DNA from: Bugula neritina
Lineage: Eukaryota; Animalia; Bryozoa
NCBI GenBank assembly: GCA_964035545.1
Contig: OZ037765.1
Span: 9,744,698-9,808,697, forward strand
Direction of reading: 5' to 3'
Length of the DNA: 64,000 nt
Part shown: positions 1 to 64,000 of the stretch, piece by piece
Layout: every line of letters starts with the position of its first letter
Position numbering within the stretch: the first letter of the stretch is position 1
Notes under the pieces: generated by a model
The model's database searches: none
What the model saw: only the letters and a program-made list of their open reading frames with translations
What the model was told of the DNA's origin: nothing
Program-made: the position numbers and the translations under genes

Positions 1-2350
1 AGTGTTACAGAGAAACTATCATATCAATATGAATATGACTATGAGTATGAGCATATCAACATGAATGTGAAATTGGATATGACAATAAATGAATAATCAT
101 AAAATTAAAAATAAGCTAACTTCGATATTTAAATTTATTTTTTATATCAAATAATCAATTACCCTTCCACTTTGGGCCTTTCAGTTTTTATATCAAATTC
201 AATATCAATATGAATTAGAATATGAATACAAACTGAAACCTAACTAATAATAATATCAATATGAAGAGATGGCAGGGAAACATTCCTTTCAAAAACTAGT
301 GTCTCACCTTGACTAGAGCTTTACTTAATGATGACTGCCAATTTGAACATTGACCACTTCAAGTTCAAACCCACCTTTTGAGCTAAAACTAAAAGCAAAG
401 CAAAAATAGTGTACCCTAGAATTTCAGATAAAAAAGGAAGTCAGAAATTTGCTAACTTTTCTATTACCGTGAGCATCGAGACTAAGGGTTTCGAAAGCAA
501 AGTCGAAAGGGCAACTCCCAAATGTACTTTATATAACGCAATTTATTACATGTATGTATTTCAATTTTTTGTATATACTTATATGCAAGTGTATACGTAT
601 ATTACAAGCCAACAGTGCTGTTTAATACTGTGAATATGGTTAACTACTGTGATTTCAACTGCACATAAATCGATATCATTACCAATATTAGTTATTAAAT
701 GTGTTTTTATAAATAGTCAAGCCAAATGTTGCAGTATCAATATATGCTACACATTAATGCTCGTGACATGAAAGTATTGATATACATATTAATTAATTAC
801 TTGATGAAAATTTAAAAATAAGTTGAAGTTTTCAAATTTTATAATCTAAAAGTAAAATGCTCTAGCTTGAAAATGTTTGAGCATATATTGCATGCAAGCC
901 AACAAAATTATAATAGCATCATAATAAAGCATTTATTTTCAGATACTAACCAAAAGATTCTTGTTCATATTTTTTAATATTCCTTAACAAACCAATATTC
1001 TGGATTCAAAAATTTCAAGCAGGTATTTAAGAATAATTCGTAAGATGAGTTTTTGATCTATAATAAATTTTGCTGTATATTGAGCCAAGTCATGCAGTTA
1101 TCAACCCATGTGAATGCATTACAAGCAAAAAATATAAACCACTGCAAAAGAGACAAAATAGGCAATGCATAGGCTATTACAGTTATGACAGTGAAGTGGA
1201 GGTTTTTAAGTTCTTTAATGGACTCACTAAGTAATATTATGATGTAACTCTCGGGTTAGTTGAGGGGGGCTGGTATATTGTACGGGTTGCTTGGCTTGGT
1301 TTTAGAGGTAACTCCAGTTCCTTTCCCTCTGTAGAAAGGCCTCTGGGTTTTGGTAATTAGCTGGTAATACTCTGCAGTCTAGAATCTAGGGCTAAGCACT
1401 CACTAGCACACCCTAAAATATTCCTATTAGGTTTCTCTACTTATTCACAATCTCTCTGTATGTACACAAGTTCTGTATATTCAGAACTTTGTATTCACAC
1501 GAACTCAGTATCTGCAGTCTCAATTTTTAGCATCTCTCACTCTCTTATATATTTCTTGAATTATTCTTATTTATCATGTAAGCCACATCTACACTAAATA
1601 CTTATATTACTGAAGCTATATTTACTTATATAGAGTTGTGCTCTCTATGCAAGAGAAGATCACTAACCAAGTTGAAAAATGATGGAGCACATCTGCAAAG
1701 CTGGTATAATATTTGAGGGCAAGTGTCAGTTTTGGAAGACAGCTTTAAGATATATTCCCAAAATAAACTGGTTCGATTGTAATAAACTCAAATCTTAAAG
1801 TTATAGAAACTATAACTGAATAATTTTAATTGGCAATCAGCAGAGGATGATAATTTTAGTGAGAGACTTTAGTTTTTCCATGCCTCAATTGATTAAAGTT
1901 TAATTTTGCATAAATGCTTATATTGTATATAAAAAGACATCATATTTTTATTTGAACCATTTGATTATTTGATTATAATCTGTCTTTACAATAACTAATA
2001 AAAATGTGGTTCATAAAATATTCTGCTATACAATAAAACAAATATTCAAATCACATGCTAGGCTTAATGCTTGTTAATCTAAATCATTTGTCTATAAGAA
2101 AGCATTACTTTTTAACTGCTAAGCTGTTATTTTCAAAACATTCGGTGATATACCTAAACTTTAGAGCAGCACGACTAATATAATTATTCATACATACACT
2201 GTCTTTTTATGCATTAAAGCTCTTGTGAAGCTATGGTTGCCAAGTCATAGTATTTTTAAACAATTTAAACATCAATGAATGATGGGTTAAGCCTTCATAG
2301 TTGTGCAATGGCTTCAACTCATCAAAAAGGCAATGATAGTAACCAAATAT

Positions 2351-2656
2351 TGTTATAGTTTTCAGATTTAGGGTCGATGTGCCACCAAGAGAGTCTATTT
2401 ATCACTAGAGAAACTTCACCGAGTTAAGTCGAGTAGATATCGTTATATTTTATCACAAGAATACATAATAAAATCTAATGTACAACAGTAATGATACGCA
2501 CGTCTATTTAATTTACAGCACTATCCTCAACTGAGCTAGTAGCGCGAAGCTGCTACTATTACTCATAAAACAGCCTAGCTAATTGGCTAATACATTGTTC
2601 CGGGTCAATACGCAACCTTGCGTATTGTGTTGCTGGTAGCTCCACGAGCCACCACA
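2351..2656 (-). repeat. 3' LTR of element A
   Basis: Identical to 8901-9206 and adjacent to the polypurine tract. Confidence 0.97.
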
Positions 2657-2684
2657 CTGCCCCCTCCAGCAGAAAGCCCTCTTT
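2657..2684 (-). other. Polypurine tract of element A
   Basis: Minus strand reads AAAGAGGGCTTTCTGCTGGAGGGGGCAG directly before the LTR TGT. Element B has a similar motif. Confidence 0.85.
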
Positions 2685-2932
2685 CTGATAACAATAAAAT
2701 TTACATTAAAAAAAACGTATACTTCGTTGTGGGGGGGGGAGGAGAACAGTATAAAAGTATATACAAAAAAAAACAAACAACCGATAAAATATACAGGTAT
2801 ATATAAAACGTGCACAATATGTAATAAGTAAGAGAAGGTCCTATTTACATGTAGAGTACGTGCCACCATAACGGTAGGGGATGCCACAGAGAGGTAGGGG
2901 AAGAGTAGTATGGAGTTGGAGATAGACTCAAG

Positions 2933-4006
2933 TTAACTGCGGGCCGCACGCTTCATGCGTTTAATAGACTCCTGTAAATATTTGAGTTCACTGGATGCAG
3001 CCTGCACCCGCGGGGCCAGTCTGTACACTTCTTGCTCCAAGTCGTGTGCCCTAGCTTCTACTTCACGTAGGTTGCGGGCCCAGGGGGACGAGCGAGAGGA
3101 AGTCGGCTGTCTGTGTCTTTTCCGTTCTGAGGATGGAAGGGGAGGAGGGAGTGTATACGCATTCGTGTCTACCCTCTGTAGTACGACACGAGGAAAGGTA
3201 TGCGGTATGCGTAGAGGACTGTGAGGTGGAGAGTTAGTAGACTGTATAGGTTTATCTGCGGCTCCAGAGATGATGGGTCGCGGGGAAGGAAAGCCTTGCT
3301 CCAGGCGAGATAGCCGAGCTGGGTCCGTGATGAGTGGTTTGATGGCGTTGAGAAATGCAGGATAGGATGATTCGTCTACTTCATAGACGTGCCCTTGATA
3401 ACACTGCATAGTACGTTGGTGACGCAGTAGGTAATGACGATTGTAGCTATATTCTCCGCAAGGGCAGAAAGTGGTGATGTAATGTTGCGGCAAGTGTACT
3501 TTCAGTCTGCGGTGGGTTGTAAATCGCTGCTGGCAGAGGTTGCATTCGCGATTACTCTCACCTCCTTGATGAGTCCTAATCTCTCTCTCTGTGGCAGGGG
3601 TAATCCAGTTGGAGGTTGCTTCCAACTGGGGTGGCAGTTGCCTGGTTGTAGAAGTTGTTGGGGCTGGCTCTGGGTCCCACGCCATCTCTAGAGAAGGCAT
3701 GCCCGGAGAGACGGGCGCGAGTGTGTCTACAAAAGTAGAATTATTGTTAGATCGCGGTGGATCTTTACAACATAATTCTAGTGACTGTCGACTGTTGCTA
3801 GCCTGAGAGTCACGGCTTTTGGAATGCACTCGAGGAACCGATGAATCATGTGTGGACTGACCAAGAACAGTGTCTAGCTCCAGGTCTAACAGACCGTCGG
3901 CCATTACAGTGTCCTCATCGTCATTCACATGAAACGTGGTTCCCAGTAATTCTGATTCAATCTGCTGAATTAGTTCAGAATTTACTGGCATCGAGCTCGT
4001 TTCCAT
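2933..4006 (-). CDS. Accessory ORF3 of element A, 357 aa zinc-finger protein
   Basis: Intact ATG-to-stop ORF between pol and the 3' LTR. C-x2-C-x12-H-x3-H (CNLCQQRFTTHRRLKVHLPQH) followed by C-x-C-x12-H-x5-C. Acidic N-terminus, basic RKRHR, C-terminal heptad-like helix. No signal peptide or TM segment. Confidence 0.85.
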   Translation of the reverse strand: METSSMPVNSELIQQIESELLGTTFHVNDDEDTVMADGLLDLELDTVLGQSTHDSSVPRVHSKSRDSQASNSRQSLELCCKDPPRSNNNSTFVDTLAPVSPGMPSLEMAWDPEPAPTTSTTRQLPPQLEATSNWITPATEREIRTHQGGESNRECNLCQQRFTTHRRLKVHLPQHYITTFCPCGEYSYNRHYLLRHQRTMQCYQGHVYEVDESSYPAFLNAIKPLITDPARLSRLEQGFPSPRPIISGAADKPIQSTNSPPHSPLRIPHTFPRVVLQRVDTNAYTLPPPLPSSERKRHRQPTSSRSSPWARNLREVEARAHDLEQEVYRLAPRVQAASSELKYLQESIKRMKRAARS

Positions 4007-4023
4007 GAATAGGAATACAAGAC

Positions 4024-7000
4024 TTATACTGGCTTACCTGGGAACTCGGTATTAATGTCCATACTCAACGTTCTTGGTAAGATTGGAGCTGGTTGTGAGA
4101 TACGTCTGCCTTTGGCGATGTCAGCGTAAGAAAAGGCTGAGCATCGTTTCTGAGGCACGAGGTCGGAACTATTTGCTTTACGCGCATTAATTCCTCCCAC
4201 TATTCCGCCCTCGCAAAAGTTGATATTTGCGTGGGGTTCACAACTCCAACATTTTATCGTACGGTTTTCCCCTAGACTTTCATGTGCGCCGCTTCTAATG
4301 CAGTCACATACGAAGTCTTTTAAATATGGTGGGGGTTTCCTCGTACGCTGTCCCCTTTCTAGGGGGGGTGACACGCTTGCCGGTTCGTTAGTAGGGGCCT
4401 CTAATGGCGTCTCTACTTCACCGTTAGCGGTCACCTCTTCTTGTTCTCCGGATGGAGCCCCTCCCTCCGTGGGGGTTTGCACTTCCGGAACCGGCTCGGT
4501 TTCTGGAAGTGATGGAATTAGACTTGGCGGTGGCGGACACGCTTCTGTTGACAAAAGCTGCCGCTCCTCTCTCACCAAGTTTTCTTCCCGCGGTATGACC
4601 ACTTCGTATTTAGGTCCATGCCGCCGTCGCCCGCGCGTTGTTGTCTGCCTCCTGGGCTCTAACAACGGGGGGGGCTTCTCCCACTCCGTCGGGGCTAGCC
4701 CAATACGGTTTCAAGCGAGACTCATTCTGGATAGACACCTGTCCTGAGCGCTCAATCTTGTACGTATGATTGGGCATAGCCTCGACGACCACGTAGGGTC
4801 CTACGAACTTAAGCTTCAGTTTATCAGCCTGTCCGTGACGCCTACGGTAATTGACCATCCACACCTTATCTCCCGTTTGGTAGAGAGGTGGTTCATCGGA
4901 ATCTTCGTGCCGCACCTTCCACTGCCGTTCGCGCAGTATATCGTGTGCGGCCTTCATCCGTTCCACTAGTTCACTGGCATACTCGTGCACCGAGTTGTCT
5001 TGCTCTGGAACGTGGTAGGTGATATGGTCAGAGACGCGAGTCTCTCTCCCGAGCATCAAGTAATTTGGACATCACTCGCTTGACCCCTGCGTGGGCCTGT
5101 TTGTGAGTATCCCAAACCAACTCACGGCGGATGGCCGTGGGGCAGACTACCCTCTTCCTCTCCGGGTGTCTGCCGCTGGCGGCTAGAGAGATGGTTAGTA
5201 ACCCATCCTGCCCGATCCGCAGCGAGTCCCAACGCTGACAGTATAGCCGGAACTCGGCGCATCCCTGTCGTATGCGTTCCTCGCTGGGTCGTCGCCCTTC
5301 CCTTTTGGCCCGGTATATGTCTGCCACGACTCCAGGCAGCTCTTCTTGGAGCTTCTTCAGCTCTCGAACATTACCGGCCAGTACAGGGTTGGCGCGGAGG
5401 TTTTGTACACCCTCCGGGGGCTCATCAACTCCCTGCCTGAGTTGACCCTGGTCCCAGTCAAACGGTGCTCCGTGGTGAGCCAGCGTCTCCAACTCGCATC
5501 GCGGGGGACCTCCATCCCTCCTCTCGATGTTGAGACACTGTTTGCAACCTCCGTCAGGTCGGCGACTCAACCCATCCGCATTGCTGTGTCTCTTGCCCGG
5601 TCGATGTTCGATCCGGTACGAGAATTCAGCTAGGATTTCGAGCCACCGGGCGACCTGACTAGAGGGCTCTGCTCTCTTGCACAACCAGATCAGCGAGGCA
5701 TGATCCGTACGCAGCCGGAACTTCCTGCCGTATAGGTATGGTCTGAAGTGCTTCACTGACTTGATTACTGCCAGCAGCTCCTTGCGGGTAGTGCAGTAAT
5801 TTCGTTCAGCGGGTGAGAGAGACTTGCTGTAGTAGGCTACTACTACCTCTCGGCCTTCCTGCACTTGTGACAGCACAGCGCCAACATTTTGGTCACTGGC
5901 GTCCGTGTCGAGGATGTACTCCAGAGTGGGGTCTGGGTAGGCCAAGATGGGCGCCGTTAGTAGGCAGCCCTTGAGGCGGTCGAACGCTCCTTGTTCGACT
6001 GGGGTCCACTGCCACGTCACTCCCTTTGCGGTGAGCCGGTTTAACGGCTGGGCTATGCCCGCAAAGTCTGGTATGTATTGCCTGTAATACCCTACCAGCC
6101 CCAAGAAAGCCCGGAGTCCGGTCAAGTCTTGGGGGGTGACCCAGTCTTCTACCGCCCGTACCTTTTCGGGATCCGTTGCCACGCCGTTTCGACCGACAAC
6201 GTGCCCCAGGTACTGGACCTCCGGCTGCAATAGAGCGCACTTGGAAGGTTTGAGCTTAAGACCGGCACCTCGGAGTCTATCGAAAACCTCCTGCAGACGT
6301 CTGACATGTGTCTCGAAGTCTGGAGAGATTACGATGACATCATCGAGGTAGACCAGCAGTGTCTTCCAATGGAGTCCGCTAAGGACTTGTTCCATCAGCC
6401 TCTGGAAGGTGGCTGGGGCGGAGGTTAACCCGAAGGGCAGCACCTTCCACTTCCACAAACCGTCCCGTGTGATAAACGCCGCTTTCTCCTGGGCGTCGGG
6501 ACTCAGAGGAACTTGCCAATAGCCGCTTAGCAAGTCTAACGTACTGAAGTACTTGCTGCCGGCTAGGGCGTCCAATGACTCGTCAATACGAGGTAGAGGG
6601 TAAGCGTCCTGTATGGTTACGCTATTGAGTTTGCGGTAATCCACACAGAACCGCCAACTGCCGTCTTTCTTCCGGACCAGTACGACTGGCGAGCTCCACG
6701 CACTATGGGCGGGCTCTATCAGTCCCCGGTCCAGAAGATCCCGTACTTGTCGGCTAACTTCCTTCTCTTTTTCCGGCCCCAGCCTGCGTGTGGGCTGCCG
6801 GACAGGGACTGTCCCTGCAGTCAGCGGTATCTCGTGTCTGACAACTCCAGTCAGCCCCACGTCATGATCTCCGCTACTGAACACATCACCGTAGTCGCGT
6901 AGCAACTTCGCCATGGCTTGGCGTTCCTTGTTGCTCGCGCAGCCGCCACTGGCTGTTTCGTATAACTCCCGGAGATGTGTTGGGACTGCCCCTCGTCCCT

Positions 7001-8052
7001 GAATAGGGTGTCGAGGGGGTGCCTCCGTCGCGTCACTCAGCGACGGGCCCACGTCCTCTTCCTGGACGGAGTGGAACCGGCGCAGCATTGACCCAGCTGG
7101 GAGCTCAATGGGCTCGGTAAAGGGGTTGACACACTGCACTAAGACCTCCCCTCGCTCAGTTAGTCGGTTTAAACTACTGGCGAGTTGGATCCTTTCGTGC
7201 GCGCCTTCAACGACCCCGAGCCTGGCTATCCGGTTGCTGTTCACTCGGCAGTGGATAGTAGCTCTGGAGCGTCCGGGCACGGTGCAGTTTCGAACTACCT
7301 GAACACCGCCCACCAGAGGACGCCCAAATTTATCCACACAGGCGAGTTCTCGCCCGCCCATCAGCACCACCGACTTACTAAAGTCTATTCGGCACTGGTG
7401 TTGCTTCAAGAAGGGCATTCCGAGGATAGCATCTTCCTCCAGTTGGCCTATGACAAAGGTCTCCTGTACAGCCTGGTCTCGGACACGCCCAGGGAGCTCG
7501 ATAATACCATAAAAGGGAATACATGACCCGTCTGCCAGGGTGCCATGTTCCCCAGTATACGGTCGTACTCTATCCCTGTCCCGGCGGGGCAGTGCCTCAA
7601 AGACTCTACGACTGAGAAGGTTGGTAGTACAACCGGAGTCGAGCAGGAAAGTGACGGCGTTGCCGGCCACCTTTCCGGGTAGGAAATATCTCTCTCCATG
7701 TGGTTGTACTTTCACCCCCCCGCATGTGCTGTCCTGGATTGACAGGACGGCGGGGGTTTCACCCGTGGTTTACGGGGTTTCCGGCGGCGAGGTTGGTGCC
7801 GGCGGGGTTTGGGGCTCTCCACTGGGCCTTCTAGCTCCATTTCAGTGGCGGGCTCCTCTTCCCGAGGTAACCGGTGGAACCGGTTGGCGAGTGGCAGGGA
7901 GAAGGTGCGGGCCTACTAGTCCTGCGTGGTACCTGCCACTCGGGTGGAGTGTTCCGTCGTGTCCGTACGGACAGACGACGGCGTGTCTCACCATACTCCT
8001 TCAGTTGCGGCCCGCGGGGAGGGAGAGTGTCCGCGGGCCGTGACAGTTTAAC
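4024..8052 (-). pseudogene. pol: pol of element A (protease, RT, RNase H, truncated integrase), disrupted
   Basis: ORF 5028-7715 has protease LLDSG, RT WRFCVDYRKLN and YLDD, RNase H DTDASD and NYCTTRKELLAV. Integrase core is deleted at 5060-5068. GPY motif in ORF 4610-5059. Apparent 1-nt frameshifts near 7900, at the 7715-7721 homopolymer and at the 4667-4674 homopolymer, judged against element B. Confidence 0.92.
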
Positions 8053-8867
8053 GCCCCCTGGTATTGGGGTCGTCCTTTCTGTCCCTGGTCCTGACCAGCG
8101 CTACTCCAGCCCTGCCTCACAGGCGTTGGGGACACCCGCAGGGCCTGACCGGGGCCAGCACCGGCCAGAATGGTTACCAGTTTTCCCAGCATCTCTACCA
8201 TACGGTCCACTTCGGCTTCCAGCGGGAGGGCTTCGGGACCTGTCGTAGCCCTGGCAGCGCTGACTCCAACTACTGGTGGGTTCCGTTGTGCTCGATGCAT
8301 TTGGGTAGCCAACAGGTAAGCTTCTCCAGCCTTCAGGGCATCTTCTATTCTGGTTATCCCTTTAGCTCGTAGTTGATGTTGTAGGCCCAGGTCGTTTAGT
8401 GACTGGACAAAGGCGTCATAGGTGTAACGCTCTTGGTGTTGTGCTGGCAGATCGCTATACGCAATCTGCGCCAGCTTCTTCACCGTCGCGGCATGTTCTT
8501 GCAGCGGGGTCCGCGGGGTGCGGCACAATCTCTCTAGCTTGGTCCTAGCGTCTATTGCGGAGATGCCAAAACGGGCCCGCAGCGCAGCTAGTATCCCGTT
8601 TACGTCCGTTCCCACTCCGTACGGCTTGGCTTGTTCCGTCACCGCTCTCCGCAGTTGGATAAGGGCCACTCTATGCGGCCATTGAGCAATTTCCATTACC
8701 TCTCTAAATTCTTGTATAAATTGTTCGACATCTTTCGACCCAGTAAAGGTGGGAGCTTTCAAGCAATATCTATAAGCTTCTTCTCCCTCACGATTCACAA
8801 AATTAACATCATTTCTACGCTCACCTTCTACTGGGGGTGGTTGCATTCTAGCATTTTCAGTCTCCAT
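8001..8867 (-). CDS. gag: gag of element A (288 aa)
   Basis: First ORF after the PBS, clearly homologous to element B gag (LKAPTFTGSKDVEQFIQEF vs LQPPNFGGEGDVEQFIREF). Zinc knuckle is degenerate. Confidence 0.9.
   Translation of the reverse strand: METENARMQPPPVEGERRNDVNFVNREGEEAYRYCLKAPTFTGSKDVEQFIQEFREVMEIAQWPHRVALIQLRRAVTEQAKPYGVGTDVNGILAALRARFGISAIDARTKLERLCRTPRTPLQEHAATVKKLAQIAYSDLPAQHQERYTYDAFVQSLNDLGLQHQLRAKGITRIEDALKAGEAYLLATQMHRAQRNPPVVGVSAARATTGPEALPLEAEVDRMVEMLGKLVTILAGAGPGQALRVSPTPVRQGWSSAGQDQGQKGRPQYQGALNCHGPRTLSLPAGRN
8008..8052 (-). promoter_or_regulatory. -1 ribosomal frameshift signal (gag-pol) of element A
   Basis: G_TTA_AAC in gag frame (8046-8052), 5-nt spacer, perfect 10-bp GC stem CGGCCCGCGG/CCGCGGGCCG with a 13-nt loop. 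Confidence 0.75.
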
Positions 8868-8881
8868 CTTTGATGTACACT

Positions 8882-8899
8882 ATCCCACTGCTGCCACCA
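8882..8899 (-). other. Primer-binding site of element A (tRNA-Leu)
   Basis: TGGTGGCAGCAGTGGGAT, 1 nt inside the 5' LTR boundary. Complementary, with one difference, to the metazoan tRNA-Leu 3' end ATCCCACCGCTGCCACCA. Confidence 0.85.
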
Positions 8900-8900
8900 C

Positions 8901-9206
8901 TGTTATAGTTTTCAGATTTAGGGTCGATGTGCCACCAAGAGAGTCTATTTATCACTAGAGAAACTTCACCGAGTTAAGTCGAGTAGATATCGTTATATTT
9001 TATCACAAGAATACATAATAAAATCTAATGTACAACAGTAATGATACGCACGTCTATTTAATTTACAGCACTATCCTCAACTGAGCTAGTAGCGCGAAGC
9101 TGCTACTATTACTCATAAAACAGCCTAGCTAATTGGCTAATACATTGTTCCGGGTCAATACGCAACCTTGCGTATTGTGTTGCTGGTAGCTCCACGAGCC
9201 ACCACA
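8901..9206 (-). repeat. 5' LTR of element A
   Basis: Identical to 2351-2656 and adjacent to the PBS. Confidence 0.97.
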
Positions 9207-9319
9207 ATATCAATTTACCATTATATTGCCAAATTGTTTACTTTCTTATTGATAATAAATAACTTGTTGTTTTTCAAAACTTCTATGTTTTGTAAAAAAT
9301 CTATATTGATAATTAATAT

Positions 9320-9855
9320 TGTGATAGATTCTCATCCTTTACTGTAACTGCGTGTGTCAGTATTATAATTACTGTTGCGTATATTTTGAATGCTGTAATT
9401 GTAGCTAAGTTGGGCTAGCTTTCTAATGCCTTATTATTGTGATTGTTGTTAAAGCTTTCAGTATAATGTAATTTTCATGAAATACTGTGATAGATTGTGC
9501 CTTGGTTTTGTTGTTTGCTAAATAATGTTAATTGAGGTCCGATGTTTGGAGTTCCGAGTTTCGGCTTGTCCGAAGATCGGTCCTCCCGATCTTCGGCCCT
9601 GCCGAATTTCGGAGCTACCGAACTTCGGACCACACACACAAAAGATTCTTTGTTCTATGTTCTTTTGTTCGCTGTATATAAAAGCAGGCGAGTTACGGTG
9701 TAAAGTCAGACTACTACTGGAGCTCGCTGGTAGTAGGACCACATAAGCTGTATCTGATGCAAATAAAGTTATCTTTCATTCGTATTCAAATACTTGGCTT
9801 ATTCTCTCTAGAGCATGTAGGCACTAGTTGCATTCAAAACCCACAGTTTACTACA
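9320..9855 (+). repeat. 5' LTR of element B
   Basis: TG...CA ends. TATATAAAA at 9675-9683, AATAAA at 9762-9767. Copy at 16078-16613. Confidence 0.97.
9539..9628 (+). promoter_or_regulatory. Array of six CCGA-N3-TCGG palindromes in U3 of the element B LTR
   Basis: Motifs start at 9539, 9554, 9570, 9586, 9602 and 9618 (15-16 bp period), ending about 45 bp upstream of the TATA box. The regulatory role is inferred. Confidence 0.6.
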
Positions 9856-9856
9856 T

Positions 9857-9874
9857 TGGTGGCAGCGGTGGGAT
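9857..9874 (+). other. Primer-binding site of element B (tRNA-Leu)
   Basis: TGGTGGCAGCGGTGGGAT is the exact complement of the metazoan tRNA-Leu(AAG/TAG) 3' end including CCA. Confidence 0.9.
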
Positions 9875-9905
9875 TTACGAATAACTAGTTGCCGAGCGGC
9901 ATACA

Positions 9906-10811
9906 ATGGTCCCAGGGGACTCAGCCCCTGAGGCAGCGGGAACACCAGCCCTCACTGTTGAGGCGTTGGTCGCAGCCCTCCAGGGATTGCGAGGGCAAAG
10001 TCAGGCATCACCTGGTGACAGGTATCGCCTCCAGCCCCCGAATTTCGGAGGAGAAGGAGACGTAGAACAATTCATCAGGGAGTTCCAGGATGTGGCCACC
10101 ATCGCTGAATGGCCAGTACGGGTGCGCATCCTCCAACTTCGGGCCTGTCTGACAGGCCGGGCCAAGAGCTTCGCTCTTGGGCCTGATGAAGAGCACATCA
10201 TGCGGGCTCTCAGAGCCCAGTTCGGCCTAACAACCGAAGAAGCAGCTGATCATTTGCAGATAATGAGGAGGGACCGGAGGACTCCCCTGGAAGACCACGC
10301 AAACGAGGTAGAGCGCCTGGCTCAGGCTGCTTTCGGTCACGCCACTGGCGACGACCGGAAGCGCCTCGTTTATAACGCGTTTTTCCGAAGCGTGAATCAC
10401 CCGGACCTGCAGCGATACTGGCTGGCTGCCAAGGTCAGCAGTATAGAAGAAGCGCTGGAAATGGGGAAGGCTTACTTCCAGGTGGAAGAGCCTAGGCGAC
10501 CGAGCTATACAGCCCGCCAAGTGGTCGAGGAGCATGAGGAGACCACCCCACTTCCAACTCCACAGGTAGCAGCAGCTGCAACTAAATCACCCGAGCAGAC
10601 GCAGCTCACCATGTTAATGGACATGATGAAAGGCCTGCAGGCTACGGTGACGAAGTTGCAGAGCGAACAGGCGGATAGGCGGGCTCCCCGATCACGGGAC
10701 AACCCTGTCCGCCCATCTCTGCTAACCTGTTGGGGGTGCGGGGCGCAAGGGCACGTGAGGAGGCACTGCCCTAGAGGCCAAGGGCTTTTAAACACCCAAG
10801 GCTCACGGTAA
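9906..10811 (+). CDS. gag: gag of element B (301 aa)
   Basis: ATG ORF after the PBS with a C-terminal CCHC knuckle CWGCGAQGHVRRHC. Confidence 0.93.
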   Translation: MVPGDSAPEAAGTPALTVEALVAALQGLRGQSQASPGDRYRLQPPNFGGEGDVEQFIREFQDVATIAEWPVRVRILQLRACLTGRAKSFALGPDEEHIMRALRAQFGLTTEEAADHLQIMRRDRRTPLEDHANEVERLAQAAFGHATGDDRKRLVYNAFFRSVNHPDLQRYWLAAKVSSIEEALEMGKAYFQVEEPRRPSYTARQVVEEHEETTPLPTPQVAAAATKSPEQTQLTMLMDMMKGLQATVTKLQSEQADRRAPRSRDNPVRPSLLTCWGCGAQGHVRRHCPRGQGLLNTQGSR

Positions 10812-10831
10812 CTTCCGCCAACCGTGGGCCT
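10787..10831 (+). promoter_or_regulatory. -1 ribosomal frameshift signal of element B
   Basis: T_TTA_AAC in gag frame (10787-10793), 5-nt spacer, 11-bp stem 10799-10809/10821-10831. The -1 frame stays open into the protease. Confidence 0.85.
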
Positions 10832-13800
10832 CACGCCAATCCCATCCGGGATAGGACTCGGAGAGGAGAAGAAGAGACCTCCACAGGGTCTGCTGATACC
10901 GAGTGGCAGAGGCCACAGAGATCTCGGAGACCGCAAGGTCTACCCGATCCTTTGGCCGGGTCATTCGAGACCCGGATGCAACTAGAAGAAGCAGGATGGC
11001 AGGCACCTCGGAGATCTCGGAGACCGCAAGGTCTACCCGATCCTCCGGCCTGGCCACTCCAGAACCGGTTCGCGGGGTTGCCCGAGGAGGTTGTGGAGGA
11101 GGATTCAGCTTACTCGCAAGAGTACCCCAAGCTACCCTCCCGACCTCAGAAAACCCCCGTTGTCTCTAAGACGAAGAGGAGGCCCGCTGTGCGGACCCAA
11201 GTTGTGTCTCCCCCAGAGACTGACCGCTCCAGGAGCACCCAGCCGTATGGAAGCAGCTACTTCTTGCCCGGAAAGATTTCGGGTAAAGCTGCCACATTCC
11301 TACTGGATACTGGGTGCACTACCAACCTGCTGAGTAGGCGTCTCTTTGACACTCTTGGTGCACGAGAGCGGGCGAGCCTCGAGCCGTATGAAGGTGCGCA
11401 TGGTACGTTGGCGGACGGATCATGCATTCCTTTCTACGGCGTCATTTCACTACCTGGACGCGTCCGTGATCAAGCAATTCACGAGACGTTCATAGTCAGC
11501 CAGCTGAAGGAGGACGCCATCCTGGGAATGCCGTTTCTGGAGAAACACCAGTGTCACATGGATTTCCAAAAGTCAGTGGTGGTGATGGCTGGGAAGGAAC
11601 TTGTCTGCGTCGACAAGTTCGGAAGGCCCTTGGTGGGCGGAGTCCAGGTAGTACGGGACTGCACAGTTTCGGGGAGATCCCAGGCGACTCTTTGCTGCAG
11701 AGTCAACTGCAAAGGGATCGCCGGCCTGGGGGTGGTTGAGGGAACGCACGGAGCGATCCGACTAGCAAACAGCCTGAATCGGCTAGATTGTCGGCAGGAG
11801 CTCCTCGTGCAGTGCATCAACCCCTTCACGGAACCTATCCGATTATCGGCTGGAGCGCTGGTGGGGAAGTACCACTCCATCCAGGAAGCGGATGTGGGTC
11901 CGGCACTGGAGACAGTGGCCGACACCCAGGGGAACCCCACTCACACCAGACGAGGAGCAGTCCCGGAGCATATGGCTGACCTGTATGATGGAGCGTGTGG
12001 AAACTGTACAAGTAGTACTGAACGCCAAGTACTGGCTCAACTACTTGCGGAGTACAGTGATGTCTTCAGTTGTGGCGATGGAGACATGGGGCTGACCAAG
12101 GTCATCTCCCACGAGATACTCCTGGCAGCCGGCACCACTCCCATCAGGCAGCCTACCCGGCGTCTAGGCCCGGAGAAGGAGAAGGAGGTGAGCCGACAGG
12201 TACAGGATCTTCTCGACCGGAATCTGATTGAGCCTGCCCACGGTGCGTGGAGCTCTCCAGTAGTCCTGGTCAAGAAAAAGGATGGTAGCTGGAGATTCTG
12301 CGAGGACTACCGCAGACTCAACAGTGTTACCATCTAGGACGCCTACCCTCTCCCACGGATAGATGAGTCTCTGGATGCCCTCGCGGGTAGCAAGTACTTC
12401 AGTACTTTGGATCTGCTTAGCGGGTACTGGCAAGTACCCCTCAGTCCTGATGCCCAGGACAAAGCAGCGTTCATCACCCGCGACGGGCTCTGGAAGTGGA
12501 AAGTACTGCCATTTGGACTAACGTCCGCTCCGGCAACTTTCCAACGGCTCATGGAGCAGGTCCTCAGTGGGTTACACTGAAAGACCCTCCTCATCTATCT
12601 GGACGACGTCATTGTCATCTCCCCAGATTTTTCGACTCATGTCAGTCGTCTGCGGGAGGTCTTTGACCGTCTCCGGGCAGCTGGACTGAAGCTGAAGCCC
12701 TCCAAGTGCGCACTCCTGCAGCCGGAAGTCACGTACCTGGGCCATGTGGTTGGCCGTGATGGGGTCGCTACCGATCCCGAGAAGGTACAAGCTGTAAAGG
12801 AGTGGACTGTCCCCCGTGACCTCCCTGAGTTGCGTGCATTCCTGGGCCTAGTAGGGTACTACCGGCAGTACATACCTGGTTTCGCAGGAGTGGCTCAGCC
12901 GTTAAATCGGCTGACCGCCAAGGGGGTCCGGTGGCAGTGGACGCAGGAGGAGCAGCAGGCATTCGACCACCTCAAGCAACAGCTAATGGAGGCGCCAATT
13001 CTGGCGTATCCTGATCCAGCCAAGGAGTACATCCTGGACACCGACGCCAGCGACCACAGCGTGGGAGCTGTCCTGTCTCAAGTCCAGGGTGGAAGTGAGG
13101 TGGTCGTGGCTTACTACAGCAAGACTCTCGCAGCCGCCGAGAAGAACTACTGCACCACTAGGAAGGAACTCTTAGCAGTAGTCAAGGCGGTCAAGCACTT
13201 TCGGCCATATCTGTATGGGAGAACGTTCCGTTTGCGAACAGACCATGCATCACTGATATGGCTATGTAAACGTGCAGAGCCCTCGAGCCAGGTGGCTCGT
13301 TGGCTAGAGATTCTTGCCGAGTTCTCTTACCGGATAGAGCACCGTGCAGGCCGGAAGCATGGGAACGCTGACGGCATGAGCCGCCGGCCGGTAGAGGACT
13401 GTAAGCAATGCCTACACATTGAGAAGCGGGACGGGGGACCCGCTCGCCTTGATGTGGAAACAGAGTTAGGGGAGGGCGCCGTCTACCGGTGGGAGCACGG
13501 CCATCTTCGGACCGAAACCCACTCAGACGGCGTCCAGGCACTCCACGCCAACCCCACTCTGTACCAGAATGTCAAGGAGCTGTGCCGACTCCAGGAGACG
13601 CTACCCGGCGCGGTAGCAGACATTTTCCGCGCCAAGAAGGAGGGCCGACGACCTAGCGAGGAACAGCAGCGGCAGGGAGATGTTGAGTTCCAACTCCTCT
13701 GTCGTCGCTGGGATGCCCTCAAGGTCAGTCCTGATGGCCTCCTGATGATAACGTTAGCAGCAGACAACCGTCAGCAAGAGAGGGACCGCGTCGTCTGTCC

Positions 13801-15892
13801 ACGCGCCCTCCGACGGGAACTGATCTGGGACACCCATAAGCAGGCTCATTCTGGAGTCAGTCGGGTCATCAGGTGTCTGCGGCTGCGTTGGTATTGGCCC
13901 GGAATGACTCGGGACGTACGACTGCGGGTACGGCAATGCGAGGTCTGCCAAGCTAGCAAGTATGGCCGCCCCACGGAAACCACTGGTCGACGCCGGCTAT
14001 ACGCTGGTCGACCGTGGCAAGTAGTGGCGGTAGACCTCGTCGGGCCTATGCCGTTATCCGCCAGAGGGAACACCTGGATACTGGTGCTCACGGACCACTT
14101 TACCCGGTGGGCAGATGCTCTGGCTATTCCAGACGCAACAGCCCCCACGGTGGCCCGGACCCTGGACCAACATGTGTTCTGTTACCTCGGTTTACCCGAG
14201 CAGATACATACGGACCAGGGTGCCCAGTTCCAGTCCCAGCTCATGGGAGACCTCTGCCGGATATGGGGGGTGAACCAGAGTCGGACCACCCCATATCACC
14301 CGCAAGGAAACGGAGTCGTCGAGCGGAACAACAGGATGTTGGGTGACGCCCTCAGGAGCCTGCTCCTTGGTCGAGGTCAAGAAGAATGGGACGTGGTGCT
14401 GCCGCAAATCATGCAGGCTTACCGCAGCACACCACACTCCGCCACGCAGGAGACCCCAAACTTCCTGATGCTAGGCCGAGAGACGCGGGTTCCAGAACAC
14501 CTGACATACCATGTTCCTGTCCCCGAGTCACCGGTACACGAATACGTGGAGGGTCTGGTAGACATCATGGGCAAAGCTCATGATGCACTGCGTACCCAGC
14601 AGTGGCAGACCCGCACAGAGGACTCGGAAGGGCCCCCGTTGTACCAGGTGGGAGACTGGGTCTGGATGGTGAGCTACCGTAGGCGACGCGGACAGTCGGC
14701 TAAACTTCAGCCCAAGTTTGTCGGTCCCTACTGCGTAGTGGAGGTGCTGCCCAACCACACGTACCGTGTGGAGCGCTCTGAACAGGTCTCGGTCCAGAGC
14801 GAGCAGCGCCTGAAGCCTTACCATGCCAGCCCAGACGCAGTGGGTGAGACTCCACCCCTCCTGGAGCCCCACCGCCAGCCCAACCGTCGAGGACGGGCCA
14901 CCCAGCCCCGAGAGGTGGAAATTGTGGTCCCTAGAGAGGCGGACCAGGAGCAGGCCGCCTTGCTGGAGCAGCTGGAGCGACAGCAGAGAGAGGAGCGGGA
15001 GCAAGAACAGCAGCAAGCCCTAGGACCACCACCACCCTCCCTGGGGGAGGACACCCCCACCCACGTGTTGGGTGAAGGCGGGGACCCCCCTACTAGGGTA
15101 GCCCAGGAGCCACTGGCACCATCAGCGCCTGCTCCAATTGAGAGGAGCCAGCGGTCACGCAGATCCCCCAGATACCTGGCAGACTATGCTGTAGGGCACC
15201 TGGAGTGGCCCCCTCATGAGGACAACCAACCCAGTACGAACGACCACCCCATCTTGGCTGGAAATTCCCTCCATCACCCCGGAGAATTCCACCAAGAAGA
15301 AGATTTCACACAGCTAGCACGTGAGTTACAGCTTAAGTTGAATTCTAATCCTGATACCCCTAAGTATAATTTAAACACTGTTATTCAGACACTAGCATCA
15401 GCTATGGGTATTACCTTGCCAGATACCCAAACAGAGGAGCGTAAGGATACCGAGGAGGCCAGTCAATTCGACTCCCCTCCCCCACCAGCTCCTGTTTCGG
15501 CTCCCTGCAGCCAGCAGGACGACACCCCCTCTTTCGAGGTGTGTTCCGCCAGCGTTAGTGGCCCTGACCCCGAACCGGTTGAGCTCCAACTCACAGCTGG
15601 GGAGGAGCAGGGCACTCTATACGGCGACCACCCCGCAGGCAGAGACGAAGAGGACTCTCCAATACTGGCAATGCCTCGGGCCCTGGTCGCCCGCCAGTAT
15701 ATGATATCTGGAGCACCAGGCAGCCAGATAGAAGAACAGACTCAGCTAACCCACCCACAATTGCCCCGTCACGGGCAGAGTATGGCACTTCCTTACCGAG
15801 AGTGCGTCCTGGATAGTGCAATCCAGGCCTGGTCCCGTATCCTCGACCCATGTACAGAAGGGATAGAAAGCCTGGTGCACCACCTCCAATGA
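10787..15892 (+). pseudogene. pol: pol of element B with in-frame stops
   Basis: Single frame: protease LLDTG, RT YLDD, RNase H, integrase HHCC plus D-D-E (AVDLV, HTDQG, VVERNN), GPY motif, long acidic/Pro-rich tail. TAG at 12335-12337 (Q in element A) and TGA at 12578-12580 (W in element A). Confidence 0.93.
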
Positions 15893-16046
15893 TAAAACCT
15901 GACAATTAGGGGCCGCTGGCAATAGCCACCTGGACTGTATATATTCTCTTGTTACGTGTGATTAATCATAATACTTTTCTGTTAACCGCATATTTTTCTA
16001 CGTTTGTGTTTCATTTTTTTTTGTGTGGAGTCATTGTTTTGTTATC

Positions 16047-16077
16047 AAAAAGGGGATGCTTTTCGATGGGGGGAGAA
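16047..16077 (+). other. Polypurine tract of element B
   Basis: AAAAAGGGGATGCTTTTCGATGGGGGGAGAA directly before the 3' LTR. Confidence 0.85.
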
Positions 16078-16613
16078 TGTGATAGATTCTCATCCTCTAC
16101 TGTAACTGCGTGTGTCAGTATTATAATTACTGTTGCGTATATTTTGAATGCTGTAATTGTAGCTAAGTTGGGCTAGCTTTCTAATGCCTTATTATTGTGA
16201 TTGTTGTTAAAGCTTTCAGTATAATGTAATTTTCATGAAATACTGTGATAGATTGTGCCTTGGTTTTGTTGTTTGCTAAATAATGTTAATTGAGGTCCGA
16301 TGTTTGGAGTTCCGAGTTTCGGCTTGTCCGAAGATCGGTCCTCCCGATCTTCGGCCCTGCCGAATTTCGGAGCTACCGAACTTCGAACCACACACACAAA
16401 AGATTCTTTGTTCTATGTTCTTTTGTTCGCTGTATATAAAAGCAGGCGAGTTACGGTGTAAAGTCAGACTACTACTGGAGCTCGCTGGTAGTAGGACCAC
16501 ATAAGCTGTATCTGATGCAAATAAAGTTATCTTTCATTCGTATTCAAATACTTGGCTTATTCTCTCTAGAGCATGTAGGCACTAGTTGCATTCAAAACCC
16601 ACAGTTTACTACA
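16078..16613 (+). repeat. 3' LTR of element B
   Basis: Near-identical to 9320-9855. Confidence 0.97.
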
Positions 16614-16935
16614 ATATGCTACTATAGTTAATTCGACATTGTTTTTATTAGCTAGAGAAATCTGAAAAAGTGCAGAAGTATTGTTTGAATTAATTATTAT
16701 TATTCAAACTAAGACATGCTAAAAAAATTCCAACTATTATTTTATTGCTTATAAGTATATTTGAAAGAAATAAAATGAAGCGAAAAATAACTTTTATAAC
16801 TTTTTTTGCAGCCTAATAAATATGATTTTGGGCAAAAATATATTGTTTTATCATGTTTGCAAGTTGACATTTATAAAATTGTGGCTAACAAAATTCAAAC
16901 TTTAAAGTATGCTGCTCTGTAACTAAAGCTGTGGT

Positions 16936-19590
16936 TTAAAGATCAGTTTGGGGTCTATTGGCAATCCATTTCTGTATGTTTGGAAGAGCTGTTACCCTCT
17001 GAACTAGTTCATATACACCTTTGTGTGCTTTGATAGCCTCCAAACCAGGTCCATCCTTATACTGCTCCAGCAATGACACGGTCACAAGATCAGCCATGGA
17101 AACCTGTACACATGCAGATAGTGGTAGAATGTTGCCTAATGAACAATTTGTAAATTATGTTTAGAAAATTATAATTTGCTCTAATATTGAACAAATAAAC
17201 ACTTTTTAGTTGCCTTTTTCATAATTTGCTAATACTTTGTGATGTGCAAACAGATTAAAAAGTATTTCATATTTAATGTAGTAAAATACATTATAATATA
17301 CTCTGACATAAAACACTAAGAAGCATATAATATAGCTCTACTGGCTTTTATAGTTGTGAGAATATGAAGTTCATTTGAATATAATCCAATTCTAACTGCA
17401 AACCGAGTAAATTTTTAGCAGAAATGAAATAGAAATAAGAATTAAAATGAAGTAGCTTTTTATTTGCAAGAAAAGTTACTTTTGGAAAATAACATAGAAC
17501 CAGCTAACCAAAATGTTTTTGAGGCTGGCTGGGTTTCATATAAATGAATAGTCATTTATCAGATATATAGTTTTTTTCAGGTTTATAATTGAATTGTATA
17601 TATAGGTCTATATGCTATATATCTCAAGCTTTATAATGGTGCCAAAATTGTCAGCTGCCAAACCCAATTTTCTGTGATTACCTTCACTGTCAGAGCTTTT
17701 CAGCATCTATTTGGGTAATATGCATTGATGCCACTAACAACAGAAATATTTTTGGTTGTGAATTTTTATTGCTGCCAAAATGCCACATTTTTTGTTTTTA
17801 TATTATATGTTACCTTTTTCCCAACTAGCCAATCTTTTCCACCAGACAACCTGCCAGCCAACAACTTCAAAAGTTTTGGTAGAGATACAGAAAAGTATTC
17901 TTTAAACATCTCAGCCTAAATAAAGCATGCATGTATTACAATAGTCACACAAGTTGTGCTTATGTTATACAAGATTATTTTCCTTTTTATTTGTAGTAAT
18001 TAATATAACTTTAAATTAAAGCTATTTTCTTTTATCTTTGAAAATACTCAAAAGTAATTTTTTATGCTGCTGAAGCACGTTGTGAATGGTATATATACGT
18101 CACTGTATGTAATACTCTCAGTGCCATTTAACTAATTTGAAATGGACATGTATTGAAAATTTCACCATTTTTTTGCAAATTGAACACTTTTTTAAAATTA
18201 GACTTGTTAATATAATGTTAAAGCAAGCATATACAAATAAAAGATGTATAATATATGTTATTCATGAAAAGCAGCATAAGCATAATTCAACATTTTCAAA
18301 AATTATTCGCTTAGTACTCCAATGTTTTACATGTTTGTTACTGCATTCTGTTGGGATGTTCTTAAGTGCAAGAAGTTACTTCATATATCTTATATTTTAA
18401 TTATGATAAAATGTGCTTAATACACTCAAAATACAATAATATTGTTAGTACATTAAATCTCCAGTAATGGGGGTATGATCAATGTCTATTTATAACAGTT
18501 AAATGACGAAATTGCAGTGTATACACAAATAGTACCTATCTTAGTTTCTAGTTTAAAACATTCTACCTAGCTGCTTATACCTGTTTGTCCTTATCTTCAC
18601 AAAAAGCAGCTTTTACAGAGGCATTGAATGCATCTTGTGTACACTCCCAAATCATATGGATTAATGCAGCTTCAATGTTATTGCAACCAATAAGACCTAA
18701 AAAAGAAAGATAATTTCAATTTGATGATTTAATTCACCCATTTTACTGTTTTTGTAAGTATATTATCTTGTATAGTTATGGCTCAGTTGTATTCAGCTAA
18801 ATGAGTGTCTAATGTACATATCAGTGCAACAGTATTTTCCTCATGACAAACTTTCTATTTCAGATAAATACTAGGAGTGCTACCAGTTGAATGACCCTGA
18901 GGTCAATATTGTAAATTAGAGGTAATAAAACCAAGTAAACTGATGTCTTCACATTTAGTGCCAAACATATTATTGGAGTGCTTTAACCAAGTTGTTTTCT
19001 TTGCTTCAACTATAAGTTTTATAATCAGTATACATTATTTGTTAGGATAATTCATTCCAGCACCAGATATTTTTTATAGATGCAATAGCTGTACTAACAA
19101 CTTCATCTTACAAGTTAAAGCAATGAGCATTCACACAGCTCAAGCAAAGAAGGTGATAAACTTTCTTTAAAAATACATGATAGTTTAATGAGTTAAGTGG
19201 AGGTAACATAGTTACCATATTCTCTGGCGACATACAGAGCTATAGCTCCAGAAGTAGCTACTGATTGACCATCAGATTCCAAATAAGGCAAAGAACCAAT
19301 TGGAGTGCCTGTAGAATGCAAGAACATACTAGATTGGTATGCAATCTACTAACAAAGCTTCAAGGAGTACATACAAAATAATCGATTGATAAATGAAGCC
19401 ATTATTTGAATCTCAAGAACACAGATTTAGAACTGATGCTAGATGACTTACTTGGTTTAACAGATGGCCAGTCTGCAAACTCTATTCTCTTATCCTCCCA
19501 TTTAGCACCTCCTTGAACTAAAATCCATCGGATCTGTTCAGCACGTCCTCTGCCATTGAAGTATACCAACTTAACATTAGAAGGTGCCAT
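16936..19590 (-). CDS. Glutathione S-transferase, sigma-class-like, cytosolic (GST-1)
   Basis: Exons 19590-19452, 19308-19216, 18696-18581, 17915-17814, 17103-16936, all GT-AG and in frame. Motifs [46 protein letters not shown]. Confidence 0.92.
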
Positions 19591-21642
19591 TTTGTTTAAT
19601 AGTCTGATGCACTACGTCCACTCCCCAACAGTTTACACTAACTGACAAGTCTTGAAATCAGCTTATTGTAATCTGATATATCAGCAGATTTGGTGATACT
19701 GAGCAAAACTATCATGCTTGATATAATATATTTCTCTTATACTTTCTGCAAACAGCAAAACCAAACTACGCAAATATTTTGGGACTTATTGATATGCAAT
19801 GGTATAGATATGCCTAGCTACAACACCTTAGGTTGCTTTGGTTGGCATGCTTGTTTTAGTATGTGGGCATTTGTTATGTTTGTATTTAGATAGAAATGAT
19901 TATGACAACCAGTTTTTTATCAATTAATGTAAATATTTGTCTTTTCAAAGCCTTTTTATACAAGCTAATGATAATCAATCTAATACCTATATTGGCTGAA
20001 TGGGTAGTTTAGGGGTGGGTACAGTTTACAAACACATTTTATGTCAACTTTTTGAAATTCACAGTTGGTTTAAGGTCATACTTTTCATTTTCTGGCTCTT
20101 TGCCAGGTGCTTTATGTTCTATATGAACAATGTTCCACTGATAGCTCGAACAGGTCGAATGTCACAGGAACAAAAAAAATATGAAAAGATAAAGAAACTT
20201 ATGTTCTCCAATATACTTTTTTATTTTTTTCAAAAGCCAATTCATGTTTAAGTTATAGCTTGTTGAAAAACATAGTCCCCCTTCCACATTCTTTTCAATT
20301 TATACGCTCCTGACTTGTTATTGTGTCTCAATATGCCTTGTATTTGAGTGCTTGTTAGTCTCGCTTCACTAACTTTGCCTATACTTCACAAGTGCCAGTG
20401 CTGCTGGCTCAAAAGCTAAATGTTATAAACTGTCAGCTAAAACCCAATCTTGTATTCCTAGGTTGGTTGGCCTAAATAAAACAATAGTCAAATCATGATT
20501 TCATGTTTTAAAAATTTACTCTATTCTAACCTGCTGCCTAGCTAGTTCTATTTTTGATGTATAATTACAAAATTTGTGATACATTTTTTTGGCAACCATG
20601 TGATTTATAAAATGCAGTAATGGTACTTACAATATTATATTATTATCATTATAATATATTATATAGTATTATGTGTGTTTTTATTATACTGCATAATATC
20701 TATTTTATTATTGTTGTTGTGCAAACAAGTGCAATTAACCTAGTTTTCAAAATGTACCTCTAAATTATCAGAATATCAGTTTAGATATTTTCATGCTTTG
20801 TAAGGTAAACCTAAAAAAAGAGGCTGTATTCCCAAAGTAAAGGGTGTTGAACTATGAACTATATTAGATTAGCCACTCTGCTACCAAGTGCATCAGTATA
20901 ATATTATATGAATAGCTCTGATGCTTTGTTTCCGGTGGCTGGCTGCGATATGATAACTTGGCCAACTTCCAAGAGTTTAAAATTGGCGCAATTATTCAAG
21001 AGGTTACATACTGCACAGAGCTAGCAGTGATAGTAACCGTGCTATTGGCAGTACTTATTACAACTGCCAGCATATAAGCTGCATTGTAGAATGCCGTTGG
21101 GGTAGGCTATTAAAACCAAATTCTGCTCTCTAATATACCTAAGACACAATGCAGCAACATAATTGTTCATTTCAAATTACATTGCCACCCTTACATGAGC
21201 TGTGGGCTTCATAAAGATTCATATGATTAGAGATTTATGCTATAGGCTAGCTATGATGAAAATAACACACCATTGTCAAAGTTAACTTCAAGTATGTTGT
21301 TTTCCAGAAACTCAGTAATGTCCATTTATCTCTCGCATACAAATACTTATGTAATAGCATACAGTTTAAGTTTTATTTTAGAGCACATCTGCAAACTCTA
21401 CAATAAGAGCTTGCTTTACCAGTCTATTTCAGACCTGTTTTTGTAGCTAGTAATACGCAAGCTACTTATTTTTAAACTTTTGGGTTATTTGTTCAAAACC
21501 ATTAGCTTTGCTAGTAACCCGAGACTATTGCAACAGTTGACTGCTATCAACATGAATTGACAGCCTAATAATTATAACCCGTTTGCGCGCGAAATATTTA
21601 TGTAATGATACTGACTCATATAGTGCGCGTCTCATTATCGAT

Positions 21643-21723
21643 GACTGCGTGGTCCAGAGGTTAGAGGCGTCAGCGACGAGTTAGTTGGTCATGGTTCAAC
21701 CCTGTTTTGTTGCAATTTTTTTT
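21643..21723 (+). mobile_element. tRNA-derived SINE-like head
   Basis: A-box-like TGGTCCAGAGG, B-box-like GGTTCAACCC, then a T-run. No clean cloverleaf. Confidence 0.4.
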
Positions 21724-23222
21724 GTCAATTTATGCAAATCCTACGCATGTATAATAAATATGGCTATAAGTGTAAAGTTTTTTTTTAACTTTTGTTCAAC
21801 AGTAAGACAACATACATGCATAATAATTAGATACTGAACGCTGGACTAAACCTTAAATTGATCTTATAGAATACAATGTACTTAAAATAATCATATGTGA
21901 ATTAGAGAAACTGAAAGTACACCTGCTGCGCTATAGACAGACCTTTACTGACAAGACTGCAAAGTGAAGTGATTTAGCTGAAATTAACTCTGCCAAACAA
22001 ACAAAGAATTATGTTGTGCTGAGGCATTTTCAATATATTATTGTAACATAGTGAGATGATTCAGCTAAGTGCTAATGTAAAACAGGGAACATTATCTTGG
22101 CAGAAATCCAATAGATTGCCAATTTGTGCGAGAGGGTCCTATATGTTATTGTGATAGCGCAGAGCGGCAAACGTACTAGGAATGTTATAATTAGTCACAG
22201 GAGCGTAGCTAGAACCACCATATGAAGAATTTAGAAAATTGCAGTGAAACTTGCAAAATGGTGTATGTTTTTACCAAATTGTGAAGAGCATAAACAGAAT
22301 TTCAAAAAACAAAGAAAGTATATTAGAGAAAACATATCAAGGAATGTCAAGTTTAACTTTTAGACTTTATAAAATGAATCCCCTGTGCTACAGCAGTGGA
22401 ACATGGAGGGTATAAAATTTTACTTATTATGCAACAACTTTCTCAGAAAATTTTTTATTGAAAAATTAAAAAAGTATATGAAAGAGGAATGCAAGAGCTA
22501 TCTTTCCATGTAAAATTTGTTAATGTGAGACAAAAACTGTTCGAGCTATCCCCTGGAAACCGTTTATATATAACATAAAGTAGTGCTTGAATCTGGAAAG
22601 TAATGACCTTAAACTAACTGTGTTAAAACCAAGTAAAGTTTTGAAAACCAGAGTGAATAATTCTTTTAACTTAAAAGTTGTTTTTTGGTATATGGTAGAC
22701 CATTATAAAATTTTTCTTTATTTTATTAAGCCAATGTGTGCCTACAAAACACACTATCAAAGTGCATGAAGCACTTGGATGGGCTGATTTGAAATCCACC
22801 CCTTAAACTTGAGAGGCGTTATAGTATGAATAAAGGGTAAAATGCTTAATCATAGTTTAAACTTAGAAAAATTTGCTTTGTAATCTTTAACACAGCAGAT
22901 TTCATAAGTGTAAAAATACCCTTGCATGGCATTTTCAGTTCTAACCTGCATAATCATTGTTCAACAAAAACAGTTTATTGTATAAAAATTATCAAAATAT
23001 TAATATGGCAGAGCCTTTTTTATTAGAACAGTATTAGGCTGTCCGAGATAAAAATATTCTAAGCGTAACCTTATGTTAAAACAACTTTCATTTTGCTGTC
23101 AATAAATATATATTGTTTTGTATTACAAATTCTAATGAAGTTAGCTTATTTACCATAATTATGTTTATATTGCAAAATACTAAACAACACCGTATATTTA
23201 TAGTACTTGCCTGCTGTTGCTA

Positions 23223-23285
23223 TACACACACACACACGCACGCACGCACACACGCGCACGCGCACGCACACGCACACGCACACAT
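23223..23285. repeat. (CA)n/(CGCA)n microsatellite
   Basis: Visible alternating purine-pyrimidine tract. Confidence 0.9.
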
Positions 23286-24146
23286 AGTGCCACATCTATA
23301 CTAGTAACTATGAGCTGAATCATTACACAATAAACCGTTTCCACGTTAAATGTGCTTATACAAAAGTAACACAAATTTAATTAAATGACTAATACCTTCA
23401 AAATAAAAAAGATAAACTCGATTTAGTTTTGGATGAAAAGTGTTATTTGATGGGTCACGTACCTTTACATCATCAATTTATTATTTTTGAAAAACTCACT
23501 CTTGTAACCTAACTGAAACTAGCCAGCATTAATTTCCAATGAAATAAATATTCATATAAAAGAAGCTTATATATAAACTTTCTTTATGAACTTAATTTTC
23601 CTTGCTTGGCAGAATAAATGTATTCCACAGCGAACACCAGAAAGCATATTGTACTTGGAATCTAATTACTAGTTATCAAAATTTTATTCTGATTCTTATA
23701 GATTTTATTAAATTATAATGACAACATTATTTTCTATCTCTCATTACAAGCTTAAATGATACCAAATTGTTTGTGTAGTAATTTCACAATGCTGCAAAGC
23801 AAGCAAAGCGGCCTAGGCAAAATTTATATCTATAAACCTATATAATAAAATGTTGACAGTCAATAATAGAAAGGTTGCAGCGAAATATCATATTTGCAGC
23901 TGTTTATGATGCTTAAAACATCTCAAGTCTCAACAAAAATTTTCTTAGCGCACAATTTGGTTTGGTAGCTTCAACTGCATATTTTACTGGCACTCAATGA
24001 GTCATAAATCTAAATTTTTGCAGAGAAACAAAAGGGGACTTGCGTATTGCATTATATAACTTGTAACTTTATTGAATATGTTATTAAAACTGTGTAATAT
24101 CATGATTTCATTTTATTATAAATCTAAAGTTGATGAAAAACTGGTT

Positions 24147-26786
24147 TTAGTAATCGTTGTATGGTCGATGGGCAATCCAGTTCTTGATTCTAGGTAATTC
24201 CTTGACCTTCTTAGTGAGAGCTGAAAGTGTAGGAGAATTTTTCACAGCTTCGGCAGCTTTTCCGGTCTGAGTATCCAGCAAACTGGCAGTTACAATATCA
24301 GCAGCTGTCAGCTAAAAACAAAAAACTTGTGTGTGTTAAGGTAATGTGCAAACATCTCAAATATTTGCATTTCACATATGTCTATATGTTTTTTTAAGTT
24401 GAAGTGAAACTGCTGACTGAAATAATAAAAGTGTTATTTAACAAACATGATCATTTTGCATTCAATAGCTTTGTCTGGTTTAAAAAATTTCTATATTGGC
24501 ACATATGCCCAAAGGTAACTTTGTTTATGCCAAACTTTTTTTACTATATTATACTTTACCTTATTTCCCACTAGCCATTCTTGACCATCTTTCAATCTGT
24601 TTTCTAGGAATTTAGTTAGTATTGGGAATCTACCATTGTCGTAATCATTCTGTCTTTGAATCTACAAAAATATCTTTTATAGAACTCAGTTGTTTTATGG
24701 GTAAAAATGGATATTTACTGTGACAATATATTAGAGATATGGCTCTAATAATTATTTAGTTAAAATATTATAAATGTTTATAATATACTTGTTTACATAA
24801 CCACATAACCTATCAGCAAATATTCTAGTGAATTGACAATTTATAGGTATAGGAACAGTCACATCACATTACCCTGGTTGGGTTGTCAGGAGCAAATCTT
24901 ATATTAACTTGATCATTAAAAGCTTCCTGCACAGTCTGCCAAACCATGTGAACTTCAGCAGCTTCCAATTCGTTAGATCCTACTAAATCTACAAAATAGA
25001 AAAAATAAATTAAAGTATTTTATAACCATAATATGCTCTAAAGCCTTATACTCAGTTATATCACTAGACATTACTAGTGAGCCTGCAATATATTAGCTTA
25101 AAGCGTTCAAATTACAAATGTCTCAAATGTAGTAACCTTTATTGCTTTCTTAAAAAAGTAATGAAAATGAAAATAATATTTATTTTAGTCCGAACAACAA
25201 ACACTATATCAGTGATTGGTCGGGAGCTACAATAGTATTTCCCAGAGAAGATGTTACTGCTAACCTACACTCTGCATAATGTTCTGGTACTAATAAGTAA
25301 TAAGTAATGTTAAGGTTCACTCTTGTAGAGCTTATATGTATAGCAAAATGCTCAGTAAAAGCATGCTATTAGATAGCTATAAAATTTCACTTTTACTGTC
25401 ATATAATGAGTTATCATCAACGCTGAGCTAGCAAGAATAATGATAAAATAACAATTCTCTATATAGAATTATTAACCATCGCAAAAAATAAACTGAATCC
25501 AGTCTGCAAATCATGAGCAGTAGAACACTTACTGAGCTCTCTAGCCAGATACATGGCAACAGCAGCAGACTGTCCCAGTGTGACATTCTCTACTTCTAAG
25601 AAGGGCAACTGGCCAAGTATTGTCACTGTAACGGCATTCAAAAATATAATGTAGTTAAAGGAAGTTAGCTGGTTCAATGATTATATTAAAAAATGTTTTG
25701 AAAATTGTTGATATAGAAAACAGTTTTAAAAAAGTTATTAGCATTTTGTATAAGAATAATTTTTGAATTTTAGCACAACTGACTGGGTTTGATTTTAGGC
25801 CAGTCTTCCAACTTGATTCTGATATCCTCCCAGTTTGCTTCTCCCTGTTCCAGAATCCACCTGATTTGCTCTGCTCTGCCCCGTAGGTCAAAGTATGTCA
25901 ACTTGTACAATTCTACACAAAATACATATATTATTACTATTACTTCTTTTAAAATCATTACAAGATTATGAAGTGATAACTTGAGAGATATTTTTACAAG
26001 ATTGGGGTTTGTTGATTTATTTATTAATTTTTTATTTATAGCTTTAAAATGTTTCAGTTTTTTATGTCCATAAAAACTCTGTTTGCTAAATTCGAAAGTT
26101 ATCAAAGCAAACCACTATGTAACATATTACATACATGCATACAGCAACCTTTTTAATTATGAATTAATTATTTTGTATAGTTATCCTAACTGCAGGCTTT
26201 ACTATAGTTGCAAAACATTTATTTTGCCATACATAGCTACAAATATTTTTTAGTCAGTGTATAGAATACAAATATCATGTATATTTTGTATGTAGTATTT
26301 GGGAGCTTTAAAGTTACCAACCTACCTATTACAAAGACAGGTAATCTGTAAACACTTAACAAACTATGTAGAATATCAAAAGTGTCTAATAAGTGCATTA
26401 TGTAAGTATAAATAATACATTGATGTTTTTTTCTCTCATTTTGCAGAAGATATTTATAAAACACACTTTATGCTACATTAAGCAGAAAAAAATACATTTA
26501 AAGCCTTTTTTATAGCACCAAAAATGCTAAATGTAAAAAGACCTCCAATGCATGAAAACTTATATAAGTAAAAAACAATAATGATTTTCTTAAAGGAATC
26601 TTTGTTAGAACATATAATGTACTTACTTCCACACTTTTTACAAATCTTAGGACAGAGTTTTTGATAGTATACATTGTCTCTACACAAGTCTTCTCTGTAG
26701 GTACATAAGAGGTCATCTTCACAAGCTTTCGCCTGGACGAGGGCAGCAATGCCCACTAAAACTAATAAATTGAGTAAAACGTTCAT
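24147..26786 (-). CDS. Signal peptide-ShKT domain-sigma GST fusion (GST-2)
   Basis: Exons 26786-26627 (signal peptide plus CEDDLLC-x6-C-x9-CPKICKKC), 25912-25784, 25625-25533, 24988-24873, 24661-24560, 24311-24147. A phase-1 junction joins ShKT in frame to [19 protein letters not shown]. Ends [10 protein letters not shown]. Confidence 0.88.
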
Positions 26787-26862
26787 GGTGTGTGCAACAG
26801 CGCGTACTGGTCAAGCTGTTACAGGCTCCAAGCTACAGATGAGGTTGGAGATAAAATACAGC

Positions 26863-26870
26863 TTATATAA
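26863..26870 (-). promoter_or_regulatory. Candidate TATA box of GST-2
   Basis: TTATATAA on the minus strand about 80 bp upstream of the ATG. Confidence 0.45.
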
Positions 26871-29433
26871 CCTGGTTTTTACCCTCACCTAGGGGAAGAT
26901 AGTGGTCAGCAAACAACAACTTTAGCATAGTTTAGATAAGAGAGAAGCTCTCCTAATGTTTTCAACAAACATAGCTTGGGAACTAGCTCCTGGTGTTTAC
27001 AGAAAAATAGCCCAAGACTGTATGTATTTGATAATACTGTGCATATCTTATAGAAAGCTGGCTAATGTGCTGCATATGATTTCAAATACTCTTAGCATAG
27101 TTGTGTTACTTTGCACAGTCTTTTTGAGAGTTACTCCTTTCTGTAATTTATATATAATTAATGGTTTCTGCAACTTTGTTACTCCCATATCTAATTGGAT
27201 AAATGATTCAAATTCTACTACTCTAATAATTCTGACCTGATTAATCACCTTTGTGACTAGCTCTCACTTGAAGTTGTAGCTTTTCTCCAACATTCAAGAC
27301 CAATCCCGCTAATCTTTTACTTATGAATTAAATATAATTATTTTTTTTTCTATCTAAGCTATCAACTAGTTCCAATATATTGGGGCAGCCCTAAGTTTAA
27401 TGTAATCTTTAAAACTCTAGTAAATAGTTTCTAATTGACTGGGATGGGTTTACAAACTGTTGCGAACATTGAAATTATATTTAATTATAGTAGATATAAA
27501 CTTCAAAATTACTACTAGATAATAATTAATATAGACTATATAAATAGTCCTACAGAAATCACTTTTCTGTCATATAAGACTTAACTACTGGTTAAAATAC
27601 TGTGCCAATGTTACAATCACCAGGACAGTGCATTGTTTATGTCTAGAAATAGCAAAATGTCCAGGAAAATGTAATGTTATAGTACCAGGCAGTTTCAAAG
27701 TTTTAGCAAAATTATCAACTAATTAAAGGCACCCCCAAACCTAATTTGAACATTTAAATACAGCATGAAAGAAAATTTAATAGTCCAAGCTCTTAAATTT
27801 CCTAATTAGGTAATTTTGGTTTGGTTTAAATTAAACTTAATTAAAATTTTCATTAAAATGTTTATAAGAACGTAATTTCTTTTTCTACATTGTCTTAGAA
27901 TGCTGACTTTTTCTTAATGTCAACGTTTTAAAACAACGTATGAGCGCCTTTTAAATGATTGTGGTTGGCATGTAAAACGTAAAGGCTGGTATCAATTGTG
28001 CAAATGTTATTATAATCATAATGGTCAATGTTTGTTTTAAAAGATGCATAATAGCCACAACTACCACTCATAATCAACTCTAAATCCATTTGATTAGCAT
28101 GAAGCTTTTATCTTCCTTAGTGTTTCTGATAAAACTGTTTAGTGGGAGCCATCAGGTGGGGTGACATTGCAGTTTATAATCTAATTTTATTTTTAGCCTA
28201 ATTAAACCCATGTGCCCACGTTTAGTGAGTTGGTAGAAAAATTGTAAATTGGAAAATAATTATTTTACCAATTAGGCCTACAATGGTTACTAATATTACT
28301 CTGTTAAACAATACAAAAGTTGCGCAAATTTTTATTTATGATTTATGCAATAAAATAAAGGGAGATAAAAATGCCTGTTCTCTCCCCCATCTCCACTTTA
28401 TTCTGATTGTTCATGCTACAATCTTTATGCAGAGCTAACAATAATTATACATTACTTGACTCTAGATATATTGATTTGAATGTTGCAGGAGAACATTTGG
28501 AATACTTTGAGAGAAGACTTGGAGCTAGAGTTATTAACCTTCAAGCCAGTCTTCACAGTTTCAAGCAATTTACTGTGTTGCTAACAAAAAACCTTTGGAA
28601 TGGGCCAATGGCTACACTCCATCTACTAAACCGCCAGCCTCAAAATTATACCCCAAATTCCTTTGCTTTAGTTACAAGTTTTATTAGGATTGTTGGGATC
28701 AATTTTTTAGACTACACAGCCTTCAGCTAAGCAAAGTTTGTGCTAGTGTGTATACCTGAGTGGAGGATAGAAAGTTCAATCATCAGCTAACTTATTTTCA
28801 GCAGCTCTACACAGTAAAGTTTATGTATTGTGTTGGTTAAGTTGGTTTGAATATGTTTTACTCTTTTTTAACAAAATTAAAGCCATAGCCATTATTCTTT
28901 TTTTAGTCCCATGCCTATTTTTCCATGCACATAAATATCCATCAAATGTTTTCATATCACATGAATTCACATTAAGTTATGTACTTTATTTCGCAACCAT
29001 TATAGGGCAAGCAAGAAGTTTCTATTCTTTCGAAACTGCAGTTTTATGTTTTTGCAGTACAATTATCCCTTAAACAAATATAAATAATTTTTGAATTTTT
29101 TAAGCTAGCTGTGATAACAATTTGTAAGAGCTTTTGTTGATCATTTTGAATTCAGCACTTCAAATTAATTTTTTGACTCCCAAGCTATTCTGTCTGCAAA
29201 GTTCAAATATGATTTATTGAATACCAAACAGCCACTGTATATGTGTATTAGTTATTACAGCAAGTATATATAATAGTATACATATAGGCCTACTATGACA
29301 TATATATTAAAATAACTACAGCTGCCTGCAGACCTGGTAATATAAATCCTGTTCATTTTTTATTGTTTTAGATGCAAAACTGGAAAAACCAAAGCAGACA
29401 AGAAACTAAAGCTAGCTGTAACAAAAATCATCT

Positions 29434-31734
29434 TTAGTAATCTGTGACAGGTCGAGTAGCTATCCACTGCTTGATTTTGGGTAGACTGGTTACTTTGCTG
29501 GTTAGATTTGAGACAGTTTTAGAGGCTTTGAGATCTGCAAGGGGCTTTGGCCAAACCTGGCTGTCCATGAAGCTTGCAACAACAATGTCTGCTATTGTCA
29601 TCTGTAACAGGATACATGAATACAAGTAAATGTGGTAAGAGCACAGAGGTCAGCTGAACCTGTTATAAATAATTTGTGTTTGTCAAAATTATGTAACAGG
29701 ATACCTGCTTGCCAACTAGCCATTCTTCTCCATTTTCAAGTCTCTTTTCCAAAAACTTCATTAATCGGGGAAATGATACATCATCATATTCTTTAAGCTT
29801 CACTTGCTAGAGAAGTATAATAACTAGCTTAAGGTAAACCCTTTTTTTTGTAAGATTTGTACGAGTAGGCCTATAGGTATATCATGTTTCACTAAAATGT
29901 ATTTATTGACCGGTGAGTAGCTACAATATCTGCTGTCTAAATAATATTGTTGAATATTTTATTTCATTTTCACAATACAATAGACCACCAAACACTATAA
30001 CACTAAAAATACTGATATCTCAAAATTATTACAACAAAATTATGTATCTTAATATCTGACCTTTTTCGCTGGGTCTTGTTCAACAAAAGCTCTGCCCGCT
30101 GAATTGAAAGTTTCTTGCACAGTCTCCCAAACCATATGTACTTCTGCAGCCTCCAAATCATTTGCACCAGACAAACCTACGCACATAAATTGTTCTCTGT
30201 AGTTATGAATGGATTATTTTCTACAGCAGATCCTGAGGTTTATATAAATTGTATCTAATGCCTAGTTTTAAAGATTTTATGAGTGTATTGAAAGTTGATA
30301 TGAACCTATTTAATGCAATAACATTGACAGCTTGTTTAATGTATAGTGATGCAACTTTTTAATATGGGATTTTTTATGATTTAATAAATACCAAGTTCTC
30401 TAGCAAGATACATGGCAATGGCTCCAGACTGTGCTATGGTGACTCCTTCCACCTCTAGATATGGTATTTGCCCAGTCAGAGTTGCTAAAATAGTAAAAAT
30501 ATAATTAAATATCTAACACAAATCACTAAACAACTAGGAATCGAGCTTATCTATAATCTATATGTATATATACAAAACTTATTTACTATGAAAGTATAAT
30601 ATATAAGACATTATAATTTGTAATGTATAATGTATAATGTATAATGTGTAATGTATAATGTATAATGTATAGTGTATAATAATATAGTGTACAATAATTA
30701 TGCTCTAGGTTATGTAAAAAACAATTATTTTCAAAAATCTGACGTATCATATTTTTCATCAGCTCACACAACAACTAAAATTTAATTTCTTGAAGAATTT
30801 ACAGCACACATACCAGTTTTGGTTTCCATTAACTGACGCAATAATAAAGAATCAAGTTCAACGTTAAGATTTAAATGCGGGTTAACTTATAGACAATGTG
30901 CATATCTAACTTGGTTTAATTGCAGGCCAATCTTCTTGCTTGATTCTGATATCCTCCCAGTTAGCATCTCCCTGTTCCAGGATCCACCTGATTTGCTCTC
31001 CCCTGGCTCGAAGGTCAAAGTATGTCAACTTGTACAGCTTATCTAAAATTTGTACATAAGCAAAAAATATTTTAAAGCTTTTTAATAATTACACTTTGCA
31101 GCCTTATAGTGAGACTAATTTTATCAGTACAAATTATTGGCTTAAATACACAACTCTATAGTTTCTTCTAAAAAAGATTTTGAAAATGTGAGTAAATTTA
31201 TTTAAATTTTTGGAGCAATATATTATAGCTTATACACACTATATAATATTGCTCAACATAGTAAAAGCCCTTCTTTAGATGCACAACTCTGTGCTACAAT
31301 TTACAATACATATTTACAATATACATCCAACACTGTATCATACATGTATTCATTGTATAGTTATATATGCGCCACATTACACAGTATACCACAAAAATGC
31401 AGTTGCTAATGTTGCATATAACAAAGTAAATCCATTAGCTTACACAAAACCATAATGTACTATATATGACACTGCTTAATGGCTGTTCTAAAGTTGTTGT
31501 TATCTATTTCTCCTTGCATCCTGCAAGCAAGAACATGCCTAATAACATAATATTGTATCAAACTAACAAACCTTTACATAAACCACAAGATTTAGGGCAA
31601 AGCCTTTGAAATCCAATTATTGAGTCACATAATCCTGTTCTTGAACTGCACAAATCGCTAGTATCTACACAATCTTGTGCGTTGCAAATATAGAAGAAGG
31701 TTAAAAAGACAAAAAAAGGGAAGCCACCCATCAT
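29434..31734 (-). CDS. Signal peptide-ShKT domain-sigma GST fusion (GST-3)
   Basis: Exons 31734-31572 (MMGGFPFFVFLTFFYICNAQD plus CVDTSDLC-x6-C-x9-CPKSCGLC), 31042-30911, 30484-30392, 30176-30061, 29806-29705, 29601-29434, all in frame. Motifs YFDLRARGEQIRW, GQIPYLE, AQSGAIA, WIATRPVTDY*. An upstream in-frame ATG exists at 31761. Confidence 0.88.
30623..30680. repeat. (TGTATAA)n heptamer repeat in a GST-3 intron
   Basis: About 8 tandem copies visible. Confidence 0.85.
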
Positions 31735-32639
31735 GGTAGAAAGTCGTAGTTGCTGTGTCATATAAGCCCGCAGTTGATTATGGAAAGTTTATGTACTGCA
31801 ACAATCACTGATAAGGATGCATATGCAAGCTTACCATGCTGTGTAGACTGTGCAGCTGTCCTTATAAATATCTAGTAATGCTTATCACAATGAATATTTT
31901 TTCACACTTAGAACTGCCGTTATATTGTTTCACTTTTTTTAGCCTAAATATTAAATCCATATCAATGTTTCTTTTTTTAAGTTAGTCAGGAGATTCTATG
32001 CTCTATAGGATTTGGATTAAATGGGAAATTTTAGTTTTCATTTATTTTTGTGATTTATTTGAACATTGAAACTTTTTACATTGTTTAAAAAAACATTTTC
32101 ATGTTCAAATAGAGCAGATGAAAACATAGTTTACCAGCTATTTTCATGACCTGCGGGGAAACTGCGACTAACTGGGTTACATATTGAAAGTGTAGGATTT
32201 GTTTCCTCATGACATAAATAGCATATCCATCGAAAACGCTCTTTTTTCAGAAAGGTAGATTGCAGAGTCTGAGCGCAAAATTCATGCTTGGCCATAGCAA
32301 TAAAATACAATAAAATTAAATATAATAATAATTATGCTGTTACTGCTGTCTTAGTTTTATGGTGGCTTAGCAATAAATGTAATTATTACATATAATTATT
32401 TATGAATTAAATGTCTATAAACAAATCTTAATCACAGATAATAAATTTTTTGCAACTATTGTATATTAAATAATTGATCAGTAACTGTAAGGATTTTCAT
32501 TATAATTAATATTATTATATTAATAATTATTATTATATTTACAATATTATTATTAATATTAATACTAAAAGTAAAAATAAACAGTGTTACTCAACTCTAT
32601 TAGGCCTACTATTAGTCAGTATACACTCACAGTAAAACT

Positions 32640-33380
32640 AAATGTAATACAGTATTACTAATGCTAATACTAATACTAATAGTAATACTTATACTTATAC
32701 TTATAGTAATACTAATAGTAATAGTAATACTATTAGTATTAGTATTACTATTAGTCTATTACTAATAATAATATGAGTAATACTAATACAGTAATAGTAA
32801 TACTATTAGTATTAGTATTACTATTAGTCTATTACTAATAATAATATGAGTAATACTAATACAGTAATAGTAATACTATTAGTATTACTATTAGTATTAC
32901 TAATAGTAATAGTATTACTATTAGTATTACTAATACTATTAGTATTAGTATTCGTAATACTAATAGTATTACTATTACTATTACTATTAGTAATAATATT
33001 TAAATGCTAATAGTAATAGTAATGCTAAGAGTAAGTCTACTACTAATCGTAATACTAATAATAAAGTCTTAGTAATACTAATAGTAATACTAGTACTACC
33101 AATAGTGGCAGTGGTAAACGGCAGTGATTATCATTATGATTGAACTATAACTATAAGTTAGTATAAGTTAATGAGTATCAGTATAAGACTAAGAGTAAGT
33201 ATAACAATTAATATTATTCATTTACAATTACAATTTACATTGATATCATTATCATAATGATTATCAAGCTTACTTGAAGTTAAACTAAAACTTAGAGTGA
33301 TACTGATCAACTTTGAGATTATCATTATAATTAAAAGTATAATGATACTGATAATATTAATGAGTGATAACTATTATTAT
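32640..33380. repeat. Low-complexity 3/6-bp periodic AT repeat (TAATAG/TAATAC and complements)
   Basis: Degenerate hexamers in alternating orientation, with a 66-bp tandem duplication at about 32720-32885. Confidence 0.85.
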
Positions 33381-33671
33381 TTCAAAACCTCTTACATGAT
33401 TTGCAGAAAGTTATCAATTCATAAAATACAGTTAAGAAGTTTTAGGTCTAGGAGTGAGCTACGCAAGAATCAAAATCTACTTTGTGTAATTTTATGGGGT
33501 CACATGTTGATGCCAGATTAACACTAATGATTTTTCAAACTTTGTAGTTGAAAAGAAAAGTTATAAATATTGATATGCGCAAAAGCCAAGACTGGACCTG
33601 ATGGTCCGATCTCACAAGTGCAGAATTTTAATTTTCTGCTTTTCACTTGCACCTGCATGAAAATGGCCACT

Positions 33672-46024
<12,353 letters not shown>

Positions 46025-46752
46025 TTGCAGTAAGTCTGTCCCAAGTTGTGGGTGGCTGTCGAATAACTTGGACACTTATCTGTAAATGATTTTTGTATTT
46101 TTAACCATTGAAGACTGTAGCCCTTCCTGGTATGCTAGCATGTAGTGCATGAGCTTGTAATCTCAATTTATATAGAATATTGTCTTATTTATCTTCAAAT
46201 ATAGTATTTGTACACCTGTAACACTTGCAATGTTATCTCTCAACTTATATATTGTTGTTTACATTCCTAGCTTTTGTTGAACTGTGAGCGGTTAGCTACT
46301 TATTTCACTGATATTTGAAATACTGCATTCAGCCTTTTCATACTTAGCACCCAAATGCATATTCATGAGTTACAATAATTAATCATCCATAGCTCGTAGC
46401 TGAATGGTTAGTATTTGTCAGGGTCTATTTGCGAGAATCCTAGTTTGACGCTGTAATTCCTGATTCATTACCTTGTGACAGTTTCGCATTGGTTATTAGG
46501 TGCTCGTGTTTCCGTACGTCACAAGGACAGTACAATTCATTACGAACTACGGATAGCATTCAGTAAACACACTTACATCTCAAGTGATAAGATAACGACT
46601 ATTACTTGAACATGTGCAATACAGTGTTCTACTTATAGAATAAGTTTAGTTCTCTATTTAATAAAAGCTTCGGACTTGACTAGTGGAGTACTTTGCCAAT
46701 TGATCGCTAATTCACCGTCGCTCGTCCTGCTAGTTGGTTTCCTCTTGCTAAG

Positions 46753-49700
46753 ATGCTTGTAATCAACATGAACAGGATTTGCATCACTTTGTTAGCAGCA
46801 TGCTGGCTCTCAGGTAAGCAGTGGTCAGGATTATCAGTGAAAGAGTTGTTGAATCATTTGTACTAATTATTTCACAGTGTGATTTAGGTTAGGGATTACT
46901 ACCATTACATTACGGACGGATTGGTCTAGGTTATACATACTTGTCTATGTCAAAATGAAAAATAGTTATGCTAGCTATTAAAATAGTAACGGCCATGACA
47001 TGATTTCTAGCCAACAGTGAATGTTTTTCATTTGTTTCATTACCATCATTTTTGATCTAGTAAAACATATTTTATAAGAAATGTCTATCTTCTACTTTAG
47101 CTGTGGGCTTTGGATTGATAGTTTCAGTTTGTGATATGTAACACATGCAGTTTTATATACAACACAGGTATTGGGATATCTAGAGCACAATCTACAACTA
47201 TTCAACAGGAATCTGGTAGCACACCGACCACACTTTCCTTAAAAAATGGGACCGAGGGATCCACAACTGCTAAAGCAAATTTGACAGAAACAACAGATTT
47301 TTCATCTAGCCTCAAGAGCACAGCAGTCACCATAGGTATACAGAACACAACGGATCCCACACAGAACACACCAGGTACCGCATTAAACACAACAGACACC
47401 ACACAAATTCCAACAGGCACCACACAGAACACAACAGGTACCACATTAAACACAACAAACACCACGCAAATTCTAACGGGCATCACACAGAACACAACAG
47501 GTACCACACTAAACACAACAGACACCACACAAATTCCAACAAGCACCACACAGAACACGGCAGACACTGCCCAGAACATAACAGATACCACACAGATTCC
47601 AACAAGCACCACGCATAACACAACAGGCACTACACAGAGCACAACGGAAACCACTCAGAACACCACAAGCATCCCACAGATTCCAACAAGCACCCCACAG
47701 AACACAACAAGCACTTCACAAAATGCAATAAATACCACACAGAACATAACAAGTACCACACAGATTCCAACAAGCACCACGAAAAACTCAACTGGTACCA
47801 CACAGAACACCACAAGCACCACACAGATTCCTACAGGCACTACACAGAACACCACAGGCACTACACAGAACACAACAAGCACCACACAGAACACAACAGA
47901 CACCACACAAAACACAACAGATACTACACAGAACATAACAAGTACCATACAAAGTACAACAAGCACCACACAAAACACAACTGATGCCACCCAGAACATA
48001 CCAGATACCACACAGAACACAACCAGTACCCCACAAAACACAAACGCCACACAAATTCCAACAGGCACCATGCAGAGCACAACAGATACTACACAGAACG
48101 AAACATACACTACACTGAACACTACAGACACCACCCATGAGATAACGGAACCCACAGCTACTCAGAATGCAACCAAAAGCACAACCCCGTCTGTTACCAG
48201 CCAGATAACAGTTCAAACTGCGGCAAGTACTAAAGCTACTACTAATTCAACACCAGGAATCACTTCTAATACAAGAGCAAGCACAACAGCAACACCATCT
48301 CCCAAAACTACTAGTTCATCGACGTCTTCCACAACTTTGGATAACAAATCAGATGTTCCACCTAATGGTAGCCAAAATGGTATGTCCTATGCATGCAGTA
48401 TAACCTAACAAACTAGATTAGCCATGAGTCATTATTTCTATTCTTTTATCATAATGATATTTTTGTTGCATCATTTCTGCTCAAAATGGCTAATGCTGCT
48501 AGCAGTTGCTTGATTTGTTTTATTTGGCAGAAAAATCTTGTAGCAGCTTAATTCTAAATACTCACAGAGTCTCACAGTTACCATAAATATACTAATTATT
48601 TAAGAAATTCTAGTAAGCACTGTAACCTAACTATTTAATAGAATAAAAGAGCTTGTGTAGGTTACTTGAAATGTATTAGTATAGGCTCAGTACACTTACT
48701 TTGGAGAGATAAGCTTGACTGCTATTTATCTTGGTATGTTCACCACTTTACCTTATAGAATAGCTATACAGATATAAAATGGGGAGTTATTGTTAAAAAT
48801 TGAGTAATTTTGCCAGGTTGGTTTACTTGAAAATGACCACTTAGTTGTTCTGTTGTTAAAGCTGGCCATATATGGTTATTTTTTCAGTGAATTGGATTTT
48901 TATTTTTGCTATTAGTCAACTATCTTTAATAATATTTATCACAGTTGTGATCAAAGTTAGAGCTTCTATGATCATGAGTCCAATTCACCTGCATCTGTCT
49001 AAAAGTAATGAATTTACCTAAAACTGAATTTAAAAATATTCTTACTAGCCATTTGTATTTCAGATAAAGACAAGCAGAATTCCAAAGGTGTGGTCATTGG
49101 AACAGTCATTGGAGTGATACTGGCTGTCATAGTAGTTATAATAGGAGTGATTATTGTGGTACGGAGAACAGGGTAGGTTGATAAAGATGTATATTTTCAT
49201 TAAAACTTTTTAGATATGATCACTTAGAAGTTTGAGGTTACCAGTTGATGAATTTATAATGTGCAGTTTATTTTTATAATAGTTGAACCTATCAAACATT
49301 TACTAAAAGTACAGAACACTTTCCATGTTTGAACTACCAACTGATAAATATGATTTATAACGACACCATTAAGCCGCCAAGAAGGTTTTATAATTGATGC
49401 TTTTTTACTATAGTAGTCCAACTAATCAACTGCTAACAGTACAAAACCAATACTACACGCTTGAATTATTAAATAATAAGTAATAAACATGACATATCTA
49501 GGGGCCTGCTATATCTGCAAGTCATTTGTGAGGCACTTTTAAGCAAATTTAATTCATTAAAACTTTTTTGAATTCAACAGTGTCTTGTAAATTACCTTAT
49601 TTTCAGCAAGCATCAAGTAAATAAGATGACTAGAATTATCATTCAAAAATAAAGTACTGGTTTGAAATATACTTATATCTGTTGCAATATAGAAGAATCT

Positions 49701-50113
49701 GTTATGCTCAATTAGATTAAATCATAGGGGCAATTATGATGAAGTGAGGATATTGCTTTGTTATAAGGCTTAACAATTACAACTTTAGCCAAAATAAAAT
49801 TGTTTCCAATTGTATAACAATTTAGATATAATTATTTTTGAATGAGTTTTTAATTTGGTTCCTCTACACAACTACAATTACTTAATTGGTTTTGATAATT
49901 ATCAACACGAGATATTTGAGACATAATCAGACAAAATGTTGCTATTACTTTAGGATCATGAAAAGAAGACAAGGCTATGGGATGTTTGAAAATTTGGGTA
50001 CAGATGACAGTGATGGTGATTGGACTTTCAACAACCCATCCTATGGAGAAAATAGTAACTCCTCCCTTTTCAGATCTAACAAAGATGGCTATAAGCATTC
50101 CAAGTCATACTAA
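46753..50113 (+). CDS. Thr-rich mucin-like type I transmembrane glycoprotein
   Basis: Exons 46753-46813 (signal peptide), 47168-48379 (TTQNTTx/TTQIPTx 7-aa repeats), 49064-49172 (TM VVIGTVIGVILAVIVVIIGVIIVV-RR), 49954-50113 (cytoplasmic tail with YGMF and FNNPSY). All junctions are in frame. Confidence 0.88.
47335..48135 (+). repeat. 21-bp coding tandem repeat (mucin stalk)
   Basis: ACCACACAGAACACAACA-type units encoding TTQNTT/TTQIPT. Confidence 0.9.
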
Positions 50114-50322
50114 TATTTTATTATAACTGAGTTTTATCATTTTTATGATATATGTATTGTATTATAATGTATTAAACAGAGAATGTCTTTGTATATGTGT
50201 TATATATGTATGGGAAAAATAATAAATTATGATGAGCATAATTGAACAGCTTATAACTTTTGTGCACAACAAAATACGGTTGAGTTGAAAGGAGTTTGTT
50301 CACTAGATATTATATAATTAAA

Positions 50323-52494
50323 TTAGAAAAATCTTGTGATGAGCAGAGAAATGAAAGTGAGGAAATTGAAGATTTGGAATGTTTCTGCGCTATTAATATA
50401 GCCTTTGGGGCTGTAATTGGTATCATACAAAGTCAGGGTTCTGTTTCCAAGAAGTTGAACTTTTCTGAAATAGTCTACTCCATAGCTGTGATCATCTTGA
50501 GTTCTTATTATTTCCATCTAAAGTTACAGAGTCTTTTGCTTAACACAATTAAAGCTACTCAACTAGAAGAAATTTTGAGAGAATAAATACAGTATATTTG
50601 TAAGTATGGATGTTTGGTAGTCATAGTTGTTTACCTGCTCAGCAGAAATGCCTATGGGTTCAGTGAAAACAGTCCATAATACAATTTCTTGACACCCGGG
50701 AGTTGTCAGTCCACCAAAGTACCGATAATAACTGCTTTTTATAGCTGATGATACAAAATCCGTAACTTTAACTTTCACTCCAGATTCTATATGATAAGGT
50801 AGTAAATACACATGCTGGATTTCTATGCAATACGCAAAAGAACTGCTGAAAGCGTGATACATGCATAGCTATACTAACTTGATTATATTATATTGCAGAG
50901 GGAAATGCACATGACAATTTAATGGCATAGCAGCTAAAAATAACAGTTTATAAAAATATTGAAAATTCAGGTATGTTTGATATACTTTTCAGTGTTAATC
51001 TACTGTTCAAAAAGTGTGCACCAATTTTTTTCAACATGGACCTACCCCTATTGTGAGTCTTTTTTCTTACAGCTTTTACCGCTTCAATTAGGTCATCCAA
51101 ATCAGGGTTGTCTTCTTCCTGAATCTAAAACAAATAAATTGACCAAAAGTAAAATAACATTCCTAAGCAAGAAATAATGAATGATTTTGATATTATGTTC
51201 CTACAAATTTACCGATATTTGTCTGTAAAAGTTGTTGTATTATACTACAGTATGAAATCTGAATTTCGTATAATTGTTCATTAGAGATTTTGACAATCAA
51301 GTTGAAAGCATTATCATATATTATACACATATGAACTATGCAAAACCTAAACACTCCTTGTGTTACTGATTCGCTCTTGGTTAATTTACATTATTTTCTA
51401 AGTAATATAAATATAAAAACAAATTCATGTTATAATTGACGAATTTATCTACAAACCTCAAAGAAAAATCCAAAAGCTGCAAATGCATCTTGCTTAGATG
51501 AAGAAAGGGCCTCCTTAACTGTGTTGAATTCAGAATTTTTCTGCACAAAATGAAGCTGTAAGTATAATAACAAAAAATTTGCAAATACAAAAATTGGAAT
51601 TATTTCTATCATTGATAAATTTTAAAGTGCAGTGCGATATTTAGGGATGTTCCCACCTCCATGGGATAGGGTTTTCCATCAATAAGATGCTCACTGCCTT
51701 TTCTGTTGTTGGATCCCCAGTGCAGGTGGAATTGCACCACCTCATATTTTGACCCTAATGCCCCTCCTTCAGTTGTCATAGTTCCATCATTTTCTAGACT
51801 AAACTTTACTAAGTAATAAAACGTATAAAATAGTATTACATATAGCAATATATTACATAATAAATTAATGCATTATATTATTATATTGTTTAGACCAATA
51901 CTCCAATAGGTAATTTATGATAATTTTTCTTTGCATCTTCCACAGAAACATTTGGTTTAAGGTGAGACAACTCCAATTTAATGTGATATAATTTACTTAC
52001 CTGTGTAGTGATTGTTGAGTACTGTCCAGTTGTTGGCTTTGTCCCAGTTAGTCAAGTCCCATTTCACTGCCTCCTTACCATGCAGTTCACTTTTTTTTGT
52101 CGGCAAATCAATTGGTGAATTTTTCTTTCCTCCGCAGCTTTTGTAATGTATATGCCATGAGTCCGGTCCTACTTAATGACTTCAAATGGTAGCACAAAAT
52201 AATGTTGTAGTGCTTTGCATTATAATGATTAAGCCAAAAGTAGAAGATGTTATAATTTAAACATGTGTATGCACTATAAAGAATATGAATGTTATAATGT
52301 TGTGAATACTTCGTATAAAATTCTCCAACATAAAAACTATTTTGTATAATATATTAAATTCATAATTATACTAACCTTTACTTTCGTCACCAATCACATA
52401 GTTCCAAGCTAAAAGAGAATTAAAACATATTACTGGACTAAAATATAACTTTAAATTAAGATCAAGTTCTTTTAATTTTTTCGAATCAGTAAAG

Positions 52495-52559
<65 letters not shown>

Positions 52560-54590
52560 GCTATTAATATTTCAGGACAAAAAAAACAATCCTAAATACA
52601 ACATGCTACACATGCTTCATGTTTTATAATTTTTATATTTTTTCAATAGTGATGAAGCAAATTACTAAGCTAAAAGCTACTATGTTTTGTGAATGTTTAA
52701 TTAAATAATTACTAATTAAGCTAAATAGCTTAAGGCTGCAGTAATATATATGTGTGCATGTGCATGTGTACGTGCGTGTGTGTGTGTGTGTTGGTTGAAT
52801 ACGATTCGTTTAAACAAGTTAGTATGAAATATAAGTATCTTTTTATAACTAGAAACTTCAATACTACAAAGTAATAGGTTGCACAAGCTTACTTCAATTT
52901 TTGATGCTTGTTTTTAAATTTAACTAAAATTCATACTTATAGTGTGCAACCTAATACAAATACAGCTGGCAACAACTCTTATATGTCAACACACAGGTCG
53001 AACTTTGATAACTATGATGGCACTCATTTCTCTAAAAAAATGCTCAGGTTGTAGAATGCAATTTTTGAACTGTAAGGAATTTAACCACCATATGAAGCAG
53101 TATGTAAGTAAAAAAGAGTAACAATGTAAACATAATTTCTGAGCAACCTGAAACAAGTTATCACAGAAAATCTAAATCACTTATGTGTACTCAAGTCGTT
53201 AAAAATGGGCAAGAGACTCCTGACAAAAACAGTTGAAAATGGAATACCAAAATTAGTTGCATCTTGCAACATTTTTAGTCATCATGACAACAATATCATT
53301 GGAGAACCAATCTTGAACAAGAGCAATTGCCAAACCTCCAGCTCTACAATGGCACCTAAATAAAACCATTGAAGATCTCTTGGCAGACAAACATTATAAA
53401 TGTTATGGTTTATCTAGATTATAGACAGCATGAGTTTGCTTTCTCTTAAGGTATACCTGAAGCTAGGTCTCATATCAGTCAACAAAGAATGTTTAAATTA
53501 CATCATACACCCATTGAGTCACCAAAGTATCAATTAACTACCTGAAGAGCACAAAGGTGTATTAGAAGGTGTTGTTTGCCTACCAGGGAAACATCATATC
53601 AAAGTAAAACCCACCATTATCCCCGACCAGTGTTATAACCGGAAAGTAGCCCTATCTATAGGAGAAGATCTCAAGTTCAAAACATTAACTGGAAATCAGA
53701 TTATAATCAAAGGGGGTTATCATCGACGAACAACACCTTGGCTAAAAGAAAGCCTAACAGCAAACTGAAAGTTTGCATCGACTCTGCAAACCAATCACAA
53801 GGAATTACTTTCTTAGGCCAACCATAGGAGATGTCTTACCGGAACTAAGTGGAGCTAAAGTATTTTTCCTATGGGGTGCAAAAAATGGGTTTCGACATGT
53901 TTAAATAAAGTAACAATCAAAGAAACTGAATGAAAGCTGCCCACTACCGCTAATAAACTAAGAACCATGACGAAATCCCCAGATACAGACATTACCAGTT
54001 GACAGCCGTTGAATAATATTACTAAGTTAGTAAGGGAAAACTTTCAGATCAATGCAAGTCCTTTTTGGTGGATTAGATTTGACTTGGCTAATTCACTTGT
54101 CTTACAGTCATTAAATAAAATTAAGTTCTATGGAAGGGGCCAATCAGCTAGCTAGTAATTTTGTTTTTTTGACTCTCCAGGATAACTAAATAAAATTAGA
54201 TGCTGGTGTTTGCATTTCATGCAACCAATCAAGTGTAACTGTTTCAACAGTGTGCTTTTTATGGCATTTGTATTAGTAATCCTTAAGTTAATGTCTTCTT
54301 GGCCCAATATAAGGTTTGTTATATTCTACTCTTCTTGTTTTTTATTTGTTCTAACAATCATTATTTTACTTTATGTATTCACATGTCTTTTTGTTATCAT
54401 TTAATACATTATCTGGCTTAGAGAGCGAGATGAAATTTAAATTACATTAAAGAGTTATCCTATCAACTAATTCTGTGTATTTACTCACCAAAACTCACAA
54501 ACATAGAAACTCACCATGAGAGTCATCGTCGGCAATGCACAGGGTAGTGGTTAATGTTACTAGAATAAATAGGAGAAAGTTCTGTTGCAT
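50323..54590 (-). CDS. Alpha-carbonic anhydrase, signal peptide plus predicted GPI anchor (CA-A)
   Basis: Exons 54590-54515, 52408-52376, 52168-52001, 51808-51657, 51555-51457, 51124-51046, 50786-50635, 50517-50323. Motifs WNY, GPDSW, SPID, QFHLHWG, GSEH, ELHFV (three Zn-His intact), [11 protein letters not shown] plus a hydrophobic C-terminus. Confidence 0.92.
52500..52556. repeat. (TA)n microsatellite
   Basis: Perfect dinucleotide run. Confidence 0.97.
53350..53905 (+). mobile_element. Decayed Gypsy pol fragment (Mag/K02A2.6-like) in CA-A intron 1
   Basis: Broken frames read [49 protein letters not shown] and [21 protein letters not shown], typical of the protease-RT junction and RT start. 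Boundaries are approximate. Confidence 0.7.
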
Positions 54591-57103
54591 TGTTTAGGAC
54601 CAATGGTAACAGGCGGATGACTGCCTTAGTACGCTTTCTCTCCTAGACTAAATATCACCAACTACAAATTGTAGGTTGAAATATATTGCAGGGTGGGCTG
54701 TCCCTTCCTGACCCCCAGGGTCGGTATAAAACGAGACACAGACCTGCCCAGCACATCTGATTTTACCACAGATCTGCCATATCATCTCTTGTAAATTCTG
54801 CCCACAACTGAGATAAACTTCAATATTAATTTTCTTTTTTTTAAATTTTGCTTACTGCTTGCTTGTCTGTTATAATAAATGCAATAATTCCGATAATATT
54901 TAGCATTTTTAAACTTATTTTTATAATACTTGAAATGCTGCCAATAAGCTATAGGTGATGAGCTATTTCATTTAGTGTTTTTAAAGTTAAAGCAGTATAA
55001 AGTAGAAATAACAACTATAGTAGCTTATTATATTAATGCTCATTTGTTAAAAATAATTTAAAGTAAACTTTACATTTTTACTAACAAACCATGCATAAAT
55101 ATGTAAACCTGCAAAAATGAAACAAGAAACTTTTCATTTTCAAAGCTATTCCAGTTATAAATGATGGTAATGGCCACAATACCTTGTTTTTACTTATGAC
55201 ATTTTATGGGGCTTCAGTACTGTCTTTATTTCAAACCTGTCACTATTTAATCAATAATTTTACATGCACTTTTGAACGAAATGTGATATTACAGTAGGGT
55301 TACAATTGAATTTATTGGCCCCAAGAAAACATGGTGGAATACCTCTTAGGTTAGACCACTGCATGTAAGTCCAACAACTGATGAAAAATATTTTTTCATG
55401 ATTTTAAATAGTGTAAGCAAATATATTTTATGTTAGTCCATGATAGCATTAGTAAAAGCAGTTTTACTATTGTGAATTATGAATATTAATTTGACTTTGT
55501 GCAGTTTCAAAAATTATAATTGCAATAAACTCTTTGCTTGCCAATAAAAATATACTAAGTTTTTGCTTCAGAAATTTTAGTTGACTGAAAATCAAAAAAA
55601 AACTTATTTTATAGTTTATTCCTTCAATTATTTATAAAAAAAGTTGTAAACGAAAAGGCATTTTAAACTGAAATTCAAATTACTGTATATTCTCAAGTTT
55701 TGTCTCAGAATTAAAGAAGAAACATAGTCATGAATTAATTGCATGTCCAAGAAATCTTTCAGAGCAAAAAGACATTTTTTCTTCATATTGTTTCTATGCT
55801 CAAATAGTTACTAAATTTAACAAACCAATACTTGTAATGCTTAGCTGTGATTTTACACATTCATATTCTCATAACATTAACCTAGAAATTGCACTATTAG
55901 AAATTTAATAGAATTCACAAGACTAAAGATATTGCAACCATATTCACTAGTATAATAAAAGTGATGTTTATACTAGCGATAAATATTTTCATTTTTTATG
56001 TTGATTCTAATTAGCAGTGTAATGTAACATGGTGAGAAGTTCATTTAGTATTGAAGCATATTATATAACAGTAGAGACTTTCACAAGCTGCGACCTAACA
56101 AATATGATAGCATAAATGCTTGAAGCATGCTAATCTAATAGCTCTAAAAACAACAGTCAACCTAATATTATGCATTTCCCTATTTGACCATTCAAAGTAC
56201 AGCAATTAGAACCTGCAGATAGTAGATTGCTGATCATTATCTGTCACCATAGGCTCTCTAAACTATATATATATAATAATGCTAATATGCAGTTGTCGTG
56301 GCTCAAGTATTTTCTAGAAGATAAGAACTTTCTGGTACATGTTGAGCTGACAAATAAAGTATAATTTTCAGAAAGTGCAGCAGTACATTACTGAAATGTT
56401 TTAAATAAAGGCAGTTACTTACACATTAAGTTTAGCAACTTAGTAATTGACGATTTTCTCTTTTAGATTAGTATATGAATATTTAGGGTAAATATATCAC
56501 ATTTTGAATAATAATGTTACATGACATTTAGTAAAAGGCATGATTTATGCTCAGATATTCAAAGAGTAAGGGTTTGTATCGTCGTTCTTTATTAAAAAAA
56601 GTTGACACAAACTTTGAAAAATACACTCGCTTTTTTGAAGCAGTTCTTATTTTCACAATGTATTTTAAAGCTTAAAACTACATGGAATTACATATTTCTA
56701 CGTTTTCTATATAATGTCTACTAAGTAAGGGCTTCTTAAATAATATATTATATAAGCTATAATGTAGTAAAAGACATCTCAGAAAAGTAAGATGTATAAC
56801 CAAATGCTAAATTAATCAATCAATTATAGTTTATATAATTAACCAAATAGCATTTTAAATGTCTTTTCTTTAAGCTGGAGAGAAGGAGGAACCAAATCAG
56901 CCTATTTGTGACACTTTTCTTTACACATGCTGCAGATTGCCAAAAATAAAATATTTTAAGCCTGGAGATTTCGAACTAAATATAGACACCACCTGATCGA
57001 AAAACTGCAAATAACTTTTATGCAGTTACAATAATATGTTACTTAATTTCACTGCATATTCTTATTGCCGGTTTTCAATAACTTTTAATTGTTGGAATTA
57101 AGA

Positions 57104-57300
57104 AGCGGTGGTCTAGGGGTTAGAGCAGTTGTTTAGTAAACATGAAGTCATGGGTTCCAGCCTGGACAAAGGCCATTGGTGACATTAGGAAGAGCATCCA
57201 GTCATAATTGCTCCTGTGCCTCATTTAAATAAGTCTTTAGCGCGCTTTAACAAAAAACCTTTATACCAGGGGCTGCTCACAGGAATAGCGACTATAAACT
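57104..57300 (+). mobile_element. tRNA-derived SINE
   Basis: A-box GGTGGTCTAGGGG, B-box GGGTTCCAGCC, followed by the core-like motif AGGAAGAGCATCCAGTCATAA. The 3' end is uncertain. Confidence 0.6.
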
Positions 57301-57699
57301 TGCGTGAGTTTTTTTCCAATTGTTAGAAGAAATAGCTCTCAGTATCTTTCTATACATTTTCATTAATAAAACTAGCTTTTTCTCAGCTATATGGTTGTTT
57401 CATATAATTATGGTAGTAAAGCATGACAACTATGGCAGCCAACAAAGTTCCGAAATGCTATGGCGACCTTCAACCTCCTTTAAGTCATTCCAAGCAAGCC
57501 AACGCAGTTTGGTCTTCAAACTGCTTGGCAAAAAGCATTTTACCAGTTGTAACCTCTAATTACTCTACTAGTAGCTAAATAACTGCCATCACACACATCA
57601 TTATAACAAATATTAGCAGTATAACAGTAGGTAATAATAGTAATAACAAGGTAGATGAATAATAATTGGGCGCAAAAGTTTTGATATGCATCTTCTGAA

Positions 57700-57985
57700 T
57701 CAGACTACGTGACTCCATGCAAGTAAAATTCAACATGGCTGCCAGAAGTTCAATCGTGTTTCCTCTCATCTCTCTCTCTCTCCCACTTTGCATGAGACTA
57801 GCTAGAACAAACTGCACTGTTGCAGCCCTCCTAGCTGATCTATTGGCTGTACTGCAGCCACATCAGGGTGGTCTTCCTCAGCAACTCCGTGTTCTCCATT
57901 GACCACAGAATGTGCTTCGACAGGGTCGCTCGGTGCTAACCGCACCAGACCGTCTGCCAGCTAAAGTTTCACATATGGGCTGGCT
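57700..57985 (-). mobile_element. Possible decayed LINE 3' fragment
   Basis: GC-richer island whose broken frames resemble a LINE ORF2 end (RLAPSDP..HIL..GRP..WL). Weak. Confidence 0.3.
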
Positions 57986-58577
57986 GGCAAAAAGGTCTTC
58001 TTATAGTGTAAAATTGTTTTGTTAGAGTAGTTGAACCTACAAATAGTAAAGTACATAGCAAATATTCTTTGCTTGAACTACAAGGTACTAAAATATGAGA
58101 TAGAAATGGAGGATATAAATATAGCCATCTGCTATAAGTCATTGATAATATGGTATTGTTAGACATATTTGCTTCACTATAACGGTTTTTCTAAATTCTA
58201 CAGTGTCTTATAAATTATGTACGCTTCATTTTCACCAAGTACTCAAGATGACTAGAAACATTATCTGAAAATAAAGTATACTGATTTGAATACAAGCTGT
58301 ATGTTGCAATATATAGAAAATTTGTTGAGTTCAATTAAACTAAAACATGTAATGGGCAATTATGGTGGAGCAAAAGTATTTTTATCCTGTTACAGAGTTT
58401 AACCTAGTTACAACTGTGGCCAACAAATTTATTATTTTAAATTATATAACAATTAGGATGCGATCATTTTTAAATGCGCTTTTAATTTGTTTTCTCCGCA
58501 GTTACGTAATTGGTTTTGATAATTATCAACACGAGATATTTAAGACATAATCAGATAAAATGTTGCTATTACTTTAG

Positions 58578-58737
58578 GATCATGAAAAGAAGACAAGGCT
58601 ATGGGATGTTTGAAAATTTGGGTACAGATGACAGTGATAGTGATTGGACTTTTAACAACCCATCCTATGGAGAAAATAGCAACTCCTCCCTTTTCAGATC
58701 TAACAAAAATGGCTATAAGCACTCAAAATTATATTAA
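58578..58737 (+). other. Orphan duplicate of the mucin terminal coding exon
   Basis: Intact TTTAG acceptor, open frame and same stop as 49954-50113. No second TM or stalk exon found upstream. Confidence 0.85.
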
Positions 58738-58978
58738 TACTTTATTATAACTGAATTTTATAACTTTTGGGATCTATATATTATGTTATAATATGTATTA
58801 AACAGAGAAAATAAGTGTATATGTGTTATGTATGGCAAAAAGGTAATATATTATGAGTGAGCATGATTGAAACAGCTTATAACTTTCGTGCAAAACAAAA
58901 AATAGTTGTGTAATTGAAGATGAAAAAGTTTTCAAAAAAGAGACAATCTATTTGTTCACCTGATAAAACATAATTAAA

Positions 58979-61230
58979 TTAGAAAAATCTTGTGATGAGC
59001 AGAGAAATGAAAGTGAGGACATTGAAGATTTGGAATGTTTCTGCGCTATTAAGATAGCCTTCTGGACTGTAATTGGTATCATACAAAGTCAGGGTTCTGC
59101 TTCCAAGAAGTTGAACCTCTCTGAAGAAGTCTACTCCATAGGTGTCATCATCTTGAGTTCTTATCATTTCCATCTAAAACCAAATACAACCCTCTTTGCT
59201 TAATACTGTTAAAAGTCAAAGGCAATTCGAGAGCTAAAATACACTGTATTTGCAAAATATGCATATAAGCTGTAATCATCTTGAGTTCTTATTATTTCCA
59301 TCTAAAGTTACAGAGTCTTTTGCTTAACACAATTGAAGCTACTCAACTAGAAGAAATTTTGAGAGAATAAATACAGTATATTTGTAAGTATGGATGTTTG
59401 GTAGTCATAGTTGTTTACCTGCTCAGCAGAAATGCCTATGGGTTCAGTGAAAACAGTCCATAATACAATTTCTTGACATCCGGGAGTTGTCAGTCCACCA
59501 AAGTAACGATAATAACTGCTTTTAAGAGCTGATGATACAAAATCCGTAACTTTAACTTTCACTCCGGATTCTAAATGATAATAAGGTAGTAAGTACACAA
59601 GCTTGGCTTCAATGTAATACACAAGAGAACTGTTGAAATTTCGATATATGCAACTATACTAACTTTATGATATTATATTGTGGAGTGAAATGCGCGTGAT
59701 CATTTAATAACATCAATATATACTCTCAATTATAGGTGGAGTAACAGCACATAGAAAATAAAAAACGCTAGTTTATATTCAATTATAAATTTAAAATTCA
59801 CTAGATTAAGGATGCATGTCTCCTATACTTTGGAATGTTGGTCTACTTTTCAAAAAGCTATGTAGTGCTAGTAGAGTACACTAAAATTTTCAACATAGAC
59901 CTACCCTGGTAGTTGGTCTCATTTCTTACAGCTTTTACAGCCTCAATTAAGTCATCCAAAGCAGTATTGTTTTCTTCTTGGAGCTAAAATAAATTGATCA
60001 AATGCAAAATGATTATAATCTTAATAAGCAAGAAATATTAAAATATTTTAATATATTCTGCCCACATGCACCAATATTTGTTGGTAGAAAATGTTGTGTT
60101 ATGCTACTGTTTAAAATCTGAATTTCATATAGCTGTAAATCAAAAATTCCGGCAATCAAGATGAATGCATTATCATATATTATACTCTTATTATATATGA
60201 ACTGTGCAAAAAACATTACTGAGATGCACTTGGCAATTTTAAATTATTTTCTAAGCAATCAATATAAATGGTATTAACCAGCTTATAATTAATAAATATC
60301 ATCGACAAACCTCAAAGAAAAATCCGAGAGCTGCAAAAGCATCACTGTTCTGTGAAGAAACTGCCTCCTGCACTGTGTTAAATTCAGAATTTTTATGGAC
60401 GAAATGAAGCTGTAAATACAACACCAAAAAGTTACAAAATACAGCCAAGAATTAGTACTGTTTTTATTATCGATAAATCTTAAAGTACAGTGCGACATTT
60501 GAGAATGTTCTCACCTCCATCGGATAGGAATTTCCATCAACAAGATGCTCACTGCCTTTTCTGTTGTTGGATCCCCAGTGCAGGTGGAATTGCACCACCT
60601 CATATTTTGACCCTAATGCCCCTCCTTCAGTTGTCATGGTTCCTTCATTTTCCAGGCTAAACTTCACTATGTAAACGAACACATAAAATATAATATTGCA
60701 TATAGCATAATAGAATAATACATATAATTATATTGCCTAAACCAATAATCCAATCAATATTTTATGATAGTTTTTCTTTGCATAATTCACACAAACATTT
60801 GATTTAAAGTAAGACAACTCCAATTTTATGTGATATAATTTACTTACCTGTGTAGTGATTGTTGAGTACTGTCCAGTCATTGGATTTGTCCCAGTTAGTC
60901 AAGTCCCAGCTCACTGCCTCTTCACCATACAGTTCATCTTTACTTGTAGGCAAATCGATTGGGGAATTTTTTTTCCCTCCGCAGTCTTCGAAATGCGTGC
61001 TCCATGCATCCGGTCCTGCATAATAAATTTAAATAGTAGCCACAAGATGCACATTATGTCAAAAACAGCAAGTCATTATAACATGACAAGGGGAAAAATA
61101 GAAAAAGATATGAATATTATAGTGTTATACATTGTGTATAAAACTATTCAGTATGAAAACTATCATGTGTATATATTAATGTTATAATTATACTAACCTT
61201 TACTTTTGTCGCTAATCACATAGTTCCATG
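58979..61230 (-). CDS. Alpha-carbonic anhydrase paralog (CA-B); exon 1 not found in window
   Basis: Exons 61230-61198, 61015-60848, 60666-60515, 60409-60311, 59983-59905, 59570-59419, 59173-58979, in frame. Zn-binding His residues intact, GPI-like tail. Confidence 0.88.
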
Positions 61231-61279
61231 CTAAAAAATAAACAAAAACCTTAAACTTAAAATTTATTTGATGAAAAAC

Positions 61280-63200
61280 AATAACTTTTTCAATTCAAAA
61301 TATCCGGCTTCAAATGTTTGAAATGTAGCTAACACTCGACACAGTTAGAGAAAAGAAATTGGAAGAAAGAAACTCTCCAACTATTTCGAGACAAAACCCT
61401 GACTTCTGACTTTCAACTTATCAGTTTTCGCCAAGACGAGAAGTACGAAATACTCTGGAGTGTCAAGAATTCAAATGGGTTATCATTTGCAAATAAGCAT
61501 TTTACTTAAAGCTGCACTGACAATGATGTTGATTTAGCTCTAAAAGTTTTGGCTGAAAACTCCATAAATTCTTTCAACTTTTGTTCAAATAGCAGTTGTT
61601 TATAAATATGAATAATTTCAGTTGATTGGTGTTATTAGTTACAAATGCAGCAAGTGTGAGAACATGATATTTCAACAACAGGGTGGTGGTTAAAGTGGCC
61701 CTCAACTTCGGGCTATGACAGCTGGTATAATTATTACTGTCAACCACTCTTCAATTCAAAACGATTCTCTGTTTATCAGAACAGTAACTAATTTAGACAT
61801 TGTTTGGCTCACATGAAAAATATTCATGTAAATAATACACTTCAAGTTCTCATCTTAGTTCTAAAAATAGCCCAATATGGAAAGCTGAGGTTTGACAGGC
61901 AATCATGAAGGGAACCACCCTTTTTATAACTTCCACTACCAGACCTTTTGCCCTCCCAATTCTAAATATTTATAGGTTATAACGTGCTTATATAGAAATC
62001 CGAATTCCATGTTATCTTTCAGCAAACTATAACAGAGTTGGACTGCAGTCATGGCTAGTTTATAGGACAAAGTCTATATAGGAATGTTTTAAATCAAATC
62101 TAAGCCTAGCCAAAAATAGATGTTACTTGAGTTGACATGAATTTGCTTCATTCTACTTGTAAGTCTTTGCAAATCAGCACATGTCTTTATAATGTTCATT
62201 TGAATATTTACATAAATTTAATTAAGAAAATTGGCAAGTGGTTATACACTCAAAAAGAATAAATTAGTAGCTATAGCTGCATTAAATTCATATTTACTTA
62301 TAAATATTAAAATAGATGTTTCAATTCGAAATCACTTAATAATAGATTACAATAGTACAGGATAACTGGTTGTACTTTGGATATTTTTAGCTGAGATGCT
62401 ATTCAAGTTATTCAAGTTTTGATATTAAGTCAAGGTCAAATGAGATATGGTATCTGCTTTCAGATTTTGAATTGCCTAATATTTAGAAACCTGCAGTAAA
62501 TTAGCTGATGCCAATGACCTTGATAGGTAATTGCTTAGGTCAAGTAGTGAAGTTAATGAAACTCACTGGCCTATAGCTTTTACTTTTCAATTTAATGGAA
62601 CTACACACATCATTTTAGTTGAAGAAGGAATCAAATAAAAATTCTATCTTATCATTTCATCATCAGTCATTGCATATTGTTTTACACAACAAGTTAATTA
62701 ATAAGGAAGCAGCTGCAAAGAATAAGCCTGCATTATTGACATTCAATAGAGTAGAAATAACCCTCAAATCATGATATATTATGTCATTACAGTAAGGCTT
62801 TCGCAACCTAATTTGTTAAATGTTGAGGATATGAAGCTAGCTAAAAATATGCCCAGTTGATTGAGGAACTCTTGACAGATACTGATGGCATACCAGGAAA
62901 ATTGGGAGGACTTCTGATTGTAATTCTATTGAGTTGAACTAAAATGGTTTGGGTGGAAATATTTGAAAACGTTTTCTCTTTGGAATTGCTTACCACCAGC
63001 ACTTTTGAGCATTAGCATTCTGACTTCTATCAACAAGTGATTAATTATGAACTTATAATTATTCGATCAACAGTGAATAATTATATATGGGAGAAACAAT
63101 GGAGAAGAAAGGTGTGGACATTTAAAAGATGAAAGAAATATTCATCCTAAATTGCTAATGAAGGGTGGGGATGGGAAGGTATGAGTAAGAAAAATCACGA
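61280..63200 (-). mobile_element. Possible highly decayed non-LTR (CR1/L2-like) element upstream of CA-B exon 2
   Basis: Only faint motif remnants in broken frames (KKGG..D near 61900; endonuclease-like remnants near 62750-63000). Confidence 0.3.
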
Positions 63201-64000
63201 ATTCATGATTAATTATGGGTTGTCTTCTGTTTGTAAGACACTGACTGTTACAAAACAATATAGAGTCTCTATAGAAACTCGTTGCCATAGTTACCAATTC
63301 TGGCAGTTTTACCAGCTAACATATAAAACAAGAATTAGTAGAAATGCGCTTTTTGCAGGTTTGATGATAGGCAATTAAAATACTAACACAAGATAATCTT
63401 GAGCTTTATACTGGACCACTTTAGCATGATGTAAGTAATGGCCAAGATATATTATGAGTTGTAATAACATTGAGAGCTAGTATGGCTCATAACGTATTAT
63501 AGCTCATAATAATATATTACTGTTCATATTATATTAGAGCTCATAATGTAGTATCAGAACAGTAATACAAACAGAGACATATATCAATATGACTCTGTGC
63601 AATGAACTGTGAATGGTGATATCCAAAAACTTTGACCTAGCAACATTAATAAAGTGCAGACTATGCTATTCTGGTCTGACTCTTGCCGTATCTCACAACT
63701 TTGTGCCAATTTGAGCTGTCAGTTAAAGTTGAATTAAGTTTCAGGGCAAGACTGGCATTTGATAAACTCGCTATATTGAGTCTGAACTATTTCAACACAA
63801 TGGTTACAATAGAGCAGTCAATCAATGTCATCTCTATAGCAAGCCTTATATAGCCTATAATTATATTCATAAACTTGTAACGATATCTGCTTGACACTAG
63901 ATGTATCGAACTTTCTGTGGTCATTTCTAATTTAGAATGATCACTTTTTCATGTGCAAACTACCCCTACAGCGTTTATTCAGCTTTATGATTGGTCTTTA

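Follow-up and report, generated by a model that had tools for sequence, protein, structure and literature searches.

What is encoded by the third open reading frame of a Gypsy-type retrotransposon when that frame follows pol and is not env? LTR retrotransposons are generally thought to depend on host transcription factors, and it is complex retroviruses that are marked by DNA-binding activators of their own. The question is raised by a locus of Bugula neritina, where one of two neighbouring Gypsy elements (element A) carries a long frame, ORF3, between pol and its 3' LTR. We analysed this frame, its product (P0001) and its relatives, starting from the window, a stretch of 64,000 nucleotides. 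ORF3 is a real and old accessory gene, conserved in its position, and its products form an unnamed family of zinc-finger proteins.

Two defective Gypsy elements

Element A has TG..CA direct LTRs and a 4-bp target-site duplication, with the primer-binding site and the polypurine tract beside the LTRs, as in Ty3/Gypsy elements (Metaviridae). The order of its genes, gag followed by PR-RT-RNaseH-IN, is also that of Ty3/Gypsy (Table 1). Pfam detects protease, RT and RNase H in element A and a complete integrase in element B, whose pol finds its best PDB match in Ty3-G Gag-Pol (E 5e-80). A CCHC knuckle is absent from the gag of element A and present in the gags of element B and of L008, a distant locus described below. 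The primer-binding site of element A differs at one position from the site common to element B and L008, and the 12-mer of the latter two is of the Leu type according to PMC13524379. Elements A (2351-9206) and B (9320-16613) are related and young, and lie back to back, 113 bp apart.

The pol of element A is broken at several places, as the first-pass annotation had described. The integrase core, corresponding to residues 434-625 of the element B pol, is missing at about 5060, a position flanked on both sides by loose ends of contigs from runs X1 and X2, and there are further frame breaks. The element B pol has two stops. Both elements are defective, because pol is broken in each. The two LTRs differ at 0 of 306 positions in element A and at 2 of 536 in element B, and each element has an ATAT target-site duplication. 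Since pol is broken despite the near-identical LTRs, the elements probably moved in trans.

ORF3 itself translates without a stop, as annotated. Its ATG at 4006 is separated by 17 nt from the end of the pol-tail frame at 4024. A long fusion with pol is barred by two stops, namely the pol stop and a stop in the frame of ORF3 28-30 nt 5' of its ATG. A CAG/GTAAG string 37 nt 5' of the ATG is a candidate splice site. Element A, ORF3 included, is represented in each of its 30 bins by contigs of run X1. One of them jumps over 2691-4275, and therefore ORF3-less derivatives exist. In small shares of runs X2, X3 and X5, one RNA-library contig spans 3006-3281 with 20 differences; contigs cannot show transcription.

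The intactness of ORF3 beside a broken pol had been presented as a telling contrast. This argument fails. With three to five lesions distributed uniformly across the 5.9 kb of coding sequence (1.07 kb of ORF3 plus 4.85 kb), the probability that ORF3 has no lesion is 0.55-0.37, which is within chance. Intactness was rejected as a sign of selection on this ground (chance P of about 0.4-0.55).

Element B had been said to lack the gene. Its fingers are gone, with no match to the core HMM in six frames. However, a remnant in frame with pol matches four family proteins, P0082, P0092, P0099 and P0124 (36-67% identity, E 1e-8 to 1e-19), and reaches the first helix of the conserved domain. Another protein, P0192, runs from finger 2 of the B subfamily into sequence that is 64% identical over 50 codons to the LTR of element B. 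Therefore, the family of element B has the gene, and this copy lost the core. The pol frame of element B stays open for about 50 codons past the remnant (15737-15892), a segment with no family match.

Table 1. Coordinates of ORF3, its parts, and the elements and LTR features discussed in the text
Feature	Position in the window	Strand	Remarks
ORF3, accessory gene of element A, 357 aa (P0001)	2933..4006	-	stop-free translation; 61 homologues
ORF3 aa 1-50, acidic and hydrophobic N-terminus, candidate activation domain	3857..4006	-	12 D/E, 0 K/R
ORF3 aa 119-250, conserved folded domain	3257..3652	-	pLDDT 94.4, pTM 0.86
ORF3 aa 272-276, PRVVL (PxVxL)	3179..3193	-	predicted disordered linker; conserved in close subfamily only
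ORF3 aa 295-299, RKRHR, basic stretch, candidate nuclear localisation signal	3110..3124	-	
ORF3 aa 308-356, predicted coiled coil (long helix with heptads)	2939..3085	-	
Element A 3' LTR, 306 bp, TG..CA	2351..2656	-	identical to 5' LTR
Element A 5' LTR, 306 bp	8901..9206	-	
Element A target-site duplication (TSD), ATAT	2347-2350 + 9207-9210		
Element A polypurine tract (PPT)	2657..2667	-	
Element A pol, three pieces	4024..7769	-	
Element A pol piece, PR-RT-RNaseH and integrase start	5028-7769	-	
Element A pol piece, integrase C-terminus	4610-5071	-	
Element A pol piece, tail	4024-4710	-	
Element A gag	8001..8879	-	35% identical to element B gag
Element A primer-binding site (PBS), tRNA-Leu type	8882..8899	-	
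Perfect 22-bp palindrome, LTR A (10-bp arms, 2-bp spacer), candidate binding site	2606..2627	.	also 9156-9177
Five perfect and one degenerate CCGA-N3-TCGG, 16-bp period, LTR B	9539..9628	+	repeated 16297-16386
ORF3-family remnant in element B, in frame with pol, stops before fingers	15398..15736	+	

Other features of the window

The rest of the window holds several further features. Exons at 33567-45644 belong to a probable host gene, which we take from its sequence resemblance to be of the MutL/PMS1 type; a match to HATPase_c_3 at 33567-33836 is below the cut-off. A local duplication places 49875-52425 and 58499-61247 about 8.6-8.9 kb apart, 77-98% identical, with two carbonic anhydrase exons (PF00194). 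A Thr-rich, mucin-like open frame of 428 codons, based on a 21-bp repeat, lies at 47122-48408. The region 25770-26810 contains an N-terminal exon of a glutathione S-transferase (PF02798, below the cut-off). A short exon in the same region is rich in Cys, begins like a signal sequence and matches nothing in Pfam.

A double zinc-finger domain and a predicted coiled coil

In the AlphaFold2 model of full-length P0001, a confident domain at about residues 121-240 and a helix at 308-356 are predicted, and the remainder is disordered. The scores in Table 1 are those of residues 119-250 modelled alone. The parts of the domain are, in order, a W/helix lead-in, a C2H2 finger (155-175), a C-x-C finger (181-202), a Y-x-V-D strand and two helices. 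A canonical C2H2 finger and a C2HC finger had been annotated at 3544-3401. The first is canonical, with C-x2-C-x12-H-x3-H at residues 155-175. The second, C-x-C-x12-H-x5-C at residues 181-202, is not a canonical C2HC finger. It is rather a C-x-C-G finger that begins directly after H175 without a TGEKP-type linker, and both fingers belong to one domain of about 125 residues. The fourth ligand of finger 2 is a Cys or His 3-9 residues past H196 in 117 of 132 sequences. The helix of finger 1 is basic, with Arg at +3 in 110 and Arg or Lys at +2 in 116 of 139 sequences.

Database searches connect this domain with C2H2 proteins in general terms. No Pfam family covers the two-finger domain, and P0001 has no Pfam match above the cut-off; zf-C2H2_4 matches 29 of 136 family members at E<=0.05. 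A reading as a BED finger, suggested by resemblance, was rejected because Pfam gives it no support. PDB profile matches of ORF3 are generic C2H2 fingers and weak, the best at E 1.7e-4. Foldseek gives no match to the domain at E<=1e-3 (E>=0.4), and its top rows are DNA-bound ZBTB7A, Kaiso and CTCF. A wide structure search with the full ORF3 model returned the coiled coil alone, and a search of a viral structure library with ORF3 gave no significant match. The fold check that had been suggested, by AlphaFold and profile search, yields a confident domain on the one hand and only weak generic C2H2 matches on the other. C2H2 fingers can bind RNA and proteins as well as DNA. A homodimer prediction for residues 119-357, run without an alignment, scored 0.16 against a mark of 0.32 and speaks neither for nor against pairing. 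Both the two-finger fold and the coiled coil are model predictions.

The remaining motifs of the first-pass annotation are all found where it had placed them. The N-terminus is acidic, PRVVL and RKRHR are present, and 13 of the 14 a/d positions of the terminal helix are hydrophobic. The claim that ORF3 is not Env also stands. Its highest 19-residue hydropathy is 0.58, so it has no TM or signal-like stretch, and the Pfam scans detected no Env family.

Conservation of the ORF3 family

Homologues of P0001 number 61 proteins among 2338 candidates. A search with P0001 returns 199 representatives (50% clustering) at E<=1e-3 and 70 at E<=1e-10, and 140 of 203 proteins pass a core-domain profile. P0154, P0194 and P0196, ordinary multi-finger proteins among the weak matches, were dropped. 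Of the 61 homologues, 11 are full length, beginning at the shared start Met and continuing to where the coiled coil ends. Broken copies elsewhere in the family had been named as a point that would count against the gene, and the other 50 are cut or frameshifted. Constraint persists nonetheless, and we judge that test too strict, because dead copies or cut contigs are expected.

The constraint is centred on the fingers. No variation is seen at C155, H171, H175, C181 and C183 across 22 sequences that were selected on overall score. At least 90% conservation in 136 sequences is found for C155, C158, H171, H175, C181, C183, G184, H196, V210 and D211. Counts of 122/122 for the Cys and His residues were discarded as circular, since the rows had been picked by that motif. 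The 11 full-length sequences show an identity of 0.83-0.84 over the fingers versus 0.47 and 0.61 over the linkers; between P0001 and the other ten, it is 0.77-0.79 versus 0.25-0.29. Such a difference implies purifying selection on the protein, as far as sequence comparison can tell. The flanking layout is also retained. Of 62 proteins, 44 have an acidic-hydrophobic 30-mer N-terminal to the domain (outside the close group, 16 of 26); C-terminal to it, such a 30-mer is present in 3 of 66. The terminal heptad helix outscores its own shuffles in 53 of 60 by a crude score. The family rows are related, many of them closely, and these counts show conservation and are not independent trials.

A quick tree was built from 93 rows and 143 columns, in which 6 of the 59 rows of the close group were kept, along with cluster members added later. 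It gives no direction, and 39 of its 84 inner branches are unresolved. The six element-linked rows are divided between the two sides of the deepest split that has support (SH-aLRT 99). With about 140 homologues and L008 as an element-linked distant copy, the proposal of a conserved, element-carried accessory gene holds up. Conservation of an element-borne accessory ORF across a diverged family is supported.

Position in other elements

A search with the family signature returned 37 loci (metagenome 14, viral 7, GTDB 16). One of them, L008, is a true member, and the other 36 were treated as chance matches. No relative was found in viral contigs by a P0001 search or in metagenome contigs by a search with alignment A2, and a narrow motif search of viral contigs gave 0 matches. 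In L008, the family ORF is followed by a stop, a PPT, a 719-bp LTR, the same PBS as in element B, gag and protease. Its family member has 34% core identity to P0001, its gag is 32% identical to that of element B, and the family ORF extends over at least 726 aa with an open 5' end. ORF3, LTR and gag lie on one strand at 1-4530 of L008 with a single 719-bp LTR. This single-LTR order reflects either tandem copies with a common LTR or a circularly permuted assembly.

Several protein fragments also show the flanks of the gene. In P0173, an A-like pol tail runs into the start of ORF3; P0212 continues into an A-like 3' UTR; and in P0200 and P0096 integrase-tail sequence is in frame ahead of the domain. 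It had been asked whether homologues always lie between pol and a 3' LTR. L008, where the gene precedes the PPT and LTR, and P0173, P0212 and P0192 agree with this position.

Bryozoan proteins with the domain

Among the 30 homologues looked up, the only named ones are XP_067940964/63 and XP_067944745 of Watersipora subatra and KAF6040922/23 of Bugula neritina. The two Bugula entries have adjacent locus tags. The domain is present once or twice in the annotated bryozoan proteins P0204, P0205, P0214 and P0150, and a common extra N-terminal segment is seen in the Bugula protein and one Watersipora protein. From their isoform names, adjacent locus tags and common extra N-terminus, the named proteins look like host genes. 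It is possible that these genes were domesticated from elements or were donors to them. The presence of the domain in annotated bryozoan genes makes domestication or capture testable.

The PxVxL motif

PxVxL was annotated as an HP1-binding motif of ORF3. The motif exists, and its range is narrower than the family. Of 38 close homologues, 29 have the strict form (2.7 expected); of 10 intermediate ones, 0 have it, and the relaxed form [PLC]xVx[LIMV] occurs in 7 (2.0 expected). Distant members have the strict form in 2 of 32 (1.5 expected) and the relaxed form in 7 of 32 (5.7 expected). In ORF3, the motif lies in an accessible disordered linker (pLDDT about 51-56) and is a conserved island, with an identity of 0.62 versus 0.25 and 0.29 on its flanks. 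The extended xRVVLxRI presumably resembles the beta-strand ligands of the ET/AHD domains of activators. Because the strict PxVxL is confined to the close subfamily, HP1 engagement is unlikely to be the core function of the family. Judged by this distribution, HP1 anti-silencing is possible in the subfamily at most. In PMC7465937, LxVxL-type variants are listed among the HP1-binding variants, and PxVxL by itself is not enough for HP1 binding.

Palindromes in the LTRs

The LTRs of elements A and B and of L008 contain CG-centred, non-random palindromes. CCGA-N3-TCGG occurs 11 times in the whole window versus 0.04 expected, and nine of these are in the LTRs of element B, where the array ends about 47 bp 5' of TATATA. 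The arms are constant and the spacers variable, which may suit sites under selection better than a tandem repeat that arose recently. The L008 LTR has 21 CCGA/TCGG versus 4.4 expected, a number reached in 0 of 300 shuffles; its CCGA/TCGG palindrome array at 1599-2317 lies 5' of a TATA box, as in LTR B. LTR A has no CCGA excess (1 versus 0.8 expected), and its palindrome differs from that of B and L008. A 10-bp CG-containing arm like that of LTR A is reached in 0 of 300 shuffles. The three share the pattern W-W-C-G-S, 5-6 bases, S-C-G-W-W, which was drawn after the fact and which, in element A, is confined to the two LTRs. CpG is depleted in host DNA (observed/expected 0.35) and stands at 0.69-1.04 in the elements. 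As sequences, the palindromes fit a dimer that would bind the LTR.

A proposed regulator of its own LTR

The product of ORF3 likely regulates its own element, and the odds that it activates through LTR DNA are about even. We favour the reading that ORF3, in a Gypsy lineage with tRNA-Leu-type primer sites, encodes an activator of the element's own LTR that would work like Tas; we consider its truth and its failure equally probable. ORF3 protein would be made from a separate message or by re-initiation, and RKRHR would bring it into the nucleus. The Arg-rich helix of finger 1 may contact the palindromes in the element's own LTR, the C-terminal coiled coil would pair the protein, probably as a dimer, on inverted U3 sites, and the acidic N-terminus would activate transcription. 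Acting in trans, the protein could also drive defective copies such as B, in which the sites are kept and the fingers lost. PxVxL may serve as a cofactor hook specific to the subfamily. If true, this would explain the continued spread of defective copies such as A and B, and the domain and the site array with its 16-bp period form a small testable pair. A wider picture, that an old animal Gypsy lineage has its own sequence-specific factor with an undescribed double zinc-finger domain, acting by positive feedback on UAS-like LTR palindrome arrays as a convergent counterpart of Tas in a retrotransposon without an envelope, and that bryozoan hosts recruited the domain, is tentative and in our judgement somewhat improbable.

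LTR activation draws on a family trait under constraint in a fixed slot between pol and the PPT and LTR, on a family-wide transcription-factor layout (acidic N-terminus, basic finger-1 helix, heptad helix), on best profile and fold matches that are DNA-binding C2H2 proteins, all weak, and on non-random palindromes in three LTRs. However, the strongest array is in element B, whose own copy lost the fingers. The main weakness is that the LTR of element A, which has the intact gene, carries a different palindrome, yet A, the B family and L008 hardly differ in the helix of finger 1. In the named Watersipora proteins, this helix is less basic, and a host factor or RNA hairpins might account for the arrays. 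In a rival reading, ORF3 protein would oligomerise on unspliced element RNA and export or protect it, in the manner of Rev or CERV; the palindromes are also transcribed within the 3' LTR. This we regard as unlikely. The basic stretch is accompanied by a Leu-rich M-x3-L-x2-L-x-L (aa 35-44) in 12 of 18 close homologues, which presumably fits a nuclear-export pattern, but its last hydrophobic position is missing in the other 6, and arrays 5' of TATA at a fixed 16-bp period are expected of DNA sites. The nuclear protein CERV, an accessory product of a Gypsy-type element, is required for gRNA export (PMC10309623). Spliced ORF3 messages, described as usual in PMC5408684, would make export necessary, but no splice joint was found in the contigs, the sole data type.

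An HP1-engaging chromatin factor, either an anti-silencer or a self-limiting repressor, would bind element DNA and use PxVxL to titrate or recruit HP1. Such a role would suit a conserved island in a disordered linker, the LxVxL-type variants in 7 of the 10 intermediate homologues, and a host that is CpG-depleted with elements that are not. It is quite unlikely, since distant members are at chance level for both forms of the motif, xRVVLxRI is presumably also like ET/AHD ligands, and the motif alone is insufficient for binding (PMC7465937). The in-frame junction of family sequence with the integrase tail in element B, P0200 and P0096 speaks against a free activator and for integration targeting or tethering, like that by a chromovirus chromodomain, with the protein fused or bound to integrase and steering insertion. 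The long L008 ORF, open at its 5' end, and the insertion of A and B at ATAT sites 113 bp apart point the same way. We nevertheless hold tethering to be very unlikely. ORF3 is a separate ORF in element A, 11 of 61 close homologues begin at the same Met as free proteins, a weak search found no fused protein of 1244-3550 aa, the in-frame fusions come from damaged or contig-cut copies, and tethering does not require an acidic N-terminus. A captured host zinc-finger gene, carried as a passenger with little or no function for the element, would explain why all named homologues are annotated bryozoan proteins, two of them with a common extra N-terminal segment across genera, and the loss of the fingers in B and the run X1 contig without the ORF indicate that it is dispensable in cis. 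It is the most improbable of these readings; element-linked members with about 34% core identity occupy the same position on both sides of the deepest split, and finger and heptad constraint persists among element copies.

Comparison with known systems

In the literature surveyed, which includes PMC12440569, PMC13524379, PMC6338049 and PMC7175516 and lies outside Repbase, Dfam and subscription journals, the domain or a C2H2-type ORF3 in animal Gypsy elements is undescribed. Earlier annotation of the domain elsewhere is possible. Extra ORFs in this slot are already known, and what is new is the protein family and the likely cis-trans pair. The Env of errantiviruses is the third ORF in the same Ty3/gypsy slot. 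In contrast, ORF3 has no signal peptide, TM segment or Env similarity. Bryozoan errantiviruses have the gene order GAG-ENV-POL with a gB-type Env, as given in PMC13524379.

Among the non-env ORF3s of bdelloid rotifers, PMC5408684 names GDSL esterases, DEDDy exonucleases, and TM or coiled-coil proteins. They too are extra genes that lie between pol and the 3' LTR, are particular to single families and have come and gone across branches (PMC5408684), but the words "zinc" and "finger" are absent from its main text. CERV of the C. elegans element Cer1 is a spliced protein of 517 aa that has exons in common with gag. It exports RNA and contains a putative C4 finger as well as a GTPase-like domain. 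Both are accessory proteins of animal Gypsy-type elements and neither is an Env, and ORF3 would share with CERV the nuclear location, the leucine zipper, the basic NLS and the Cys-rich region (PMC10309623 for CERV). However, ORF3 is a free ORF after pol and has a C2H2 and a C-x-C finger, without a GTPase-like or M domain. Compared with the M and GTPase-like G layout of CERV, the P0001 model has only one domain of about 125 aa and one long helix.

Finger 1 of ORF3 has the canonical spacing of Kruppel-type C2H2 proteins such as ZBTB7A, Kaiso and SALL4. The differences from these proteins are the missing TGEKP-type linker, the C-x-C-G finger 2, and the predicted single domain of about 125 aa with extra helices and a strand.

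The Tas gene of foamy viruses is located close to the retroelement's 3' end. Tas (Bel1) is a sequence-specific protein with DNA-binding, activation and dimerisation domains that binds the upstream region of the LTR, according to the part of PMC4929722 available to us. It differs from ORF3 in that it belongs to Retroviridae, has a C-terminal activation domain and also binds an internal promoter, and a zinc finger is absent from the account of Tas in that part of PMC4929722. ORF3 is likewise an accessory gene near the 3' end, and by analogy its product would bind its own LTR and activate it. If true, this would show how a Gypsy lineage can come by such regulation in the absence of an envelope.

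Follow-up and report, generated by a model that had tools for sequence, protein, structure and literature searches.

Two adjoining genes in a 64-kb stretch of Bugula neritina DNA, the whole of which is called the window here, raise the question of what a glutathione S-transferase (GST) might do outside the cell, coupled to a small domain of the ShK-toxin type (ShKT). As read from the DNA, both genes are fusions of a predicted signal peptide, a ShKT domain and a sigma-class GST. Each has six exons on the minus strand, at 31734-29434 for GST-3 and at 26786-24147 for GST-2. All ten introns are of the GT..AG type, their phases (1,1,1,0,0) are common to the two genes, and the open models encode 257 and 254 amino acids, respectively. 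A preliminary description had proposed these fusions and their first junctions, 31572>31042 and 26627>25912; the coordinates proved exact and the frames open.

In GST-3, exon 1 (31572..31734, minus strand like all features given below) encodes the predicted signal peptide (residues 1-19) and the ShKT domain (Cys22-Cys53), with a GT donor at its phase-1 end. Exon 2 (30911..31042), which has no ATG of its own, starts the GST N-domain and holds the catalytic Tyr and the equivalents of Arg14 and Trp39, and exon 3 (30392..30484) holds the cis-Pro loop and the Gln-Ser pair. Exons 4 (30061..30176), 5 (29705..29806) and 6 with the stop (29434..29601) complete a model identical to B. neritina KAF6032757.1 at 248 of 256 positions. 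In GST-2, exon 1 (26627..26786) likewise encodes a predicted signal peptide (1-19) and a ShKT domain (Cys22-Cys52) before a phase-1 GTAAGT donor; it is followed by exons 2 (25784..25912), 3 (25533..25625), 4 (24873..24988), 5 (24560..24661) and 6 with the stop (24147..24311), and the complete model matches KAF6018812.1 of the same species (248/254 identical). GST-1 (16936..19590), a cytosolic paralog of five exons that begins with an ATG of its own, has the same four downstream intron positions as the fusion genes. It has no signal peptide and no ShKT domain, and is identical to Watersipora subatra XP_067952115.1 at 126 of 205 residues. No third ShKT exon was found in the window by a six-frame search with a profile built from the GST-2 and GST-3 exons and two relatives (next best E 0.2).

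The signal peptide was judged from hydropathy and from the residues at -3/-1 only. The 11-residue hydropathy peaks reach 2.45 and 3.23 in the fusions versus 0.69 in GST-1, and small residues occupy -3/-1 before residue 20, so that cleavage is predicted after Ala19. Inspection of the fusion sequences revealed no KDEL-type end and no transmembrane segment, and the proteins are likely secreted. The N-V-T sequon remarked on earlier in GST-2 is indeed present, in exon 3 at residue 110, but is not diagnostic of secretion. GST-3 has N-L-T at 234, and sequons were rejected as a sign of secretion since cytosolic paralogs carry them too, GST-1 having N-A-S.

The first exon of GST-3 matches Pfam ShK (PF01549) at 26.2 bits (E 1.2e-5), over the 20.9-bit gathering cut-off, whereas that of GST-2 reaches 16.6 bits (E 0.012), so the Pfam check proposed for both domains succeeds for GST-3 and falls short for GST-2. 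Among the relatives, the B. neritina fusion model P0053 (24.5) and a third organism's contig P0222 (21.4) lie over the cut-off, and P0231 (18.9) and the Watersipora fusion (15.0) under it. The six cysteines end in CxxxCxxC, with spacings of 6-6-9-3-2 and 5-6-9-3-2 in the GST-3/GST-2 pair. As had been noted, the two exons are very divergent (the domains share 14 of 31 residues) while every cysteine is kept, and the Asp/Lys pair is retained, with Asp at Cys1+2 and Lys at Cys4+2 in both. A four-sequence ShKT profile searched against the PDB retrieved ShKT-Ts1 first (E 6.6e-4) and then the MMP23 ShKT (E 0.063). AF2 modelled the domain at a pLDDT of about 50 with a deep alignment and at 70-75 with a 12-row alignment, the latter model showing short helices at residues 26-29 and 39-44; a three-disulfide fold is predicted. 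In whole-protein fold searches the GST domain accounted for the matches listed, so these searches speak for the GST part only.

The GST part is of the sigma class by its nearest sequences and folds, and P0053 scores over the cut-off for both GST_N (43.0 bits) and GST_C_3 (61.7 bits). The residues that bind glutathione are Tyr8, Phe9, Trp39, Lys43, Pro52, Gln63 and Asp97 (PMC4311449). Six of these seven are identical in P0053 and P0238, which correspond in B. neritina to the two fusion genes of the window, and Asp97 is replaced by Glu in both; the Watersipora fusion keeps Asp97 and has Glu for Gln63. The catalytic Tyr, the equivalents of Arg14 and Trp39 and the cis-Pro are kept in all three full-length fusions, although such a site, as read from sequence, is no proof of catalysis. 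Between GST-2 and GST-3, exon 2 has a dN of 0.06 and a dS of 0.68. No cysteine occurs in the GST part of the three fusions, versus 8 of 62 other GSTs without one; because the three are kin, this absence counts as a single event. A VIA fold search placed 2hnl closest (Z 26.2, rmsd 2.5 Å, 199 residues aligned). Modelling predicts an ordinary GST homodimer whose confident contacts involve no ShKT residue. The model scored 0.82 against 0.42 for the best control (contacts agreeing at 89% or more, pLDDT 89), a score in which memory of solved GSTs may play a part; 7 of 16 animal proteins whose structures are solved as pairs attained the mark used, and 0 of 30 eukaryotic single chains did. The dimer foreseen in the preliminary description, displaying ShKT bivalently, agrees with this model, which would carry two such domains.

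Three public models, drawn from two genera, have the same ShKT-GST join: the B. neritina models, 97-98% identical to the window genes, and W. subatra RefSeq XP_067951789.1, with 47-50% identity. The P0053 and P0238 gene models were made by AUGUSTUS with transcriptome hints (PMC7576161) and may be ab initio at the junction. One sequencing run, X1, behaves as DNA, may derive from the same source as the window and covers the GST-2/GST-3 part thinly, so that it does not bear on splicing. The join cannot be a product of chance, since pipelines other than ours annotated it in both species. In P0222, whose intron was deduced from the protein letters, a single 936-nt contig bears the ShKT exon followed by GST exon 2. 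The two paralogs share this order with P0222, the ShKT exon standing just before exon 2, and the GST is always fusion-clade-like. A clade uniting the fusions has support 100/98 in a tree of 22 rows built on the GST domain only, from which near-identical alleles, two long branches and 27 other rows were left out; it was also recovered in a quick tree of 53 rows (SH-aLRT 97). Their union on GST domains points to a single fusion origin before the two cheilostome superfamilies split, with duplication later. One relative, P0002, carries a signal peptide only.

Exon 2 alone as query returned 3 plain GSTs among 43 candidates, and the ShKT profile had no match at E up to 1 among the 49 loci of a metagenome scan. 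An apparent match of locus L007 to residues 14-50 was rejected as intron or upstream sequence with stops. Among the ESM Atlas clusters listed, none of at least 50 members pairs ShK with GST. The preliminary description knew of no described ShKT-GST architecture, in keeping with our literature searches, which found no such protein; the main text of the B. neritina transcriptome paper mentions neither glutathione, GST, ShK nor toxin. The fusion proteins are already in NCBI and UniRef, named plainly as GST, and both of their parts have close precedents, in the secreted Onchocerca GST1 and in ShKT domains on secreted redox enzymes.

We favor, with a probability of roughly 55%, the explanation that the fusions are secreted, glutathione-dependent detoxifying dimers with ShKT as a tether. 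A cytosolic sigma-GST gene belonging to a tandem cluster would have captured a phase-1 exon for signal peptide and ShKT in a cheilostome ancestor, with tandem duplication following on the Bugula side. Outside the cell, the enzyme would reduce lipid hydroperoxides or conjugate electrophiles, and ShKT may hold it on the matrix, the cuticle or mucus, a docking role proposed by analogy with secreted peroxidases and tyrosinases. A secreted GST would have to cope with the generally low level of glutathione outside cells. The enzymes on which ShKT is found include peroxidases, tyrosinases, prolyl hydroxylases and oxidoreductases (PMC5793123, PMC13273113). It is conceivable, if rather unlikely, that cheilostomes invented a targeted extracellular glutathione enzyme, whose two ShKT arms would either bind a specific partner (a receptor on the cell surface, a channel or a matrix component) or undergo thiol exchange with the glutathione site, thereby localizing detoxifying or lipid-signal chemistry. 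A bryostatin-specific role was set aside, as the fusion is also found in Watersipora, which to our knowledge is not a bryostatin source.

Could the fusion instead be a model artefact or minor isoform, with the ShKT exon expressed alone and the GST exons starting elsewhere? AATAAA motifs lie in the first introns of GST-2 and GST-3, where they are expected by chance since these introns are 72-75% A+T, and unspliced read-through of GST-3 would yield a 58-residue ShKT peptide. The earlier statement that the GST exon lacks a start codon is true of exon 2 itself but overlooked an in-frame ATG in intron 1 of GST-2 (25958), from which 15 codons lead to the acceptor uninterrupted by a stop; intron 1 of GST-3 has no in-frame ATG between exon 2 and the nearest upstream stop. 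Together with the join shared by two genera and the constant position of the ShKT exon before a fusion-clade-like GST, this makes an artefact extremely improbable. A defence protein, whose GST dimer would use its pair of ShKT domains to block the potassium channels of predators or epibionts, is very unlikely. Its framework is ShK-like, its nearest solved relatives are ShKT-Ts1 and the MMP23 ShKT, and divergence is more rapid in the ShKT exon (pN 0.40) than in the GST exons (0.06-0.33). We take the register of the channel-blocking dyad to be set by ShK numbering, which agrees with the Arg/Leu of MMP23. In that register, the pairs at Cys4-6/-5 read I/G, V/Y, V/G, V/Y, E/T and E/W in six sequences from at least three lineages: the Lys22-Tyr23 dyad is absent, none of the six has Lys at the Lys22 position, and there is no Lys or Arg at -5 or -4. 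This dyad is the one that blocks channels in ShK-type toxins, according to excerpts of PMC6409789 and PMC5793123, although the former also describes channel activity without it, MMP23 using Arg/Leu. The ShKT net charges are 0, 0, -2 and +1, and since the linker to the GST has only 2-8 residues and no dibasic site in five full-length sequences, ShKT is likely not released as a free peptide. The venom or Kv1 reading put forward at first is thus weak, with neither dyad Lys nor dibasic release site.

Prostaglandin chemistry, also suggested at the outset, would make the fusions secreted prostaglandin H2 isomerases like Onchocerca GST1, producing lipid signals outside the cell with ShKT holding them near target cells. 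PGD synthases are among the nearest structures. The database name 'HPGDS' is an automatic eggNOG-mapper label. At H-PGDS Trp104 and the metal-site residues Asp93/96/97, P0053 has Arg157 and Glu146/Gln149/Glu150, and no Trp occurs in that helix end in any of the three fusions. The fusions group with bryozoan cytosolic GSTs in the 22-row tree, which contains no Onchocerca or vertebrate PGDS row and is no test of that kinship. OvGST1b and OoGST1, glycosylated sigma GSTs with signal peptides, are prostaglandin synthases with a pocket unlike the mammalian one (PMC6939172), and for that reason the missing Trp104 weakens this reading without excluding it; we consider it quite unlikely. A secreted carrier or structural protein, binding glutathione and lipophilic ligands as a poor enzyme of the ligandin or S-crystallin kind and anchored by ShKT, is unlikely as well. 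A glutathione-bound S-crystallin (5b7c, Z 24.7) stood third in the fold search, about level with the best matches, S-crystallins are weak enzymes, the substrate-site region of helices 4/5 differs among the fusions, and the low glutathione outside cells would suit a carrier. The catalytic Tyr, the Arg14 and Trp39 equivalents and the cis-Pro, kept in every full-length fusion, speak against it, as does the model alignment to sigma GSTs, which has no long insertion.

Comparison with known systems sets the fusions apart. Onchocerca volvulus OvGST1a/b and O. ochengi OoGST1 (2HNL, the top VIA match, 29% identity to the fusion model) are dimers of sigma fold with a cleavable signal peptide and an N-terminal extension; in the fusions the sigma fold and the extension recur, and the signal peptide and dimer are predicted. 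Their extension has 25 residues modelled as disordered and 5-6 sequons (PMC6939172), whereas the fusions have a six-Cys ShKT instead, and 1-2 sequons at unconserved places (one per window protein) rather than several N-glycans. The host of the fusions is a free-living bryozoan, and the two secreted forms probably have separate origins. Cytosolic sigma GSTs and H-PGDS (4Q5F, 5H5L, 1M0U, 1IYH) share GST_N, GST_C_3 and the glutathione-site residues with the fusions (30-39% identity, TM by target 0.83-0.90), which differ in the added signal peptide and ShKT, the cysteine-free GST part and the lack of Trp104. ShK-type toxins have the same six-Cys framework ending in CxxxCxxC, and the Asp/Lys pair is found in the Bugula-type and P0222 domains; unlike the toxins, the fusions lack the Lys-Tyr dyad and a dibasic processing site, are near-neutral and are joined to a 200-residue enzyme. 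Other ShKT-bearing enzymes also couple a small ShKT to an enzyme, N-terminally in nematode redox enzymes; here the partner is a normally cytosolic GST, and the excerpts of PMC13273113, PMC5793123 and PMC6409789 name no GST partner. A redox role of ShKT on such enzymes has been proposed (PMC13273113).

GSTs with a classical signal peptide are rare and the characterized examples considered here come from parasitic nematodes, whereas in the fusions the predicted feature is conserved in a free-living phylum, in a domain pairing that we did not find in print. The 235-residue fusion enzyme, of a small size and a kind for which standard assays exist, its adjoining cytosolic paralog and the signal-only P0002 form a natural three-way comparison. 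They outline a route by which a cytosolic enzyme may enter the secretory pathway, by acquiring a single exon, a step that seems to have occurred twice in this GST group. Should the enzyme indeed be targeted to a specific partner, a disulfide-rich targeting domain would be seen on a GST for the first time, and the role of ShKT on redox enzymes could be put to a direct test.

Strand reading and exon modelling of the window placed three GST genes in tandem on the minus strand: GST-3 (31734-29434; six exons, open to 257 residues), GST-2 (26786-24147; six exons, open to 254 residues) and the cytosolic paralog GST-1 (19590-16936; five exons, own ATG). In GST-3 and GST-2, all introns are GT..AG, with phases 1,1,1,0,0 in each gene, and the splice junctions proposed in the preliminary description, 31572>31042 and 26627>25912, coincide exactly with the exon models. 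The putative signal peptide and six-Cys ShKT domain that it had placed in a first exon ahead of the GST were likewise recovered. Exon 1 opens with a hydrophobic N-terminus (11-residue hydropathy peak of 2.45 in GST-3 and 3.23 in GST-2 versus 0.69 in GST-1) where small residues at -3/-1 precede residue 20, followed by six Cys ending in CPKxCxxC; its Pfam ShK score is 26.2 bits in GST-3 and 16.6 bits in GST-2, respectively above and below the cut-off of 20.9 bits. No third ShKT exon was found within the window.

The join between exon 1 and the GST is supported by annotation from other pipelines and by conservation. The GST-3 model is identical at 248/256 residues to P0053 (KAF6032757.1, a 256-aa Bugula neritina protein named HPGDS), and the GST-2 model at 248/254 to P0238 (KAF6018812.1, 254 aa, named GstS1). 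Identity at this level probably places the window in B. neritina, in its species complex or in a Bugula close to it. Gene models of this species were made by AUGUSTUS with transcriptome hints (PMC7576161, which in the part consulted does not state hint coverage of this junction). A signal, a six-Cys domain and a GST also make up P0067, the 263-aa RefSeq protein XP_067951789.1 of Watersipora subatra, retrieved among the best 150 of 10,556 matches when 1.84 billion representatives were searched with a profile; Bugula and Watersipora belong to separate superfamilies within Flustrina. P0222, from a 936-nt contig, carries a signal and ShKT (21.4 bits) and, after ~55 residues of apparent intron read-through, GST exon 2. 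That the fusion is an artefact or a minor isoform, as an in-frame ATG at 25958 inside GST-2 intron 1 might suggest, is highly improbable given the same join in the P0053, P0238 and P0067 models. This ATG qualifies, for GST-2, the earlier claim that the GST exon has no start of its own; in GST-3, no in-frame ATG lies between exon 2 and the next upstream stop. Three ENA contigs (P0226, P0235 and P0236) show ORFs of exon 2 only, closest to the fusion clade and with no obvious own start, which may mark the fusion in one more species.

A four-sequence ShKT profile searched against the PDB gave 12 matches up to E 10, led by ShKT-Ts1 (E 6.6e-4) and the MMP23 ShKT (E 0.063). The Asp/Lys pair, rightly noted beforehand in both domains of the window, is present in the Bugula-type and P0222 domains, Ala replacing Lys in Watersipora. 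The Lys-Tyr dyad is held essential for Kv binding, yet is neither strictly necessary nor sufficient (PMC6409789 and PMC5793123, parts consulted); here it is absent, with no Lys at position Cys4-6, six residues ahead of Cys4, in 6/6 sequences. The net charge of the domain is near zero, and the linker to the GST, 2-8 residues long, revealed no dibasic site when scanned. Together, these features are more in keeping with a module that stays attached than with a toxin that is set free, which weakens the venom or Kv1 activity initially suggested and makes a channel-blocking defence protein very unlikely. Enzymes known to carry ShKT modules include peroxidases, tyrosinases, prolyl hydroxylases and oxidoreductases; for the domain itself, a redox function has been proposed, not tested (available text of PMC13273113 and PMC5793123).

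By sequence and by fold, the solved proteins closest to the fusion GST belong to the sigma-class GSTs and the prostaglandin D synthases. AlphaFold2 pLDDT is mostly >90 in the GST domain and ~50 or 70-75 in the ShKT, by alignment used. Six of the seven glutathione-binding residues (listed in the part of PMC4311449 consulted) are identical in P0053 and P0238, Asp97 being replaced by Glu. Both proteins retain the equivalents of Arg14 and Ser64 as well. At the positions of H-PGDS Trp104 and of its Asp93/96/97 metal site, P0053 carries Arg157 and Glu/Gln/Glu, so that the HPGDS name is not earned by sequence and the prostaglandin-synthase activity put forward earlier appears weak. Onchocerca GST1 offers a model for a secreted prostaglandin isomerase (PMC6939172, in part); such a function is unlikely for the fusions. 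The GST part is Cys-free in 3/3 full-length fusions, counting as one event, versus 8/62 other GSTs, which would suit transit through an oxidising secretory pathway; no transmembrane stretch or KDEL-type end was found. A two-copy model of P0053 residues 19-256 scored 0.82 versus 0.42 for the best control (pLDDT 89, contact agreement at least 89%), with confident contacts in residues 100-188 and 0 within the ShKT, residues not named being uncertain; the score may reflect prior exposure of the predictor to solved GST dimers.

Among 222 fetched proteins of at least 150 residues, the six-Cys pattern occurs in four (P0053, P0238, P0067 and P0222) and a hydrophobic N-terminus in nine; as the set was picked by likeness to bryozoan GSTs, an independent fusion of ShKT to a GST further removed would have escaped notice. 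A careful 22-row tree of GST domains alone united the Watersipora fusion with GST-2 and GST-3 (100/98), paired GST-2 with GST-3 (95/80) and nested this fusion clade in a 9-row group (98/99) also holding GST-1 and its Watersipora counterpart; GST-1 groups with Watersipora XP_067952115.1 (93/91). A 53-row quick tree was concordant on the fusion clade (97). We infer, as the simplest history, that a cytosolic member of a tandem cluster gained the signal and ShKT exon once, before the superfamily split, and that a later duplication on the Bugula side would have given two fusions. Between GST-2 and GST-3, synonymous sites have reached saturation or come close to it, exon 2 excepted; 14/31 ShKT and 126/199 GST residues are kept, with six Cys in both ShKT exons, in line with the divergence and full Cys retention noted beforehand. 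In exon 2 (25784-25912 and 30911-31042), the DNA is 86% identical and dS is 0.68, versus 1.7 to saturation in the other GST exons; gene conversion may lie behind this likeness. Locus L012, animal DNA from a metagenome scan, holds four related GST genes in tandem, one of them incomplete (1419-11739), with the same exon borders as the window GSTs and no ShKT match in 12 kb. In one of its genes, an acceptor-like T-rich AG stands 11 bases ahead of the ATG and would be compatible with the fusions having arisen by exon capture. P0002/P0004 (locus L002, 1211 nt, intronless), a sigma GST with a predicted signal peptide and without ShKT, is sister to the cytosolic P0005 (98/93) within the same 9-row group and carries Leu at the position of its start Met; secretion seems to have been gained here a second time, independently.

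Between GST-1 and GST-2 lies a 2565-base element (20058-22622) whose terminal inverted repeats (27 nt) are imperfect, at 85%, and whose depth in the sequencing run X1 is hundreds of times that of its flanks. One contig joins directly across it, which marks an empty site; the element is likely a DNA transposon of the non-autonomous kind and polymorphic here. One X1 contig connects 25740 to the lower coordinate 24092 through 33 intervening letters; this join could reflect an assembly artefact or a partial tandem duplicate of GST-2 exons 3-6. The interval 2351-16613 contains two oppositely oriented LTR retrotransposon-like elements; their direct repeats (2351-2656/8901-9206, 100% identical; 9320-9855/16078-16613, 99.6%) suggest recent insertions, and an ORF at 12581-15892 encodes RT, RNase H and integrase domains. 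Head to head with GST-3, ~1.9 kb apart and beyond a low-complexity A+T-rich tract (32500-33200), a plus-strand gene from 33660 onward begins like a GHKL-type ATPase (weak HATPase_c_3, E 0.003), with a motif that we take to be reminiscent of PMS1/MutL. Farther on are a mucin-like Thr-rich frame (47122-48408, plus strand, 428 codons) and two duplicated carbonic anhydrase gene segments (49544-61247, minus strand, ~77-79% identical).

As in the preliminary description, which knew of no such architecture, no ShKT-GST protein was found in the openly accessible literature searched. The top match with both terms, PMC4974336, treats ShKT and GST separately in the part consulted; 'glutathione' and 'bryozo' occur nowhere in PMC6409789, nor do glutathione, GST, ShK or toxin in the main text of PMC4192642, and none of the Atlas clusters listed pairs the two domains. 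InterPro may list A0A7J7K3F0 under an automatic architecture entry. Each part has close precedents; their pairing is real and conserved, and apparently undescribed so far.

Beyond the observed gene structure, domain order and residues of the fusions, we favor, with a probability of about 0.55, secreted glutathione-dependent detoxifying dimers with the ShKT as tether. Glutathione supply outside cells is the main weak point of this reading; a carrier or structural protein is an unlikely alternative. As a secreted detoxifier, the protein would lose its signal peptide after Ala19, fold its ShKT with three disulfides, dimerise through the GST and be exported from the cell. The catalytic Tyr would then activate glutathione for the reduction of lipid hydroperoxides or the conjugation of electrophiles, while two ShKT arms may hold the dimer to matrix, cuticle or mucus.
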